A stretch of 64,000 nt of DNA from Anaerolineae bacterium (lineage in GTDB: Bacteria; Chloroflexota; Anaerolineae; Anaerolineales; E44-bin32), in the NCBI GenBank assembly GCA_011174825.1, contig DUEZ01000078.1, positions 27,947 through 91,946 on the forward strand, in the 5' to 3' direction. Position 1 is the first letter of the stretch. Every line of letters starts with the position of its first letter. Of the stretch, positions 1 through 64,000 are shown in pieces. The position numbers were made by a program, and so were the translations under genes. The notes beneath the pieces are model-generated. The model saw nothing but the letters and a program-made list of their open reading frames with translations. It searched no databases and was not told the origin of the DNA.

Positions 1-76
1 CTTGCATCGAGGCCGCGTGGTAGCCCTTTTGGCGAAAGGCCTGTGCCGCTGCTTGAAGGATATCTGAACGCTGCAT
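1..76 (-). CDS. TetR/AcrR family transcriptional regulator (5' part; runs off the window)
   Basis: Manual translation of the minus strand from ATG at 76 gives MQRSDILQAAAQAFRQKGYHAASMQ, a typical TetR N-terminal helix and HTH entry. Confidence 0.85.
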   Translation of the reverse strand, partial: MQRSDILQAAAQAFRQKGYHAASMQ

Positions 77-85
77 AAGCGTAGC

Positions 86-103
86 CTACCGACCGGTCGG
101 TAG
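86..103. promoter_or_regulatory. Probable TetR operator, perfect 18-bp palindrome CTACCGACCGGTCGGTAG
   Basis: Lies between a minus-strand promoter (TTGACC-N18-TATAGT with TGn extension, about 108-137) and the TetR ATG. Confidence 0.8.
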
Positions 104-227
104 TTTTACTATAGCACAGTCAAAGGCTTGAGGTCAAGCGAGAACAAAGGAACCGTGATCGAACATCGAGCGGAAGTCTCAACATACGCAAATATGCGAC
201 GTCTCCATTGATGTGAAGCAAAAGACA

Positions 228-260
228 AGCTTCCCGCGAGCTTATAGCTCGCGGGAAGCT
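228..260. repeat. 33-bp palindromic REP-like repeat, family A, copy 1
   Basis: AGCTTCCCGCGAGCT-TAT-AGCTCGCGGGAAGCT with perfect 15-bp arms; related copies at 13528, 22187 and 45768. Confidence 0.9.
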
Positions 261-343
261 CAAAGACCCTTACCCTCCACCCCTCGATTTCAATCCATAA
301 CTTGTTGCGCTAAAATGCATGGGGTAAAATCAAAAAGCAGTAT

Positions 344-415
344 GCCCCTGTAGCTCAGTGGATAGAGCGTTGCCCTCCGGAGGCAAATGCCGGCGTTCGA
401 GTCGCCGCAGGGGCG
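344..415 (+). tRNA. tRNA-Arg(CCG)
   Basis: Acceptor GCCCCTG/CAGGGGC, D arm, anticodon arm TTGCC-CTCCGGA-GGCAA, TTCGA T loop; CCA not encoded. Confidence 0.95.
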
Positions 416-420
416 CTATA

Positions 421-447
421 AGCCCTGGTCTGAAGCCAGGGCGTTTG
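421..447 (+). terminator. Hairpin or terminator after tRNA-Arg
   Basis: GCCCTGG-N6-CCAGGGC followed by GTTTGATTT. Confidence 0.5.
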
Positions 448-454
448 ATTTCTA

Positions 455-575
455 TAAACCTGCGAAAAAAACGAGAATAGAGGGGAGTAAAAGAGTATAA
501 GTGGGAGTGTGGAATTCCTCCACACTCCCACTTATTTTCTCCGTTCTCTCAAGGCCGATCTTTTTCAGGGGAGTC
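455..575. mobile_element. MITE-like element (about 119-bp family), copy A
   Basis: Imperfect terminal inverted repeats (..CTGCGAAAAA / TTTTTCAGGGGAGTC) and central palindrome ATAAGTGGGAGTGTGGA-N5-TCCACACTCCCACTTAT. Confidence 0.65.
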
Positions 576-586
576 TTTCATTACGC

Positions 587-1075
587 TTAGAGATTCACCC
601 AGGTTACCTCACGGTTGCTCGGATCTAAAAGCGCCAGTGTACTATACCCATTCAAGCCCATCAATTCACCCGGATTGAGAAGAAGACACCCACCAACGGT
701 CTCCTCATGCGCGGTGTGATCGTGGCCATAGCAAACCAAGTCGAACTCCCTTGAAAGTGCAAGACCGCGCGCAACGTCCGGATAGTGGTTCACAGCCACT
801 CGTAGTCCACCGATTTCAAGCTTGGCAAAGGGACCATGTAAGACCACTTGGGGATAACTCTGGGCAACTTTGGAGATCGTGAATGTGTCACCATCGTTGT
901 TTCCCCATACAACATGCACCGGTGTGTCACCTAATCCCTCCCCTAATCTCTTCACGACGAACGGCGAACAGAGGTCTCCACAATGGATCACCGCATCGGT
1001 TGAACGCAAGTATGGCATGGCCTGGTCAATTTTCCACACGTTATCATGTGTGTCACTGATGATAGCGATTTTCAT
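587..1075 (-). CDS. Metallophosphoesterase, YfcE/MJ0936 family
   Basis: SDTH, HCGD, GNND and GHDH calcineurin-like motifs; AAAGGAG RBS. Confidence 0.9.
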   Translation of the reverse strand: MKIAIISDTHDNVWKIDQAMPYLRSTDAVIHCGDLCSPFVVKRLGEGLGDTPVHVVWGNNDGDTFTISKVAQSYPQVVLHGPFAKLEIGGLRVAVNHYPDVARGLALSREFDLVCYGHDHTAHEETVGGCLLLNPGELMGLNGYSTLALLDPSNREVTWVNL

Positions 1076-1130
1076 AAGGAACTCCTTTCAACTTAGGAAA
1101 CGTATCTCTCTTCGCAAGCACGTGGGCGAC

Positions 1131-1217
1131 TGGGCACTATGGCACTTGGGCACCAAGGCGCTTAGGATTTCATGATTAGAGCCTAATTGCCATGGTGCCA
1201 AGGTGTCAAAGTGCCCA
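1131..1217. repeat. 87-bp inverted element built from about 8-bp GGCAC units, copy 1
   Basis: TGGGCACTATGGCACTTGGGCACCAAGGC ... GCCATGGTGCCAAGGTGTCAAAGTGCCCA; similar element at 23557-23644. Confidence 0.75.
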
Positions 1218-2756
1218 TTACCCATCTTCCGTTTTGTCCTTCGTTGGTTCTACCAACCGACCGTACAAGACGCTCATTTCCTGCATACGCCCTGCTAACT
1301 GCGGAGAAAGCTGCGCGGCTCTTACACGCCACTGCCAGTTCCCCTCTGCTCGACTCGGGAAATTCATGCGCGCTTCACTCCCTAACTCGAGAAGATCTTG
1401 CATCGGTGCAATTGCCATATCGGCAACCGAAGACCAAATCACCTTGATCATGCCCCAAGCGATATCTTCTGCATTACATCCCAGGTAACGCCGACAGAAT
1501 TCCTGCGTCTCTTCCGGTGCTGAAGCATACCATCCCCTTGATGTGTCGTTGTCATGCGTCCCCGTATAAGCCACACAATGTCTTTCGAAATTATGGGGCA
1601 AATACTCATGAGTAGCGTCACCATCAAACGCAAACTGCATCACCTTCATCCCTGGAAGGTTGAAAACCTCCCGTAGAGCTACCACCTCCGGTGTGATCAA
1701 CCCTAAATCCTCAGCGATGATGGGCAGATCGCCAAGGGCCTTCTGAGCTACCTCCAGAAAATCCTCTCCAGGACCAGTTCTCCAACGCCCAGTCGTTGCT
1801 CCTTCATCTTCAGCTGGGATCTCCCAATATGCCTGAAAACCGCGAAAATGATCCAATCGAACGAGGTCTACCATCGATAAAACACTTTCCAGGCGGGACA
1901 ACCACCATGTATATCCATCGTCTCGCAATACATCCCATCTATATAGTGGATTCCCCCATCTCTGACCAGTCGGTGAAAAGTAATCAGGAGGCACACCTGC
2001 TACTACGGTAGGCATACCGGCATCGTCCAAGAAGAAAAACTCAGGATGAGCCCAAACGTCAGCACTATCATGGGCAACAAAAATCGGTAGGTCCCCAATG
2101 ATCTTCAGATCTGATTTCGCCGCAAGCTGTCTCACGGTCTGCCACTGACGAGAGAAGAGGAATTGACGAAACCGATGAGCTTCAATTTCGTCCTTAAGCC
2201 TCTCCCTTGCCCTAGAGATCGCGTGTGACTTACGAAGAGCCAAAGACGGCTCCCAATCTGTCCAAGAAATGCCTTCATGTTCCCCTTTAATCGCCATGAA
2301 AAGCGTAAAATCATCCAACCAGTACGATTGTTGTTGACAATAGACCTGGAACTCCTTCTCTAAAGCTGGAGTTATTCCTGCACGAAAGTGGTCCATCGCG
2401 AGATTCAGGAGGCGATCCTTATACGCTATGACCGTTCCAAAATGGATTCGGTCGTCAGAAAATTCGGGTATTGACTCGAGATCATCCTCTCTAAGCAACC
2501 CCTCCGCCATCAAACTCTCAGGGCTAATGAGCAATGGGTTGCCAGCGAAGGAGGAGAAACTTTGGTATGGCGAATCCCCATATCCGGTTGGGCCTAATGG
2601 AAGGACCTGCCAAATCCGACAACCTGCTTCGGATAACCAATCGATCCAACCCCATGCTGTTGAACCCAAATCACCAATGCCGTACGGTCCAGGCAAGGCC
2701 GTAGGATGAAGCAGCACACCACCTTCGCGGTGAAATCGTTTTTCCCCTTTATCCAT
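1218..2756 (-). CDS. malQ: 4-alpha-glucanotransferase (amylomaltase, GH77)
   Basis: GVLLHPT, WQVLPLGP, SPYQSFSSFAGNP, RLDHFRG, IIAEDLG and YTGTHDN motifs. Confidence 0.97.
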   Translation of the reverse strand: MDKGEKRFHREGGVLLHPTALPGPYGIGDLGSTAWGWIDWLSEAGCRIWQVLPLGPTGYGDSPYQSFSSFAGNPLLISPESLMAEGLLREDDLESIPEFSDDRIHFGTVIAYKDRLLNLAMDHFRAGITPALEKEFQVYCQQQSYWLDDFTLFMAIKGEHEGISWTDWEPSLALRKSHAISRARERLKDEIEAHRFRQFLFSRQWQTVRQLAAKSDLKIIGDLPIFVAHDSADVWAHPEFFFLDDAGMPTVVAGVPPDYFSPTGQRWGNPLYRWDVLRDDGYTWWLSRLESVLSMVDLVRLDHFRGFQAYWEIPAEDEGATTGRWRTGPGEDFLEVAQKALGDLPIIAEDLGLITPEVVALREVFNLPGMKVMQFAFDGDATHEYLPHNFERHCVAYTGTHDNDTSRGWYASAPEETQEFCRRYLGCNAEDIAWGMIKVIWSSVADMAIAPMQDLLELGSEARMNFPSRAEGNWQWRVRAAQLSPQLAGRMQEMSVLYGRLVEPTKDKTEDG

Positions 2757-4186
2757 TACGCTAACTTCTCCTCAAGTGCTCCCCTATATAAATCATGGTA
2801 ATCCTCTGCAGATCTTTGCCACGAGAAATCCTTCATCATTGCGCGTCGTTGTAATGCCCACCATGCTGCCTGGTCTTCATAAAGGTTTAGCCCCCGCTGA
2901 ATGGCTTCTCTTAACGCCCATGATTCTACCGGTCCGAAGGTGAAGCCTGTCCCATGACCCTCTGGTTCGTAGTCTTCCACGGTATCCTTCAATCCACCGG
3001 TGGATCGAACGACTGGTATGCAGCCATATCGCATCGCGATCATCTGAGTCAACCCGCACGGTTCGTAACGGGACGGGATGACCATTAAATCACCACCACC
3101 ATAGATCTTGCGCGCAAGTTTTGGGGCAAAGCGTCTCACAAAACGGATTCGATCGGGATATGTTGTGGAAAATTGCCTCGCCTTCTCCTCCAACACTGGA
3201 TCGCCTGTTCCCAGGATAACAAATTGCCAACGCTCATTCATCATGTCAACCAAGGCGTCCAGCACCAAATCAATACCCTTTTGTTGATCAAGACGAGTGA
3301 CCATAGCCAATAAAGGGATTCGAGTTTCAGTTTCAAACCCAAGCTCACTTTGAAGCGCCTGCTTGTTTTTCGTACGGGATCCGAAGTCATCATGTGAAAA
3401 GGTCGCGGTTAATTCGGTATCTTGGGTTGGATTCCACACCTCCGGGTCGATCCCATTTAGAATTCCGACGAGCCGTTCACGACGGGATTGTAAAAGTTGC
3501 TCCATACCGTGGCCGAACTCGGGAGTTTGAATCTCATTTGCGTAGGATGGACTGACGGTACTCAACCAATCTGCTGTTGCTAGTCCTATGGGCAGGGGTA
3601 AAGTTCGGGACCAAGATGGTAGATCTTCAAGATCAGTGACATTCACACCATAACCTGTGAAAACCTGTCCAGCGTCGCTGCCCATATATGGTAAATTGTG
3701 TACGGTAAATACACTCGCCACCCCACTCCAGAATCCGTCACTATCTCGATGTGCCTTGAGCCAAGCCACCGACGGCGCTGCGTGCCAGTCGTTGGCGTGT
3801 ACGATCTCGGGTTGCCATCCTATCGCTTCACATGATGCGAGAGCTGCCAGGGAGAAGAAAGTAAATTTGTCAACATCAATCTCAGGGGCATCATAGATAT
3901 CGTCTGATTGACGAATTGGATCCCCGTCTATCAAAAACACCGGTACATTTCGAATCTGAGTCGCATAAATCTCAGCTCCATGCCCTCCCTGAGAATGCTT
4001 GACAGTAGCTTCCCCAATCTGCTCCACTGCGAAGTGGGTTTCCTTGATCGAAGGATAAAAAGGCAGAGCCAATCGAATATCAATCCCTAGCGACAATATT
4101 GCCCGGGGAAGCTCCCCAGCAACATCAGCCAAACCTCCAACCTTGACAAGGGGAGTTGCCTCTGAGGCTAGATATAAAACTCTCAT
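2756..4186 (-). CDS. glgA: Glycogen synthase (GT5)
   Basis: KVGGLADV, HANDWH and PSRYEPCGL motifs; start moved to MRVLYL because the 29-aa ORF extension is MITE sequence. Confidence 0.96.
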   Translation of the reverse strand: MRVLYLASEATPLVKVGGLADVAGELPRAILSLGIDIRLALPFYPSIKETHFAVEQIGEATVKHSQGGHGAEIYATQIRNVPVFLIDGDPIRQSDDIYDAPEIDVDKFTFFSLAALASCEAIGWQPEIVHANDWHAAPSVAWLKAHRDSDGFWSGVASVFTVHNLPYMGSDAGQVFTGYGVNVTDLEDLPSWSRTLPLPIGLATADWLSTVSPSYANEIQTPEFGHGMEQLLQSRRERLVGILNGIDPEVWNPTQDTELTATFSHDDFGSRTKNKQALQSELGFETETRIPLLAMVTRLDQQKGIDLVLDALVDMMNERWQFVILGTGDPVLEEKARQFSTTYPDRIRFVRRFAPKLARKIYGGGDLMVIPSRYEPCGLTQMIAMRYGCIPVVRSTGGLKDTVEDYEPEGHGTGFTFGPVESWALREAIQRGLNLYEDQAAWWALQRRAMMKDFSWQRSAEDYHDLYRGALEEKLA

Positions 4187-4190
4187 GCTT

Positions 4191-4308
4191 GACTCCGCTG
4201 AAAAAATCAACGCGAGAAGAGGACCGTTATATGTGGGGGTGCGGGCTACGCCCACACCCCCACATATACCCATCCCTACACCTCGATGTTATTTTCTTCA
4301 ATGCACTC
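4191..4308. mobile_element. MITE-like element, copy B, with target-site duplication
   Basis: TIRs GACTCCGCTGAA / TTCAATGCACTC; central palindrome ATATGTGGGGGTG..CACCCCCACATAT; ATGCTT repeated directly at 4185-4190 and 4309-4314. Confidence 0.85.
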
Positions 4309-5962
4309 ATGCTTGAAACCAGCGGAAATCCATTTCGGGGAAGATCTTATCTTTTTCCCATAAATCCGCTGCAAGCTCGGAGCTCGGTCGTTGTTGATCT
4401 AGTTCATCTAACAACATGTTGAAACGGTCAACGTGTTGGCGAAAACGCTGGATGGAGTACTCCCGCGCCTGCCCGGTGGTGACCAAGAAAGGCCAATCGG
4501 AAGACTGGAGGAGCAGCAACTCGCGCGCAGCTTGGTCAAGGAGATGACGGGTTACACCTTTAGCGGCAAGATGTGCTTCTACTGCCTCTTTCATGCGATT
4601 CTCTGCTGCATGGATGATGGGCCACATCCATTGTGTATCGGTATTGTCCCAAACGAAATGCGTGCCACCTGCGCCCCAAGATCCCTCCGGGAGGTTGAGA
4701 ACCGTTGTTGGTGGATGAATCTGGACATAATCCGACGCCGTCGTGAGCTCAGCAACTTCAGAGGTCGCCAACCGCCTTAAGACTTCCCGTATCCAATCGA
4801 CTCCTTCAAACCACCAATGACCGAACAACTCCGTGTCGTAGATGGCAGAGATAATTCCAGTTTGACCAGTCTCCTGTTGATATTCACGCAATAGTTCTTC
4901 CACCAAGCGAGCATAGTGGTCTGCGTGTTGCTCCACCTTATATGCGGCCCAATCGGGTTGATAAGCGTCTTTATCCGCCAGGTCAACTTTCGGACCCGTC
5001 ACGCGCCAATATTGCATGCCTGAGATTCCGTCTTTCTTGTGGAACTCCCGGTAATCGAACTCGCCAGGGTAACCCCATTCTGCACTCCATACCTGGAGAC
5101 CCGTTCGATTATTACGTCCGATCACGGCCACTTGGGGTTGGGTCACATAGTAGGGCTGGTATGTATTCGCAGGTTGGTCAAGTTGCACCTCCGAGAAAGG
5201 CACCAGGTAACGCCGAGTTACATTCCCATACGGACCTATGGCTTCCCCTGCTGCAACGCCAACGGGCTTCCCCCCTTCGATCATGTGGGTTTCTGTGAAG
5301 AACAGTGTGATACCCTGCTGGGCGAGAAAATATTCAAGACCAGGCCTCTCCCTTCCATCCTCCGAATAATACCCTGGCCGATAGGCACACTCCGGAAGCC
5401 ATATCGATCTTGGATCGCGACCAAAATGACGACGGTAGCTTTGGACAGCCGTCGTTAGTTGAAGATTGATCGATTCGTCCCGATCTAAGAGGGGCAAGTA
5501 GCCATGAGTCGCAGCACAGGTTACGATCTCGATCACGCCTTCGTTCTGCAGATGACGAAAAGCAGGAACCAGATTCCCTTTGTAGCGCTCAATGAAGCTG
5601 GTACGTACCCCCAAATACCAGTCGCGATAAAAGGAGGCAAGATAGGCGAAGTGCGCATCACCGATCGACTCAAATCGAGGGATGTCCGCAGTGGCGGATG
5701 CAATTCTATCGTCTAGAAAGGTAACAAAATTTCTGCGGACATCCTCATCAGCGAGCTGTTCCAGCAGGATGGGCGTCAATGTAAGCGTCAAGTGGATTGG
5801 AAATCCCTCCTCATGTAACCCGTATAGTGCATCTAATAACGGGACATATGTCTCTGAAGCCGCTTCGTGAAGCCACTCCTCTCCATGTGGCCATCGACCG
5901 GCTTGCCGAGCATATGGGAGGTGAGAATGTAAAACAAATGTAAAGGCACCAACTTTCGACAT
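4307..5962 (-). CDS. GH57 1,4-alpha-glucan branching enzyme (DUF1957 C-terminus)
   Basis: VLHSHLPY, THGYLP, WLPECAY, YDTELFGHWWFEG and QSSDWPF motifs; start at MSKVGAF. Confidence 0.93.
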   Translation of the reverse strand: MSKVGAFTFVLHSHLPYARQAGRWPHGEEWLHEAASETYVPLLDALYGLHEEGFPIHLTLTLTPILLEQLADEDVRRNFVTFLDDRIASATADIPRFESIGDAHFAYLASFYRDWYLGVRTSFIERYKGNLVPAFRHLQNEGVIEIVTCAATHGYLPLLDRDESINLQLTTAVQSYRRHFGRDPRSIWLPECAYRPGYYSEDGRERPGLEYFLAQQGITLFFTETHMIEGGKPVGVAAGEAIGPYGNVTRRYLVPFSEVQLDQPANTYQPYYVTQPQVAVIGRNNRTGLQVWSAEWGYPGEFDYREFHKKDGISGMQYWRVTGPKVDLADKDAYQPDWAAYKVEQHADHYARLVEELLREYQQETGQTGIISAIYDTELFGHWWFEGVDWIREVLRRLATSEVAELTTASDYVQIHPPTTVLNLPEGSWGAGGTHFVWDNTDTQWMWPIIHAAENRMKEAVEAHLAAKGVTRHLLDQAARELLLLQSSDWPFLVTTGQAREYSIQRFRQHVDRFNMLLDELDQQRPSSELAADLWEKDKIFPEMDFRWFQA

Positions 5963-6074
5963 TAACGACTCCCTTCCAGAACATATGCCTGATTGTAGCA
6001 GAAGCGTCGAGAGCATCAAGGTTCGTGAAGGAGATTCACCCCACCCAAAAAAGAAGATGAAGGGACGAAAAACC

Positions 6075-7139
6075 TCAAGGACCCCATCTAGGTTGCCAAT
6101 CAGAGCGGGACCCAAAGGTCAGCCTGATGATTTCTGAGCCATCCAACCTCATGATGTAGATTTCATTGTTCCCATCGCGATAGGAGGTAAATGTGATCCA
6201 TTGCCCATCAGGCGAAAAGCTGGGAGCCAAATTGTCACCACCATCCGTTAATCGGTGGACAGTTTGATCATGAATATCTGCAACAAAAATATCTCTGTCT
6301 CCTCTTGGACCGGCGTAGAATGCTAACATTTGACCATCCGGTGACCAGTCGTTTCGCCCTCCAATTTGAGACACCCCCTGCGTTACCTGCCGCGGTTGGC
6401 TGCCATCAGCTTGCATGATGTAAAGTTGTCGTGAGCCGTCACGGTTCGAAGCGAATGCGATCTGTTGGCCATCCGGAGACCATGTGGGATCGATATCATC
6501 CCAAGAACCCTCTGTCAAAGGATGAGGGTCACGACCATCACGTTTCATAACCCATATGGATTGATAACCTTCATCGGCGTTGGTGAAGACGATCATCTGC
6601 CCGTCTGGCGACACATCAGGAGCGAAGAGACTTCCCAGGCCTTCCGTTAGGCGGATCTGGTTCTCCCCATCTAAATCCATACTATAGATTTCAAATCGAC
6701 CATCTCTGCGTGATGAGAAAACAATAGAAGCTCCATCAGGGCTGAGTGAAGGATAGAAGTCTGTCGCGGGGTCAAAGGTGAGCCGCTGGCTCTCCCTGCC
6801 AAGCGGATCCATACGACATATTTCATCATAACCATCGATGAAGCATGTAAAAACGATCATTTCTTGAGGTTTTTCCGCTTCTTTTAATCCAGTCGGGGTT
6901 GGTGTCACGTCTAAATCTGGTGAAGGAGATGGGGTGGTTCCTACGCTTACTGGCGTGAATATCGGAAGTGGGGTTAAGTAAACATCTGAGGATCTGAGCA
7001 GGCGGAAGACCTCTGGCCACTGTAAACCGATAACAAACACGGTTACGGCTACACAAATCGTTGTCAATAAACAACATGCCAGCCCAAGTCCGATAAAGAT
7101 CATGATGGCACGGGATTGCGGATCTTTTGGTTGAATCAT
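6075..7139 (-). CDS. Membrane-anchored TolB-like (PD40) beta-propeller protein
   Basis: N-terminal TM helix, Pro/Thr linker and repeated (W/F/L/V)SPDG blades. Confidence 0.88.
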   Translation of the reverse strand: MIQPKDPQSRAIMIFIGLGLACCLLTTICVAVTVFVIGLQWPEVFRLLRSSDVYLTPLPIFTPVSVGTTPSPSPDLDVTPTPTGLKEAEKPQEMIVFTCFIDGYDEICRMDPLGRESQRLTFDPATDFYPSLSPDGASIVFSSRRDGRFEIYSMDLDGENQIRLTEGLGSLFAPDVSPDGQMIVFTNADEGYQSIWVMKRDGRDPHPLTEGSWDDIDPTWSPDGQQIAFASNRDGSRQLYIMQADGSQPRQVTQGVSQIGGRNDWSPDGQMLAFYAGPRGDRDIFVADIHDQTVHRLTDGGDNLAPSFSPDGQWITFTSYRDGNNEIYIMRLDGSEIIRLTFGSRSDWQPRWGP

Positions 7140-7442
7140 CTACGATCGTCGCACCTTATCCCCAGATCCAGTTTAACAGCCAAACGAAGTCTGTTGGTCT
7201 CTGATCATCTTTCCGTGACGCAATAGGAGGCTCCGTTACATCGCGGATCGCAAAGGCAGATCACTACACTTCGCATGAGCGTATCACAAATTTGCGAACA
7301 CTTTCGCTATCTATCAACAGTTCCAAGTGTTGCCCTTCCAGATTCAATGTCTGGTCATATGGGAATCTATCCTCCCTAGCTTTATCGGACAACTGCATCG
7401 CGCAGCATGGCGTACTTTTGTGCGCCATGCTTTAAAGCTTGT

Positions 7443-7559
7443 GAATCCATTGAAAAAAGGTCAGCTGCTCGAGGAGAATCGTTATATGTGGGGGTGTGGG
7501 CTGCGCCCACACCCCCACATATGCCCCCCTTCTCCTCGCGGGTTGTTTTCAGTGCGCTC
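7443..7559. mobile_element. MITE-like element, copy C
   Basis: TIRs GAATCCATTGAAAA / TTTTCAGTGCGCTC; central palindrome nearly identical to copy B. Confidence 0.8.
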
Positions 7560-7610
7560 ATGAGCCAATGGGCTTGGCATACCTAGGGCTTGGTTTGCCC
7601 CTCAAGCTTA

Positions 7611-8645
7611 CTACCCTAATCGCTCTTTGAAGGCCTGCGTCAGAGGGGGAAGGATGTCGAATAGATCGCCTACGATTCCAAACCGAGCTAGTTTAAAGAT
7701 CGGCGCGTCAGAATCCCGATTAATTGCCACGATGGTCTTTGAGGTCCTCATACCTGCAAGGTGCTGAATTGCACCCGAAATACCACACGCGATATAGAGG
7801 TCCGGTGAAACCACCTTCCCGGTCTGACCCACCTGATGTTCATAGGGGACGTAGCCAGCATCGACAGCTGCTCGGCTAGCTCCCATGGCTGCACCAAGTA
7901 CTTTAGCCAAGTCACTAACCAAAGCGAAGCCTTGCTGAGCCCTCCAAATCTCCTGCTCGCCCTCGTCGGTAATCTCCGTTGGTGGGCTAAGCCGTGGATT
8001 GTTCGAGACACCCCGTCCTCCAGAGACGATAATTGCGGCATCTGATAAGCTCACGCCAACCATGGATTCGCTGTAACCTGTCACCTCAGTCACAATCTCG
8101 CCAAGGTCCAATTCGATCCGTGTGATATCTCCACTACGTCCAGGATCAGGTTCTGGCTTAACGAAAGCGCGGCTTCGGAGGGTGAAAATTTGTGGGCGCT
8201 TTTCAGGACAGATCACTTTTGTTAGGAGTTTACCGGCATAGATTGGTCGCGTAGCTAATACCGATCCATCCTCGATTTCAAAGGCAACCACATCGGGCAT
8301 CACACCCGTCTCGAGATCCACAGCGACCATTCCTGCTAACTCACGTGTCCTGCTGGTGGTCGGGAGCAAAAGCACCTCGGCTTCCGCTGCCAACTGTGAC
8401 AGCACACGAGCGAACGGCTCTGGTCGATAATCCTTCAACTCTGGGGCATCCCCCATAAGAACCCCACCAGCCCCAAACTCGATCGCGTTTTGAGCAAACG
8501 TTTCAACCTCATGTCCCAAAACAACGGCTACTACCTCGCTTCCAAGCTTCTCAGCTAACGACGTTCCAACGCCAACAGCTTCCCATGATGCTGGCACAAC
8601 CTGACCGGCGAAGTGATCAATGTAGACAAGGATTTTATTTGCCAT
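7611..8645 (-). CDS. etfA: Electron transfer flavoprotein alpha subunit
   Basis: GGRG, ASRAAVDAG, QVGQTGKVV and GISGAIQHLAGM motifs. Confidence 0.96.
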   Translation of the reverse strand: MANKILVYIDHFAGQVVPASWEAVGVGTSLAEKLGSEVVAVVLGHEVETFAQNAIEFGAGGVLMGDAPELKDYRPEPFARVLSQLAAEAEVLLLPTTSRTRELAGMVAVDLETGVMPDVVAFEIEDGSVLATRPIYAGKLLTKVICPEKRPQIFTLRSRAFVKPEPDPGRSGDITRIELDLGEIVTEVTGYSESMVGVSLSDAAIIVSGGRGVSNNPRLSPPTEITDEGEQEIWRAQQGFALVSDLAKVLGAAMGASRAAVDAGYVPYEHQVGQTGKVVSPDLYIACGISGAIQHLAGMRTSKTIVAINRDSDAPIFKLARFGIVGDLFDILPPLTQAFKERLG

Positions 8646-9427
8646 CAGATTACCTTCTCTTCCATCAAACGGTCCACCAAATGAGCAGCTAGTTCTTCAG
8701 GTGTCTCGCCTTCAATCATCTCAACTTCGGTTTCGATTTTCGGTGGTGCGATGATTTCTGGCCATGTCACCGCTGAGTCTGAAATCTCATCCAATCCCAA
8801 ATCGGCTGCTGTCCAAAGTGGAATCTCGGCACGTGATGCTTTACGGATACCCATAAATGATGGATAACGTGGTTCGTTTATCTCCTTCACCACACTGACC
8901 ACAGCAGGAAGCGGGCTGCGGACAAGCTGCCTGCACTCATCCAACATTCGCTCGACAGCGATGTTCTTCCCTTCAGGGTCTAATGCGGTGACAGCAGCCA
9001 CGAGGCTGAGCGCTGGCCATCCAAGTCGTCGGGCTACCTGCGGTCCAGTTACGCCGGTATCACTGTCCACCGAGGCGCGGCCGAATATCACCAAGTCAGC
9101 ATCCCCGATTTTGTTGATGCTTGCCGCGAGGATTTTGGAAACCACAAGCGAGTCGGCACCTGCGAGAGCCGGATCGCTTATCAATATTGCCTGGTCACAC
9201 CCCATGGCCAAGGCTTGCTTCAGTGCTTCCTTAGCGTCCTCGGGGCCCAAGCTGATGGCAGTTACTTGTCCGCCATGGGCTTCTTTGATTCGAAGCGCTT
9301 CCTCTACTGCAAATTCATCCCACGGATTTAGTATGACTGGTGCGTCCCCCCATGAGACAACACCATCTTCGACGGTTACTGTGGCCGCAGTGTCCGGAGT
9401 TTGCTTCACACAGACTACGATGTTCAA
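8645..9427 (-). CDS. etfB: Electron transfer flavoprotein beta subunit
   Basis: IVVCVKQTPD, NPWDEFAVEEA and NEPRYPS motifs; TTG start with GAGGA RBS. Confidence 0.96.
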   Translation of the reverse strand: MNIVVCVKQTPDTAATVTVEDGVVSWGDAPVILNPWDEFAVEEALRIKEAHGGQVTAISLGPEDAKEALKQALAMGCDQAILISDPALAGADSLVVSKILAASINKIGDADLVIFGRASVDSDTGVTGPQVARRLGWPALSLVAAVTALDPEGKNIAVERMLDECRQLVRSPLPAVVSVVKEINEPRYPSFMGIRKASRAEIPLWTAADLGLDEISDSAVTWPEIIAPPKIETEVEMIEGETPEELAAHLVDRLMEEKVI

Positions 9428-9867
9428 GTTATCCTCCTTCCCTCACCCATGATAGAGTATCAATCAAGTATTAAAGTTTACATACCTTATCATTGTCAAT
9501 ACTGAGATTTATCCATCTGCATCGCCTACCGATAAACTTTCGTGATTATAGTCGCTCATTATTACGCACACAACCTCATCCATAATGAGCGAGAATCTCA
9601 TCCTAAAAGGTCCCAGCCAGAAACTCAATTTGCTTCGGATAGAGTCCGCGGTTGTGAAGCGGATTAGGTCATTCATAGAATGATCTCACATTTCATTTCC
9701 TCCCCTACCGTCGAAATGAAGTCAAACGATGTAGAGGAAACAAAGGTCTAACCTCTTCGTGATTCAATTTCATTTACAACGTACTTACCGTATTCTTCAC
9801 GCAATCCAAATGAGGGGATCGTACTGTTCGTGCGACGGTGATCTAGAGGCTATAATCCAAACTGCTG

Positions 9868-11295
9868 ATGGGAGAGGTATCGAGATTGTTCGATCAAATT
9901 ACACCCCGCTGGCCTCATCTTCTCTTAGCTTTGGCGATCCTCGTCGCTCTAAGCCCAACACCAATCCCAGAACCCGCTGTTGGGTCACTGCGTTCTGCCA
10001 ATATCGCGCTAGATGCCGGTCGACTAGATGAAGCCTTAAATCTCATTGATCACGTAATGGCATTCGATCATGCCCTTGAAGGGTTCTACCTCCGAGCAGC
10101 GGAGATCGCTCTCACAGCAGATGATCCTCTTCGAGCCCTGAACTACTTGAACCTTTCGTCTCCGCTCGCTTCAGTTCAGGGATGCTTGCGAAGCCGTGCC
10201 TTATTGGCGATTGGCAACCTAGATCAGGCTGCAACAACTTGGAGAAAAACAGGAGAGACCTGCCCGAATGCTATTCCTTTTCTTGATACGTTGGCCCAAG
10301 CCTATCTGCAGGAAGATGATCCGATAAGCGCTCGAGCTATCTTCGAGGAACTTCTTTCTTTGGAACCCCTCCACGAAGACGCCCTCTATTCTTTTGCGCT
10401 GATCACGTCATCAAGCAATCCTGAAGAGGCCCTGTCATATTTGCTTCGGATTGATGCTCTATCCCCCGGTGCTAAACCACTCTCCAACGCCCTAATCCAG
10501 ACGATAGAAAGCGCATTAGCACTTGGTGATCCCTCTTACACTCTAGCACAGGTTGGCCAAACTTTCGCCAGGCACGGCGAATGGCAGATTGCGACTTGGG
10601 CTTTTCAAAATGCCCTAACTCTGAATCCAGAATACATCGAGGCCCGTGCGTACCTCGGCTTAGCACTCGATCGTTCTGGCCGAGACGGCCTTCAATACTT
10701 AATGAAAGCCGTTGAAGCTGCCAACTCTGCAGCATTGCCTCGGATCTTCCTCGCGATGCATTGGCAAGAGCTTGGGCAGCCTGAGATCGCATTGCAGCAA
10801 CTAGAAATCGCATCCCAGCTCGAACCGACCAACCCGGCTGTAAACGCTGAGCTTGGATCAGTTTATTCCGCTCTGGGAGATACTCGATCTGCTATCGCTG
10901 CCTATCGTCAAGCGACCGATCTTGCGCCGAAAGACTCTCGCTTCTGGATTTTGCTTGCACAATATTCATTAACGAATGAAATTGAAGTTCCTACCCTCGG
11001 TCTGCCAGCTGCACGCAATGCTGTCGTATTAAATCCGAATGATCCCACCAGCCTCGATGCCTTAGGATATGCTCACTTCTTGTTAGGGAACTTCCGCCTG
11101 AGCGAACGCCTACTATGGCACGCGATTAACCTTGAACCTCAACGAGCTGACATCCAATACCACATGGGTTTGTTACGCTACGCTCAGGGAGAAGATCAAA
11201 AAGCTCGCGCAGCGTTTTCGATAGCTATCCTACTTGACCCGGGTGGACCCATCGGCCAACTCGCTGACCGGATCTTGATAAACTTGCGACCATAG
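9868..11295 (+). CDS. Tetratricopeptide repeat protein with N-terminal signal or TM segment
   Basis: Repeated helical units with A..L.P turns. Confidence 0.85.
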   Translation: MGEVSRLFDQITPRWPHLLLALAILVALSPTPIPEPAVGSLRSANIALDAGRLDEALNLIDHVMAFDHALEGFYLRAAEIALTADDPLRALNYLNLSSPLASVQGCLRSRALLAIGNLDQAATTWRKTGETCPNAIPFLDTLAQAYLQEDDPISARAIFEELLSLEPLHEDALYSFALITSSSNPEEALSYLLRIDALSPGAKPLSNALIQTIESALALGDPSYTLAQVGQTFARHGEWQIATWAFQNALTLNPEYIEARAYLGLALDRSGRDGLQYLMKAVEAANSAALPRIFLAMHWQELGQPEIALQQLEIASQLEPTNPAVNAELGSVYSALGDTRSAIAAYRQATDLAPKDSRFWILLAQYSLTNEIEVPTLGLPAARNAVVLNPNDPTSLDALGYAHFLLGNFRLSERLLWHAINLEPQRADIQYHMGLLRYAQGEDQKARAAFSIAILLDPGGPIGQLADRILINLRP

Positions 11296-11397
11296 TTCCG
11301 TGTTTTCATGAGGACCGTTAGCTACGGTCAGTTGATGAGAGTATTCGAGATCAACCCGAAGAATACCAGCGACCTCGTTCTATGCTAGAATGCCGAC

Positions 11398-12066
11398 ATG
11401 ATTAAAGGAAACCTGCCAACTCGTTTCCGGATCTATATTTCCCTGATGCTGCTAGCTTCGGTGATGTTGACTTTCTGCCATGCATGTAACTTACTGGAAC
11501 CGCCCGTTGAATCTGGATCAGTCTTGTTCCAAGACGATTTCTCGCGTTCCGCGAGTGGTTGGGATCGATATTCAAACGATTCCTACCTGACGGATTATGA
11601 GGAGGGCGGATACCGAATAGCGATCTTCACAACGGAGACGAACGTCTGGTCTCGTCCACACCTCGACTTTGGGGATACCCTTATCCAAGTTTTGGCCACC
11701 AAACTTGAAGGTCCTGACGACAATGTATTTGGAGTGCTGTGTCGTTACCAAGACGCCCGCAATTTCTACTTCTTTCTCATATCCAGCGATGGATACCACG
11801 GGATCGGTATATATCAAGATGGGGAGGAAATCCTGCTGAGCAATGAAGCGATGTTGCCATCTGAGGCGATCAATCAAGGGGAAGCCAGAAACCACATCCG
11901 AGCAGATTGTGTGGGCGAAGAATTATCCCTCTACATTAACGGAGCACTCGTTGCCCAAGCCACAGCCACAGATTGGGCCCACGGAGATGTCGGTCTTATT
12001 GCTGGAACATACGACAAAGCTGGCACAGATATTCTCTTTGAAAATTTTTCAGTTCTCCTGCCATAA
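11398..12066 (+). CDS. Secreted or lipoprotein beta-sandwich protein (ConA/DUF1080-like)
   Basis: Signal peptide with Cys, LFQDDFS..SGW, and G.VGL..G C-terminal pattern. Confidence 0.7.
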   Translation: MIKGNLPTRFRIYISLMLLASVMLTFCHACNLLEPPVESGSVLFQDDFSRSASGWDRYSNDSYLTDYEEGGYRIAIFTTETNVWSRPHLDFGDTLIQVLATKLEGPDDNVFGVLCRYQDARNFYFFLISSDGYHGIGIYQDGEEILLSNEAMLPSEAINQGEARNHIRADCVGEELSLYINGALVAQATATDWAHGDVGLIAGTYDKAGTDILFENFSVLLP

Positions 12067-12093
12067 AATGATAGATCATGGTATAGGTAAGCT

Positions 12094-13380
12094 ATGAAGT
12101 TCTTTTTTGACTCCATAGGATGCCGGTTGAACCAAAGTGAAATCGAGATCATGGCCTACCAAGTCATGCAGGCTGGTCATGACCCTGTCGCATCACCAGA
12201 AGAGTGTGATGTTGCCGTGATTAACACTTGCAGCGTCACGACAGCCGCAGCTTCCGATTCGCGCAGCACAATCCGTGGTGTGTACCGTCGCAATCGAGAG
12301 GCTCAAATCGTCCTTACTGGATGCTGGAGTGAACTTGAACATGATGCAGCACTCGCTTTACCAGGCGTGATTCAGGTGGTCACCAACTCCGAAAAAGATA
12401 CCCTGATCCCGTCAGTGCTTGGACTTCCCGAACTCGAACCTCAATGGGATGTATTGGAAAGACGTTCTGTCCCAGGAATACGGAGACGAACACGTGCTTT
12501 TATCAAAGTCCAAGATGGATGTGATAACCACTGTACGTACTGTCTACCAACCATCGCTCGAGGCGCATCCCGCAGCCTTCCGATCGAGGCGGTTATCGCT
12601 GAGATCAGAAGCGCGGTTAAGGGTGGCGTGAAAGAGGTCGTGTTAACAGGTTCTCAACTCAGCGCTTATGGACTTGATCAACCAGATGAACATCATTTGA
12701 CCACCTTAATCCGATCTGTCCTTGACCAGACAAATATCTCACGTATCAGGCTATCCTCTTTGGAGCCTTGGGGATTACCGAAGGATCTCTTCGCTCTACT
12801 TCGAGATGCGAGAGTCTGCAGACAGTTGCACATCCCACTTCAATCCGGCTGCGATAAAACCTTACGCCGCATGGGACGTCCAATTTCTTCAGATGCATTT
12901 GCGGACCTCGTTTCCGAAGCACGTGAAACCATCCCCGGACTTGCTGTAACTACGGATATTATGGTGGGTTTCCCTGGCGAGACGGTGAAGGAATTTGAAC
13001 TGAGCCTGGCCTTCATCGAGAAGATGAGGTTTGCTGGAGCTCACGTGTTTATCTATTCACCACGCAGGGGAACAGCTGCTGTCCATCTGGCGAACCATAT
13101 CCCTACCCAGATTGCACGTGAACGCAGCCTCAGGGTTAGAAAGATTGTGGGTGAATCCGGACACACTTTCCGGATCGGTTTTCTTGGTACTACCATGCCT
13201 GTTCTATGGGAGAAAGCCTGTCCATCTGAGAGCAATGGATGGGATCTTACTGGGTTGACTGACAATTACATAAGAGTGCGCGCAGACAGCAGGGATGATT
13301 TAGGAAATAAAATATCCTTAGCTCATCTTCGTGAAATAGAGGGTGAAACGGTACGAGGAGAGCTTATCGAAGAGCGGTAA
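12094..13380 (+). CDS. mtaB: tRNA t6A37 methylthiotransferase MtaB
   Basis: GCRLNQSE, NTCSVT, CDNHCTYC radical-SAM motif, HVF.YS.R.GT and MtaB-type C-terminal TDNY. Confidence 0.92.
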   Translation: MKFFFDSIGCRLNQSEIEIMAYQVMQAGHDPVASPEECDVAVINTCSVTTAAASDSRSTIRGVYRRNREAQIVLTGCWSELEHDAALALPGVIQVVTNSEKDTLIPSVLGLPELEPQWDVLERRSVPGIRRRTRAFIKVQDGCDNHCTYCLPTIARGASRSLPIEAVIAEIRSAVKGGVKEVVLTGSQLSAYGLDQPDEHHLTTLIRSVLDQTNISRIRLSSLEPWGLPKDLFALLRDARVCRQLHIPLQSGCDKTLRRMGRPISSDAFADLVSEARETIPGLAVTTDIMVGFPGETVKEFELSLAFIEKMRFAGAHVFIYSPRRGTAAVHLANHIPTQIARERSLRVRKIVGESGHTFRIGFLGTTMPVLWEKACPSESNGWDLTGLTDNYIRVRADSRDDLGNKISLAHLREIEGETVRGELIEER

Positions 13381-13527
13381 GCCTCACTTGGGTCTTTGTT
13401 CGACCCGTGATGGAAGTAGAAGAAGAAAAGGTCAACGAATACCCATCCCCCTGTTGATGCTTAATCTAAAATAATTCTCCTCCAGGTTCTGTGGGTAATT
13501 GCTAATATTCAAAAGATAGAGATTACA

Positions 13528-13560
13528 AACTTCCCGCGAGCTAAAAGTTCACGGGAAGTT
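13528..13560. repeat. 33-bp palindromic repeat, family A, copy 2
   Basis: AACTTCCCGCGAGCT-AAA-AGTTCACGGGAAGTT. Confidence 0.85.
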
Positions 13561-13590
13561 TACCGTTGCCAACTCATCTGTAAACCGGAT

Positions 13591-14574
13591 TTAATAATTC
13601 TCTTGCAAATCTAATCCTTGATAAAGGTAACTCACCTCTTCTTCATATCCATTGAAGAGTAGAGTCGGTCGTCGACCCGATTCGCGGATACGCTGCTCGG
13701 TAGCCTGAGACCAACGTGGATGGGGTACATCCGGATTTACATTTGCATAAAACCCATATTCCTGTGGGGCAACCGCCATCCATGTAGACGTTGGCTCTTC
13801 TGCGACCAAGTCAATCTTTACAATCGATTTGATGCTTTTAAACCCATACTTCCACGGGACCACCAGACGAACCGGGGCTCCACTCTGCGGGGGGAGAGGT
13901 TTGCCATAAATACCCGTCGCAAGGAGCGTTAGCCCGTTCATCGCCTCATCTAAGCGTAAACCCTCTACATAAGGCCAGGGGTATCGCAGATCATTTTGAC
14001 CAACCATCTGTTCGGGATCGTAGAGCGTCTCAAATCGGACATACTTCGCATCGCTCAGCGGTTCGACCTCTCCCAACATCGATGCTAGGGGGAAGCCCAT
14101 CCAAGGGATGACCATTGACCACCCTTCGACACACCGGAGACGGTAGATCCGATCTTCTTGGGAGAACTTCTTTTGTATGTCATCGAGATCGAAGGTCGCA
14201 GGTTTATTTACAAGACCGCCAACTTGGACCACCCAAGGTGAGGTTATAAAATCCTTTGCCAAATCCGCAACGGCGTTTTTATTGGTTGTAAACTCGTAGA
14301 AGTTATTGTACTGGGTGATATCCTCAAAAACATTCAGGGGATCTCCGAATTCATCCGTCAAAGTTGTTGTTTGTGGAGTGGCTTCAGGACTTGCACCCGT
14401 CGCAGGCATAGCAGTCTCATCAGGTAAATCGGATGCCGGTGAAGGGATTTCATTTCCTCTGCATGCTGCGACGATCAACGAACTCAATGCAATTGCACCA
14501 GTACCTTTCATAAAGCTCCGTCGCGAGAGATAAACATGTTCAGGTGTAATTTCTGAAGGATGAATCTTCTTCAT
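13591..14574 (-). CDS. msrP: Protein-methionine-sulfoxide reductase catalytic subunit (Tat-exported molybdoenzyme)
   Basis: SEITPE, SRRSFMK twin-arginine signal, [26 protein letters not shown] and HPRWSQ motifs. Confidence 0.95.
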
Positions 14575-15030
14575 AGTGCACTCCTTAGATCAGGATAATA
14601 TACTGTCCTAACACTGTATGTGACAATCGTACATCTTTGATTTCAAGATCTTGCTGGAGAGGATAATATCCACCTAGCCGTTAACGAGAATTCCAATCCC
14701 CCAATGTAGCATACCAACGACACATGACCTCATATCTACCGGCAAGCACGGAACTCGATCGTGTCAAGATGTACAGAAAGTTAATACAAAACTTATCACA
14801 ACCGGATATATTTTATCATCATTGGAATAATCTTCGATCATGTTAGAATGTTCAGATCAATACATGGTTATTCGTGTGCGATAATGAATTCGATAAACGT
14901 ACATACTCGAGAACGATCGATCATAGGAGATGGGAGAGAGCAACACCGATATATCATTGGATGGCAGAGCTTGGTCGGGTTTTAATCCATTTTGCTACCC
15001 TGACCTTCATCTCCCCTGTATAATGGTGCT

Positions 15031-15480
15031 ATGTTAACCAGAGACACATTCCAGGAAGAACTTAAGAATGCCATACGCTCCGGCGACGATGTGCGGAAAC
15101 GTACGTTACGGATGTTGCTCACATCTATCAAAATCGCCGAAGTTGAACGTCGAGAGCCACTCGACGAAACTGAACTGCTGACTTTGATCCAGAAGGAAGC
15201 TAAAACCCGTCGAGAGGCGATCGAAGAGGCCAAACGTGCTGACCGACAAGATTTAATCACCTCGGCTGAGGACGAGCTCACAGTGCTCCAAAATTACCTC
15301 CCCCAACCTTTAAAACCGGAGGAACTGGAAGACCTTGCTCATCAAGCGATTGAGGAAGTAGAGGCCTCTGGACCAGAATCTATGGGGAAGGTTATGAAAG
15401 TACTAATGCCGCGCGTCCAAGGCAGAACCGATGGCAAGACGGTTAGCACACTCGTGCAACAGCTACTGAGCAACCGCTGA
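15031..15480 (+). CDS. GatB/YqeY domain protein
   Basis: YLPQPL and MGKVMK..GRTDG motifs. Confidence 0.92.
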   Translation: MLTRDTFQEELKNAIRSGDDVRKRTLRMLLTSIKIAEVERREPLDETELLTLIQKEAKTRREAIEEAKRADRQDLITSAEDELTVLQNYLPQPLKPEELEDLAHQAIEEVEASGPESMGKVMKVLMPRVQGRTDGKTVSTLVQQLLSNR

Positions 15481-15488
15481 TCTGAGCC

Positions 15489-17642
15489 ATGGAAGATCCC
15501 TCGGGAGGACGACCCTCCATTGGCGAGCGTATTAAGCTCGCTTGGCAAGCAACCCGATTGGGGCTGATTTTCGCTCTCGGCTTGATTGGGACGGTCCTCG
15601 TTCTGTCTATACCACAAGCACAAAACGGGTCAACGTTTATCCTAGAACCTGGTGATGTCGCTCCACAGGATATCCTGGCACCCTACAGGCTGGATTTCCC
15701 AAGTGAGGTTCTAACCGAGATAGCACGCGAAGAGGCAGCCGAGGCCGTCACGGACCTTTACGACCCTCCTGATAGCAATGTCGCCAGACAACAACTTGAA
15801 AGCTTAAGAGAAGTGCTTAACTACATCGATTCTATTCGGGCTGATCAACTCAGCACGTCCAAAGAACTCATCGAAGATTTAATCAAAAACATAAAGGTCC
15901 CCTTGGATACCGAAGTCGCACAAGCAATATTGGAACTGCCTGATCCTCGGTGGGAAGCCATAAAACTCGAATCGACATCCGTGCTAGAACAGGTGATGCG
16001 CAATGAAATCAGGGAGGACAGGGTAAACGAGGCGCGGCGATCCGTGCCAACGCTCGTGAGTATCGCTCTACCAGTAGACCAAGTTCAGTTGGTTAGCCAT
16101 TTGGTAACCGCCTTTGTAGCCCCGAACACTTGGCTCAATCAGTCCGCAACCGAGGAAGCTAAAAATAATGCGCGTCAATCGGTCGAATTGGTTCGCACAT
16201 CATATGCTGCTGGGGAAACGATCGTCAGGGTAGGATCTCGAATAACACCGCTTGAGATCGAGGCTTTGGAAGCTTATAACCTATTAAAGCCCCCTGAACC
16301 CTGGCAAAGAATTGCGATCCAGGTGTTATTGGTCACACTTCTAGCAAGCACGATCGCGCTATACGCCTACCGAATCCACCCAAATGAGATCAAGAAAACC
16401 CGTCATGCATTAACCTTAAGCATCATGTTCATCATCGTAGCTTTGAACATGCAACTGATGATCCCTGGAAGAGCGGTCTTACCTTATCTCTTCCCGACAG
16501 CAACCCTCCCCATCTTGTTAGCTGTGCTCTTCAGCCCTGGTATGGGCATCATGAGCGCCTTAGTCAGCGGTGCTTTGGCGGGTTTCCTGGCACCAAGGGG
16601 ATTGGAGCTCGGGTTGTACACCGCTCTTAGCGGTACGATAGCGGCCTTGATCATTGGCCGAGCGGAGCGTCTTAGTTCCTTCTTCTGGGCAGGGATAGGC
16701 ACTTCGATTTCCGCCGCCATGGTTATCGTCATCTTCCGCTTCCCCGATCCAGCAACGGACCTGCTTGGTAAGGCGACGCTTATGGGTGCTGCGATCATCA
16801 ACGGCTTACTCTCCGCAAGTCTTGGATTCGGATTGTTACTCCTCACCAGCAACTTTCTCGGTATCACCACAAGCCTACAACTGATCGAATTGTCTCGTCC
16901 TGACCATCCGTTGCTACAGTTGCTCCTGCAAAACGCGCCGGGAACATACCAACACAGTTTACAGGTCGCGAATCTCGCAGAACAAGCTGCCCGAGCCATC
17001 GACGCCAATCCCTTACTCACACGCGTCGGAGCCTTGTATCACGATGTTGGCAAGGCTCTTCGTCCTCAATTCTTCATCGAAAACCAGGTGCCTGGGCAAA
17101 ACGTGCACGAGCAGTTAGATCCAACGACAAGCGCCAGCATCATCATTTCCCATGTGGATGACGGCCTCGAGCTCGCCAATAAGTATCACCTACCAGATAG
17201 CATCCAAGCCTTCATCAAAGAACACCATGGTAACCAGAAAGTCAGGTACCAATACCACGCTGCCATAGAGGCTGCCGGAGGCGATAAGAATCTCGTCAAC
17301 ACCGATGACTTTACTTATCATGGCTCCACCCCACTCACACGTGAGACTGCTGTCCTCATGTTAGCGGATGGCGTAGAAGCTAAAGTCAGAGCAGACAAAC
17401 CTCAGAATCGTGAAGAGATCGACAAGCTTGTCCGCTGGGTCATTGCCGATCGCTTATCGAACGGACAACTTGCGCGTACCGAATTGACATTAAAAGATCT
17501 CGATTCTATCCGTTCTTCTTTCACCCGCACACTGAGGAATTTCTATCATCCCCGACTGCAATATCCTGAACCCGGGGAAGAGGACACCTCCCCAATCCAA
17601 GATCCTCAAGGCAGCACGGCTAGCTCACCCAACAGTTCATGA
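15489..17642 (+). CDS. 7TM-HD phosphohydrolase (PgpH/YqfF-like c-di-AMP phosphodiesterase)
   Basis: Extracellular domain, multiple TM helices, APGTYQHS, YHDVGK, EHHG and MLAD.VEA; precedes ybeY-dgkA. Confidence 0.9.
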   Translation: MEDPSGGRPSIGERIKLAWQATRLGLIFALGLIGTVLVLSIPQAQNGSTFILEPGDVAPQDILAPYRLDFPSEVLTEIAREEAAEAVTDLYDPPDSNVARQQLESLREVLNYIDSIRADQLSTSKELIEDLIKNIKVPLDTEVAQAILELPDPRWEAIKLESTSVLEQVMRNEIREDRVNEARRSVPTLVSIALPVDQVQLVSHLVTAFVAPNTWLNQSATEEAKNNARQSVELVRTSYAAGETIVRVGSRITPLEIEALEAYNLLKPPEPWQRIAIQVLLVTLLASTIALYAYRIHPNEIKKTRHALTLSIMFIIVALNMQLMIPGRAVLPYLFPTATLPILLAVLFSPGMGIMSALVSGALAGFLAPRGLELGLYTALSGTIAALIIGRAERLSSFFWAGIGTSISAAMVIVIFRFPDPATDLLGKATLMGAAIINGLLSASLGFGLLLLTSNFLGITTSLQLIELSRPDHPLLQLLLQNAPGTYQHSLQVANLAEQAARAIDANPLLTRVGALYHDVGKALRPQFFIENQVPGQNVHEQLDPTTSASIIISHVDDGLELANKYHLPDSIQAFIKEHHGNQKVRYQYHAAIEAAGGDKNLVNTDDFTYHGSTPLTRETAVLMLADGVEAKVRADKPQNREEIDKLVRWVIADRLSNGQLARTELTLKDLDSIRSSFTRTLRNFYHPRLQYPEPGEEDTSPIQDPQGSTASSPNSS

Positions 17643-18100
17643 CCTACAAAACGCATTTACATTGTGATGCAGGATATGCTAAAGACTTCTCTGGCCTGGC
17701 CACTCTTGCTGTCGGCGTTCTCAGTCATGAGGGGGTCCCACCAGGAGAACTCACCATCGTCCTTACAGACGAAGATACAATCCATAAGCTAAATAAGCAG
17801 TATAGAGGACACAATTCATCAACGGATGTCCTCTCCTTTGCAGACGGAAGTCTCGATCCGGACAGCAAAGGTGTTTATTATGGTGATGTGATCATTGCGG
17901 TTCCAATAGCCAAAACCCAGGCCAAAATCGCTGGTCATACTCTAGAAGCCGAGCTTGCACTTCTCACTGTCCACGGAATATTGCATTTATTAGGTTACGA
18001 TCATACCAACCCAGATGAACGGGACCACATGTGGGCCGTGAAACAGACGATCTTAGCTAAACATGGGTACCAGATCACGTTCCCGGAGGAAATGGTATGA
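17639..18100 (+). CDS. ybeY: rRNA maturation endoribonuclease YbeY
   Basis: TDVLSF and HGILHLLGYDH motifs. Confidence 0.96.
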   Translation: MTYKTHLHCDAGYAKDFSGLATLAVGVLSHEGVPPGELTIVLTDEDTIHKLNKQYRGHNSSTDVLSFADGSLDPDSKGVYYGDVIIAVPIAKTQAKIAGHTLEAELALLTVHGILHLLGYDHTNPDERDHMWAVKQTILAKHGYQITFPEEMV

Positions 18101-18477
18101 CCAAGTCGAAACAATCCCGGTCACGAATTGCTGCTTTTCACCACGCTTTTTCAGGTTGGTGGTATGTCCTTCAAACCCAGAGGAACGCTTGGATTCATGC
18201 CTTAGCAACATTGGGTGTCATCGTGCTGGGATATTGGCTAAGTATCGAACGAAGTGATTGGGCAGTTCTACTCTTGGCCATTGGTCTAGTCTGGTTAGCA
18301 GAGTTCTTGAACACCGCTCTCGAGGCGGTCGTTGATCTCGCTAGCCCCAAGATGCATCCCCTTGCGCGAGTCGGAAAGGACGTTGGAGCTGCTGGAGTTC
18401 TCATCTCAGCCGCCACTGCAGCTGTTATTGGGTTGTTGATTCTCGGCCCACCCTTATTGGATAGACTCGGCCTTTGA
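18097..18477 (+). CDS. dgkA: Diacylglycerol/undecaprenol kinase family protein
   Basis: AEFLNTALEAVVDL and KDVGAAGV motifs; three TM helices. Confidence 0.92.
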   Translation: MTKSKQSRSRIAAFHHAFSGWWYVLQTQRNAWIHALATLGVIVLGYWLSIERSDWAVLLLAIGLVWLAEFLNTALEAVVDLASPKMHPLARVGKDVGAAGVLISAATAAVIGLLILGPPLLDRLGL

Positions 18478-18669
18478 GAATCGCTCCCCCAAAGGATTTA
18501 TTGCAGCGATTCTTGTTCTGTGCCATAATGCCTGAGGTGGGCAAAGCCTTGGCCACTAGGCTAACGCGCTTGCGTGCTTGAGCGTTTAATGTCGGAAATC
18601 TCGGTTGTTGGATTGATAGAAAAGTCTTTGCTCGATACGTATATGCGAATGATATGAGGTTGATATTTG

Positions 18670-21222
18670 ATGGAGTCTAGTCCGTCACAAGGCAATTTAT
18701 ATAAGGCCGCCACAACTTCGTTCGATTTCGATAGTCCTGGGGAGATCATTAACGGCTTACTCAATCTTGCGGGTAAGCTCACGGGATCTGATCGTATCGC
18801 GCTGTATGAATACAACGAGGGAGAGACCTCCTTTATCCCACGTTTTGCCATTGGAACTCCAATGGGAAACCTTGGGAGGCTTTCATCGTCCACAGATGAT
18901 CCAATCCTCAGGACCGTCTTAGCGAATCACCGCGCGGTTGGAACCGATAAGAATTACAAAGCACTCTCCCTACCCCTTGCTCCGGGGATTGTGGCTTGTG
19001 CACCTTGCATCACTGGTGGACAAACAGTTGGTCTACTCTTTATAGGTAGGGAAGAACAAGTACCCTATAACGATGAGGAACTCGCTACAATTGAAGTCCT
19101 GGCAACGCGTATTGCCGAATCCCTTCTACTCGCTCGCGAATCAGCCAGCCAAACGTATACCTTCCATAAATTATCCTTGCTTTACCAAGCCAGCCACGCC
19201 ATTACAGGTACGCGCGACCGTCAGGAGGCAATCCGTCAAACTGCGGCTCACCTTCTGAAGGCCACATCTGCTGATTTCTGTGAGGTCATGGTCTTTGATG
19301 AGTCAAACGGTCACACGAGTCGCTTCAGCCAGCAATTGGACAAATCAATGCAACCTACTGTTATGTCGCAAGAGGGCGACTCGCTTCCCGAATACCCAAT
19401 CCACAAGAAAGTATTACAAGATTTGTTACCTCACAACTTAAGCCTGGTGCCTCCCAAGGGTTCAGCGAAAGACATCGCGATGTTGGAGAATGAGGGTTTT
19501 GCAGCGGTTGCTATCTTCCCGCTTGCAACCCGTAATCAAGCTTTGGGCATTGTGCGTATGTTGTATAACAGACCTGGCAGACAGATCAACGAGCAGGAAA
19601 TGGAGCTCGCACAAGCGATCATCAATATCGGTGCTGTCGGTTTCCAAGATGCTATCCACCTAGAGACGGCTGAATCGAGAGCAAGCCAACTGCAGGTCTT
19701 GGGTGATATCGGTCGTGAGATGACCTCCACGCTCGATTTGGAAGCGGCTCTCGAGAACGCAATGTTGCATACGCAGCGCTTGCTGGATGTTGAAGCTTGC
19801 GTTCTCTTCTTACTGGATGAACTGGGCGAGAAATTGGTGCTCAAGGCGAGTGGGGGTAGACACCTTCGTATCCGGGATGTGGCAATCCGCATCGAAGAAG
19901 GTATCGCTGGTTGGGTAACCCGTAATCAACGTCCTCTGATTGTGAACGATGTTCGAGCCAATCCTCTATATCAAAGTGCGATCGACGGCCAAACAGGGCT
20001 GCTAACGACTTCCGTGTTATGTGTCCCGATGGAGAGGCGTGGCGAAGTTCTTGGTGTAATCGAAGCCATCAACCATCCACGGGGAGCCTTCACAGAAGGC
20101 GATCAACAAGTCCTCTCTTCCGTCGCTTCCTGGGCCGCCATCGCTGTTGATAACGCTACTTTGTTCCAGCGCGTTGCTGAAGAACGAAGTCGACTTGAAG
20201 CGACACTGGTTGAGACAGTAGACTCTGTTGTGCTCACCGATACATTGGGCCGCATCATCCTCATCAATCAAGCCGCTGGACAAGCTTTCCGAATCAACCC
20301 TGACCGTGCTGCTGGTCGCTTGGCATCTGAAGTCTTTGCGGGACATCCCCTCGGTGATATGCTGATGGATCCGGAGATTAGTCTCCCCACCAGCCAAGAG
20401 ATTTCCACGCCTACTGAGCGAATTCTCTTTTCAACCATCAGCGAGGTCACCGATGTCGGCCGCGTCGCTGTCATGCAAGACATCACAGCCCTGAAACAGA
20501 TCGACCGTATGAGATCTCAACTGCTGGGCACCGCAGCACACGATTTAAAAAATCCTCTCAACGCGATCCGATTGGGCGCTGATCTACTCTATGATGCTCC
20601 ACTTAATGATCAACAGCGAAGGGCGTTGAGCATGATGCAGCGAGCCACTGAGAGCATGACAAATCTGATCACCGCTCTCTTGGAGACGATCCGGGTCGAA
20701 TCCACTGCTAATGTGATTTATGAACCCTGTCAGGTTAATGATCTTATCCGTCGCGCAATTGAAGATTTACGTCCACTCTCGGAAGCTAAAAAGCATAAGA
20801 TCATTTACCAGCCTCCCGATGAATCCCTCCTCCTTATGGGTGAACCCAACCGATTAAATTCGGTTATGAGCAACCTCTTAAGCAACGCAATCAAGTTCAC
20901 AAAACCGGAAGGCGAAATCACGATCGCTGTCAAGTGGGATGACGATCAGGCTACCATCAGCGTAGGGGACAACGGCCCAGGTATCCCAGAAGATGAGATA
21001 TCACGTGTCTTTGAGCACCTTTTCCGCGGTCGGATCAATGTGGAAGACCCCGATAACCCAATTGAGGGAACGGGCCTCGGCTTAGCACTAGCTAAGACCG
21101 TCATTGAACAACATGGTGGTCACATATGGGTCGAGAGTGAGGAAGGCAAAGGGAGCACTTTTCTCTTCTCCCTACCCCGTGAGCCTACTCCCAAGACAGG
21201 ATCGCTTCGCAAAGAAGAATAG
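18670..21222 (+). CDS. Cytoplasmic sensor histidine kinase (three GAF-like domains, PAS, HisKA, HATPase)
   Basis: AHDLKNPL H box, NLLSNAIKFT, DNGPGI and GTGLGL; no TM helices evident. Confidence 0.92.
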   Translation: MESSPSQGNLYKAATTSFDFDSPGEIINGLLNLAGKLTGSDRIALYEYNEGETSFIPRFAIGTPMGNLGRLSSSTDDPILRTVLANHRAVGTDKNYKALSLPLAPGIVACAPCITGGQTVGLLFIGREEQVPYNDEELATIEVLATRIAESLLLARESASQTYTFHKLSLLYQASHAITGTRDRQEAIRQTAAHLLKATSADFCEVMVFDESNGHTSRFSQQLDKSMQPTVMSQEGDSLPEYPIHKKVLQDLLPHNLSLVPPKGSAKDIAMLENEGFAAVAIFPLATRNQALGIVRMLYNRPGRQINEQEMELAQAIINIGAVGFQDAIHLETAESRASQLQVLGDIGREMTSTLDLEAALENAMLHTQRLLDVEACVLFLLDELGEKLVLKASGGRHLRIRDVAIRIEEGIAGWVTRNQRPLIVNDVRANPLYQSAIDGQTGLLTTSVLCVPMERRGEVLGVIEAINHPRGAFTEGDQQVLSSVASWAAIAVDNATLFQRVAEERSRLEATLVETVDSVVLTDTLGRIILINQAAGQAFRINPDRAAGRLASEVFAGHPLGDMLMDPEISLPTSQEISTPTERILFSTISEVTDVGRVAVMQDITALKQIDRMRSQLLGTAAHDLKNPLNAIRLGADLLYDAPLNDQQRRALSMMQRATESMTNLITALLETIRVESTANVIYEPCQVNDLIRRAIEDLRPLSEAKKHKIIYQPPDESLLLMGEPNRLNSVMSNLLSNAIKFTKPEGEITIAVKWDDDQATISVGDNGPGIPEDEISRVFEHLFRGRINVEDPDNPIEGTGLGLALAKTVIEQHGGHIWVESEEGKGSTFLFSLPREPTPKTGSLRKEE

Positions 21223-21264
21223 ATTCACCAGTAACCGTCACGTTTCATAAAGCGAATAGAATCG

Positions 21265-22119
21265 ATGAGTCAAACACCAATTTTCCACTTTGGAACTGTT
21301 GGTTCACCGCGCTCGACGCCAAAAAAACCTGGCGGTTCCGTAGGCGCTATATTGCACCTCGCAGATCAAAACCTGACGGCTTTCGAATTAGGTTGGGTCC
21401 GATCCGTTCGTGTCTCAGAGGAGACCTGCGTCAAGATTAATCAGACGGCGAAGGAGGCAGGTGTTTATATCAGCGTACACGCCCCTTACTACATTAATCT
21501 AAACGCCGATCATGAGGAATGGCCCAGGAGTCGAAAGCGAATAATGGATGCTGCTCGATTTGGTAATCTCGCCGGGGCAACAGACATCGTCTTCCATCCC
21601 GGCTCATATTTTGGAGGAACTCCGCAGAAAGCTCTCGAAGTTGCCATCCCCAGGCTTCTTGGTTGTGTTGAAGAACTTAGGTTTTCAGGCATCATGATCA
21701 CGTTACGTCCGGAAACAATGGGTAAAGGGGCTATGCTGGGTTCACTCGACGACACTCTGATCCTCTCACAGGAGATCGAAGGTGTTGAGCCATGTCTCGA
21801 TTTTGCACATTTGCACGCCCGCCCAGGTGACGGCTCTACGAATTCGTATACTGAATGGTGCGAAATACTGATCCAATATGGGGAGGCTCTTGGGGTGGAT
21901 GCCCTACAACGTCTGCACTGTCATCTTTCGGGAATAGAATACGGACCAAAGGGGGAGCGCAACCACCTGATGCTTGCCAAGTCTGATTTCAATCTAGAGG
22001 ATCTTTTACGTGCTCTCAACGATCTCGATTGCAGTGGTCGCATCCTCTGTGAAAGCCCTGAAGATATGGATGTCGATGCACAATTAATTAAAAACACGTG
22101 GGAAAGAATCGCAGGGTAA
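21265..22119 (+). CDS. AP endonuclease family 2 (endonuclease IV-like TIM barrel)
   Basis: HAPYYINL, VFHPG, ETMGK, DFAH and HCHLSGI motifs. Confidence 0.88.
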   Translation: MSQTPIFHFGTVGSPRSTPKKPGGSVGAILHLADQNLTAFELGWVRSVRVSEETCVKINQTAKEAGVYISVHAPYYINLNADHEEWPRSRKRIMDAARFGNLAGATDIVFHPGSYFGGTPQKALEVAIPRLLGCVEELRFSGIMITLRPETMGKGAMLGSLDDTLILSQEIEGVEPCLDFAHLHARPGDGSTNSYTEWCEILIQYGEALGVDALQRLHCHLSGIEYGPKGERNHLMLAKSDFNLEDLLRALNDLDCSGRILCESPEDMDVDAQLIKNTWERIAG

Positions 22120-22138
22120 TAAATCATCTTTTGATCAG

Positions 22139-22168
22139 TGTAGGGGCGGTTCGCGAACCGCCCCTACA
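22139..22168. repeat. GTAG-type REP palindrome
   Basis: TGTAGGGGCGGTTCGCGAACCGCCCCTACA, a perfect palindrome; relative at 52298-52321. Confidence 0.9.
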
Positions 22169-22186
22169 GGGTTGAATGAATGTAAA

Positions 22187-22219
22187 AGCTTCCCACGAGC
22201 GTATAGCTCGCGTGAAGCT
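22187..22219. repeat. 33-bp palindromic repeat, family A, copy 3
   Basis: AGCTTCCCACGAGCG-TAT-AGCTCGCGTGAAGCT. Confidence 0.85.
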
Positions 22220-22260
22220 GACAGTACTCAAATCGTGATGCTCGTTCACCATCCTTAGTT

Positions 22261-23400
22261 TTATGGACCGACCTGCATGTCAGGCTGCTCGTAATGACGC
22301 TCAGCATCACCTGGTCTCTCCGTCGAGGCTCTGGTTACACCTACAAACACTGCCTTCAGTTGTCCATCCTCGAGCTTCACGGCGCCCACGATGGCGAACA
22401 TCCCTACTTGAAGATCCTCGAAACCTTCAACACTACCATCTCGAGATCGATATCGTGTTAAGTTATCGACGAAGAAAGTCATCACAGAGCCATCTCTCGA
22501 TTCGATCGTGAAAACGTGATCCCCGAGGGCAGCTATTCTTCCTCTCCCCCATAGACAGTCCGGAGGATCCTTAGGGATCGCGACTGCTACAACGAAGGCA
22601 AACCATCCGCCCTCATTCTCCAATGCACCCACGTAGGCGATCATACCTACTTTAAGATCTTCGAGGCCCTTTACTGATCCATCCCTGCTGACGAATCGAG
22701 TCCGTTTACCTATCTGAAAGGTCACGGAAGCACCTTCGATAATCTGTAAGGTAAAGGTTCCCTCCTCAGGATCAACGGTCGTGATCTCGCCTCTGAACCG
22801 TCGCAGGTTATCGGGATTATCTTCTCTGTATGCAGCGGTCACGATCAAAGCCACAAGACTGCTGTCCTCACGTTCGAATCCGATCACCAAAGCGACCATC
22901 CCCTTCTCTAGATCTTCGATACACTGGATCGAACCATCACGGCCTCGAAAATGCGTCCGTTCGGTGGTATGGATTGTCACGACAGCACCGTTTTGTTTCT
23001 TTAAGCTAAAGGAAGCAGAAGCTGCGGCGATTCCTGACACCTCGCCAATCACCCGCTCAGGTTGAGGTTCCACCTGCGTCGTGACCACCAAGCGAGCGAT
23101 CAGTCCCTCTTCACTTCGGAAGCCCATAACAAGTGCTCTCATACCGGCCTCCAGATCCGAAAATTCTTTGACCGAACCAGCGGGGCTGCGGAAATGAGTA
23201 CCACGATCCACTTCAAATCGGTACTCCTCCCCACTTCTTGCATGGAGACCGAAAGCACTCGCGTGCAGATCTACCCAAATGATCTCCCCTAGAACGCGAA
23301 TCCGATGTGGTGGCTTCCCTTCCTCAGCGTAGGCAACGCCGACAACGATCAACGAGAGGATTAAGGCCACCACCAATGCATTGCTGACTTTGCCTTTCAT
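22261..23400 (-). CDS. Secreted protein with four tandem OB-fold-like (DUF5666-like) repeats
   Basis: Signal peptide ending AYA; four copies of T.(F/Y)..(R/P).GS.....DL..GM; GGAGG RBS before MKGKVS. Confidence 0.8.
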   Translation of the reverse strand: MKGKVSNALVVALILSLIVVGVAYAEEGKPPHRIRVLGEIIWVDLHASAFGLHARSGEEYRFEVDRGTHFRSPAGSVKEFSDLEAGMRALVMGFRSEEGLIARLVVTTQVEPQPERVIGEVSGIAAASASFSLKKQNGAVVTIHTTERTHFRGRDGSIQCIEDLEKGMVALVIGFEREDSSLVALIVTAAYREDNPDNLRRFRGEITTVDPEEGTFTLQIIEGASVTFQIGKRTRFVSRDGSVKGLEDLKVGMIAYVGALENEGGWFAFVVAVAIPKDPPDCLWGRGRIAALGDHVFTIESRDGSVMTFFVDNLTRYRSRDGSVEGFEDLQVGMFAIVGAVKLEDGQLKAVFVGVTRASTERPGDAERHYEQPDMQVGP

Positions 23401-23556
23401 GTCTACCTCCGTTGGATGGTTACTCAAAAGGTAAAGGAAGAGAACAATCTAGGTGTATAGAAGATGTAAAAAGACGGTAAATTGGGTTTCTCTAGTCGGA
23501 TGTATTAAATCGGGGGATTGATATTTCAGAAGAGGGAATTAGGGATCAGGGAAGGC

Positions 23557-23644
23557 TAGGCACCGGGGTAATTGGGCACCTCGGCCTCTGTGGTTCGAAC
23601 CATTTATGACAAACAACCAAAGTGCCCTGGTGCCCAAGTGCCTA
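23557..23644. repeat. 88-bp inverted element built from 8-bp GGCAC units, copy 2
   Basis: TAGGCACCGGGGTAATTGGGCACCTCGGC ... CCAAAGTGCCCTGGTGCCCAAGTGCCTA. Confidence 0.75.
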
Positions 23645-23698
23645 ATAAGCATTTTTAGAAGTTGTATCAATATAGAAATGGAACTCTGTTGAGAGGCT

Positions 23699-24343
23699 CT
23701 ATTCGACTGGGAATTCTATTTCCTCCCGACCTAGCAGTTTATCACGGATACGTTCAATAACGATTTCAAGGTGTTGGGGTTTATGTACAAAATCTAAGTC
23801 GTCAGTACGTATGCTGAGTACCGGGCACAGATCAAAGCCGGCCATCCACTCCTGGTAATATGAGTCAAGCAATCTCAGATAGCTAGCGTCAATGCTTCTT
23901 TCCATATCGCGACCACGATCTTTTATACGCCCCAACAATACCTCTACAGGTGCCCATAGATAAATAAGTAGATCAGGTAGATCCAACGATCCTACAATGA
24001 GATCAAACACATGACGATAGGTTTGATAATCGCGTTCCGTGATCGTTCCCAAATTTAAGGCCGCACGCGAGAAAATCTCAGCGTCCTCATAAATCGATCG
24101 ATCGATGATCGCTGATTGTGGGGCACGAGAGAGGGTCATATGCTGTTCAGCACGGTGGCCGAGGAAGAAGATTTGCAGATGAAAGGCCCATGTCTTCATA
24201 TCGGCATAGAAATCGGAGAGATAGGGATTATCTACCACGGACTCGTATGCAGTAATCCATCCAAGTCGCCTGCCCAAGCATTCGGTGAGCGATGTCTTAC
24301 CAGAGCTGATATTGCCAGATACAAGGACGAAATGTTTTGCCAT
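23699..24343 (-). CDS. Deoxynucleoside kinase
   Basis: GNISSGKT P-loop, DRSIYED and R...RGR lid. Confidence 0.93.
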   Translation of the reverse strand: MAKHFVLVSGNISSGKTSLTECLGRRLGWITAYESVVDNPYLSDFYADMKTWAFHLQIFFLGHRAEQHMTLSRAPQSAIIDRSIYEDAEIFSRAALNLGTITERDYQTYRHVFDLIVGSLDLPDLLIYLWAPVEVLLGRIKDRGRDMERSIDASYLRLLDSYYQEWMAGFDLCPVLSIRTDDLDFVHKPQHLEIVIERIRDKLLGREEIEFPVE

Positions 24344-24532
24344 CCCGATTGCCTCCTCTTTGCCTCGTTCGAGTCAGAATTCCTAAAGCTGATGGTGGTC
24401 TTCGCTCGAATAAAAACTATGCATAGTGTAATGAGATGGAAATAGAAAAAGAAAGACCCCATAGGGGCCAGATTCAATTCGCTGCGTTTTTATTTCAGAA
24501 ACGGAATGTTTACGTTCACGATTCCTCAGAAC

Positions 24533-27007
24533 CTAACACTCACTGAAGCCACACGCGTAACACTTACGGCAGCCCTCTTCCCTGACCACCGCTCCAGCAC
24601 CGCATTCTGGGCAGAGATCACCGATCTTCGCTGGTAGCGGATCCTCGGGTAACGAAATAAACTCGGCCATGCCGATCTCTGGCGTGTCACCTAAGTATGC
24701 CGCGAGCGCTTGTGCAAGACCATCCGGAAGAGAAAGCACTCGATTGGGACCAAACCCAAGTGGGCGGCCACCGCCGATGCCTGCGAGCTGGCGGACCACT
24801 TCAGCCAGCCGATCTCGAGGCGAAACGGGAGAAGCCACGCGTAGGATGTAAGAGATCATCCTTCCAATCGCTTCCGATACAGCAGCGGTCGCAGAACCTG
24901 CTTTAGCCGTGGTGATGAAAACTTCAAACGGTTGATTGGTCCCGTTGTGGTTGACAGTGACGAACGCTTTGCCCAGAGGTGTGCTTACGTGATAGGTGCT
25001 ACCCTCTAACTTCTGAGGACGAGGTTTTTTCCCTTCCAGCCACATATGCAGTTGATTTGGCGCTCGTGGAACGATCATACCTTCAACCGTCGCTTTGGTC
25101 TCAAGAACCACTTTTTTTCTCGAGCCCGTTACATAAACCGTCAGCCCCTTACAACCCAATTCCCAAGCTAACAAATATGTCCGTGCGATATCGTCTTCAC
25201 TCGCATTCGAGGGGAAATTAATCGTTTTACTCAAGCTGTTATCGACAAAAGCTTGGAGCGAAGCTTGCATACGGACATGCTCTTCAGCACTGATATCCTG
25301 CGAGACAACGAAAACGTTTCGAATGTGTTCAGGTACCTCATCTATATCTTGACAAGAACCGGTTCCCATCACCTGATCGATAATCCGATCACGCGTGGCG
25401 TCCTCTAAATCCGCGTCCAACATAGCTCGTTCAAAAAGGGGGCTGATGTATGTTAGACGGAGGTTTTTTCCATTGTCGTCAACATTGCGATAATAGGCCA
25501 ACGCAAAAACCGGCTCACAACCATAACCCTCGCAACCAGCGACTGTTGCTATTGTTCCAGTTGGAGCAATGGTAGTTTGAGCTGCATTCCGGATGCCATT
25601 GTTCCGGATGCCATCACGCACTATGCTCCAATCAATTTGAGGTCGACCATAATTCCTTTGATACGCTGTGATGGGCTGGGGGTGATTCCAATCAAGATTG
25701 TCCGGATCGTAGATGCTACCCTCGATAGCCGGGAAAGAGCCGCGTTCCTTGGCTAGCTCAACGCTCATCAGGAGACAGTGATATCGTATGAACTCCATCA
25801 CTTGAGCCGCGAACTCTTGAGCATCATCAGAACCGTATCTGACACCGACATGATACATAAGATCGCCCAGACCCATGATTCCTAGGCCGATGCGCCGGGC
25901 TCTTAGAGCAGCTTCCCGGAGTTGAGGTAAGGCAGGAACGTAAGTGTTGACTGTGATCACATTATCAAGAAATCTTGTTGCCCTGGTTACACTATCGCGT
26001 AACTTTTCCCAATCCACCGTTTTGTCCGGACCGGCATGTTGCGCCAAATTAATTGAGCCTAAACAGCAGTTCTCATATGGACCTAAAAACTGTTCACCGC
26101 ATGGATTGGTCGCTTCCAATTCATAGAGGTGGGGCAATGGATTGGTTCGATTCGCAGTATCAAGAAACAGCACACCCGGTTCACCATTGTGATGGGCCTG
26201 TTTGACGATCAATTCGAAGATCTCACGTGCGGGTATCGTTTCAATGATCTCTTCTGTATGAGGTGCGACCAAATGATAGGTACGATCATCCTCCACCGCT
26301 TGCATAAACTCATCGGTGACGCCAACGGATATGTTGAAGTTGGTGATCGCGTCCTCATCGATCTTACAGGTGATAAAATCGCGGATGTCGGGATGATCGA
26401 CCCTTAGCACCCCCATGTTTGCGCCCCGCCTCGTGCCCCCTTGCGCAATTTCTCCAAATGCCTTGTCATATACTCGTAAGAATCCGACCGGTCCTGTCGC
26501 TTGACCAGCAGAGGTGTGGACGACAGAGCCTTTGTGTCGTAAACGGCTGAATGAGAAGCCATTTCCACCACCCGTTTGCTGGATTAATGCGGCGTCGCGA
26601 AGGGTTTGGAATATCCCAGCCGAATCGCGCCCCATGTCATCTGAGATCGGAAGTACAAAGCAGGCTGCCAACTGTCCCAACGGCGTTCCGGCCCCGGTAA
26701 ATGTTGGTGAGTTGGGCAAGAAGCGCTTTGCTGCAAGCAATTGATATAAATCCCGAGCTACTGAAGGAATGTCTCCCCCCCATTCCTTCTCAGCCGCTGC
26801 TACGTGAAAAGCTACCCGCCACAGCATCTCCTCCGCCGTCTCGATCGGTTGACCATCCTCTCCACGGCGGAGGTATCGCTTTCTAAGAATCGTTCGACCG
26901 TTGTCACTTAATTCGAACCTCTCCAATCCCTCCGGAAGAGGTGGTCTCACATCGGGAGTCGAATCCTCAATTCCCACCTCAACATCGCGGTTCGTTGTTT
27001 CTAACAT
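24533..27007 (-). CDS. nrdJ: Adenosylcobalamin-dependent (class II) ribonucleoside-diphosphate reductase
   Basis: PNSPT, RRGANM, TNPCGEQ, APTGT and SKTIN motifs; C-terminal TSCPD-like domain and CPEC..C..C.ACGFSEC tail. Confidence 0.93.
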
Positions 27008-27087
27008 CCCAATTGTCTCCTAAAGCGAGAAAGTCACCCTCTTGTCAATCCATTTAAAAAATATAAATAAATGCGTTAACGAATGAA

Positions 27088-27537
27088 CTAACCCTCTAGC
27101 AAACGATCGATCTCTCCCCTGATCGCTTGCAGGTCATCCAATCCCAGATAAACAATTGCATATCGGATATAAGCAATGTGATCGAGATCTTTTAATCCGG
27201 CAATGGCTAAATCACCAATAACCCTCGACGACACCTCAGCCTTGCCCATCGACCGTAATGCCGATTCGATCTCGCCAATGAGTCGGTCGATATCAGCAGC
27301 AGAAACCGGTCGCTTAGCGCAGGCGATACGCACACCCCGCGCCAGCTTGTCCCGGTCGAACTCCTCCCGGGTTCCATCCTGTTTGACCACAAGAGGGGAG
27401 GAAAGGATCGCTCTTTCATACGTACTAAACCGATGCTCACATCCTGTACAAACCCGTCGCCTTCGAATCCCCCCTTTGGAATCACGATATGTATCGATCA
27501 CCCTGGTCTGTTCGCTGCGACAATACGGGCAGCGCAT
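27088..27537 (-). CDS. nrdR: Transcriptional repressor NrdR
   Basis: MRCPYC, RRRRVCTGC..RFSTYE, ATP cone and AYIRYA; GAGGTG RBS. Confidence 0.97.
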   Translation of the reverse strand: MRCPYCRSEQTRVIDTYRDSKGGIRRRRVCTGCEHRFSTYERAILSSPLVVKQDGTREEFDRDKLARGVRIACAKRPVSAADIDRLIGEIESALRSMGKAEVSSRVIGDLAIAGLKDLDHIAYIRYAIVYLGLDDLQAIRGEIDRLLEG

Positions 27538-27567
27538 CGATCCCACCTCACTCAGCACACGTGTTCG

Positions 27568-27614
27568 GCGCCAGATATTGGATGTAAAGCTTCCTGAACC
27601 CCGATATATACGGG
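27568..27614 (-). promoter_or_regulatory. Tandem NrdR boxes
   Basis: ATCCAATATCTGGCGC (27568-27583, minus strand) and the weaker CCCCGATATATACGGG (27599-27614), 31 bp apart; resemble acaCwAtATaTwGtgt. Confidence 0.8.
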
Positions 27615-27708
27615 TTGCGGGAGAACATTCTAACACCTGCTCCAGATGGGAGCAAGATTAAGACCCCCTTGTAACCTTAAAAAAATTAGTACCCTGGTCA
27701 CCTATCGT

Positions 27709-27827
27709 GAATCTCCTGAAAATAGCCGAGCATCCAGCCAGAGAACGGAATAGGTGGGTGTGTGATTGTTACTCACACCCCCACCTATTCCGTTCTGCGT
27801 GTTGACGGTTGTTCTTTCAGTGCAGTC
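27709..27827. mobile_element. MITE-like element, copy D
   Basis: TIRs GAATCTCCTGAAA / TTTCAGTGCAGTC; central palindrome AGAACGGAATAGGTGG..CCACCTATTCCGTTCT. Confidence 0.75.
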
Positions 27828-27976
27828 CTGTCATTAAACACGGCAGATCGGCGTCGGGAGGAGGAGACCGACGCCAATCTGCATGCGAAGGTGGTTCACC
27901 GAAGCCGCCGGAGAGTTATCAGCTTCTTCGGCTTCCCCCTTGACGTAGTAACGGTTGAGCCCCTATGCTCAAACCG

Positions 27977-29080
27977 CTACCGCCGTCTCAAAAATGCCGG
28001 GATGTCAAGATCATTGACATCGAAGGCGCGTGGTTGGAACTCTTCCGCAACTACCTCTCTTCCCGTTACCGGCTCAGCGACTGCTTCAGTACGACTGCGG
28101 GGTCTGCGGTCCAACTTCCGCACACCACTAGAACGCGCGAAACCGGTGGCGATCACGGTGACCCTCAACTCGTCACCCATGTTTGGATCAATCACCGCCC
28201 CAAAGATCAAGTTGACCTCCGGATGGGCAGTCTCTTTGATAATCGCGGCTGCCTGATTAACCTCGTAGAGGCTCAAATCAGATCCGCCCGTGACATTAAA
28301 GAGGATGCCCCGTGCACCATCGATCGTGATGTCCAATAGATTGCTGGAAATCGCTTGCTCAGCCGCTGCGCGTGCACGATCCTCACCTGATGCTCGCCCA
28401 ACTGCCATGAGAGCGGCTCCACCCTCTGACATGATGGTGCGCACATCGGCAAAGTCGAGGTTAATCAAACCGGGGACAGTAATCAGCTCACTGATCCCTT
28501 GAATGCCTTGACGCAGCACATCATCGGCAAGTTTAAACGCCTCATGCAAGCTAGCGCGTTTGTCAGCGATTTGGAGCAATCGGTCATTAGGGATCACGAT
28601 CAATGTATCGACGTGCTCTTTAAGCTTCTCAATCCCATCCTCGGCCGTCTTCCTTCTTTTTGCTCCTTCGAAGGTGAACGGTCGTGTTACCACACCGATG
28701 GTCAATGAGCCCACTTCTTTCGCGATTTGGGCGAGGATCGGGGCTGCTCCAGTCCCGGTGCCTCCACCTATCCCAGCAGCGATGAAGACCATATCGGTGC
28801 CTTTGATCACTTCATACAGTTCCTCAGCGGACTCTTCAGCCGCTTTTTTCCCTATCTCTGGATCACCTCCCGCGCCCAATCCGCGCGTGAGCTTATCTCC
28901 GATGCGAACACGGGTGGGGGAGTTAGAGAGTAGGAGAGCCTGAGCATCGGTGTTAACAGCTACGAATTCGATGCCGATCAGACCTTCCTCGATCATCCGG
29001 TTGACGGCGTTGCTCCCACCGCCGCCAACACCAACAACCATAATTCGAGCAAATGACTCCATTTGTGGTACGGGTTGCAT
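27977..29080 (-). CDS. ftsZ: Cell division protein FtsZ
   Basis: [21 protein letters not shown] and LDIPAFLR tail; GAGGAGG RBS. Confidence 0.98.
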
Positions 29081-29159
29081 TGTGTTCCTCCTCGATCTGA
29101 TATCGTTCATGATCTTGTTTTCTCTTTATAGATAGTCAACGTTTCGTAAAATCTGATAA

Positions 29160-30413
29160 CTATCCGGGCAAAAGCCTTCGAATAAATTCTGCGGCCCTTC
29201 CCAAGCTAAACCTGGGCAAGGGAATACCGCCTCTGTAGCCGTCGTACGCCCTCTCCTCTTCCAACAATTGGGCCCAATATATGAGGCCCACACTCGTAGA
29301 GAAAGCAGGCGAGTGTAGACGATCCACCAAACCACGTAATTCCTCAGGTTGTGAAGATCGTACAGGTAGTCGGAGCACATCCCCGGCCACCTCTCGAATC
29401 CCTGGCAGCAGACTTGTCCCACCCGTAAGCACGATCCCAGCTGGCAAGAGGCCATCGTATCCACTACGCTTAATCTCCTGCCTCACCAAACTGAACAACT
29501 CCTCAGCCCGAGGCTCTACGACTTGTGCTAATTCAACGCGCCGGATCTGCACAGTCTGTTCCTCACCAAAAGGTCGAACAGCAAAGGTTTGGTTTGGATC
29601 AAGATCAGCAGGTCGTGCGTGGCCGTGACGATGTTTGATCGTCTCAGCCGTCTCATAGGGGAGGTGAAGACCTTGCGCAATGTCGTTGGTCAAGTGTTCC
29701 CCCCCAACAGGAATAACCGCGGAGTGCCAAACTGCACCCTCGATGTAGATCGCAATATCCGCCGTGCCTCCGCCGATATCACATACCACTGCCCCCATCT
29801 CGCGTTCCGTTTCTGTCAGCACCACGCCGGCGGAAGCAATCGAACTGAGCACCCAACCGTCAACCTCCACGCCGGCTGTGTTGATGCATTTCTCTAAGTT
29901 CCGCAGCGCAGTGGAACCGGCGGTGACGATGTGTGCTTCAACCTCTAATCGATATCCATGCATGCCTACTGGAGATTCGATCCCATCTTGACCATCGACA
30001 ACAAAGCTGCGCGGAATAACGTGAACCATTACGCGGTTGTACGGGAGCACTATCGAACGCGCCGCATCCAACGCTCGACCCACATCGTCATAGCCGATCG
30101 TACGACCAGCAACTCCGGCCATCCCTTTGCTGTTCAAGGAGGCAATCTGCCCTCCCGAAAGGCTGATCAAAGCCGAGGTGATTTCATATCCTGAGGTGCG
30201 TTCGGCCTTATCTTTGGAAGCTTCCACTGCCTTCGCTACGCCTTCCATGCTAACCACGCCACCTTTTCTCATACCCTGCGAAGGCACGATCCCTACCCCG
30301 ATCACACGTAAACGGTGATCCTCCCCCAAATGACCGACCAATGTACAAACCTTGGTGGTTCCTACATCTATTCCGACAAAGATCGGTTCATCAGACCCGA
30401 GAATAACTGTCAC
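29160..30413 (-). CDS. ftsA: Cell division protein FtsA
   Basis: GIDVGTTKV, DIGGGT, VLTGG and an amphipathic C-terminal helix. Confidence 0.96.
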   Translation of the reverse strand: MTVILGSDEPIFVGIDVGTTKVCTLVGHLGEDHRLRVIGVGIVPSQGMRKGGVVSMEGVAKAVEASKDKAERTSGYEITSALISLSGGQIASLNSKGMAGVAGRTIGYDDVGRALDAARSIVLPYNRVMVHVIPRSFVVDGQDGIESPVGMHGYRLEVEAHIVTAGSTALRNLEKCINTAGVEVDGWVLSSIASAGVVLTETEREMGAVVCDIGGGTADIAIYIEGAVWHSAVIPVGGEHLTNDIAQGLHLPYETAETIKHRHGHARPADLDPNQTFAVRPFGEEQTVQIRRVELAQVVEPRAEELFSLVRQEIKRSGYDGLLPAGIVLTGGTSLLPGIREVAGDVLRLPVRSSQPEELRGLVDRLHSPAFSTSVGLIYWAQLLEEERAYDGYRGGIPLPRFSLGRAAEFIRRLLPG

Positions 30414-31322
30414 CTACCACTCCAATCGGTAGAACGGACGGTCTTGATTCATGAGGAATATTGCAACCTGATTAATATTGCGGGCAGACAGCCGTTCCAC
30501 AAGTTGACGATACATCTCGACCTTCACCGTCATGTCCCCTTCAATCCCAAAAAAAACAATCCTCCCGTTGCTGTCCTGGAAGCCAAGTCCATACATAGGG
30601 TCATAACTCAAGATCTCGATCTCCGGCAAATTCGCGCTGAGGTCAACGGCCGCACTCACGACCTCAGGCTTAATGACCGGAATCAACGGATCCTCAAATA
30701 CGTGCAAGACCGGTGCCTGAGCCTGTACTTTAACGATATCTGGCCACGATCCATATTGGATGAAAGCCACGCCGTCTGCACTCATCCACCAAGTTCTACC
30801 GGCGTCGTACCATTCGACAACCGGTTCACGTTCGACCAGAGAGATTTCCACCTGATTCGGCCAACGGATATCAACCTCGGCAGATAAAATCTCAGGATAT
30901 TGCTTCAACTGGTCAACAATTCGCTGCGGATCGATATTGAAAATCAGGTTCCCGTCTACTTGAGCCATAGATCGTGTTTGAGCGCTACTGAGCATCTTAT
31001 TGCCCAGAACCTTCGCCTGCTCTACGTAGAAATCATTCGAAGTGAGCACACGAACGAAAGCCAAGATCATGCTCGCGAGCAGAACGATCGTTAGCAGGCG
31101 AATTCCAATCCGAATACTGGGAATGGCTGGTAAGCGAGCCTCAACGCCTACTCCTGTAGGGAGAACAAAATCAAAACGACGACGAGTACGCTTTCGACGG
31201 CGCCGCTTCAACAATGGATCTTTGGACACAGGTTCAATTTCACGGACGAGTTTAGCCCGACGTTTGCGAACTTGGTCTGCCCGTGTTTGAATTCTCCCCA
31301 ATGTCCGTTCACTCAGGGTCAT
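30414..31322 (-). CDS. ftsQ: Cell division protein FtsQ/DivIB
   Basis: Basic N-tail, single TM, POTRA-like segment ending WPNQVEI..VEREP; synteny. Confidence 0.85.
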   Translation of the reverse strand: MTLSERTLGRIQTRADQVRKRRAKLVREIEPVSKDPLLKRRRRKRTRRRFDFVLPTGVGVEARLPAIPSIRIGIRLLTIVLLASMILAFVRVLTSNDFYVEQAKVLGNKMLSSAQTRSMAQVDGNLIFNIDPQRIVDQLKQYPEILSAEVDIRWPNQVEISLVEREPVVEWYDAGRTWWMSADGVAFIQYGSWPDIVKVQAQAPVLHVFEDPLIPVIKPEVVSAAVDLSANLPEIEILSYDPMYGLGFQDSNGRIVFFGIEGDMTVKVEMYRQLVERLSARNINQVAIFLMNQDRPFYRLEW

Positions 31323-32428
31323 GCTTCGCCCTCGTACACACGAACTAAGCTCTCCTTCTGTTCCTGACGCATAAATGCCAACTCAATCAAACGATCTAAT
31401 AAATCCGGGTAAGGGAGACCGCTCGCTTCCCACAACTTCGGATACATACTAATCTTCGTAAAGCCAGGGATGGTGTTGATCTCGTTCATATAGAGAGTCC
31501 CGGTCTCCCGATCGAGAAGGAAATCTACCCGTGCCATCCCTGCTCCATCGATGGCCTGAAAAGCTTCAACCGCCATCTCCTGTGCTTCCTGCTCGATCTC
31601 CTTGTCAATGGAAGCCGGGATATGCAGTTCAGAAGTATCGTCTTTATATTTCGCTCGATATGAGTAAAACTCATCCCCCGGAACGACCTCACCTGCAATT
31701 GAAGCCTCCGGATATTCATTGCCCAGGACACTGACCTCGATCTCTCGCGCCTCAAGCCCTTGTTCAACCAAAATCCGACGATCATATCGGGCGGCTTCTA
31801 GCATGCCCTCCATGAGATCAGATCTGTTGCGGCATTTAGAGATCCCCACCGATGAGCCTAAATTGGCTGGCTTGGTGAACAAGGGATAGGACGCAACCGA
31901 TTCTGCTCTACGGATCACCTCGTCCATCTCGTCTTGCAACTCCGTTGAAAGAATCAAGGTCCAATCAACCGTTCGAATGTCATTCGCTCGCATCACTTGC
32001 TTGAAGAGACATTTATCCATCGCAACTGCTGACGCCAATACACCCGCGCCAACATAGGCGATATCCGCTAACTCAAGCAAACCCTGTATCGTGCCGTCCT
32101 CTCCGTAGGTGCCATGCAGCACCGGGAAGATCACATCCAGTTCATGGATCATCTCCAGAGCCCGTCCCTCCGCCCAGCGAAAGGACCTACCCATTCCCGG
32201 TTCAGCGAATATGGCCACCGTCTCCAGATGCTCCACTTGGCCCCGTTCGAACGCTTCGAGCACCTCTGACCCACTAAGCCAATGACCCTGGTGCGTAATA
32301 CCAATCTGACAAACCTCGTATTTTGATCTATCCATAGCGTCCATCACCGAACGCGCGGATAAAAGAGAGATTTCATGTTCGCCGGATCGACCTCCGAAGA
32401 TAAGGCCGACCTTCAATTTCTCGGTCAC
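31319..32428 (-). CDS. ddl: D-alanine--D-alanine ligase
   Basis: GGRSGEHEIS, LHGTYGEDG, GSSVG, FYSYRAKY and NEINTIPG; GTG start overlaps the murB stop. Confidence 0.96.
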   Translation of the reverse strand: MTEKLKVGLIFGGRSGEHEISLLSARSVMDAMDRSKYEVCQIGITHQGHWLSGSEVLEAFERGQVEHLETVAIFAEPGMGRSFRWAEGRALEMIHELDVIFPVLHGTYGEDGTIQGLLELADIAYVGAGVLASAVAMDKCLFKQVMRANDIRTVDWTLILSTELQDEMDEVIRRAESVASYPLFTKPANLGSSVGISKCRNRSDLMEGMLEAARYDRRILVEQGLEAREIEVSVLGNEYPEASIAGEVVPGDEFYSYRAKYKDDTSELHIPASIDKEIEQEAQEMAVEAFQAIDGAGMARVDFLLDRETGTLYMNEINTIPGFTKISMYPKLWEASGLPYPDLLDRLIELAFMRQEQKESLVRVYEGEA

Positions 32429-33402
32429 GCCTGACCTCCTGAGAGGGTGTGAATCACATTGGAGTTCATGGGCTCCCAATCACCAACCAGTTCAACCTCC
32501 AAATCGAGCCAAATATCAAGCTGCGATGCTACCCGTTCCCGCACCAATTGAATTAGGTCCCAGACATCGGCAGCCGAAGCGTCACCTAAATTGACGAAAA
32601 AATTCGCATGCAGCGGACTGATTTGCGCCGCTCCCTGCTGGGTGCCCTTCAAGCCTACGGCCTCGATCAACCTACCCGCATAATCCCCTTCCGGGTTCTT
32701 GAACATCGATCCCATGCTCGCGCCGGCAGGCTGAGTGCGCTTACGTTGCTCGACAAAGGCACCCATCTTCGCTTTGCAATCCTCTGGCGTGGACTCCTCT
32801 AAACCGAGAACAGCCTTCAACACCACGGCTTCACCAGGATTCCGCTTTAACCAACTATCGCGATAGGCATATTCCAGGCGTTGAACAGGCCATTGTTCCA
32901 CGCCTATTCCTTGTTGCAAGATTTCGGCCACCTCGAGCGTCCCGGCGATATCGTCGCCATAAGCTCCTGCGTTTCCAACTACGGCACCGCCGATTGTGCC
33001 CGGTATACTCGCCGCCCATTCCAGCCCACTCAAACCTCGCTCAACTGACCGCCGTGTGACAACCCCGAGCATCGCCCCAGACTCAGCTTCGACTTTAGGT
33101 CCCTGAGAGTCTTTGAAAAAGTTCACCTCACGCGCCCGGTTCAGCACTACGACCTCTCTCACGCCTAAATCAGAAACCAGGATGTTCGAACCCGCACCCA
33201 GAACCCTGAACGGCACATCTATGTCCCATAAGGCACTGGTAACCTCAGCCAATTGATCTCCCGATGACACGATGATCAAGAAATCAGCAGGACCGCCGAT
33301 TCGAGCAGCCGTGTACTGCGCTAATGGCACATTCTCAAGTAAGCCTTCATCGAAGGTGCCTCGCAGCACTTCAGCCTTGGCAGTTTGAAGAGGCGTATTC
33401 AT
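32425..33402 (-). CDS. murB: UDP-N-acetylenolpyruvoylglucosamine reductase
   Basis: IGGPA, GAGSN, IPGTIGGAVVGNAGAYG, GSMFKNP and HANF motifs. Confidence 0.96.
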   Translation of the reverse strand: MNTPLQTAKAEVLRGTFDEGLLENVPLAQYTAARIGGPADFLIIVSSGDQLAEVTSALWDIDVPFRVLGAGSNILVSDLGVREVVVLNRAREVNFFKDSQGPKVEAESGAMLGVVTRRSVERGLSGLEWAASIPGTIGGAVVGNAGAYGDDIAGTLEVAEILQQGIGVEQWPVQRLEYAYRDSWLKRNPGEAVVLKAVLGLEESTPEDCKAKMGAFVEQRKRTQPAGASMGSMFKNPEGDYAGRLIEAVGLKGTQQGAAQISPLHANFFVNLGDASAADVWDLIQLVRERVASQLDIWLDLEVELVGDWEPMNSNVIHTLSGGQA

Positions 33403-33578
33403 CAAAGTCGACGCACCCTCTCAATAATTCGATCGAGCAGCTCACGCTCGGGAAACACACTATATGGCAGTGCTACCGTGTTCGAATCCCCATTTCCATC
33501 GGCCTTCTTCGTTGCTAAGCGTATTCTTAGCTGTCGCCGACGGTCACGTCGGAAGACGCGTCGCGTTTTCTTAGTCAT
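33402..33578 (-). CDS. Hypothetical 58-aa basic protein inside the dcw cluster
   Basis: ATG overlaps the murC stop region, its TGA overlaps the murB start, a GGAG lies just upstream, and it fills the gap exactly. Confidence 0.65.
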   Translation of the reverse strand: MTKKTRRVFRRDRRRQLRIRLATKKADGNGDSNTVALPYSVFPERELLDRIIERVRRL

Positions 33579-34941
33579 CTCCACGCTCTCCTTCCCTGGA
33601 TGCAAGTTCTTGCAGCAACATTTGGCCTACTTCATTGCCATCACCTGCACTAAGGGTAATAACCACTGAGCCTGGTTGAATATGTTGCAAAAGGTGTTCC
33701 ACAACTTTTGAGAAATGGCGGAAGAAATGCACATCATGATGTTCGATACGATCCGCCACCAACTGACCAGTGATCTCAGGATCCAATGCTTCCCTTGCGG
33801 CAAAGATATCCGTGAGGATGACATGGTCCGCATCTGAGAATGATTCGGCGAACGCTTCCAAAAGGGTTCGCGTTCGCGAATAAGTATGAGGCTGAAAAAC
33901 GGCCCACAGCGTTCTGTCAGGGAAACGCTGTCGTGCTGCCGCTAATGTAGCTCTGATTTCGGTCGGATGATGTGCATAATCGTCAACAACCAACACTCCA
34001 GCTTCTTCACCAATGATTTCGAAACGACGTTGCACGCCACTGTACTCGGTCAACGCCTCTCTAACTACTTTAAGATCCAGACCGAGGTAATCGCTCACGA
34101 TCAATGCCGCAAGTACGTTAAGCACGTTATGTTTTCCTGGCAGACGTGTTCGGAAAAGACCCAAAGTTTCACCACCACGGATGACCAAAAAATCGGATCC
34201 GCCAGCAGCATTGGTTCGAATTTCATCAGCTCGCCAGGTTGCACCTTCGCTCAAACCATAGGTCTGACGAGGCACGCCCACTGGAATCAACGAAGCAGCT
34301 CCCGGATCGTCGAGGCATACAATCAGTAGGTCCTCCACATTGCGAGCGAAGGTCTCAAAGGCATTTCTGAAATCCTTCGCTGTTGGGTAGCAATCGGGAT
34401 GATCGTGCTCGACATTCGTCACAATGGCCACACTTGGACGCAAACCAAGGAAGGTGCGGTCATACTCATCGGCTTCGATGACGAATTGTTTTCCACCACC
34501 CGCTCTGGCGTTAATACCGAAGTCTTGAACCATCCCTCCGACGATGAAGCTGGGGGATAAACCAGCGGCATCAAGCAACCAGGCAATCAATCCTGTAGTG
34601 GTTGTCTTTCCATGTGTCCCCGCCACCGCGATCGTTTGGCTGGTCGCAGTTAGCTCGCCGAGAAACGCCGCCCGATGTAGCACCTGGATGCCAGCAAGCC
34701 GCGCAGCTTCTACTTCCACATTATCATCGGGCACAGCTGACGAGACGACGACAGTATCCGCACCAAGTACGTTCTCAGCTTGGTGGCCATAAGTCACTAT
34801 CACACCGTCTCGTTCCAATGCCTGGGAGTAAACCGAAGTCATCAAATCAGATCCAGTCACCTTATCACCTCGCTCGTGTAAGATCCTTGCTATAGCCGAC
34901 AGACCCGCTCCTCCGATACCAATAAAATGGACCCGTCTCAT
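33571..34941 (-). CDS. murC: UDP-N-acetylmuramate--L-alanine ligase
   Basis: HFIGIGGAG, GTHGKTTT, EADEYD, DDYAHHP and FQPH motifs. Confidence 0.97.
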   Translation of the reverse strand: MRRVHFIGIGGAGLSAIARILHERGDKVTGSDLMTSVYSQALERDGVIVTYGHQAENVLGADTVVVSSAVPDDNVEVEAARLAGIQVLHRAAFLGELTATSQTIAVAGTHGKTTTTGLIAWLLDAAGLSPSFIVGGMVQDFGINARAGGGKQFVIEADEYDRTFLGLRPSVAIVTNVEHDHPDCYPTAKDFRNAFETFARNVEDLLIVCLDDPGAASLIPVGVPRQTYGLSEGATWRADEIRTNAAGGSDFLVIRGGETLGLFRTRLPGKHNVLNVLAALIVSDYLGLDLKVVREALTEYSGVQRRFEIIGEEAGVLVVDDYAHHPTEIRATLAAARQRFPDRTLWAVFQPHTYSRTRTLLEAFAESFSDADHVILTDIFAAREALDPEITGQLVADRIEHHDVHFFRHFSKVVEHLLQHIQPGSVVITLSAGDGNEVGQMLLQELASREGERGDD

Positions 34942-35471
34942 ACAAACACCACAAGAATGACAACGAAGACAACTCCAACCGCAAAAAAGATATGAGGTAT
35001 CGGCAGCAAGTTAGGAGCCAGCCACCTCATCACCTCTTCATACCTCCCCGCCAACTCCTCCCACCCTTCCCCTGATGTAATAATGAGGTCGGTGGGGTAT
35101 CCCGCTTGGTGTAGAAAAAACCAGAGCGAACCAATCAGTAGATAACCGTTAAGAGCACCCAAGATGAATCCCAACAATGTGTCCTGAAGACGCTCGCGCA
35201 CCAATTTCGGCTGTAACGCCCGGATTTGAGGTGTCTCGTAACCGAAAAAGGTCAACAAGAGCAGGATCACAGCTCGCGCGACAAGCTTTGTATCTGGCTG
35301 GGCGGTCAGAGCCGAGTTATAAGCCAAGATGTAATTCTCAAGGATGTTGATCATGAATAAAGCCAACACAACAGAGCTTGTGACCAACAATTCCTTGGCC
35401 CAACCCCGCATGGCACCAATGACAGCGAAGAGGATGATCAAGATGCCAAAAACCACGATCAAACTAACCAC
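34938..35471 (-). CDS. CvpA-like four-TM membrane protein
   Basis: G.MRG..KE after TM1 and D.LLG..LG..NG in TM3; overlaps murG and murC. Confidence 0.65.
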   Translation of the reverse strand: MVSLIVVFGILIILFAVIGAMRGWAKELLVTSSVVLALFMINILENYILAYNSALTAQPDTKLVARAVILLLLTFFGYETPQIRALQPKLVRERLQDTLLGFILGALNGYLLIGSLWFFLHQAGYPTDLIITSGEGWEELAGRYEEVMRWLAPNLLPIPHIFFAVGVVFVVILVVFV

Positions 35472-36564
35472 GCTCTACGCCTTTCATCTTGGCCAACTCG
35501 AGGATCTCATCAGCGATCGCCTCGGCCGCATCTGCGACTGCGAGTTGCTGCATGGCAGAGGCCATATTGGATAGACGATCCTTATCGTTGATTAGCCCCA
35601 CCACCGTTGGGAACAATTCGTCCACTAATTCACCATCATCGATCTGAATAGCAGCTCCTTGCGATACCATATAGTCGGCATTTACCTTCTGATATCGCCA
35701 AGCATGGGGATAAGGGACGAGAATCGCTGGCAAGCCAAGGAGGGTATATTCACCGAGCGTTGCTGCCCCAGCGCGCGACACGACCAAATCAGCAGAAACC
35801 AATGCGAGTACCATCTCATCATAAAGATATGCATAGGGGTGGTATTCCCCTGCTAAATGTTGAGGGAGACTCTCTTGAACCTCTTCCACCTGCGGCCAAT
35901 CCAACTCGCCTGTTATATGCACCACCTGGACTTTATCGAGGAGGTTTGTCAGACACCCCCACAGCGCCTGATTAATCGACCTTGCCCCGCGGCTGCCTCC
36001 AAACACCAACACGACTGGCCGCTCGGTGGAGAGGTTCAAACTCGTTCGAGACTCATCCCGTGTAACAACCTGAAGCTCAGATCGAGTTGGATAACCGGTC
36101 ACAACGACATGTCGGTCGGAGGGGTAATGGGATTTTGAGGTTTCTGTGACGACAGCGATCACGTCCGCCATTCTCCCAATCAGCCGCAATGCTAATGCAG
36201 GCTCGATATCCGGTACAAAGATCACCTTTGGCAAGCGCCATCCTGCCAATGCGATAGGGATCCCCACAAAACCACCTGTGAAGAAAAGTACGTCCGGTTG
36301 ATACTCATCGATCACTTTCCGGGCAGCTTGAATGCCCCGGAATAATTGCCATAGATTTCCCGGCAAGTTTTGTAAGCCCACGCCGTGAACACCCGCGGCG
36401 GGTACAGGTCTGAAAGCGTAACCAGCATGCTTTACCAGGGTAGTCTCGATGCCGGTTTCACTCCCTACCCAGAGCACTTCAACCCTCTTGCCGAGTGTGC
36501 CGACGACTGCTAAGGCGGGATATACGCCGCCTCCTGTGCCGCCAGCCGATACCAAGAGTCGCAA
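35464..36564 (-). CDS. murG: MurG GlcNAc transferase
   Basis: GGTGGG, GGSRGA, SRAGA and Q..NA motifs. Confidence 0.94.
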   Translation of the reverse strand: MRLLVSAGGTGGGVYPALAVVGTLGKRVEVLWVGSETGIETTLVKHAGYAFRPVPAAGVHGVGLQNLPGNLWQLFRGIQAARKVIDEYQPDVLFFTGGFVGIPIALAGWRLPKVIFVPDIEPALALRLIGRMADVIAVVTETSKSHYPSDRHVVVTGYPTRSELQVVTRDESRTSLNLSTERPVVLVFGGSRGARSINQALWGCLTNLLDKVQVVHITGELDWPQVEEVQESLPQHLAGEYHPYAYLYDEMVLALVSADLVVSRAGAATLGEYTLLGLPAILVPYPHAWRYQKVNADYMVSQGAAIQIDDGELVDELFPTVVGLINDKDRLSNMASAMQQLAVADAAEAIADEILELAKMKGVERG

Positions 36565-37717
36565 TAGAACCTCGCACGTCTATCTTTTCTGGTGTTCGGC
36601 GTGAGATGTTAAATAAAAGGCCGACAGCAGAAAGCGTAGTCACTAAGCTGGAGCCACCATAACTAAAGAACGGTAAAGCATTCCCAGCAAAGGGGAGCAA
36701 GCCCAGCAAGACGGACATATTAATCATCGCTTCAAGACCAATCCAAAACGTGATACCACTCGCCAACAGTGTCTCCAAACTCTCAGGTGAGGACATCGCA
36801 ATCCGAAATCCGCGCCATAGGAATAAACAAAATAGCGTTAAAACGAACATCGCTCCAAGCAGACCCAGCTCCTCACCTATCACCGCGAAAATACTGTCCG
36901 TATGCGGTGCGGGCAGAAAACCAAACTTACCTCGGCTGGCACCCAATCCTCGCCCCATGATGCCACCTGAGTAAAATGCCTGAAGAGATTGCTGAACATG
37001 GTAGGATGCCTCTTCAAGGTCGACGAGACCTCCAATAAACTCCCCCCAACGTTCCTGCCCGGTTTGGGTCAACCGAACAACGAGAAGCGCAAGGGTTCCG
37101 CCCCCAAAGGCCATCACCAGGACTTGGAAAACACGCGCGCCTGCTAGGAAGAACAGCGTCACTGAGATGATCCCAACTGTCAGACCTGCGCTCAGGTCTG
37201 GCTGAATGAGGATCAAGCCTCCTATGATTCCCATGATCATGATCAATGGCCAAAATCCATAACCCATGTCTTCCAAGCGTTCGCCCTTGGATTCCATCCA
37301 GACAGCTAAGTAAATGATCAGTGCTAGTTTTGCCAGCTCGGAGGGCTGAATTGAACCTCCAAGAAAGGAACGTCGGTGGGCACTTCCCACATTAACCAAT
37401 AAGACAGCGAGCAACGCCCCAATGGCGATTAACATCAATATCGGTGCCAAACGTCGTACCCAATCAATGGGAGCCCATGCTGCAACAATCATCACGATCA
37501 GCCCTATCCCAAAATGGCCAACCTGTGACCAGAAGATGGCGTCAGGGTCATTGTGGAGTCGCCAAGATACATCCCAACTGGCGGAATACACCATGACCAA
37601 ACCGAAAGCCATCAGAGCAACGATAAGTACCAATAGCCACGGATCGAAGCCTAAGGTAAGACGGCGTCGGGAGGAGGATCCTTGCATCGGTACTGTGGGC
37701 TCAAAATGTGCCGTCAT
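36479..37717 (-). CDS. ftsW: SEDS peptidoglycan polymerase FtsW
   Basis: MVYSAS, IQPSELAK, QPD, HTDSIFAVIGEE and PFFSYGGSS motifs. Confidence 0.94.
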   Translation of the reverse strand: MTAHFEPTVPMQGSSSRRRLTLGFDPWLLVLIVALMAFGLVMVYSASWDVSWRLHNDPDAIFWSQVGHFGIGLIVMIVAAWAPIDWVRRLAPILMLIAIGALLAVLLVNVGSAHRRSFLGGSIQPSELAKLALIIYLAVWMESKGERLEDMGYGFWPLIMIMGIIGGLILIQPDLSAGLTVGIISVTLFFLAGARVFQVLVMAFGGGTLALLVVRLTQTGQERWGEFIGGLVDLEEASYHVQQSLQAFYSGGIMGRGLGASRGKFGFLPAPHTDSIFAVIGEELGLLGAMFVLTLFCLFLWRGFRIAMSSPESLETLLASGITFWIGLEAMINMSVLLGLLPFAGNALPFFSYGGSSLVTTLSAVGLLFNISRRTPEKIDVRGSIATLGIGWRHRRRRISRLSSRRHTRQEG

Positions 37718-39093
37718 AAGCCTTCCACCCATGCACGATAGGCTTCACCCCGCTCAGCGAAATCATTGAATTCATCAAAACTCGTACCGCCTGGCGCAAG
37801 CAATACAACATCCCCGGCCTCTGCTACTCGCTTCGCCAGATGGACAGCTGCCTCCAATCCATCGCAGACCTCAAAGCTTTGAATTTTATTAGGGCCCGGG
37901 GAGGTTTTTATCACTTGAGCGATCTTCTCCGCTGCTTCACCAAATAAAATAAGATGATCAATTCGTTGCCGTACCAGCGTGGCAAAATCACCCCATGGGA
38001 GATCTTTGTCTCTACCTCCTGCCAGCAAGACCAACGGTTCATCGAAGGCTCGTATCGCGGCTATCGTACGTTCGGGTGAGGTGGCAATCGAGTCGTTATA
38101 CCAATCAACCCCATCGATCCTGCGCACAAACTCTAAACGATGCTCAATGCCCTGAAAACCTCGTATCCCTGCGACCATTGCCTGCGGCGAGATATCAACT
38201 GCCCCAGCGATCGCGCAAGATGCAAGCACGTTCAAAAGGTTGTGTTCTCCGCGTAACTCAACCTCCCCCACAGGAGATAGCTCCACATCGTTCATGCCCA
38301 ATCGCAGCATGATGATCCCATCCTCGATGTACGTGCCGTCTCCTTCTTCGGGTGCTGACCAACCAAAACTGATCAATCTGCCCCGCACCTTTTCCCGTAA
38401 AGCCCAAGCTCCTGGATCCTCGCGCCCCAAGATGGCGACATCCTCGCTGGATTGGAAATCCAAGATCCGGCTTTTCGCGGCAGTGTAGGCTTCCATGGTT
38501 AGGTGTCGGTCAAGATGATTCGGAGTGACATTCAAGACCCCCGCCACGGGAGGGCTGATTGTCATCAACTCAAGTTGAAAAGATGAGAGCTCCATGATCA
38601 CCAGGTCATCTGCTCCGATATCCGGCAGATCTGCAAGCAGTGGTCGACCGATGTTGCCTCCGATCCAAGCACTCGATTCAGTGTCTTCAAATTGAGATAA
38701 GGCCATCCGCCCCACCAGCGTAGTCACAGTAGATTTCCCGGCAGAGCCGGTGATGCCGATCACGGTCGCAGGGCAGATCTCCAAAAACAATTGCGCATCG
38801 TTGGTCACTTTGATGCCCAGTTCGCGTGCCTGAAGTGCCAGCGGCAGATCGGCGGGAACCCCACCGGATAGGCACAACAGGTCGGCACGCTCCAGAAGAG
38901 CCGGCGGATGGCCTCCAAATACATACTCAACAGGCAGATCAGACAATGCTTGACGCGCCTCAGAAAGGGCTTCTCTTGGCTTGAGATCGCTTACCACCAC
39001 CTCAGCCCCTCCCTTGGCAAAATATCGCGTGAGAGCGATTCCCTGCCGCGCCAATCCAAGCACGATTACCCGTTTCCCTTCCCACTTCATCAT
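37714..39093 (-). CDS. murD: UDP-N-acetylmuramoyl-L-alanine--D-glutamate ligase
   Basis: GITGSAGKST, ELSSFQL, NHLDRH, NDSIAT and SFDEF..F.ERG; start uncertain (39093-39156). Confidence 0.95.
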   Translation of the reverse strand: MMKWEGKRVIVLGLARQGIALTRYFAKGGAEVVVSDLKPREALSEARQALSDLPVEYVFGGHPPALLERADLLCLSGGVPADLPLALQARELGIKVTNDAQLFLEICPATVIGITGSAGKSTVTTLVGRMALSQFEDTESSAWIGGNIGRPLLADLPDIGADDLVIMELSSFQLELMTISPPVAGVLNVTPNHLDRHLTMEAYTAAKSRILDFQSSEDVAILGREDPGAWALREKVRGRLISFGWSAPEEGDGTYIEDGIIMLRLGMNDVELSPVGEVELRGEHNLLNVLASCAIAGAVDISPQAMVAGIRGFQGIEHRLEFVRRIDGVDWYNDSIATSPERTIAAIRAFDEPLVLLAGGRDKDLPWGDFATLVRQRIDHLILFGEAAEKIAQVIKTSPGPNKIQSFEVCDGLEAAVHLAKRVAEAGDVVLLAPGGTSFDEFNDFAERGEAYRAWVEGL

Positions 39094-39152
39094 TCGTTCA
39101 GTTGATTCTGGTAACCGAACCCATCGGTTACCTTTCATCATCTTCCCAACCG

Positions 39153-39413
39153 TCAAGCGGCTTTCAGCTGAGTCGGTTGGCGTCGTTTTGATTTATCATC
39201 GACACCGATCCAGAAGTGGTCTGGCATGACTGAGCGAGCTTGACGGATTTCGACACCTGCCACGATCTCCTCCCCACCATTCAAGGTTTCGGGATGGACC
39301 AGACACAGCGTAGGTGTACGACCATACTTCTCATCATAAAAGGCCACTGCACGGCTGATTTTCTCAGCAATGGTAAGTTGGCTATCGTCGAACCAAAGCA
39401 TCCCAATGTCCAT
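39153..39413 (-). CDS. Hypothetical 86-aa protein inside the dcw cluster
   Basis: AAGGAGGA RBS, same strand as the operon, protein-like composition (GMLWFDD, KYGRTP, HFWIGV). Confidence 0.8.
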   Translation of the reverse strand: MDIGMLWFDDSQLTIAEKISRAVAFYDEKYGRTPTLCLVHPETLNGGEEIVAGVEIRQARSVMPDHFWIGVDDKSKRRQPTQLKAA

Positions 39414-39426
39414 AAGGATTTCCTCC

Positions 39427-40422
39427 TTACACTAAGGCCAGAGCTACCCCGAACATGCCCGATAACAAGGCCACAAGCCAGAATCGCTGCACGATCTGGG
39501 TTTCACTCCAACCGCTAAGCTCGAAATGGTGATGAAGGGGCGCCATCTTGAACAACCGTCGACCCTTGGTCCATCTGAAATAGGCAACCTGCAGGATCCA
39601 ACTCACCGTCACACTGAAGGGGATAATGGCGATCATAGGCAACAAAAACCAATGTCCAGTCATGAGCGCCACGACAGCTAATGTCCCTCCCAGTGCTAAT
39701 GATCCTGTATCACCCATAAACAACTCGGCAGGGTGGGCGTTGTACCAAAGGAATGCAAACAAAGCACCCACGACGGTAAAACAGAATCGGACCAAGAAAA
39801 TCTGCCCTTGGAGCATGGCGATTGCCCCATATGCAGCAAATGCCGTCGCGGCGATTAATCCGGCTAATCCATCGAGACCATCCGTCAGGTTGACAGCATT
39901 ACAGGTACCAACAATCACAAACATAGCAATCGGAACATACCAAATGCCGAGGTTCAGCGCCTCCGGAACATTGGGCAGGATCAGTTCCGGTGGTTGCAAT
40001 CCATACTTCAAGATCAGAGCAGCGCCGAGAGCGATGATCGTTTGAAGCAGGAATTTCCAGCGCCCCTTCATACCCTCCCCACGGCGTGGACCTCGGACTC
40101 CAAGCCAATCGTCCCAAGCTCCCACGGCGGCATACGCAAGCATGACCAACATTGGAAGCAATATCGAATTACCAAGCACAGTAAGATCACTGAGGATGGA
40201 AACCAGATTTAAGACACCGGTGATCAACAAAACGGGGATGATGAAAAGCCACCCCCCCATCGTCGGCGTCCCCAGCTTGGTGAAGTGCCTTTGAGGACCT
40301 TCGATGCGAATCTGCTCGCCGATGTGTAATATGCGTAAGATACGCACAAGTGGTCCGCCCCAGATCACACTCAGCAAGAAGGTGATCCCACCCAAGGAGA
40401 GCGCCAGCGCCGTCTGGCTCAT
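39427..40422 (-). CDS. mraY: Phospho-N-acetylmuramoyl-pentapeptide transferase
   Basis: GTPTMGG, DD, NAVNLTDGLDGL, FMGDTGS and MAPLHHHFE motifs. Confidence 0.97.
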   Translation of the reverse strand: MSQTALALSLGGITFLLSVIWGGPLVRILRILHIGEQIRIEGPQRHFTKLGTPTMGGWLFIIPVLLITGVLNLVSILSDLTVLGNSILLPMLVMLAYAAVGAWDDWLGVRGPRRGEGMKGRWKFLLQTIIALGAALILKYGLQPPELILPNVPEALNLGIWYVPIAMFVIVGTCNAVNLTDGLDGLAGLIAATAFAAYGAIAMLQGQIFLVRFCFTVVGALFAFLWYNAHPAELFMGDTGSLALGGTLAVVALMTGHWFLLPMIAIIPFSVTVSWILQVAYFRWTKGRRLFKMAPLHHHFELSGWSETQIVQRFWLVALLSGMFGVALALV

Positions 40423-41840
40423 ACAATCTCCTCCAGGCTAGCCACAATGAGGTCCATCCTCATGCCGCGCGATCCTTTGACCAAAACAACATCATTTTCC
40501 CCAACCCGGGCTTGCAGATATTCGATCGCCTGTTGGCTATCCTCCAAGATCACAACCTGATCCTCAGACATTCCCGCCAAACGTGCTTCATTGGCGATCC
40601 AATGGGCACGATTTCCTACGGTGACCAATTCGTCAGCCACCTGCGCCGCTCGTACACCGACCATACGGTGACCGCGCTCTTCAAAATCCCCTAATTCGAG
40701 CATGTCGCCCAATACCGCAACCCGACGTCCTTCCAGTTCCGCCAGCAGATTCAATGCTGCAATCGTTGATGGCGGTGCTGCGTTATACGTGTCATCCAAC
40801 AAAAGGGCGCCGTTCGGTCCCTGTACCGCGACCAGGCGTAATTGGCTTTGGCTGCTCTGTAATCCACTCACAATTTCTTCCCAGCTCAGATCCTCGATCA
40901 GCCCAACGGCCGCTGCCCGCAGAGCGGTATGCACGGAGTGCCGACCAAGCAGGGGCACACGAATATAGATGCTTTCATTACCGTAGTGCATGACAAATCG
41001 CACACCTTCTAAACCCAAGCTGCGGATTTCACTTGCCCACAGATCTGCGTCGGGAGAGAGTCCGTAGAAAACCACTTTCCCTTGTGTTCGTTCAGACATC
41101 GCGCGCGTGAGTGGGTCATCATAGTTCAGTATCGCTACCCCCTCTGGCGCTGGAGGCAGGCTCTCGACCAACTCACCTTTACCCTGCACGATCGCTTCCA
41201 TCGTTCCCGCACGCTCAAGGTGGACTTGGCTGACGTTTGTAATCACGCCAACCTGCGGTTGAGCGATTTCGCAGAGTAAAGCGATTTCACCAGGAATGTA
41301 GAAACCCATCTCAAGCACAGCTCGCTCGTGGCCTTCCGTGATCTTCAATAAGCTCACCGGTAATCCGATTTCATTATTCAGATTTCCCGGGTTTTTTATC
41401 GTTCGATAACGCTGTTCCAGGACTTCTGCGGTGAGTTCTTTGGTCGTTGATTTCCCTACGCTGCCTGTGATGCCAATCACTCGAAGGTCAAGCGACTCCC
41501 GCCAACTCTTGGCGATTTTCTGTAACGCATCAAGCGAGCTTTCGACCCGCAAACAGATAGGTAAAACCAGTTCGTTTACCGCCTGCTCTGAAACCGGTTC
41601 CCGAAGATCAAGTACTGTGAATTCGGAGGGGACTTCACGCTCAATAAGCGCGATCAACGCACCGCGTCCGAAAGCCTCCCCGATATAGTCATGCCCGTCC
41701 ACCTTTTCTCCGGGTAGGGCAACGAAAAGCGACCCAGGGATCACCAAACGCGAGTCAATCGCCGCGTCCGTGATAACTTGATCAAACGCGACCATCTCCT
41801 GACCAGTGATTGCTTTGAGAACGTGTCCCAGCGTTAGCAT
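40419..41840 (-). CDS. murF: UDP-N-acetylmuramoyl-tripeptide--D-Ala-D-Ala ligase
   Basis: GITGSVGKSTTKE, NNEIGLP, DDTYNA, GDMLELG and VKGSRG motifs. Confidence 0.97.
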   Translation of the reverse strand: MLTLGHVLKAITGQEMVAFDQVITDAAIDSRLVIPGSLFVALPGEKVDGHDYIGEAFGRGALIALIEREVPSEFTVLDLREPVSEQAVNELVLPICLRVESSLDALQKIAKSWRESLDLRVIGITGSVGKSTTKELTAEVLEQRYRTIKNPGNLNNEIGLPVSLLKITEGHERAVLEMGFYIPGEIALLCEIAQPQVGVITNVSQVHLERAGTMEAIVQGKGELVESLPPAPEGVAILNYDDPLTRAMSERTQGKVVFYGLSPDADLWASEIRSLGLEGVRFVMHYGNESIYIRVPLLGRHSVHTALRAAAVGLIEDLSWEEIVSGLQSSQSQLRLVAVQGPNGALLLDDTYNAAPPSTIAALNLLAELEGRRVAVLGDMLELGDFEERGHRMVGVRAAQVADELVTVGNRAHWIANEARLAGMSEDQVVILEDSQQAIEYLQARVGENDVVLVKGSRGMRMDLIVASLEEIV

Positions 41841-41855
41841 CGGGCTATCACTTTT

Positions 41856-43676
41856 CTATTCCTCTAGGTTCAATCCTTCGTAGATTGAATCAGGAGGAAT
41901 TTCCAACATGATCACCAAACGTTCAACGATCTCACGGAACACTGGCGCCGCAACCACAGATCCCCAGGGGGAGGTTTGCGGCTTATCCACACGTACAAAC
42001 ACGAGGAATTCTGGATCCCTCACCGGGCCCCAACCCACGAAGGACGCCACTGTCCAGCGGGGGTCGTAACCAAATTCACCGGGTATTTGTGCTGTGCCCG
42101 TCTTACCTGCCAGCTGATACCCAGCTACATGAGCGAAATTCGTTTCTCCACTCAGCGACTTTGTCAACATGTTTGTTAATGTCTCGGCTGTCTCGCGTGA
42201 GATCGGCTGTCCTAGAACCGTTGTTTTAGGCCAATAAACACCATCCGGACCGACAACTTCGAGCACCACATGTGGTTGCACCATGACACCCTGATTAGCA
42301 ATTGCGCCAACGGCTGTAATCAGTTGGATGGAGGTAACAGAAACGCCTTGGCCAAAAGCATTGGTCCCCAAATCAGACTCGGTCCAATCTGGATGGCGTG
42401 GCGTTCGTAATTGCCCTGAAACCTCGCCTGCCAAATCGATCCCTGTCTGCTTTCCGATCCCGAATGCTCTCAGATACTCATAGAACATCGGCGCGCCCAA
42501 CTTCTCCGAGGAGACATACGCCAAACACACATTCAACGAGTGTTCCATGCACCCGAGCATCGTTTGCGATCCCCATGCCCTGCCATCCCAATTTCGGATC
42601 GTGTGACCTCCCACTTCGATTTGGCCAGTATCGATGAATTCTTCCTCGGGCGTCACCAATCCAGCATCGAGCGCCGCAGCCATGGTCAAGACTTTAAAGG
42701 TTGAACCTGGTTCAAATTGCCCGGCAACGGCGGGATTAATCACGGGCTCTTCCTCGTCGTCCTCACTCTCCTCTTCCGACCTCTCCTCTGGAGGCAGCCA
42801 TGGTTCGTAATTGTTGGGATCGAGAGGAGGCCAAATTGCCATGGCGAGGATCTCGCCATTTTCGGGATCCATTACGATCACTTGTCCACTTTCTGCATTA
42901 TCGGCTTCAATCGTTTGTTTGAGGATGTCCTCCACCATCTGCTGGATGTCTAAATCAATGGTCAGCACCAGGTTGACTCCGGCAGGAGGATCTGGTCTCA
43001 GCCTTGCCTCAAGCGGAATGTAACCACGTTCGATGGTGATCGATCTTCCGACAAGCCAGTCATCGTAGTAACCTTCAACCCCGAAATATCCTTTACCCTT
43101 TTGATTCACGAAGCCGATTACATGACCAGCCAACGATCCTGCTGGATAAGCTCTACTCGGAGCAGGGACGAGTGATAAACCGCTCAGATCAGGTGCTTCG
43201 GGATCCTCCAGGAAACCTTTGAGCACATCAGCAGCGATCTGATCGACAGTGATGGGCCAACGCTTCCCACCGCTGATCTCGCGTGTCAGGCGGATGCGTA
43301 GTTGACCTTCATCTACCCATTCGTACGTTAGCTGGCTATAAACATCATCGAAAGGAAGAACCAAAGCACGAGACAATACGGCCGCGATTTGTTTCTTACT
43401 GGTCTCAGTAAGTTGGCGAACCTCAACCTCTAAGTAGTACAGCGGGACGTTCGAAGCCAGGACTCTTCCATCTCGGTCGTAAATCACGCCTCTGGTCGGT
43501 TCGACCTTGTCCACCTGCTCGGCAACAATTTCCTCGATAGCTGCGAATGCAGGGGCGTAGGGGCCAAACTGGACGCGGATCAACTGAACTACCATGGCGA
43601 GTACAACAATCGCCACAAGGGCCAACAGCATCCGAATTCGACGCCGAGACGGTCTTTGCTCCATCACTTTCTTCAC
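41856..43676 (-). CDS. ftsI: Class B penicillin-binding protein (FtsI)
   Basis: RGVIYDR, STFK (SxxK), SLN (SxN) and KTG motifs; exact start uncertain. Confidence 0.93.
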   Translation of the reverse strand: MKKVMEQRPSRRRIRMLLALVAIVVLAMVVQLIRVQFGPYAPAFAAIEEIVAEQVDKVEPTRGVIYDRDGRVLASNVPLYYLEVEVRQLTETSKKQIAAVLSRALVLPFDDVYSQLTYEWVDEGQLRIRLTREISGGKRWPITVDQIAADVLKGFLEDPEAPDLSGLSLVPAPSRAYPAGSLAGHVIGFVNQKGKGYFGVEGYYDDWLVGRSITIERGYIPLEARLRPDPPAGVNLVLTIDLDIQQMVEDILKQTIEADNAESGQVIVMDPENGEILAMAIWPPLDPNNYEPWLPPEERSEEESEDDEEEPVINPAVAGQFEPGSTFKVLTMAAALDAGLVTPEEEFIDTGQIEVGGHTIRNWDGRAWGSQTMLGCMEHSLNVCLAYVSSEKLGAPMFYEYLRAFGIGKQTGIDLAGEVSGQLRTPRHPDWTESDLGTNAFGQGVSVTSIQLITAVGAIANQGVMVQPHVVLEVVGPDGVYWPKTTVLGQPISRETAETLTNMLTKSLSGETNFAHVAGYQLAGKTGTAQIPGEFGYDPRWTVASFVGWGPVRDPEFLVFVRVDKPQTSPWGSVVAAPVFREIVERLVIMLEIPPDSIYEGLNLEE

Positions 43677-43681
43677 TTAAT

Positions 43682-44122
43682 TCACCAACCCAGCCAACGA
43701 AGTAGCCATTCACCAAGTGTTTCGGTGTAGGCAGGAGATAACATCCCCTCGCCAGTGTTGGTAGACGCTGGTGGTCGAGGTGCGATAAACGGTAGTGGAG
43801 GTGTGTAATCCTTCAAGAGGATGTAGTCAATCTCGGCAGGATAAGCGTATCGAAACCCTAGCCCGAGAGCACGTTGATACATCCTTTCCGGTGAGGTCAT
43901 TTCCGCTAATGTCGCTCCCATTTCAGCGTTGTAGCGAAGCAATTCCGCCTGTTGCCTCTGTAGATCAAGGACTTGACGACCCGCTCGAGCATGCCGAGCA
44001 TTTACCGTCAAGTACATTCCACCGATGATCAATAATGCGATCAACGGCAGCATGGATCCACTGGTCAGCCGAATTTGGACACGCCAGGGCGCTTGTTGAA
44101 AAGCCTGGAAACGACGTCTCAT
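43682..44122 (-). CDS. FtsL-like cell division protein
   Basis: Single TM plus coiled coil between rsmH and ftsI; start at MRRRFQ. Confidence 0.7.
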   Translation of the reverse strand: MRRRFQAFQQAPWRVQIRLTSGSMLPLIALLIIGGMYLTVNARHARAGRQVLDLQRQQAELLRYNAEMGATLAEMTSPERMYQRALGLGFRYAYPAEIDYILLKDYTPPLPFIAPRPPASTNTGEGMLSPAYTETLGEWLLRWLGW

Positions 44123-44167
44123 CTCATCCTCAACGCGACGGACTAAGCAACCTACACAGTGCAAGGT

Positions 44168-45121
44168 TCATGCCAATTCGATCCTTTCTGCTACACGTAA
44201 CCTGGCACTCCGGGATCGCGGATTGGCCTCCAATTCCGATATGTCTGGCCTAAGCGGACGTTTTGTGATCACCTGTAATCGAGCCTGATGATCACACGTA
44301 CAAACCACTTGATCCGGTGGGCAAATGCAATCAGCGCTCTCACGCCGGTATATTCTTTTAACCAGTCGATCCTCCAGCGAATGGAACGAGATCACCGCGA
44401 TCCGACCACCAGGAGCTATCCGATCGATAGCTTGCTCCAGCCCTTCCACCAAGGCATTCAACTCGTCATTGACCGCGATACGCAGGGCTTGAAACGTCCG
44501 AGTAGCTGGATGTATCTTCCTTCGCCCCCCCTTCACTACTCGGGTAATGAGCTCCGCCAACTCATGCGTCGTATGTAGAGGTCTGGCCTTAACGATTGCC
44601 CTCGCCACACGACGCGCGCGAGGCTCCTCTCCGTACCGAACGATCAAATCTGCCAGTTCTCCCTCGGGCAGGCCGTTGACGAGATCTGCTGCTGTCGTTG
44701 CTTGCGTTGGATCGAAACGCATGTCTAAGGGGCCATCCAAACGAAAAGAGAAACCTCTCTTCGCATCCTCTAAAACCATCGAAGAAACACCAAGATCGAG
44801 GAGCAAACCATCCGCGGTTTTCCAACCGAGTTCATCAGCAAACACTGCCAGATCGCGATAGGATCCGTGTCGTAGATGCACACGGTCTTCAAACTCTGCA
44901 AGGCGATCCTGCACAAGCTCCAACGCTGCTGGATCGAGGTCGATGCCTAACACCTGGCCGTCCGGAGAGGAAGCCTCAAGTATTCCTAAGCTGTGACCTC
45001 CAGCTCCAATCGTGCCATCTATATAGCGCCCTCCCGCACCCGGTCTGAGCGCGTGAAGAACGCGTTGGTAAAGTACCGGGGTATGTCCACGGACATGAGC
45101 GTCGTCAACTGACGCGCTCAT
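44168..45121 (-). CDS. rsmH: 16S rRNA m4C1402 methyltransferase
   Basis: HTPVL, DGTIGAGGHS, DLGVSS, FQALRIAVN, SFHSLED and NPRSRSA motifs. Confidence 0.98.
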   Translation of the reverse strand: MSASVDDAHVRGHTPVLYQRVLHALRPGAGGRYIDGTIGAGGHSLGILEASSPDGQVLGIDLDPAALELVQDRLAEFEDRVHLRHGSYRDLAVFADELGWKTADGLLLDLGVSSMVLEDAKRGFSFRLDGPLDMRFDPTQATTAADLVNGLPEGELADLIVRYGEEPRARRVARAIVKARPLHTTHELAELITRVVKGGRRKIHPATRTFQALRIAVNDELNALVEGLEQAIDRIAPGGRIAVISFHSLEDRLVKRIYRRESADCICPPDQVVCTCDHQARLQVITKRPLRPDISELEANPRSRSARLRVAERIELA

Positions 45122-45124
45122 TGC

Positions 45125-45562
45125 TTACCCCGCTGAAAGATCAAATTCTGAGAAACGCCGAGCGTTGATATCCGGATCGGCTACCGAAGTTAGTTCTATA
45201 TCCCAGGCATCGGCGCTCCAAATCTCAAAGTATTCCCCCGCACCAATAATCGCCGTCTCTCCGTCTAAATGTGCCCACTCACGAAGATAAGGTGGTATGA
45301 GGATGCGACCAGATCCATCAAGTGTGACTTCGGTCGCTCTACCGAAAATTAGGCGCCGCATTGCACGCGCTTCAGGATTGGTGTTGCTGAGTTTCGTTGC
45401 TCGCTGGGCCAGCACGTTATAGCTTTCTGTGGTATAAACAATTACGTTACGTTCGAAACCCTGGGTAATATACGCTCCTGAGGAGAGCGCAGCGCGATAC
45501 CGCACCGGGATGGTTAGCCGGCCTTTCGCATCGATGTGGTGAGTGAACTGGCCTAGGAACAT
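45125..45562 (-). CDS. mraZ: Transcriptional regulator MraZ
   Basis: IDAKGRLTIP and LDGSGRILIP repeats; FEIW. Confidence 0.97.
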   Translation of the reverse strand: MFLGQFTHHIDAKGRLTIPVRYRAALSSGAYITQGFERNVIVYTTESYNVLAQRATKLSNTNPEARAMRRLIFGRATEVTLDGSGRILIPPYLREWAHLDGETAIIGAGEYFEIWSADAWDIELTSVADPDINARRFSEFDLSAG

Positions 45563-45610
45563 GTAGATTTCTCAGCGATCACAATTTTGAACGCCGGCTC
45601 ATACCGGCGT

Positions 45611-45645
45611 CCCACTATCCCCCACTTTTACCCACAAGTACCCAC
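45611..45645 (-). promoter_or_regulatory. MraZ binding boxes: four GTGGG at exact 10-bp period
   Basis: CCCAC on the plus strand at 45611, 45621, 45631 and 45641, just downstream of a minus-strand TATACT -10 (45648-45653). Confidence 0.88.
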
Positions 45646-45767
45646 TCAGTATAACTCAATTCCACATGTCAACGCAACCCCTTTCGATATTTTTAAGGAT
45701 CAGTACTTTGTTCCTATTCGCATAGGTCAGAAGAAACGCACCCTTTGAATCGATTGCGATCTTTCCA

Positions 45768-45800
45768 AATTCCCCGCGAGCTTAAAGTTCGTGGGGAGTT
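45768..45800. repeat. 33-bp palindromic repeat, family A, copy 4
   Basis: AATTCCCCGCGAGCT-TAA-AGTTCGTGGGGAGTT. Confidence 0.8.
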
Positions 45801-45912
45801 ACATGGGAAACCCTCGTCCCTGGCGATTTTCTCTACGTCCTATGTTCTTGGCCGAGATCGTTTGAGGGCGAAAATTCGGTAACACCGAGTGAATTCTGGG
45901 AGGGGTGAAAAC

Positions 45913-45945
45913 AAAAAATAGCCCCGGAGCAAAGACTCCGGGGCC
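45913..45945 (-). terminator. Intrinsic terminator of rnpB
   Basis: GCCCCGGAG-N6-CTCCGGGGC followed by TATTTTTT on the minus strand. Confidence 0.85.
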
Positions 45946-45952
45946 TTGACTG

Positions 45953-46452
45953 TGGCTCGACCTATAAGCCGCGTTCTGTCCGAAAGATATCTGCGGTTTA
46001 CGGGCTCACTCTTTGCCAAACCGCTAGGCTAGTTTGACGAATTTACAACAGAGCGGATCCTTCATCCCTCAGACATCGATCTGAGCGATCATCTATCTCG
46101 GCACACACGTCACCGTGAGGCTCATGCGGCCTACCCGGAGCTCAAGGAAGACGAGCAACCTCCCGTCCGTATACGGACTTCGCTCCTGCTTGGCCTTGCT
46201 CCCGATGGGGGTTGCCTGGCCGCTGACATCACTGCCAACGCCGGTGGTCTCTTACACCACCTTTTCACCCTTACCTGATCGAAGGAGATCAATGGCAAAG
46301 GAACCCTTCGCCACGACCCATAGACCAGGCGGTCCTTTTCTGTGGTCCTTTCCGCGGGTCTCCCCGCCCGGGTATTACCCGGCATCGAGCTCTGCGGAGC
46401 GCGGACTTTCCTCAGGCGGTCAAAGCCACCTGCGATCGCCCGGTCGATCCAT
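45953..46452 (-). ncRNA. rnpB: RNase P RNA, bacterial type A
   Basis: GAGGAAAGTCC, ACAGAAA, GGGTGAAAAGGTGGTGTAAGAGACCACC, GAGCAAG, AGATAGATGATCGC and ACAGAACGCGGCTTA; P1 TGGATCGACC/GGTCGAGCCA. Confidence 0.97.
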
Positions 46453-46545
46453 CAGTCGATTCCATCATACCTTCCAAATACTCCGTCGTCAACCACATTC
46501 ATCTTCTTGATTTGATGACCAATATTGAATGCATATAAACAAAAA

Positions 46546-46701
46546 CTCACCCTGAGCCTGCTTTATCCTGCCTGTCCTGAGCTCGCCGAGGGGAGCATAT
46601 CGAAGGGTCGAAGGATGCGTACTACAGTGATCCTTCGACAGGTTTTGTCCTGAGTCATGTCCTGAGCTTATCGAAGGATTGTCGAAGGGCTAAGGATGAC
46701 T
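46546..46701. repeat. Nested cluster of six 23-24 bp CCTGAG..CGAAGG elements
   Basis: Two three-level nests; removing the inserts leaves an inverted doublet (see findings). Confidence 0.85.
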
Positions 46702-46945
46702 TTCGTTCTTGGGCTTCATCGTTTTCATCGTGATCTAGTACTAAGTGTAGATTCTCGAAAATCTTGCACATTCCCACCACCTGTATTGTATTGAGAGGTT
46801 GAGTGGCAGCTCAAACACAAAGAGCCCTTTTCAACTTCAACTGAAGCCTTGTGCTCACCATTGGAGACCGCTCATCTCCAGCTCAGGCATTAACCCTCTT
46901 AACGCATACTTATGGTGCACTAACGCATTTCTAATGGTTTTCGCC

Positions 46946-46974
46946 TTGAATACATTTAATGAGCAAGCTATAAT
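46946..46974 (+). promoter_or_regulatory. Sigma70-type promoter of the FmdB-family gene
   Basis: TTGAAT-N17-TATAAT followed by AAGGAG RBS. Confidence 0.7.
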
Positions 46975-47000
46975 TCTCTTGGTAAAGGAGAACGTGAGCG

Positions 47001-47285
47001 ATGCCTGTATATACGTATCGCTGCCAAAATTGCGGTGTTCAATTCGATCGTCGTGTAACCTTTGACGACAAGCCACTCACTCGCTGTCCCGAGTGTAGTA
47101 AGGATGCCTTACGGAAGGTCTATTTACCAGTTGGGATCGTCTTCAAAGGCTCTGGCTTCTATGCCACCGACCATCGTTCTCCATCAGGTCAGCGGACGAC
47201 CAAGAAATCTGACAGCAAGCCAGAAGAAACGAAAGACAAATCCGAGGACTCACCGTCTTCCAGTGAATCCTCACGAGATGATTAA
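47001..47285 (+). CDS. FmdB family zinc-ribbon protein
   Basis: MPVYTYRCQNCG, CPEC, FKGSGFYATD and a low-complexity tail. Confidence 0.92.
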   Translation: MPVYTYRCQNCGVQFDRRVTFDDKPLTRCPECSKDALRKVYLPVGIVFKGSGFYATDHRSPSGQRTTKKSDSKPEETKDKSEDSPSSSESSRDD

Positions 47286-47305
47286 CGGATTTCACCTGAG
47301 TAATC

Positions 47306-47338
47306 AAAAAAAGAGCCGAGATACATCTCGGCTCTTTT
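47306..47338. terminator. Bidirectional intrinsic terminator
   Basis: AAAAGAGCCGAGAT-AC-ATCTCGGCTCTTTT between convergent genes. Confidence 0.9.
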
Positions 47339-47359
47339 CAATTCTAGGGTTCAATATCG

Positions 47360-47662
47360 TTACATTTGGAATCCACCCGTCGCCCGAACCACCTTGGCAC
47401 TAAAATTAATCACAAAATCAAACAATCTGCTACTGAGCTCCGCCCATTCATCCGTGTCTAAAGCCTCGCGCATCGTGTCCATCTCTTCGGCCACGAAACC
47501 GGTCAACATCTGCGGAGCTTCTCCGTAGGTCGTATACCAGGCCTCGGTTGGTTGGATTCCGAGACGCTGCATTCCTGGCACGAATTCCCGTACGAGAAAT
47601 TCGAAATATTCCTGTTCACGCCCAGGCACCATATCCCAGGTCATGAGCAACTTGACCGCCAT
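47360..47662 (-). CDS. Hypothetical protein, possibly dimeric alpha-beta barrel (NIPSNAP-like)
   Basis: Alternating beta/alpha pattern (KLLMTWD..PG...Y..F); 100 aa. Confidence 0.7.
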   Translation of the reverse strand: MAVKLLMTWDMVPGREQEYFEFLVREFVPGMQRLGIQPTEAWYTTYGEAPQMLTGFVAEEMDTMREALDTDEWAELSSRLFDFVINFSAKVVRATGGFQM

Positions 47663-47733
47663 AGATCGCCTTTCTACCTTAAATCACGATGAGGGTTACA
47701 CCACCCCCTCATGCTATTATTCAACGCTGCTTC

Positions 47734-48375
47734 CTAGGAAACAGGTTCAAGAACAACAACCTGTGTTTCCGATGAGAGTCCACCCTTCCTGATCTTTAAT
47801 GAAGGAAGGGGATCAAGCTTCGCAGTTCCCATCTCCGATAGAAAGCGTGCGACAGTTCCCAACTTCGGCCCTTCTTTGATCGTCTTATAGTACATTGGAA
47901 CAACAATCGAAGGTTCGATAAGACTGATCACTTCAGCCGCCTGAGATGGTGTCAGCGCTCCCCCACCTCCAACTGGCACCAAGGCAACATCAACCGCACC
48001 AAGGTTCTCAATCTCAGCCTGTGATGGGACATAAGATAGATTGCCGAGATGAGCTACGGTTAATCGGTTGAAATCGAATACATATAGTAAATTCGATTGG
48101 TTTTTTTTCTTCTTCCCATCCTTCGGGGTCATCAGAATCCCGATGATGAAGACACCGCCGATTTCAAACTCTCCGGGACGCTGGATGACCCTCCGCTTCC
48201 CTTTGACGGCTTTGACATGATTATGAGATGGCGTGTCATCACTCACGGTCACGATGTCGCCCCTTAATTTAACCTCCGGCAAACCCAAACTAGGATCGAA
48301 GGGATCCGTTACAACGCTCGCTAGACTCCGCTCGGTTAAGCGAAAACATGAAAGGCCATACCAAGTTATTTCCAC
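47734..48375 (-). CDS. Metallo-beta-lactamase-fold protein with degenerate metal site
   Basis: ITWYG.SCF, TDPF, PGEFEIGGV, LVPVGG and EP.IVVPM motifs; most Zn ligands altered. Confidence 0.85.
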   Translation of the reverse strand: MEITWYGLSCFRLTERSLASVVTDPFDPSLGLPEVKLRGDIVTVSDDTPSHNHVKAVKGKRRVIQRPGEFEIGGVFIIGILMTPKDGKKKKNQSNLLYVFDFNRLTVAHLGNLSYVPSQAEIENLGAVDVALVPVGGGGALTPSQAAEVISLIEPSIVVPMYYKTIKEGPKLGTVARFLSEMGTAKLDPLPSLKIRKGGLSSETQVVVLEPVS

Positions 48376-48666
48376 TCATCCTCCACAACCATAGGCGAGC
48401 GATTATACACGATCAACCCACAGAGTGCCAAAGCTTATCATCAAGCTTGGTGCTTCTTTTGAGAAGTTGCTCATTGGAGTCACGGAAAGAGATACTCGGT
48501 CAAGGTGTTGGTTTGCCCCCTCAAGCTATAAGTGATTATTATCGTGAAATATGAGCCTGAAGACACTCTCCCACATCAAACTCGGGTAATAATCATCTGC
48601 TGTTCTATTTAGGTCCGTACTAATGTATGATTTGATAAAGTTGTATCACAGGCTAAAATCAACCTA

Positions 48667-49455
48667 ATGGGAATAATCTCTCCCGAAGCGGTGCGATTGG
48701 AAATAGGTGGCGGGGTGGTAGAGGAGACCCCATCAGGGTCAACAAAATTTTTCATCCCTCCCACACCGTCGGGTTACGCGAACGCTCAAATAGATGATTA
48801 CCGGAGGCTAGCCCGTGGGAAATTCCCCTGGCGACCCCCTCTGTGTCTTTCTCTAAAGGCGCGCGCGTCTCATGTCCGCCCCCTCGGAACGCTTGGATTT
48901 GGATTCTGGAACGACCCTTTCTCATTCTCCTTCGGTCAGGGAGGAGCAACAAGAAAGTTGCCGACTGCACCTAAAGCTCTCTGGTTTTTCTATGGCTCGT
49001 ATCCGAACAATCTGCCGCTCGCTTCGAATGTGCCCGGATACGGTTGGAAAGCTGCAAGTCTAGACTCCATTGACCTACCCACGCTTTTCCTAGCCCCTCT
49101 GGCAGCATGCGCATTCATCCTTAGCAAGGTTCCCATCCTTCGAGGATGGATTATGCGAAAAGCTTTACAGCAGATCGTCGCTTACGAAAGTCTCCTCACC
49201 CCCCTGCTAAACGAATGGCATTCATACTCATTAACTTGGCTCTCAGAGGGAGCCACCTTTGAGGTTGATGGAGAGATCGTTCTCCATGCGCCTGAAGTGC
49301 CCTCCGCTCCTTTAGGATTTGTCGCCTGGATAGATAATCAATACGCCGTAGCTACCCCAGAGGATGGGTTCCACTTCGGTGTTGTGCCATTGAAGGAACC
49401 ACAATGGCTTGAAATTAGTGACCTGCAATTGAAGACGCTACCGAGTGTTGCATGA
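48667..49455 (+). CDS. Hypothetical protein, possibly ConA/GH16-like beta-sandwich
   Basis: NAQIDDY, GFGFWNDPF, WHSYSLTW...F.VDG and WIDNQY. Confidence 0.65.
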   Translation: MGIISPEAVRLEIGGGVVEETPSGSTKFFIPPTPSGYANAQIDDYRRLARGKFPWRPPLCLSLKARASHVRPLGTLGFGFWNDPFSFSFGQGGATRKLPTAPKALWFFYGSYPNNLPLASNVPGYGWKAASLDSIDLPTLFLAPLAACAFILSKVPILRGWIMRKALQQIVAYESLLTPLLNEWHSYSLTWLSEGATFEVDGEIVLHAPEVPSAPLGFVAWIDNQYAVATPEDGFHFGVVPLKEPQWLEISDLQLKTLPSVA

Positions 49456-49611
49456 CTTCGAAAATAAGAGTAACCTCGAGAACTTGTAGGGGAAATCTAA
49501 ACCCCTTCATTGCGTCCAAAAACCGCTCGGATCAGCAAAGATGATGATTCAGACAATTCTTCCCATGATCCATCTTAAAAGCGGACACTCCCTCATTCCG
49601 CGATTTGGTAC

Positions 49612-50928
49612 TTGTTGATGAGAACCGGCAGACTGACTCATATCTTCATCTTTTTGTTCGGTTTGCTCTTCATCGGCGCTCTTGTGGTTGTTGGGGCCAT
49701 CTATTATTCGTCATTAACAGCGGAGACTCCAATTCCCATACCCACAGTGGAGGTCATCTTTACTCCCACTTCGGAGAAAAGAGCCACCGTTGCATTACCT
49801 CCTAAATGGACAGAGACGCCATCTCCTATACCAACAGAAACACCCACCGTATGGTCAGAAACGGAGTCAGCTGATCTCAATTCTTCGGAGGCTTTAGCAA
49901 AGAAACAGGCAATCGGAGAGCTGCTTGGGCCCTATTTGCAGAACGTCACCACGGATTCCGTCACCATCGCATGGAGGACCGCAGGTGCAAGTCAAGGTGA
50001 AATCGTCTATGGAGGTACGAGTGAATACAACCTATCTGTCGTGGATGACATGATTGGGAAACAGCATCACGTGATACTCTCCGATCTACATCCAGATACA
50101 CATTACCATTACCGACTCATCAGTGGTGATGTGCCGCTGACCGAAGACCTGACATTCCATACGGCGCCCGGTCCTGAGAAGAAATCACTCTCCTTTGTCG
50201 TATACGGAGACACCCAAAAACGTCCTGAGATACATGATGCGATCATCGATCAAGCGCGCTCACTCACGCCCGATTTGGTGCTTCATGTCGGCGACCTGGT
50301 GAACAAGGGACGAGATGAGGCACAGTGGGACGAGTTCTTTTGGATCACAAAAGAACTCCTCGCGTATGTGCCTCTTTTCCCAACCCTCGGGAACCATGAG
50401 CTGCAAAGCGAGGATTACTTCGAACGTTTCTTCCTACCCGGCAATGAGCGCTGGTATAGCTTTTCCTATGGACCGGCATTCTTTATTTGTTTAGAAATCG
50501 ATGGATTCACGAAACTTGATGATGTTAGCGAACAATATCAGTGGTTGCAACAAACCCTGGCTAAGAATACACAGCCCTGGTTGTTTGTTTTTTTCCACAA
50601 ACCTCCCTACTCAGCTGAATACGAAGGGCAGAGCGAAGCCTATATCCGCGCTAGATTAACCCCTCTGTTTGAAGAGCATGGTGTACAACTTGTGTTTTCT
50701 GGGCACAATCATAATTACCAACGCAGTCATGTGAACGGCATAACATACATCGTCACTGGCGGAGGTGGAGGGGATCTTTCTGATCGAATTAAACAAGATG
50801 AACACCTTCTAAGGTATTTTGTGGGCTTTCATTTCGTTCTTATCGACATTGAGGGGGATAAATTGAACGCCCTTGCCTTGACACCGGAAGGTGCGATTAT
50901 CGATCGTTTCGAGTTATACCTGCCGTGA
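49612..50928 (+). CDS. Membrane-anchored purple acid phosphatase-like metallophosphoesterase with Fn3-like domain
   Basis: GPYLQ, YGD, GDLV, GNHE, H.PPY and GHNHNY motifs. Confidence 0.9.
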   Translation: MLMRTGRLTHIFIFLFGLLFIGALVVVGAIYYSSLTAETPIPIPTVEVIFTPTSEKRATVALPPKWTETPSPIPTETPTVWSETESADLNSSEALAKKQAIGELLGPYLQNVTTDSVTIAWRTAGASQGEIVYGGTSEYNLSVVDDMIGKQHHVILSDLHPDTHYHYRLISGDVPLTEDLTFHTAPGPEKKSLSFVVYGDTQKRPEIHDAIIDQARSLTPDLVLHVGDLVNKGRDEAQWDEFFWITKELLAYVPLFPTLGNHELQSEDYFERFFLPGNERWYSFSYGPAFFICLEIDGFTKLDDVSEQYQWLQQTLAKNTQPWLFVFFHKPPYSAEYEGQSEAYIRARLTPLFEEHGVQLVFSGHNHNYQRSHVNGITYIVTGGGGGDLSDRIKQDEHLLRYFVGFHFVLIDIEGDKLNALALTPEGAIIDRFELYLP

Positions 50929-51009
50929 ATGGATGTGTAATATAATCCTTCATTCGTAAATACGCTTCGGTGTGGTGGGAGACCAGGCACACCCGTCATA
51001 ATATCAGTC

Positions 51010-51035
51010 CCGACTTCGCAAGAGGTCGGCTTTTT
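51010..51035 (+). terminator. Intrinsic terminator with GCAA tetraloop
   Basis: CCGACTTC-GCAA-GAGGTCGG followed by CTTTTT. Confidence 0.8.
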
Positions 51036-51211
51036 ATTGTATTGGAATGAGAATGTAGAAGGAGAAACCGAAACGTGGAAAAGCGATCTAGAAGAAGGGT
51101 TCAATTGATGGTATAAGGTAAGCGTGGGCATCACAATCTTTCCCGAGCCCTTTTCGATTGCAGGAGATACGGCATTTCGTCGGCTTGAAATCTCAGAATA
51201 GAGAAAACAAG

Positions 51212-52105
51212 ATGACATCGAGAAAGCAAGAAGAAGCGCTTGACTACTTCACAACCCATGCGAAAGAATGGGCAAAAAAGGCGATTTCTTCAGACCGGGG
51301 CAAAGTGAATGTCATTCAGCAACGAAATCAATATGTTCTAAAGGTCTTCGAGGATCGTTCTGAAACCAGATCTGTGCTCGATGTTGGCAGTGGCACCGGT
51401 GATTTGGTGTGTGAGATTGCGAAACAAGGTGTCAGCGCTCTCGGTGTAGATTTTGCGCGGGAGATGATCGATATCGCTTTACAGAAAAAACAAGAAATGC
51501 AACTTGAAATGGCACATTTTGAATGTTGCTCCATATTTGATTGTAATTTCACAGAAAGAGAATTCGATCTTATCTCTGCCAATGGATTTATCGAGTACCT
51601 CTCCCAAGATGAAATGAGTGATTTTTTCGATCTTGTCCAAAAGATTCTCGCTCCCCGAGGCTCCTTCGTCGTCAGCTCGCGCAATCGTCTTTTTAATATC
51701 ACCTCCATGAGCCCGTTTACCAAGGATGAGCTTAAGGGCAAGGATGTGGAAGCATTGATCAATGAGGCCGCAGCGTTAGCTTCAAATGTAGATATTGCCG
51801 AATTACTGGCAATAATTCCTGCTTCGTTGCAAGAGCCCGATATCAAACTCGCAAGAACAGGGGTCGATGTAGAATCTCGCTTTCAATTCACGCCTGTTCA
51901 ATTGATGCAAATGCTAAATACTAGAGACCTCAACCCAGTTGAACTCTACCCCATCCATATACACGGCGTACCACCTACATTTAAGGGCAAACATCCGGAG
52001 GTTCATGCCTCCATCTCAAACCTATTGCAGACCCATGCGGAACAGAACACGGAATTCATACCCTTCTCTTCCACCTTCATGCTTCATGTCCAGAAAGGTG
52101 ATTGA
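51212..52105 (+). CDS. Class I SAM-dependent methyltransferase
   Basis: VLDVGSGTG, GVD, FDLI and LAPRG motifs. Confidence 0.88.
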   Translation: MTSRKQEEALDYFTTHAKEWAKKAISSDRGKVNVIQQRNQYVLKVFEDRSETRSVLDVGSGTGDLVCEIAKQGVSALGVDFAREMIDIALQKKQEMQLEMAHFECCSIFDCNFTEREFDLISANGFIEYLSQDEMSDFFDLVQKILAPRGSFVVSSRNRLFNITSMSPFTKDELKGKDVEALINEAAALASNVDIAELLAIIPASLQEPDIKLARTGVDVESRFQFTPVQLMQMLNTRDLNPVELYPIHIHGVPPTFKGKHPEVHASISNLLQTHAEQNTEFIPFSSTFMLHVQKGD

Positions 52106-52198
52106 CGAGATTAGAACTCAATGCGAGATATCGGTGAGGTATTTAACTGATGGGTGAAAGATAGGCATAAAAAGCTGCTACAAGATCGGTTTCTTAAC

Positions 52199-52321
52199 AG
52201 TACAGTCATCCTTCGACAGGCTCAGGATGACTGTACTCTTGGTTTCAATCCACATATTACGCTGATGCGCAGACGAAAGCCTGCGACTACATAAATCGGG
52301 GCGGGGTCACCCCGCCCCTAC
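52199..52321. repeat. Mixed REP cluster
   Basis: AGTACAGTCATCCTTCGACAGGCTCAGGATGACTGTACT hairpin, CGCAGACGAAAGCCTGCGACTAC and GGGGCGGGGTCACCCCGCCCCTAC. Confidence 0.85.
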
Positions 52322-52636
52322 TCTCTTTTTGGAAATCTACGACATTCGATTGGCGGCTACGATGCATTTACCGATGAGTATGGTGAATTTCTCAACGGGG
52401 ACGGGGCAGTTGTGGAGAAACTCGCTTCAGAATATTCCGGAAAGCTTTGTTTCGTTTGAGTGTACAGCTCAGACTTAGCTCTAATTTCTCAGGTTGAGGG
52501 TACTTTGGGTTGATTGAATTCACATTCCTCGAAATATAGACTCAAGTTGCTCAATATTCTTGGCATTTCGAGGGACAGAGATGCCGGGATTGTACAGAAC
52601 GAATTCCAATCAGATGTTATTTGGAAGGGCACAAGA

Positions 52637-53035
52637 ATGAAGAAAGTCGTGTTATTTGTAGGTTTAATAATACTTACTTGTGCCCTGGTACCTATCGGTA
52701 GCGCACTACTCGTGACGAATCCATTAGCAAATGTGGCTGAAGATTATTTTCTCCTCATATCACAAGACAAAGTAAGCGAAGCATATCAATTGACATCCAG
52801 AGATGTTCAAGCTGAGGTCAGTTTACTAGATTTTAGAGAAATGTGTCGAGAATCCCCTTTGGAGGAGTACGTGGATGTTTCGTGGGATTATCGTGGGATA
52901 GAAGGGAAATGGGGCGAACTGCAAGGCATGTTGGAAACAGGTGATGCCAGTTATCCAGAGGTATTTGTATTCGTAAATGTAGAACTGGTGCAAGAAAATG
53001 GGAAATGGAAGATCTATTCTGTTGATTTATGGTGA
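52637..53035 (+). CDS. Small secreted or membrane-anchored protein, NTF2-like fold likely
   Basis: MKK plus hydrophobic segment, AY.L.S and ELVQENGKWKI C-terminus. Confidence 0.7.
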   Translation: MKKVVLFVGLIILTCALVPIGSALLVTNPLANVAEDYFLLISQDKVSEAYQLTSRDVQAEVSLLDFREMCRESPLEEYVDVSWDYRGIEGKWGELQGMLETGDASYPEVFVFVNVELVQENGKWKIYSVDLW

Positions 53036-53183
53036 GATCTACAAGGTCGAATTGTTTCGTCGTCCTGAAGAAATAGATGAATTGATTCCAATAAGATGTA
53101 GGCCCAGCTTGTAATTTTTCCATTCGCTATTCATAAACTCCTAAATTAACAACAGTTCATACCCCACACCTCCCCCATCTTTC

Positions 53184-53212
53184 TTGACGCCATCCAGCGC
53201 CACGAGTACAAT
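53184..53212 (+). promoter_or_regulatory. tRNA-Phe promoter
   Basis: TTGACG-N17-TACAAT. Confidence 0.85.
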
Positions 53213-53224
53213 CCACCGCAGCGA

Positions 53225-53297
53225 GCCGAGATAGCTCAGTTGGTAGAGCACTTGACTGAAAATCAAGGTGTCGCCAGTTCGATTCTGGCTCTCGGCA
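53225..53297 (+). tRNA. tRNA-Phe(GAA)
   Basis: Acceptor GCCGAGA/TCTCGGC, anticodon arm CTTGA-CTGAAAA-TCAAG, TTCGA T loop. Confidence 0.96.
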
Positions 53298-53309
53298 TAG
53301 CTAAAGGGT

Positions 53310-53340
53310 AAACCACCCCTGTCCATGGGGTGGTTTTCTT
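53310..53340. terminator. Bidirectional terminator
   Basis: AAACCACCCC-N7-GGGGTGGTTTT between tRNA-Phe and the methyltransferase gene. Confidence 0.8.
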
Positions 53341-53363
53341 GTTTCATTAAGATATTACCCCGA

Positions 53364-54476
53364 TTAACCTGAGGAGTTCTTTGATGCCCGAAACGCCTGT
53401 CTTAATTGATCGATCGGGCGCAGATCTCCTTCTTCTGCCTCGTAGTACCAATGAAGCCAACCGTTGCACGGGCTGCCCTTCATGAGATGCTTTCCCGCCT
53501 GATGGATCGATCCCTCAAAACCATCCAAGATCAGGTTGCCATCCGGTCTGACGCGCGCAGATTGAGACGGATCGCCTTTGAAATACAGGGTTTGACCTGG
53601 TTGGATGAAGCCGTTTTCTACCAAGGTGCTAAAGGGGACACGAGGCTCTCGTCTTCGTCGATCACCCACATCGAAAAGCGTATCGTCATAAGGCTCAACT
53701 TGGAGAGAGTCGATCCGCGTCTGGGCAATTTCCACGTAGTCTTTATTCTGCTCGATACCTATCCAATTGCGGTGTAGCCGCTTTGCCACCGCGCCTGTGG
53801 TGCCGGTGCCAAAAAATGGATCGAGCACGACATCGCCTGGATCACTCGAGGCAAGGATCACGCGGTAAAGGAGCGCTTCAGGCTTTTGAGTCGAGTGCGC
53901 TTTACGCCCCTCAATCTTGATCCGTTCATCACCTGCGCAAATCGGTATCAACCAATCACTGCGCATTTGCTTGCCATCATTGAGCGCCTTCATGGCGTGG
54001 TGATTGAATGTATATTTGGCGCCCTTCGATTTACTTGCCCAGATTATCGTCTCGTGTGCGTTGGTGAACCGCACACCACGGAAATTAGGCATCGGATTGG
54101 TTTTAATCCAGAGCACGTCGTTGAGAATCCAATAGTCCAGATCCTGCATGATCGTTCCGAGCCGGAAGATGTTGTGGTAACTCCCGATCACCCAAAGCGT
54201 ACCGTCGTCCTTGAGAACCCGCCGACTCTCACTCAACCAAGCGTGGCTGAATTGATCGTACTCTTCGAAGCTACCAAACCGATCCCATGCGTCATCGACG
54301 GCGTCTACTTTGGTCATATTCGGTCGCCAAAGTTCCTGCTTGAGTTGAAGATTGTACGGTGGATCGGCAAAGATCAGGTTGACACTCTTCTCAGGCAAGG
54401 TCTTCAGGATCTCGACGCAATCACCTTGAAGGATGTTATTAATAGGAAGCTCAAGCTTCTCGTCGTTATGCTGCAT
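53364..54476 (-). CDS. Orphan beta-class DNA adenine methyltransferase, CcrM/M.HinfI-like
   Basis: [55 protein letters not shown] and a C-terminal GSIHQ..CNGW..W domain. Confidence 0.92.
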
Positions 54477-54544
54477 TTTCAAACCCGTTCAAGCCCCTCA
54501 AGGCATCCAGTCTACACGCTTCACGACCGATCAGCAACCGATTC

Positions 54545-54573
54545 TTGACATTATCCTTTGATCACGGTATGCT
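54545..54573 (+). promoter_or_regulatory. tRNA-Gly/Cys promoter
   Basis: TTGACA-N17-TATGCT. Confidence 0.8.
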
Positions 54574-54586
54574 TCGGTCGCTAAAA

Positions 54587-54658
54587 GCGGGTGTAGTTCA
54601 GTGGTAGAACGTCTGCTTGCCAAGCAGAAAGTCGTGGGTTCGAATCCCATCGCCCGCT
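54587..54658 (+). tRNA. tRNA-Gly(GCC)
   Basis: Acceptor GCGGGTG/CGCCCGC, anticodon arm TCTGC-TTGCCAA-GCAGA. Confidence 0.96.
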
Positions 54659-54726
54659 CAGATCACGATCGCCTATCGCTTATCGGAACCAACGGTAGGC
54701 GGCAGGCGATTGATGGTCTAACCCTT

Positions 54727-54798
<72 letters not shown>

Positions 54799-55024
54799 CT
54801 TCATTACTAATTCATAAAGAAAAGCGACTTGGGCACGCTTGTGAGCAGAAACTCAGTCGCTTTTTCGCTTAAACCACATGAATCAATCGGCTATCATTGT
54901 CCAATATCAATCTCTACCTTTTTCCTTCATAATATTCCGATAATCACGCTGCTCTTGTGTTACGGATCAAGAACAGCAACCCGTGGAGTTCACCCTCCAA
55001 CCTTCCCGGGATCGTCCAAAGGAT

Positions 55025-56173
55025 TTACGGTATTTCACTCCCGCCTAATGTCACTTCGACATCGAACCGATCTCCATTTCTTACCACCCCCAGGACGACT
55101 TGATCTCCGGGTTGATGTTTAATGAGTTGGTTGATATAGGGATGCTCAGGGTCAAACGCTTGATCATCCATTGAGATCAGAATGTCACCACGACGGAGCC
55201 CACTCTGATCCGCTGGTCCCTCAGGGGTCACCTCGGAAAGGTAAACGCCGTATTCAACAGGGAGTCGATAACGACTGGCAATCCCCGGGGTGATCCACTG
55301 CCATCGCACACCCAGGAAAGGTCGTGACACAAAACCCTTTTCGATGAGTTGATCAGCTACCGCCTGAGCCGAATTACTAGGAATTGCAAATCCCAACCCC
55401 TCAGCGATCGCTCCCCCGGCCTCACTCCCACGGACGATTAACGTGTTGATCCCGATCATTTGACCAGCAAGGTTTACCAGCGGACCTCCAGAATTTCCTG
55501 TATTGATCGCTGCGTCGGTCTGGATCAGATCTTCCATGAGAAACCCGCTGCTGGTCTCGATCGACCGTCCTATGGCGCTGATCACCCCAACGGTAACCGT
55601 ATTCATAAAACTGCCGAGCGGAGACCCAATAGCGATCACAGTTTCGCCTGAGTCCAAGACGTTCGAGTTTCCCCATGTGATGACTTCTGGCATCTCACCC
55701 TCGGCTTGAATAACTGCAAGATCTGCATAAGGGTCGACCCCAACAAGATCAGCTGGGAGGATGGTGCCATCTGCCAGGATGACCTCCAACCGTTCTGCCC
55801 CCTCCACCACATGATTGTTGGTCACGATATGTCCATCAAACGAAATGATCGCACCGGAGCCTGAGCTGGATCTCTCGATAACACCACCGAAGAAAGTAAC
55901 CCGCGGACTTAAATGACTGATCACTGTGACCACCGCTGGTTCGACACGTGCCACAACTTCCGTAATGGCCGTGGTGATTTCCAACGAAATGGAACTTGGC
56001 TCAAGAGCCTCTTGTGTGGGACTACTGATGGGTTGGGTTGGCGAGGCGCTTCGTTGGGCTGAATAAACAATGGTCCCACCAACTACCCCTCCAATCACGC
56101 CAGATATGAGCATGACCAAGATCAATGTCAGGACATACCTGTTCCATCGTACCGAGGATAAACTCTCTTTCAT
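55025..56173 (-). CDS. htrA: HtrA/DegP family serine protease with one PDZ domain
   Basis: TM anchor, TNNHVV, DLAV, QTDAAINTGNSGGPL and a PDZ domain; AAGGAGG RBS. Confidence 0.93.
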   Translation of the reverse strand: MKESLSSVRWNRYVLTLILVMLISGVIGGVVGGTIVYSAQRSASPTQPISSPTQEALEPSSISLEITTAITEVVARVEPAVVTVISHLSPRVTFFGGVIERSSSGSGAIISFDGHIVTNNHVVEGAERLEVILADGTILPADLVGVDPYADLAVIQAEGEMPEVITWGNSNVLDSGETVIAIGSPLGSFMNTVTVGVISAIGRSIETSSGFLMEDLIQTDAAINTGNSGGPLVNLAGQMIGINTLIVRGSEAGGAIAEGLGFAIPSNSAQAVADQLIEKGFVSRPFLGVRWQWITPGIASRYRLPVEYGVYLSEVTPEGPADQSGLRRGDILISMDDQAFDPEHPYINQLIKHQPGDQVVLGVVRNGDRFDVEVTLGGSEIP

Positions 56174-56296
56174 GCCGCTCCCCTCCTTAATAAAACGAAT
56201 ACTCAATCAATCCTTTCCACCTTGTCGATAGAACAACATAAAAGGAGCCAGGAGCCTCGTTCTCTTACCGGCTCCTGGTCTCGTTGATTTAGGCTC

Positions 56297-56743
56297 TTAT
56301 TTGGCTTTTATGGTGATCGTCTTTGGCTTGACAACCTCAACCTTCGGTAACGTAAGCGTAAGGATGCCGTTTTCGAACTCGGCTTTTGCTTCATCAGCGT
56401 TCACCGACGCGGGGAGTAAAATCGATCGGGAGAAACTTCCCATTCTGCGTTCACGTATATGGTATCGAAGACCTTCTTCCTCTCGTTCTTCCTGGGTCTC
56501 ACCCCGGATATTCAAGGTGTCGCCTGTGATTGAGATGTGAATATCCTCGGGTTTCATCCCCGGTGTGGTTGCCATAACGATCACATCGTCATCCGTCTGA
56601 TAGACATCAATCGGAACGCCCCATTCTTCGGCGAAATCGCCAAAAAATGGCGCGTCAAAGAAAGTCCTGTCCATCATCCGATCGAGCATATTACGCATTC
56701 TGCGTATCTCGCTTCGGGGCCCCCAACGTGTTATTTCGTCCAT
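56297..56743 (-). CDS. Hsp20/alpha-crystallin small heat-shock protein
   Basis: PG...EDI, ERRMGSFSR and AEFENGILTLTLPK motifs. Confidence 0.95.
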   Translation of the reverse strand: MDEITRWGPRSEIRRMRNMLDRMMDRTFFDAPFFGDFAEEWGVPIDVYQTDDDVIVMATTPGMKPEDIHISITGDTLNIRGETQEEREEEGLRYHIRERRMGSFSRSILLPASVNADEAKAEFENGILTLTLPKVEVVKPKTITIKAK

Positions 56744-57005
56744 CTCCCAACCTCCGATGTAGATTCTGGGTCCTAACTTGTTCTGGAATTGATCATACCT
56801 GATTTGCATTAGACGTTCATCAGAACAACCTTTATTTCATGGAGCGTTCGACTGTGCGCTTGCTCGGAGGAGGAAATACCATCGGATGCTCATTCACAAC
56901 CCAAAGAACACCGCTTCAGGCTTTAGCTAATGCTTTACTGAAAACAAAAGATGTTAATAACGAGGGTGCTTCCTTGTAACTCCCCCAGAATCGATTTATT
57001 TATGA

Positions 57006-57048
57006 TGACAGGCAGTGAGAACCTATAAAGGTTCTTCCCTGCCTGTCA
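57006..57048. terminator. Long hairpin downstream of xth
   Basis: TGACAGGCAG..AGAACCT-ATAA-AGGTTCT..CTGCCTGTCA. Confidence 0.55.
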
Positions 57049-57118
57049 CGTACACTGATATTTTACGATTTATATGAAATCTTGATTCGACAAATAGCGT
57101 GGAGCAACTCCCAATAGA

Positions 57119-57892
57119 TTATCCATCAGCAAGCGTAAGGCTCACCGGGCAATGGTCCGAGCCCAGAACATCGGGGTGAATATCTGCCGCTGTAACACGG
57201 TCCTGCAGACCGGGTGAGATAAAGAAATAATCAATACGCCATCCCACATTCCGATCTCGTGCCCCTCCCCAATAGGCCCACCAACTGTAAGCGTCCTTTT
57301 GATCAGGATGTAAGAACCTGTAAGTGTCGATGTAACCCTCCTCAACAACCTGATCAATCCAAGCACGCTCAATGGGAAGGAATCCGGTCGAATTCATATT
57401 GTCCTTGGGTCGGGCAAGATCAATTTCCCGATGCGCCGTGTTCACATCACCACAGAATACAACGGGCCTCCCCGAACTCCGGTACTGATTGCAGCGTTCC
57501 AAGAAGGCTTCTTTATAGGCCATCTTGAAGGGTACCCGGCTGTGGTCTCGTGCTCCATTGGGGAAGTATGCCGTTAGAAGGATAAACTCCCCATAATCCG
57601 CAATGATCGTACGACCTTCTCGATCATACTCTTCAATTCCCAAACCGATCTCAACAGATACCGGTTCCACCCTTGAATACAGCGCCACACCGCTATATCC
57701 CTTACGTTCGGCAAAAGCCCAGTAGGTATGATAATCCGAAGGATCCTTCAATTCATCATCTAACTGGCTGGGGTTTGCTTTGGTTTCTTGTACACAGAGG
57801 ATATCGGGGCGAGATGCCCTCAACCACTTAAGAAAGCCCTTCCTCTGAGCTGCCCTTATGCCGTTCACATTCCATGAAAGAAGATTTAGCAT
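57119..57892 (-). CDS. xth: Exodeoxyribonuclease III
   Basis: SWNVNGIRA, QETK, GYSGVA, GDVN, GWRIDY and SDHCP motifs. Confidence 0.97.
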   Translation of the reverse strand: MLNLLSWNVNGIRAAQRKGFLKWLRASRPDILCVQETKANPSQLDDELKDPSDYHTYWAFAERKGYSGVALYSRVEPVSVEIGLGIEEYDREGRTIIADYGEFILLTAYFPNGARDHSRVPFKMAYKEAFLERCNQYRSSGRPVVFCGDVNTAHREIDLARPKDNMNSTGFLPIERAWIDQVVEEGYIDTYRFLHPDQKDAYSWWAYWGGARDRNVGWRIDYFFISPGLQDRVTAADIHPDVLGSDHCPVSLTLADG

Positions 57893-57899
57893 GATCAGA

Positions 57900-58520
57900 T
57901 TAACCTTCGCGTGTAGTTTCTCGATCCCTGAAGGGAATTTCAAGGCTCTCGTCTCGGATTTCACATTGTAGAACCTCATATCGCTTAAGTTGTTCAATCT
58001 GAGGTGGCATGATACGGATGATTGGCCTTGTCTTTTTAATCAACGCAATTGCTTCCTCGAGTGCCATGCCCTGATGTATGAAGTAAGCAGCGGCCATCGT
58101 AGGAGCACGACCAATCCCGCCCGCGCAATGAATATAGACCTTCCCCCCATCCGAGAGAAGTTTATCTATAAACTCAACCCCCCGCTCCAACTGATTCAGG
58201 GTCGGCGCTTGATCATCAACCGTGGGCAGATGGCAATAATGATTGAAGGTTAATCCGTGAAGTGCATCATCATGTTCTGTGCGCATATTGATGCTTCCGG
58301 TTATCCCCCATCGCTCGAGTGCTTGTTTCCCAGATTTACGATACTGTGGTCCGACGTAGAGCACGGGTGTAATCTGACAATACCGTTGAAAGGGAATACC
58401 CCTGATGAAATCTATACCTCGGACATATAGCCAAAGCAATGTTGTGGCAAGGCCTTGATTCCGCAATCGATATGCGATAATTTCCAGCCCCATTTGGGGA
58501 TATTGAAAGAGCTTCCGCAT
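57900..58520 (-). CDS. Dual-specificity (CX5R) protein phosphatase family protein
   Basis: VYIHCAGGIGR; GGAGGAG RBS before MRKLFQ. Confidence 0.9.
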   Translation of the reverse strand: MRKLFQYPQMGLEIIAYRLRNQGLATTLLWLYVRGIDFIRGIPFQRYCQITPVLYVGPQYRKSGKQALERWGITGSINMRTEHDDALHGLTFNHYCHLPTVDDQAPTLNQLERGVEFIDKLLSDGGKVYIHCAGGIGRAPTMAAAYFIHQGMALEEAIALIKKTRPIIRIMPPQIEQLKRYEVLQCEIRDESLEIPFRDRETTREG

Positions 58521-58734
58521 TGTTCTCCTCCAAGCCAAAGAGCATACCATAGTTATCCACTCAACACAGAGTTCTACACTATGGCATTTTGATGAGACTG
58601 ATTTCCCATGAGTTTCATACTCAAAGAAAAAGAGAGATCCATCCATATGTGCTGATCGCATTCAGAGGATTTTTACAGCTACTTCAGCACTTTAATCCCC
58701 AGATATTAGGCCTGATATATACTTGATCAGCAGT

Positions 58735-60990
58735 TTATAAATTTGAGTACCCGCTTGTGGGGCGCCGGAGCAACCGCATTCCGTTAAGAGTGACCAATAA
58801 AGATGTGCCCATATCAGCGAGCACTGCCATCCACATCGTCCCGAAACCTAAGAGGACCAGGATCAAGAACGCCAATTTGGTTAGCAAGCTCAAACCCACA
58901 TTCGTACGGATCGTGCGCATGGTCGCGCGGCTTAGTCTGAGAAGAAAAGGAAGCTGCCGTAGATCTTCACTCATCAGCGTAATGTCAGAGGTTTCCATCG
59001 CTTGAGCCGTACCCCCCAAAGCGCCCCCGATGGCAATACCAATATCAGCCGTTGCCAATGCAGGTGCGTCATTGATGCCATCTCCGACCATTGCTACATG
59101 ACCGTACTCCTTCTGTAAGTGATTAACTGCTACAACTTTCTCCTCCGGCATCAATTCGCTGCGTACCTCAGTAACACCTACTTGAGCACCGATTGTTTCG
59201 GCTGCAGAGCGGTTATCCCCCGTAAGCATAACGAGGGTTTTGATACCGATATGTTTAAGGATCTCAATCGCCTCACGGCTTGTGGCTCGGATGGTATCGG
59301 CTAGAGCAATGGCGCCTTGGAATTCGCCATCTTTCTCGATCATGACGGTGGTGTAACTATTTAAGGCGTCCTCTTGTGCCTGAAGGCAATCGTCCTCAGG
59401 GTGAAAGATAAAACGATCAAAGTGATTGTGACTTCCAATCGTCACTTGCTGACCATCCACTCGACCCATAACGCCATGACCGACCATCGCTCTTACACCC
59501 TCAGCCGCAGGGTATTTTAATCCCAGATTTCTCTTGTTTGCTTCGTGGATGATGGCATCTGCTACAGGGTGCTCACTGTGTGCTTCAACCGCGCTGGCCA
59601 AAGCTAACAAATCATCACATTCCTCACATAGAGGAGATCCGTAGGGTGAGTGGGATTTTAAATCAGGCATCCGACAATTCACGGAACGAACGGAAACAAC
59701 AGACGGTCTACCTTCTGTGAGCGTGCCGGTTTTGTCAAACGCTATTGCCTCAACCCGACTAAGTGCCTCGAGATGGGCCCCGCCCTTAACCAGGATCCCA
59801 TTCCTTGCAGCATTGCTGATCGCACTGATGATGCTGACAGGTGTGCTTATGACGAGCGCACATGGGCATGCAACAACCAATAACGCCAGACCGCGGTAGA
59901 GCCAACCAAAGGAGCCCGACGCAGGATTGAGAAAGGGTTGATCAAAGAAAAGGGGAGGAATGACTGCTACAACGGCAGCAAGGAGGACGACGATTGGGGT
60001 GTAATACCTGGCAAATCGATCTACAAATCTCTGAGCAGGTGCCTTCTTCTCTTGGGCTTCCTCGACCATCTTGACCAAACGGCTGATGGTGTTGTTCGCA
60101 GCAATGCGGGTTACCTCGATCGTCAGTGCTCCCTCACCATTGATGCTGCTTGCCAGGACTTCGGATCCCACGATTTTTTCAACCAGTCTGCCCTCACCAG
60201 TGATAGGGGCTTGATTGACCGATGAGGCCCCCTTAACTACGCGACCATCCATGGGTATTCGTTCGCCTGGCTTGACCAAGATCAAATTCCCGACCTGCAA
60301 AGTCTCCACGGAAACCAGGATTTCACGAACGTGGCCATCATGCTCATGTACGATCGTTGCTCGCTGAGGGACAACTTCCACCAGACTCTTGATTGAAGTG
60401 CGAGCTTTCTCGGTCACATACCCTTCTAACGCCTCTCCGAAGGCGAATAACACAATCACCATCCCCGCTTCGGTGTACGCGCCGATGAGCAAAGCCCCGA
60501 TGGCAGCGATGGTCATAAGGACATTGATGTTGATATCAAACCCTCTTCGTAGCGACCGCCAGGCGCTGCGAGCGATTGGGAAACCCGCAGTTATGTAGGC
60601 TGCAATGGACGCAAGATCAATGATGATGTGGTGTTGACCTAAGATCTCGCTAAAGATCACGCCCGGGAGGATCAATACCGCTCCGAGGATAGCTAAGCGT
60701 GTATCTAGGCTCCTCCACATATAATGGAAAAAACCTGTCGGCTTATGTGGTTCCTGCAATCCAATCGTCTTATCTCCCTGCTCAACGATGTTGTAACCCA
60801 ATTTTTCTACTCGCGTGATGACATCCCTATGTTGTATTGGTCCTACGATACGTAATCGACCCGTGAAAGGGTTAAACTCACAAGATCGCACGCCTTCCAT
60901 CGAGCTGACCTCGCCTTCGATCTCGCTCACATCACAAGCACAATCGGCGCCTGTTAGGGAAAGTGAGAATTCGTTTTCCGAACCTTCCAT
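58735..60990 (-). CDS. Heavy-metal P1B ATPase (ZntA/CadA-like)
   Basis: N-terminal HMA domain, TGE, CPC, DKTGT, SEHP, GDGINDAP, and TM Lys/Asp (TK..., LADMG). Confidence 0.93.
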   Translation of the reverse strand: MEGSENEFSLSLTGADCACDVSEIEGEVSSMEGVRSCEFNPFTGRLRIVGPIQHRDVITRVEKLGYNIVEQGDKTIGLQEPHKPTGFFHYMWRSLDTRLAILGAVLILPGVIFSEILGQHHIIIDLASIAAYITAGFPIARSAWRSLRRGFDININVLMTIAAIGALLIGAYTEAGMVIVLFAFGEALEGYVTEKARTSIKSLVEVVPQRATIVHEHDGHVREILVSVETLQVGNLILVKPGERIPMDGRVVKGASSVNQAPITGEGRLVEKIVGSEVLASSINGEGALTIEVTRIAANNTISRLVKMVEEAQEKKAPAQRFVDRFARYYTPIVVLLAAVVAVIPPLFFDQPFLNPASGSFGWLYRGLALLVVACPCALVISTPVSIISAISNAARNGILVKGGAHLEALSRVEAIAFDKTGTLTEGRPSVVSVRSVNCRMPDLKSHSPYGSPLCEECDDLLALASAVEAHSEHPVADAIIHEANKRNLGLKYPAAEGVRAMVGHGVMGRVDGQQVTIGSHNHFDRFIFHPEDDCLQAQEDALNSYTTVMIEKDGEFQGAIALADTIRATSREAIEILKHIGIKTLVMLTGDNRSAAETIGAQVGVTEVRSELMPEEKVVAVNHLQKEYGHVAMVGDGINDAPALATADIGIAIGGALGGTAQAMETSDITLMSEDLRQLPFLLRLSRATMRTIRTNVGLSLLTKLAFLILVLLGFGTMWMAVLADMGTSLLVTLNGMRLLRRPTSGYSNL

Positions 60991-61120
60991 CGTGTCTCCT
61001 AAACTTCAATAAACCAGAATGACCCTTTCATGTCGCTATTATAACAAATCGGACAATATTATACCAATTTGCTCGTTGAATTTCTGTGATGTTGTTCACA
61101 TTAAGTGGACTTCATGAGTA

Positions 61121-61208
61121 TCAACGGCGGCCCTTCGGCATTGCTCAGGACGAGCGTGGGAGCCGCCTCTACTCTTAAGAATAGTAAGCCGGGCTCCCAC
61201 GCCCGGCT
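61121..61208. repeat. REP doublet downstream of RAYT, carrying a 24-bp insert
   Basis: Near-direct repeat of 61795-61857. Confidence 0.85.
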
Positions 61209-61268
61209 GAGTTTCGGTAGGTTGAATTATCCAGTTTGTAAGCAATCGACAATCATCCATCTAGATAT

Positions 61269-61778
61269 TCACTCAAACCACCTTTTGTATTTTGAGAATA
61301 GCTCAATGAGAAACTCATCACCCTCCCTCGTCCGCCACTCATCAATATTTGAGAATTCAAACGGCTCGAGTGGATCATGTACTTCACCTGCACGCCATGG
61401 GTTGAAGAGTGTATAGGCCACTTTCTGCCAATACATCTCCTCGTCTCGAATGACGACATCCCATGGATTACCCTCCCAAACCTTTCTTTTCTTCTCAAAA
61501 CCTAACTGATTGTTTACTAGTGTGGCTGTGTAAGAATGTACTGCGTGTAATACCTGAGAAATGGTTTATAAGTTGCCAATACTGAGCACCGTATGATAGT
61601 GATCATGCAAAACACAATAGGCATCTAATTTGAACGCAAACGCTTCTTCATAGTGCTTCCACTGATCAACGATAATTTTTGCCAAACGACGATCAGAAAA
61701 AATTGGTCTCCGTTTGTGGGTGGCACTTGTAATGAAATAGCATTGATCGGGGACAATAATGCGTCTACTTCTAATCAT
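61269..61778 (-). pseudogene. REP-associated tyrosine transposase (RAYT, HUH Y1) with in-frame TAA
   Basis: YFITSAT..R.PIF, AYCVLHDHYH, TAA at 61566-61568, then same-frame ...KVWEG...VIRD...AYTLFNPWRAG...SN; 170 codons in total. Confidence 0.9.
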
Positions 61779-61794
61779 TGGATTTCAGATTGAT

Positions 61795-61857
61795 CAACGG
61801 CGGCGTGGGAGCCGCCTCTGCTCTTAAGAATAATAGGCCGGGCGTGGAAGCCCGGCC
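61795..61857. repeat. REP doublet upstream of RAYT
   Basis: GGCGGC-GTGGGA-GCCGCC and GCCGGGC-GTGGAA-GCCCGGC separated by a spacer containing TCTTAAGA. Confidence 0.85.
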
Positions 61858-61936
61858 AAATCCCTGCCGATATTCGTCCAATCTGCCCCGAAAAATGTGG
61901 TTTCAGGAGCATCAACGATAAAGTAAAGCCAAAAGA

Positions 61937-62959
61937 TCAACTCGCTTCGGCTTCCATCTCCCTGGTATATCGCCCATCACGCGCAGCGCCATTGCACTTT
62001 GCACGGTGGTAGAGGGCAGCTTGTCCGGCAGCCATCTTTGCGGGATCACCCTGCCAGGCATCTAAGGCTGTTTCTTGCAGCGCCCTGCCATAGGAGAAAC
62101 TTAATTGCCACGGATGATCGCCCATTACATTCATGGCATTTAATCGCTCTGTAGCTTCGAGATAAGTCATCCCTCCAGATAAGAAGACAACACCCGGCAT
62201 GGAGGGTGGGACAGTATTGCGCAGGGAGTTTACTGTAATCTCAGCTATCTCTTCAACATCAGCCTGCCTGGGATGATCCTTACCTGGTAGAACCATGTTC
62301 GTCTTCAGCAGGAGACCATCGCTCGCCACACGGTGCTTATGAAGCGCCGTGAATAGGCCGGACCAAGTTCGCTCCGAAACCTGACCACAGCGGGAAATAT
62401 CATGATCACCATCCAGCAATACTTCTGGTTCGACGATCGGAACGAGGCCAGCTTCCTGACAAAGCGCAGCGTATCTTGCTAACGCATAGGCGTTCGCGTC
62501 GATACAAGCACCGGTTGGTATATCCTCCCCAATGGTGATAACAGCTCGCCATTTCGCGAAACGCGCACCCAGCTCATAATATTCAATAAGCCGTTCACGC
62601 AATCCATCCAAACCCTCGGTGATTTTTTCTCCCGGGAATCCTGCCAAAGCCTTAGCCCCTTTATCAACCTTGATCCCAGGAATGATTCCCTTTTCGGATA
62701 GCACCTCAACAAAGGGTGTACCTTCCGCAGTGGCATGTCGAATGGTTTCGTCAAACAGAATCACACCACTAATGTGTCGCTCCAGGTTTGGGGTGGTAAA
62801 AAGCATCTCACGATAAGACCGCCGCGCCTCTTCCGTCGACTCGACGTTGATCCGATCGAAACGTTTCTTGATCGTGCCGAGGCTTTCGTCCGCTGCTAAA
62901 ATGCCTTTCCCAGGGGAGACTAGATCTAAGGCAGTTTTTACTAATTCGCTTTGTGTCAT
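61937..62959 (-). CDS. Class I fructose-bisphosphate aldolase
   Basis: KGILAADES, GIKVDKG, FAKWR, VPIVEPEV, FLSGG and FSYGRALQ motifs. Confidence 0.96.
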   Translation of the reverse strand: MTQSELVKTALDLVSPGKGILAADESLGTIKKRFDRINVESTEEARRSYREMLFTTPNLERHISGVILFDETIRHATAEGTPFVEVLSEKGIIPGIKVDKGAKALAGFPGEKITEGLDGLRERLIEYYELGARFAKWRAVITIGEDIPTGACIDANAYALARYAALCQEAGLVPIVEPEVLLDGDHDISRCGQVSERTWSGLFTALHKHRVASDGLLLKTNMVLPGKDHPRQADVEEIAEITVNSLRNTVPPSMPGVVFLSGGMTYLEATERLNAMNVMGDHPWQLSFSYGRALQETALDAWQGDPAKMAAGQAALYHRAKCNGAARDGRYTREMEAEAS

Positions 62960-63236
62960 GGTCGGTATCCCTCCTTCTCTACCAATTTTACCTCCGCCTC
63001 CATAAAAGAATCCATTCACTTCTAAATTTGGAAAGAAGTGTCATGACCTTGTCAGGTTGAGCGTGCTTCAATTGAAGATCGAAAAAAGATGAGAAAGAAA
63101 ACCCCTACCAACACTCAATCGCGAGACAAAAATCGATCTAGTGTAGATCTATACCTCAAGCGATCTGAGACCATGGTGAAAGATTGAATCCCTCAAGCAT
63201 CGATATAGGCATCTATGATCCGATGTTCTGGAATCT

Positions 63237-63476
63237 TTACGTTCTATTAGCAGAGAGGATATAGATACGCTTGGGAGCAGAGATCACCCCACAGACGCCG
63301 CGAACCGGGCACAAATCGCACGTACTGCTCTCGATCTCATCCAATTTACCCATATTGACAAGCAGATCCAATGCACCTTCTACCACTCTTGGATTTTTGC
63401 CGAGTCTCTGAACGATCTCCTCCAAACACAAACCTCTCGTTGTATTCCCAAACTCCGTAAGGATCTGGCTCAACAT
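63237..63476 (-). CDS. feoC: FeoC-like winged-helix protein with Cys motif
   Basis: wHTH plus CDLCPVRGVC, directly downstream of feoB. Confidence 0.75.
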   Translation of the reverse strand: MLSQILTEFGNTTRGLCLEEIVQRLGKNPRVVEGALDLLVNMGKLDEIESSTCDLCPVRGVCGVISAPKRIYILSANRT

Positions 63477-63574
63477 CTCGATTCCCTGAAGACTATTGAT
63501 CTATCAATTCGCAGTTTAAGCTCGAAAAAGAAACGCGCGTTTTCTGTCTCATTCAGTAAGCCATCGGTGGACTT

Positions 63575-64000
63575 TTATGCATATCCAAGAAGTCGGCCAA
63601 TTTGGTAGACAATGACTGCGAGGAGCCAAGCAGTACCTGTTTGGTACACCGCAGCGAAGGCCGCCCAGTCCCAGCCAAATTCTCCACGAATGGTTGCCAG
63701 GGTCGCCACACATGGCACATAGAGCAAAACGAAGACCAAGAAAGCTACAGCCGATAGCGGTGAGAACACCTCCCGCAACGCTTCACTGAGTGCAGTGTCG
63801 TCTGTCTCTTCTTCTGTTTGAAAAATCGTTAACCCAGGCGTCAGAACCTCGACCAATTCCTTACCTGAGTCGATCGTCGCGTGATAAAAACCAGCACCGA
63901 TGCCCCAGAGGTCCTCAGCGAAAGACGATTTCTCCTGGACCTCTTCCCCTCTTTCTTCCCCGATATAGATTTGTGACATCGTCGATACAACGACCTCTTT
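63575..64000 (-). CDS. feoB: Ferrous iron transporter FeoB (3' part)
   Basis: KEVVVSTM at the window edge, FLVFVLLYVPCVAT and C-terminal VYQIG. Confidence 0.9.
   Translation of the reverse strand, partial: KEVVVSTMSQIYIGEERGEEVQEKSSFAEDLWGIGAGFYHATIDSGKELVEVLTPGLTIFQTEEETDDTALSEALREVFSPLSAVAFLVFVLLYVPCVATLATIRGEFGWDWAAFAAVYQTGTAWLLAVIVYQIGRLLGYA

Follow-up and report, generated by a model that had tools for sequence, protein, structure and literature searches.

The question raised by the locus at 46546-46701 of the window (the whole 64,000-nucleotide stretch of DNA that was analysed) is how units of only 23-24 nt have come to lie one inside another, and whether such units could be mobile. 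Re-reading of this interval gave both nests exactly as quoted in the initial annotation, with the two nests, the four inserts of 23-24 nt and the single orientation that it had claimed. Its two outer hosts form an inverted doublet, as had also been claimed; the hairpin in question is REP-like, and each arm contains a 24-nt unit with a 23-nt unit inside it. The host hairpin consists of a stem plus CCTGAG-N5-CGAAGG. The features concerned are:

45949..46451, minus strand: RNase P RNA gene (RF00010, 244.6 bits)
46511..46750, no strand: composite repeated element of ~240 nt, with a MITE/REPIN-like frame, a REP doublet and four nested units
46548..46617, plus strand: left REP arm, host hairpin CACCCTGAGCCTG (46548-46560) / TCGAAGGATG (46608-46617), 47 nt interrupting
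46561..46607, plus strand: left 24-nt unit with inner unit, CTTTAT-CCTG/AG-CATAT-CGAAGG-G, split at 46570/46594 (pieces 46561-46570 and 46594-46607)
46571..46593, plus strand: left inner 23-nt unit, CCTGT-CCTGAG-CTCGC-CGAGGG-G, at CCTG^AG of the 24-nt unit
46618..46629, no strand: spacer between the inverted REP arms (doublet loop)
46630..46700, minus strand: right REP arm, inverted host ATCCTTCGACAG (46630-46641) / GCTAAGGATGAC (46689-46700), 47 nt interrupting
46642..46688, plus strand: right 24-nt unit with inner unit, GTTTTGT-CCTGAG/ATTGT-CGAAGG, split at 46654/46678 (pieces 46642-46654 and 46678-46688)
46655..46677, plus strand: right inner 23-nt unit, TCATGT-CCTGAG-CTTAT-CGAAGG, exact core 46661-46677
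52200..52236, minus strand: stand-alone un-nested REP hairpin, GTACAGTCATCC-TGAGCCTGTCGAA-GGATGACTGTAC

All four nested units are in the plus orientation, and excision of each regenerates CCTGAG-N5-CGAAGG. Their junctions have 0-2 nt of ambiguity with neither a TSD nor TIRs, in agreement with the earlier statement that TIRs and a long TSD are absent, and the spacer sequences of inner and outer units differ. The right-arm host differs by one mismatch from the hairpin at 52200-52236, the uninterrupted copy that had been placed at about 52201-52232. Relatives of the left-arm host without the interruption (AGCACCCTGAGCCTGTCGAAGGGTGC) are present elsewhere in the genome, as are simple REP doublets with spacers of 12-20 nt. 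The left inner unit has a degenerate right hexamer (CGAGGG) and so registers as a 1-mismatch core (C79 74522); sister copies of the right 24-nt unit are at C79 95430 and C76 78679.

BLAST coverage against the window's own genome (G000) exceeds 1 only over 46511-46750, and the flanks of this composite are common to other copies in the genome. It lies ~60 nt upstream of the 5′ end of the RNase P RNA, and is absent from the orthologous site upstream of rnpB in four relatives (G004, G002, G001 and G005); most likely the ~240-nt composite was acquired whole, as one unit. Both arms of 46546-46701 are members of multi-copy composite families, so the nests in the window probably came ready-made and, judging from sequence, were not assembled stepwise on site. 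The 47-nt composite of one unit within another ([24[23]]) occurs in three different host repeats, which shows that pre-nested composites are themselves copied, and the same architecture is found at C77 (three times), C26, C68, C18, C89 (twice) and C10 (twice). The proposal of a unit repeatedly written into its own copies therefore stands as regards a precise unit and its own loops, and probably does not as regards stepwise insertion at this locus. An Rfam scan of the window gave no family above threshold besides RNase P and tRNAs; the sole sub-threshold match, to Atu_Ti3 (15.3 bits vs a gathering score of 50, E = 1.4), is a lead only.

The module has a leader of 5-7 nt (typically YYNTGT), the core CCTGAG-N5/6-CGAAGG and 0-1 further nt. 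There are 164 exact cores in the 3.85-Mb genome (130 with N5, 34 with N6), where about 0.46 are expected per spacer length and about 1 in total; the window has three pattern matches vs 0.06 expected, and three or more were seen in none of 100 shuffles. A reversed-pattern control for the core gives ~0 in 41 and in 301 genomes. Nests were identified by inspection together with pattern and balance counts, and G000 has 13 matches to the L-L-R-R nest pattern, against none for its reversed control across the 301 genomes searched. Of the 164 exact cores, 15 are accompanied by an outer L as well as an outer R and one by an L alone; a further 13 have just the R, and almost all of these fall in the CCTG^AG class, whose outer L is interrupted. 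The CCTGAG hairpin is a short palindromic repeat of high copy number, and it is mainly extragenic: ORFs of at least 200 aa make up 80% of the genome and hold 51 of 281 cores, a bias to intergenic DNA. Most of these 51 are 1-mismatch chance matches. Pairs in opposite orientation about 40 nt apart occur at C22 34365/34406, C64 107/148, C69 77852/77893 and C76 153634/153675, and one inverted doublet is conserved between G000 and G004. None of the papers searched contains the core strings or, in a relevant context, the derived peptide words.

Evidence that the module is gained and lost as a unit comes from three kinds of filled and empty sites. First, comparison of G000 with G004, which is of the same genus, gave 45 of 65 clusters as syntenic and nine intervals as clean, with eight differences of 23/24 nt and one of 34 nt at orthologous sites:

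L148 (C72, 31641-31963): 24-nt difference at a REP-B apex
L153 (C98, 14602-15154): 24-nt difference inside a REP loop, a true self-nest
L128 (C77): two sites in one element, 23 nt in G000 and 24 nt in G004
L183 (C15): 23-nt difference
L164 (C64): 24-nt difference
L152 (C63): net 23-nt difference
L134 (C31): copy number changed by 24 nt
L147 (C22): 34-nt difference

At two of the orthologous pairs the outgroup G002 has no copy of the host repeat, so gain and loss are not told apart there; one further outgroup search matched only dispersed copies of the repeat. Second, REP-A paralogues are empty in 11 cases and filled in four at one fixed site among 24 matches, and REP-B paralogues at one fixed site include 34 empty, 13 single and four double among 65 matches; the host arms are near-identical while the inserts vary in spacer sequence and length. 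The window contains a filled and an empty REP-A hairpin on either side of a RAYT (REP-associated tyrosine transposase) pseudogene:

61132..61155, minus strand: 24-nt unit in a REP-A hairpin loop, GCTCGT-CCTGAG-CAATGC-CGAAGG; hairpin pieces GGCGGC (61126-61131), GTGGGA (61156-61161) and GCCGCC (61162-61167)
61269..61778, minus strand: RAYT gene broken by one in-frame TAA (Y1_Tnp, 35 bits)
61799..61816, no strand: empty REP-A hairpin GGCGGC-GTGGGA-GCCGCC, the paralogous empty site

The orthologous copy of the 61132..61155 unit in G004 is filled too. Third, 24-nt units in recF (product identified by TIGR00611, 293 bits) add the 8-aa repeats FEAVQDRP/FDVAQDRP, with 2 × 8 aa in G000 and 3 × 8 aa in G004, and these are absent from nine relatives including the same-genus G001. 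From its distribution among these genomes, the in-frame insertion (2 × 24 or 3 × 24 nt) is a polarised gain.

The initial annotation had pointed to filled and empty sites and to in-frame 24-nt copies in proteins as checks on its reading, and both are found, the former as orthologous pairs, paralogous empty, single and double series and the recF gain. It had named the unit's own copies as the targets; the range is wider, taking in two RAYT-associated REP families (at their loops or apices), further hairpins and a single coding site. The comparisons show a discrete module that is gained or lost precisely and is free of TSD and TIR. Its sites are the N5 loop of its own copies, loops or apices of other hairpin repeats and one in-frame position in recF. 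Its targets are mostly hairpin loops or apices, beyond the unit's own loop. Two self-insertion classes follow CCTG^, the ends of the remaining targets are CCG, AGC(G), GAG or CAC(GC), and no clear sequence common to the junctions emerged among the targets compared. The number of independent de novo insertions is bounded by the ~9 distinct target contexts and not by copy number, and many filled copies could have spread via composite copying or gene conversion. A MITE was considered for the 23/24-nt unit and rejected, the differences being clean with neither duplication nor TIR.

Neither the core nor nesting is confined to this genome. Nests occur in 15 of 301 genomes of the phylum (control, none), and in the distant family f55 they sit at different loci in each genome. 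Besides f55, the genus of G000 and the genomes G345 and G346 are rich in nests. Pattern matches number 10 in a Vulcanimicrobiota MAG and 33 in an Acidoferrum MAG, and the 17-nt core is present in MAGs titled Alphaproteobacteria, Vulcanimicrobiota, Dehalococcoidia/SAR202, Acidobacteriota, Elusimicrobia, Nitrospinaceae, Bacteroidota and Ignavibacteria; going by its record title, Henriciella algicola is a cultured carrier. Sequence matches of this kind show both core and nesting to be common to several phyla. The core-richest genomes (G127 with 605, G332 with 595 and G344 with 464) have no nests, and nesting is therefore not simply a function of copy number. A plasmid search with a 43-nt alphaproteobacterial copy matched two of 72,556 records at E ≤ 1e-3, so the family does not obviously correspond to annotated rhizobial megaplasmid repeats.

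The explanation that we judge best, and hold with somewhat better than even confidence, is of a composite repeat with a mobile hairpin module that is joined into single-stranded DNA loops by a putative nuclease/ligase. The two conserved hexamers would pair as CCT/AGG, tandem G.A and then a G-C closing the variable N5-6 loop, and the module would move as DNA, in the form of a hairpin of one strand. After excision or copying it would be joined into the loops of extruded hairpins, where the DNA is single-stranded. The nuclease/ligase activity responsible would be specific for structure and either HUH/Y1-like or that of a widely conserved host enzyme, and insertion into its own loop would give rise to Russian dolls. 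At the position pair L3-R4, T-A is seen 164 times and the double change to C-G 29 times, with 6 and 2 single changes. The hairpin at 52200-52236 folds as RNA with a 9-bp stem (z = -3.4); the G.A stem is not among the predictions of nearest-neighbour folding, shuffled sequences fold at least as well as the isolated 25-nt units, and the stability of the whole nested doublet is not unusual (z = -1.6). A bolder form of the proposal, which we regard as rather improbable, is that this hairpin of 23 nt sets the lowest size yet seen for autonomous-looking mobile DNA and is a pan-bacterial hairpin-loop parasite whose core is kept across at least six phyla because a universal housekeeping ssDNA enzyme recognises, cuts and rejoins it, and which can lengthen proteins in 8-aa steps.

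As to the identity of such an enzyme, the HUH/RAYT-like mechanism of the initial annotation found no specific support. RAYTs in G000 (including the one at 61269..61778, which also matches NF047646 with 56 bits for a 70-aa N-terminal piece, and one at C83 53916-54461) are flanked by REP-A and REP-B, and those of the nest-bearing family f55 by other REPs, not by the CCTGAG hairpin. No RAYT homologue was found by tblastn with three queries within 8 kb of the hairpin at 113 loci in other phyla, G337 has nests and no RAYT match, and Y1_Tnp counts do not track cores (57 cores and no matches in G002, no cores and six matches in G036). RAYT may or may not be the mobilising enzyme; proximity, presence/absence and counts gave no consistent link. 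Single-stranded transposition of the IS200/IS605 type is usually biased in orientation relative to the replication strand. We saw no orientation bias relative to local GC skew in G000, nor along the single-contig G004, in which 34 plus and 38 minus copies are interleaved. Passive copying of composites may blur any orientation signal.

A process that needs no dedicated enzyme, namely replication template switching or short-homology gene conversion between dispersed hairpin repeats, has an appreciable chance of being correct, though one well short of even. Here a polymerase stalled in an extruded hairpin would copy a unit elsewhere and return, with nests and tandem arrays as by-products. Arrays with a 23/24-nt period do exist (C85 ~54980-55090 of G000 and loci L034, L097 and L057, as well as the two vs three copies in recF), as do right-half-only expansions in other genomes (CGAAGG two to three times); composites are clearly copied entire, neither enzyme association nor strand bias was detected, and persistence in many phyla without a cognate gene would be accounted for. 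However, unrelated targets (the REP-A loop, REP-B apex, recF and others) have no more than 0-2 nt of microhomology at their junctions, units in G000 are nearly always whole and balanced, and nests are absent from the three core-richest genomes. Conservation of the hexamers with a free spacer also points to recognition of structure.

Spread via RNA, whether by reverse transcription or by RNA-templated repair, is considerably less probable. In RNA, tandem G.A pairs would make the hairpin a stable motif, many copies are in transcribed intergenic regions (e.g. upstream of rnpB), and Elhai et al. in 2008 reportedly suggested RNA intermediates for nested small dispersed repeats (SDRs) of similar size. 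Against this, the units are found in both orientations relative to their hosts, and a unit of 23 nt offers very little length for priming and integration. Local tandem slippage or duplication with no mobile unit is very unlikely: L-L-R-R can formally be written as left-half plus right-half duplications, and arrays exist, but inner and outer spacers differ, hosts bear no similarity to the units they hold and unbalanced forms are rare. The initial annotation had allowed that slippage would suffice if filled/empty pairs were lacking elsewhere; such pairs exist, at heterologous targets and dispersed copies, and slippage fails. Misassembly of a repeat-rich metagenomic region, also raised there, is scarcely credible, although the source genome is in 102 contigs with 6% contamination and repeat-word depth climbs across 46540-46700: independent contigs (not raw reads) from three other samples cross all or most of the structure, ungapped and with 1-3 differences (a Logan contig of run X2, from another sample and study, spans 46443-47000 with one differing letter and no gaps, an X4 contig spans 46337-46698 with three, and X3 and X5 contigs cover 46300/46395-46669), and nest architectures recur in single-contig genomes.

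If the hairpin module is truly mobile, the lower size limit of mobile DNA would fall to ~23 nt, outside the one cyanobacterial family described, and one conserved module would be operating in many phyla, most of them uncultured. The spread of REP-like and very small repeats is now testable with defined empty and filled hairpins, the recF gain, genomes with and without nests and a cultured carrier; recF is an essential-type gene bearing a polarised gain. In practical terms, the units create spurious ORFs and peptides, break assemblies, alter promoter-proximal DNA (here upstream of rnpB) and can add 8-aa repeats to proteins.

Several known systems resemble these repeats in part, and searches of the literature on nested, REPIN/RAYT and SDR repeats found no further precedent. 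Rickettsia palindromic elements are ~100-150 bp, are found only in Rickettsiales and can lie in frame within protein genes; the likeness is of a palindromic repeat able to sit in frame and add peptide, whereas the units here have 24 nt and what they add to RecF is an 8-aa repeat. IS200/IS605 elements (HUH Y1) have hairpin-bearing ends, insert and excise precisely without duplication and use ssDNA targets. The module shares hairpins, precise insertion and excision without duplication and, we infer, insertion into single-stranded DNA, but shows no clear fixed target of 4-5 nt, no replication-strand bias and no linked transposase, and even the smallest IS derivatives of this type are ~30 times its size. 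REP/REPIN-RAYT systems are reportedly also the subject of Messing et al. 2012 and of RAREFAN. As treated by Bertels and Rainey (2011), these systems provide a further comparison. Shared features are high-copy short extragenic hairpins, inverted doublets able to form long hairpins, RAYTs encoded in G000 and the absence of TSD and TIR. They differ in that the CCTGAG hairpin flanks no RAYT found here and so lacks a cognate RAYT, the RAYTs' own REPs (REP-A and REP-B) are targets of the micro-unit, the core recurs across phyla whereas a REP is normally specific to one lineage, and the mover is a single 23-24-nt module and not a doublet.

SDR1-8 of Nostoc punctiforme and relatives, the subject of the same work by Elhai et al. 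in 2008 (Genome Res), are said to be 21-27 nt long, to have a predicted common hairpin and to be sited in palindromes, mini-transposons and their own copies. In a passage citing that work they are reported to be limited to Nostocaceae, whereas the core described here is in MAGs of many phyla. The sequencing runs of G000 are marine-sediment metagenomes, none of them recorded as RNA, and no Photo_RC match was found in this genome at 92% completeness. Its RsmH is 40-53% identical to those of four named MAGs, the atlas taxa form a mixture and tblastn with named loci favours no one phylum. The likeness, drawn from descriptions of SDR1-8, is of a dispersed unit of ~21-27 nt in many copies (here 23/24 nt and 164 exact cores) that nests in its own copies and in other palindromic repeats, follows the same filled/empty logic and encodes no protein. 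By this analogy, the nested small dispersed repeats of Nostocaceae are the closest precedent.

The element upstream of the RNase P RNA gene (rnpB) contains two mutually inverted REP-like hosts, each split by a 24-nt unit that itself encloses a 23-nt unit. Four 23-24-bp inserts in one orientation within an inverted host doublet were described in the initial annotation; this arrangement is borne out, and the sequence of both nests at 46546-46701 is as quoted there. The components are as follows.

Hosts and units of the nested structure
46561-46607: 47 nt splitting the left-arm host CACCCTGAGCCTG / TCGAAGGATG
Within 46561-46607: left-arm 24-nt unit, CTTTAT-CCTG^AG-CATAT-CGAAGG-G, with a 23-nt unit inserted at CCTG^AG
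46571-46593: left-arm inner 23-nt unit, CCTGT-CCTGAG-CTCGC-CGAGGG-G
46642-46688: 47 nt splitting the inverted right-arm host ATCCTTCGACAG / GCTAAGGATGAC
Within 46642-46688: right-arm 24-nt unit, GTTTTGT-CCTGAG^ATTGT-CGAAGG, enclosing a 23-nt unit
46655-46677: right-arm inner 23-nt unit, TCATGT-CCTGAG-CTTAT-CGAAGG

All four units share one orientation despite the inversion of their hosts. An uninterrupted counterpart of the second host had been placed at about 52201-52232, and the hairpin at 52200-52236 matches this host with one mismatch. The window has three matches to CCTGAG-N4-9-CGAAGG, with 0.06 expected. Misassembly is contradicted by independently assembled contigs from sequencing runs of other samples (assembled contigs rather than raw reads), with one (X2) covering 46443-47000 with one difference and no gaps, another (X4) covering 46337-46698 with three differences, and two more (X3 and X5) extending to 46669. 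The RNase P RNA gene (45949-46451) is on the minus strand, and the nests lie ~60-250 nt upstream of its 5' end. The RNase P RNA match covers 503 nt for a 367-position model, and the gene therefore contains extra sequence; directly downstream is the start of a division cluster (41856-45562, minus strand) in the order MraZ, RsmH (MraW), a small ORF and a class B penicillin-binding protein.

The units belong to a large family. In the source genome (G000; 3.85 Mb, 102 contigs), of which the window is C79:27947-91946, there are 164 exact cores (CCTGAG-N5/6-CGAAGG), 130 with a 5-nt and 34 with a 6-nt spacer (~0.46 expected for each). Plain copies are hairpins whose stem, GTCATCC...GGATGAC or AGCACCC...GGGTGCT, is specific to the family, and they frequently lie in REPIN-like inverted doublets ~40 nt apart. 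The stemless 23/24-nt form, a 5-7-nt leader followed by the core and 0-1 nt, is located within other copies and within other repeats. Just 51 of the 281 cores with at most one mismatch are within ORFs of at least 200 aa, which make up 80% of the genome, and most of these are of the chance one-mismatch class; the family is therefore extragenic. Head-to-tail arrays also occur, one of them with a 23-nt period on contig C85 (~54980-55090); others are at loci L034, L097 and L057, with a period of 23 nt in G000 and an alphaproteobacterial MAG or 24 nt in an Ignavibacteria MAG. We also note a 34-nt variant with its own stem (CGGAGCC...GGCTCCG around CCTGAG-N6-CGAAGG; e.g. C22:6392-6995 and C64:102440-102898, among others), which inserts in the loop of the GTCATCCTGAGCG.AGCGAAGGATC repeat. 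Further hairpin families, GGGGCGGGGTCACCCCGCCCC, GTCATTCTGAG...CTCAGAATGAC and GTCATTGCGAGC...GCGAAGCAATC, are present at 52288-52320 and at many other loci, and some act as unit hosts.

Only 46511-46750 of this region recurs elsewhere in the genome. The other copies of this composite have common outer flanks and the doublet, with different sets of nests. At C80:80272 the outer ~50-nt frame (AAGATTTGAT...TTCATCGTGAT) is present without any REP doublet, which suggests insertion of the doublet too, as a further level of nesting. The left-arm 47-nt composite is found in three kinds of host: other left arms (three times on C77, and on C26 and C68), the apex of another repeat family (C18, C26, C68 and twice on C89) and a third hairpin (twice on C10); that of the right arm is also at C79:95430 and C76:78679. 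Nested composites are therefore copied as such, and the four units at 46546-46701 do not represent four local events. The composite is absent from the orthologous site upstream of rnpB in four relatives (G004, G002, G001 and G005); this interval is ~55 nt in G004 and ~440 nt in G000, with flanks that are 89% identical.

The filled and empty site pairs to which the initial annotation had pointed are seen in comparison with G004, which is of the same genus, consists of one contig and has 72 cores; 60 regions around cores were compared. Syntenic flanks (74-93% identity) are present in G000 for 45 of 65 G004 clusters, and 29 of these 45 lack an exact core in G000. Sixteen orthologous intervals are too diverged for reading; where syntenic intervals align, the differences are precisely unit-sized.

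Orthologous differences, G004 locus versus G000 contig
L148 versus C72: 24 nt, at a REP-B doublet apex
L153 versus C98: 24 nt, CATTGT-CCTGAG-CATGT-CGAAGG-A, inserted at CCTG^T in an orthologous REP hairpin loop
L128 versus C77: reciprocal differences in a single element, 23 nt in G000 only and 24 nt in G004 only
L183 versus C15: 23 nt
L164 versus C64: 24 nt
L152 versus C63: net 23 nt
L134 versus C31: one 24-nt copy-number change
L147 versus C22: the 34-nt variant, a 34-nt difference

The L153 case, with the unit in G004 but not in G000, is a true self-nest. No target-base duplication was seen at any of the unit-sized differences between the two genomes, and the unit is gained and lost on its own. 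In-frame 24-bp copies in proteins, also anticipated in the initial annotation, are present in RecF (TIGR00611, 293 bits; C31:3740-5104, locus L187/L220), where TFEAVQDR-PFDVAQDR is encoded by two inverted units in G000; G004 recF has three. None is at that position in nine relatives (G001, of the same genus, and eight others), and this is a polarised gain by in-frame insertion into unique coding sequence, followed by copy-number change.

Other hosts are the REP hairpins flanking the two RAYT genes of G000, one intact (C83:53916-54461; NF047646, 96 bits, cut-off 80) and one broken by a TAA (window 61269-61778). The latter is flanked by REP-A (GGCGGC-GTGGGA-GCCGCC), of which the copy at 61799-61816 is empty and that at 61126-61167 has 24 nt (61132-61155) between stem and loop; genome-wide, 24 half-site matches include 11 empty, four filled at the same position and nine unrelated. 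The intact gene lies between REP-B doublets that hold a unit at their apex. Among 65 REP-B matches, 34 are empty, 13 have a single unit, four a nested pair, one is odd and 13 have no recognisable left arm. The inserts vary in spacer sequence and length within nearly identical arms, which argues for either several events or weak spacer constraint. In G004, the flanks orthologous to the window RAYT interval are 319 nt apart (locus L136), compared with 988 nt in G000; G004 retains the filled REP-A hairpin but apparently has no RAYT gene in this interval.

Units appear to move whole: both outer hexamers accompany 15 of the 164 exact cores, the right one only 13 (nearly all of the CCTG^AG class, where the outer left is split) and the left one only a single core, whereas unbalanced forms would be common if the halves grew independently. 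Since composite copying or conversion can multiply filled copies, de novo events are bounded by some nine target contexts rather than by copy number. These comprise three positions within the unit (CCTGAGC^CTGT, CCTGAGCCTG^T and CCTG^AG), REP-A at the 3' edge of the loop in the unit's orientation, REP-B at the junction of its arms, three other hairpin repeats (e.g. GCGCC-TAGC^GGCGC, likewise a loop edge) and recF. The shared target feature is a hairpin loop or apex and not a sequence. Unit and host have the same orientation in 48 cases and opposite in 19 by a permissive count, so both occur.

We think it fairly probable that the nesting is explained by a single-stranded hairpin module that would be cut and joined at the DNA level, directed by structure. 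The unit has two fixed hexamers and a free 5-6-nt spacer, a pattern that a stem of CCT/AGG, G.A, A.G and a G-C pair closing the spacer loop would fit. A 5'-pyrimidine-GA-purine-3' context favours tandem sheared G.A pairs and is present on both strands of the proposed stem, and its T-A pair has a double change to C-G 29 times and single changes six and two times (copies, not events). Against the stem, nearest-neighbour folding keeps 11 nt in the loop, and isolated units show no folding signal. The HUH/RAYT-like mechanism of the initial annotation is not specifically supported. Of the four REP sites that flank RAYT genes in G000, three hold a unit, and the insertion points lie where a REP nuclease would be expected to act, which is suggestive of a link, but proximity, presence and counts yield no consistent association: no RAYT in G000 has the CCTGAG hairpin at its flanks, RAYTs of a distant family in the phylum (f55) are flanked by other REPs, no homologue is in the 113 8-kb loci listed around the hairpin in other phyla, G337 (94% complete) has nests and no RAYT match, core-rich genomes without nests are mixed for RAYT presence, and Y1_Tnp matches do not track core counts in 41 relatives. 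The main rival, which we regard as rather unlikely, is that hairpins exchange units by enzyme-free template switching or conversion. Core orientation is independent of GC skew in G000, and the strands are interleaved along G004. Separately, a 507-aa frame (C1:13900-15640, locus L114) has a response-regulator-like N-terminus and a C-terminal Y1_Tnp-like domain (35 bits), and frames of ~500-700 aa with the same match are open in many relatives.

Within the order, 35 of 41 genomes have the core; among 301 genomes sampled evenly across the phylum, 182 have it, at up to 605 copies (reversed-pattern control 0-4; these tallies include three unpublished genomes). The exact hairpin pattern (23 specified bases) occurs in at least 113 stretches of one-genome-per-species contigs. 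By record titles, the matches listed include Alphaproteobacteria, Vulcanimicrobiota/Eremiobacterota, Dehalococcoidia/SAR202/Limnocylindrales, Acidobacteriota, Elusimicrobia, Nitrospinaceae, Bacteroidota and Ignavibacteria, and nearly all are MAGs, with one isolate, Henriciella algicola. Stems are lineage-specific and covarying (CCTCAT/ATGAGG, CCTCGT/ACGAGG, CTCAC/GTGAG, GTCAT/ATGAC) around a constant loop. Nests (left-left-right-right hexamers) are in 15 of the 301 genomes (control 0); the f55 form is CCTGAGCCTG (CCTGT-CCTGAG-N5-CGAAGG-G) TCGAAGG, at loci that differ between genomes. A Vulcanimicrobiota MAG has 10 nest matches and 110 cores and an Acidoferrum MAG 33, some overlapping, and 173 cores; there are none in the alphaproteobacterial MAG (464 cores, 23-nt tandem arrays instead), the Ignavibacteria MAG with 24-nt arrays or a Pseudomonadota MAG. 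Whether nests form thus depends on lineage and not on the number of copies in a genome. Only two of 72,556 plasmid records match a 43-nt alphaproteobacterial copy at E <= 1e-3. Rfam has no family for the unit; a sub-threshold match to the Rhizobiales sRNA Atu_Ti3 at 46543-46608 (minus strand; 15.3 bits, gathering score 50, E = 1.4) has a consensus with CGGCGAGC...GGCAGGAUAA in common with the nested units, and a related repeat may underlie that family. The core strings were not found in the main texts of the papers searched.

The initial reading, that an ultra-short unit inserts into copies of itself, was right in substance but too narrow in scope. Small dispersed repeats (SDRs) of Nostoc, 21-27 nt long, reportedly insert into HIP1, mini-transposons and themselves. 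Passages citing the SDR work describe insertion of SDR5 in HIP1, count SDRs among unexplained short repeats and place no SDR-like repeat outside the Nostocaceae; G000 (92% complete) has no Photo_RC match and by this single test is not a cyanobacterium. Compared by description only, these SDRs (Elhai et al. 2008) are the closest precedent, and the unit is an SDR-like micro-repeat living in and beside REP systems, unusual in its cross-phylum conservation and its clean test sites.

Follow-up and report, generated by a model that had tools for sequence, protein, structure and literature searches.

The spread of gene-less repeats of some twenty bases has been a standing question since the cyanobacterial SDRs. 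The SDR1-8 repeats of the Nostocaceae, attributed to Elhai et al. 2008, are reportedly 21-27 nt long with precise insertion into other short palindromes, and we know of no transposase for them. The available text of two articles gives SDR5 as inserting between bases 3 and 4 of HIP1 (PMC4390886) and SDRs as reported only in Nostocaceae (PMC5861425). Ssn proteins are ~94-aa single-domain GIY-YIG nucleases (cd10448) whose genes are flanked by NTS/SRM hairpin repeats, themselves numbering in the hundreds, and a Ssn homologue occurs in 81% of genomes with >200 SRMs (Chenal et al. 2025, PMC11893778); for Anaerolinea thermophila the count is 24 SRMs against 22.3 expected (PMC11893778, supplement file 7). 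According to the available text of that article, SsnA binds the hairpin only as ssDNA and in one orientation, and cleaves a few nucleotides upstream; the NTS-ssnA-NTS layout is called IS-like, with cleavage and an effect on transformation shown and mobility only hypothesised. REP hairpins are insertion hot spots of IS elements (Tobes & Pareja 2006, PMC1525189), and in Bradyrhizobium REP loops reach up to 27 bp and have self-complementary inner parts, with REPs also lying inside other palindromes (Di Nocera et al. 2013, PMC3733652), in both cases as far as the available text of these articles goes.

Our preferred reading of the locus described here, to which we give a probability of about 0.7, is that 24 nt in one flank of a RAYT REPtron are a mini-hairpin inserted at the junction between the loop and the 3' stem of REP-A, and that this insertion is old, has been inherited and has been amplified as a REPIN in related Anaerolineae. 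The SDRs are the nearest precedent, being likewise 20-odd-nt repeats that lie precisely inside other short palindromic repeats with empty counterparts present, as far as the available text on them shows. However, the present unit belongs to another phylum and presumably has another sequence, comes with a candidate enzyme, and has been amplified second-hand by REPINs.

In the window, the whole 64,000-nt stretch of DNA that was analysed, a RAYT (REP-associated tyrosine transposase) pseudogene lies on the minus strand (61269-61778; NF047646 96.9 bits, cut-off 80; PF01797 34.9 bits) and has one in-frame TAA (61566-61568). Each of its flanks is a REP-A/REP-B pair, GTAG-tagged hairpins standing tag to tag, with REP-A following the consensus GTAGAGGCGG-CTCCCAYG-CCGCC (GGCGG-CTCCCAYG-CCGCC) and REP-B following GCCGGGC-loop-CCCGGC. 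The left REP-A (61121-61167, minus strand) reads, in plus-strand order, TCAACGGCGGC (61121-61131; the outer flank and one stem arm, GGCGGC on the plus strand and the 3' arm on the minus strand), CCTTCGGCATTGCTCAGGACGAGC (61132-61155; the 24-nt unit, GCTCGTC-CTGAGC-AATGC-CGAAGG on the minus strand) and GTGGGAGCCGCC (61156-61167; the loop and the other stem arm, the loop being GTGGGA on the plus strand and TCCCAC on the minus strand). A spacer (61168-61187) that holds the back-to-back GTAG-type tags of REP-A and REP-B, tags of the kind given in the available text of PMC3733652, leads to the left REP-B on the plus strand (61188-61207; GCCGGGC-TCCCACG-CCCGGC), whose loop is the same as that of REP-A. 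On the right stand an empty REP-A on the minus strand (61794-61816), in which the TCAACGGCGGC and GTGGGAGCCGCC flanks are joined directly and the 24 nt are absent, and a REP-B on the plus strand (61836-61857). Direct reading of both sites bears out the starting claim of the sequence-only reading, that the left flank equals the right flank plus 24 nt, although the right one begins at 61794 and not, one base off, at 61795.

The unit has the REP loop (CTCCCAC) on one side and the 3' stem arm on the other, and the placing of its junction leaves 2 nt (G, C) ambiguous, the GC ambiguity that had been claimed. Identity between the two flanks is 85% over 54 nt, the differences being the 24 nt, a few substitutions and the inverted REP-B loop. 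This loop is flipped between the flanks with the stems kept (TCCCACG at 61188-61207 against GTGGAAG at 61836-61857; TCCCAC against GTGGAA), so that only the left pair can be folded into a single long hairpin (-28.1 kcal/mol, z = -4.6); the empty REP-A form on its own folds at -7.6 kcal/mol (z = -2.7). Logan contigs from two sequencing runs (X1, X2) span the site with the 24 nt and none spans it without them, contigs being a kind of record that cannot reveal rare excision. A search of the whole window against Rfam at gathering thresholds returned only RNase P and four tRNAs, and an E-value scan of 46400-62000 gave no match to the mini-hairpin unit or the REPs.

Judged by its sequence features, the host element is an ordinary GTAG-REP/RAYT system, having a RAYT gene as well as tagged hairpin doublets: the GTAG-tagged hairpins are short and multi-copy, form inverted doublets (CAGTAGAGGCGG..CCCGGTCTACTG) and flank the RAYT. 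In this it resembles the REP/REPIN-RAYT systems, which have GTAG hairpins, inverted doublets and a REP-flanked RAYT in the available text of Bertels & Rainey 2011 (PMC3116915) and PMC3733652. As distinct from the REPs of this RAYT, the 24-nt unit belongs to a separate family, has hosts of its own and is linked to another gene, and the available portions of the same two articles hold no description of a foreign mini-hairpin carried in a REP loop and co-amplified with it. The unit also differs, as a gene-less hairpin of 24 nt, from the IS elements found in REPs, which are kilobase-sized and have transposase genes in the available text of PMC1525189.

We compared the orthologous intergenic region in four genomes of the same genus, those being the genome of the window (G000), G004, G002 and G001. 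In G004, whose flanking genes are 77-84% identical, the RAYT is absent and a single REP pair is found, which is filled and has 5 differences in the 24 nt. In G002 the RAYT is likewise absent, and the degenerate unit in its REP-A (L003 1290-1345) separates the 5' stem from the loop, whereas in G000 and G004 the unit separates the loop from the 3' stem, a difference suggesting that this hairpin was hit a second time, independently. The more distant G001 (~67-69% identity) has an intact RAYT orthologue, 171 aa long and 67% identical, in which K takes the place of the G000 stop, and an empty REP-A on both sides of it; a partial duplicate of the RAYT 5' end with a REP is also present there (L004 960-2048). 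The loss of the RAYT in G004 and G002, with a single REP pair left at the same intergenic site (L002 1780-2140; L003 1180-1600), looks like recombination between the flanking direct REP pairs.

Across 151 genomes sampled from the order, perfect empty REP-A was found in G429 (23 copies), G000 (8), G031 (3), G339 (3), G026 (2) and G385 (1), with the filled REP-A pattern only in G000 (4); the five genomes other than G000 belong to four families and none has a filled copy. Since the empty form is phylogenetically wider, the 24 nt are to be read as an insertion and not as a deletion from the right flank, and on this comparison of sequences the empty right-hand REP represents the ancestral form. The filled state is common to G000 and G004, so the insertion predates their split, and the two flanks are old paralogues and not the before-and-after pair of one insertion that they had been taken for. 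On our preferred reading the mini-hairpin entered the loop/3'-stem junction of REP-A before the G000/G004 split, after which the loop-expanded REP was inherited and, in related Anaerolineae, amplified as a REPIN, with the unit hitch-hiking on RAYT/REPIN.

The number of filled copies bears on this polarity. A curated table of G000 holds 14 empty and 12 filled REP-A copies, with three further filled copies that are nested or degenerate, and a strict stem test returned 12 empty A-type, 25 empty B-type and 8 single-unit filled copies, all of the A-type; filled REP-A thus stand at 12-15 against 12-14 empty. Using a pattern of REP loop plus unit and one genome per species, we found 72 filled loci elsewhere, in ~14 MAGs nearly all labelled Anaerolineae or Chloroflexota, a single MAG accounting for ~22 of the loci as judged by eye. 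In 54 the loop is followed by one 23-24-nt unit and then the 3' stem, perfect GGCGG..CCGCC stems being kept in 45 of these; the other 18 are further nested or otherwise different, and the REP-B partner and CAGCAGA..TCTGCTG tags are visible in most of the filled rows. One match in a contig labelled Lachnospiraceae (L130) fits the search pattern, but no unit follows, and it was discarded.

Such abundance is what would be expected if filled were the normal state of the REP family and the right REP a secondary precise deletion, a history that also draws on the filled state shared with G004 at the window locus and on the intact condition of the filled REPINs in other Anaerolineae MAGs. The sequence-only reading had itself named filling as the norm among other REP copies as the finding that would overturn it, and about half of the G000 copies are indeed filled, yet the polarity is still that of an insertion. 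We consider the deletion very improbable, given the empty REP-A in the five further genomes and the empty REPs on both sides of the G001 RAYT. In addition, all 25 copies of REP-B, an inverted partner that shares the loop, are short, and the filled stems in G000 are decayed (perfect CCGCC kept in 3 of 12 filled against 10 of 14 empty REP-A), which fits old relics better than a maintained norm.

The uniformity of the filled copies weighs against our preferred reading, an old insertion that was later multiplied. In all filled REP-A of G000 the unit occupies one junction (CTCCCAYG^CCGCC) and points one way, and no copy of REP-B is filled, although its loop sequence is the same. Given this, very few insertions probably gave rise to most of the filled REPs, and the window locus alone says little about target choice. 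The unit rides along in the filled REP, which forms a REPIN sublineage that has been inherited and amplified. A REP loop with foreign cargo can still propagate as a REPIN, which bears on how REPIN populations are defined and counted.

The exact 24-mer is single-copy in both the window and the genome, and a search of the window with up to 3 mismatches found no further copy. The earlier statement that it is the same unit as that of the nests in the window holds at family level, by way of the common core GTCCTGAGC-N4-5-CGAAGG, but fails at the level of near-identical copies. The unit is a mini-hairpin of 23-24 nt, CC-TGAG-C(N4-5)C-GAA-GG. C-NN-GTC forms its 5' arm and CCTGAG/CGAAGG its stem, in which tandem G.A pairs occur; around the loop, C+N4-5, the core folds as CC-T-GA-G / C-GA-A-GG. 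The stem covaries, with T-A in 154 and C-G in 23 cases against T-G in 2 and C-A in 4. We dropped a reading of the stem and its tandem G.A pairs as a K-turn or a hammerhead-like motif, because it has neither the 3-nt bulge nor the core residues. In the 3.85-Mb genome we counted 154 strict cores (CTGAGC-N3-5-CGAAGG), whereas five mononucleotide shuffles gave 0-2 and a reversed-pattern control 0+3.

Cores in G000 are found in simple hairpins, in self-nests and at the centres of three unrelated hairpin repeat families. The simple hairpins have variable stems (gtcatcCTGAGC..GGatgac, gcaccCTGAGC..GGgtgc) and often form inverted doublets; the window has an un-nested member of the family on the minus strand (52200-52236) with the long stem GTACAGTCATCC..GGATGACTGTAC. 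The three host families, REP-A, the family-2 double hairpin and GATT..CGCAATGACA-type hairpins, each have empty counterparts, in agreement with the earlier proposal that the unit sits in unrelated hairpins, and the 75 copies of family 2 in the genome include ~30 that are empty, 17 with one unit and 6 with a double nest.

In a sample of 301 genomes from the phylum, 259 have at least one core and 43 have at least 30, with controls at 0-7 per strand and five unpublished genomes (G211, G310, G077, G183 and G265; 1-6 cores each) counted only in the denominators. The largest counts in this sample are those of G122 (641), G327 (608), G178 (287) and G214 (257). A search of IMG/VR with GTCCTGAGC-N4-CGAAGGR gave at least 129 viral or proviral contigs (L139-L267) of varied GC context, some of the units standing in high-GC surroundings and some in hairpins with CCGTTC..GAACGG stems, and given the cores in these contigs the family probably reaches past Chloroflexota. 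No description of the unit was found in the literature searched by core 16-mers and peptide read-outs, a body of text that leaves out most subscription journals.

Nesting of units within units was examined next to the RNase P RNA gene (45949-46451, minus strand) and genome-wide. About 95 nt from this gene the window has a doublet of two outer hairpins (46546-46700), the first with two further units inside and the second, in the opposite orientation, with a double nest. Deletion of a core together with 7 nt restores an outer core in 22 of 153 cores, against 0-1 in off-diagonal frames. Nests that restore the strict outer core number 37 (inserts of 23 nt in 25 and of 24 nt in 8), a tally of copies and not of events, since a single amplified composite lies behind many of them. 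Inner and outer loops are identical in only one of the 37 and differ in the other 36, so nesting is not local duplication, which upholds the claim that local slippage is not at work. Junctions are ambiguous by 3-4 nt in 11 of the 37 and free of microhomology in 17, and the junction bases (..CACG^CC, ..TCTG^GG, CCTG^AGC, GAGC^CTG, CTG^TCG) share no clear target word. G000 also has arrays in which 4-6 units follow each other head to tail every 23-24 nt (C85:11346-11440, C72:6251-6350), the core variant of the C72 array ending in CGAAGC.

Comparison of related genomes shows that single units come and go. All 67 core sites of G004 were checked and 34 have syntenic flanks in G000, where 11 host hairpins could be aligned by eye: four are filled in G004 only (L033, L060, L061 and L063:2503), three in G000 only (L044, L055 and L064) and four in both, the window locus among these last. 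In at least ten further cases, four filled REP-A among them, the whole host repeat is missing from G000. Between orthologous hairpins of G000, G004 and G002 the difference is exactly one unit and runs in both directions. The L033 hairpin is empty in G000, has its unit after CTGAGCCTG in G004 and has a unit elsewhere in G002, in the opposite relative orientation, and since position and orientation differ, the G004 and G002 units represent two independent hits; the window REP-A shows the same pattern of differing states across G000/G004, G002 and G001. As for outgroups at L063 and L044, G001 has a different insert there and G002 is without the whole repeat cluster. In the clean orthologous cases (L033 and L063) there is neither target duplication nor junction homology, and the frame of the insert, C-N3-GTC-core-N, places 7 nt ahead of the core and 1 nt behind it. 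The mini-hairpin family is mobile, and it enters the centres of hairpins in either orientation and without target duplication; on the mechanism we propose, it would land in the single-stranded centres of extruded hairpins.

Units might also be copied into loops with no dedicated enzyme, by template switching during replication or repair. The 11 nests with 3-4-nt junction ambiguity would fit this, as would an internally repetitive unit (YTGTC twice), a 5' arm of variable length (6-7 nt), the head-to-tail arrays (C85:11346-11415, C72:6251-6323) and the existence of some high-copy genomes without both candidate enzymes, RAYT-type transposase and small nuclease. We nevertheless regard template switching as unlikely, as microhomology is absent from 17 of the 37 nests and from the clean L033 and L063 sites, and as loops differ between inner and outer units in nearly all nests. 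The core is moreover conserved across five families and the viral contigs while its stems vary, which points to recognition by a protein, and the hairpins bracket a nuclease gene far above the density expectation.

The absence of target duplication and the single-stranded hairpin centres that serve as targets could also reflect a Y1 HUH transposase, either the RAYT or an IS200/IS605 TnpA, that excises the unit as ssDNA and pastes it into ssDNA loops in a peel-and-paste-like manner. The unit is in fact found in the repeats that flank both RAYT genes of the genome. The second of these, a RAYT-like gene at C83:53917-54481 (region C83:53783-54638, L284), is intact with a 184-aa frame and stands between two direct copies of a 76-nt double-hairpin repeat of family 2, both with an identical unit at the junction of their two hairpins. 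However, matches to PF01797 are missing from 16 of the 43 genomes with at least 30 cores, including G122, G178 and G214, and the domain was likewise not found in G169, G200, G074 and G084 of the 301-genome sample, and the Y1-rich G271 and G303 (14 matches each) have only 5 cores each. Overall PF01797 occurs in 27 of the 43 core-rich genomes and in 106 of the 258 others, by a hand tally a weak contrast. No conserved target tetranucleotide was seen at the junctions, and both unit orientations are interleaved along the complete G004 chromosome (from an informal look at replication-strand bias, with the origin not located). On these phyletic grounds, the distribution of PF01797 against core counts, we rejected a Y1 transposase as the driver of the unit and hold that it is quite unlikely to be responsible.

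We then considered a small GIY-YIG nuclease. The gene at C73:14467-14808 in G000 encodes 114 aa with a PF01541 match of 61.1 bits over residues 4-75 and no other domain; NCBIfam gave no match for the protein, and we take it to resemble the UPF0213/COG2827 type more than cd10448. It stands between two doublets of CTGAGC/CGAAGG hairpins and is absent at the orthologous site of G004. Homologues occur in 82 of the 301 genomes, being found in 29 of the 43 with at least 30 cores against 53 of the 258 others (a hand tally over related genomes that are not independent). At the 12 best homologue loci a core lies within ~120 nt of the gene in 8 and on both sides in 6-7, the two-sided cores typically forming an inverted pair with long stems; the core-flanked loci come from five families of the phylum (f1, f55, f44, f39 and f75). 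In other families of the phylum (L291-L296, L287) the two bracketing hairpins differ compensatorily, with CC-TGAGC..CGAA-GG against G-CTGAGC..CGAAG-C or GG-TGAGC..CGAA-CC, and both keep CCGTTC..GAACGG outer stems. The other 4 of these 12 loci, from order-level relatives, have no adjacent core, a homologue at E<=1e-5 is missing from 14 of the 43 high-copy genomes, and the GIY-YIG genes seen in G327 (608 cores) and G200 (110 cores) are all UvrC-sized. The link between nuclease and unit is correlative.

As in the Ssn/SRM systems, to the extent covered by the available text of PMC11893778, a small single-domain GIY-YIG gene is bracketed by a hairpin repeat of 20-50 nt with tens to hundreds of scattered copies, the repeat is oriented with a conserved GTC just upstream of the palindrome, and enzyme and repeat are associated across distant lineages, though incompletely (here in the 29 of 43 genomes given above). 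The published SRM motif, however, fails on the unit, with 11 occurrences in G000 against 15-32 in shuffles and 0 on the core, so the family was not filed as a member of the SRMs, and the pair is best regarded, from sequence comparison, as a variant akin to Ssn/SRM, an assignment of which cd10448 membership is no part. Unlike the cleavage described for SsnA in that text, a few nucleotides upstream of the hairpin, the insertion points here are inside loops or between two hairpins, and unlike in the available text of the Ssn report, movement of the bare hairpin is shown here by nesting and by orthologous presence and absence.

Mobilisation of the unit may depend on a small single-domain nuclease of the Ssn kind, a candidate that we put forward tentatively and rate at somewhat under even odds. 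Such a nuclease would bind the mini-hairpin in ssDNA and nick it ~6-7 nt upstream, which would set the 5' arm of 6-7 nt, and head-to-tail arrays such as those of C85 and C72, with their 23-24-nt period, would be cut into unit-length ssDNA. GIY-YIG enzymes hydrolyse DNA, and we know of no joining activity among them, so the insertion step is one without demonstrated chemistry; we infer both the enzyme and this chemistry, and joining into loops might fall to host joining or repair synthesis. A more speculative and on balance doubtful extension would have two ssDNA hairpin systems stacked on each other, the unit being excised by the Ssn-like nuclease, colonising loops and being multiplied by RAYT/REPIN as a hyper-parasite. 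If these proposals are right, few mobile DNAs known would be as small as the unit, transposition of Ssn-type hairpin repeats would have its first evidence, and a concrete enzyme would be indicated for the very small mobile repeats, a class so far without explanation. The question can be tested at the bench, since clean filled and empty sites are available in this genome and among its relatives, within a species as well as between species, together with a unit of defined length and a candidate nuclease whose gene the hairpins bracket.

Four small GIY-YIG genes are present in G000, each flanked by a different hairpin family, so that several nuclease-repeat pairs coexist: C73:14222-14860 (L280) with the CTGAGC/CGAAGG hairpins, C42:5493-5711 (L281) with GTCATTGCGAG..CGAAGCAATC, C63:29273-29491 (L282, with an internal TAG) with GTCATTCCGAGG..GGAATCCC, and C21:49275-49490 (L283) with GGCACCAAGGCAC-type octamer palindromes. 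In Chloroflexota MAGs, hairpins of the unit family are a frequent source of spurious short ORFs and of assembly breaks. The window also has palindromic arrays of GGCAC(C/T)NNGG-type octamers at 1118-1215 and 23560-23645, and the same repeat is found just upstream of the C21 GIY-YIG gene.
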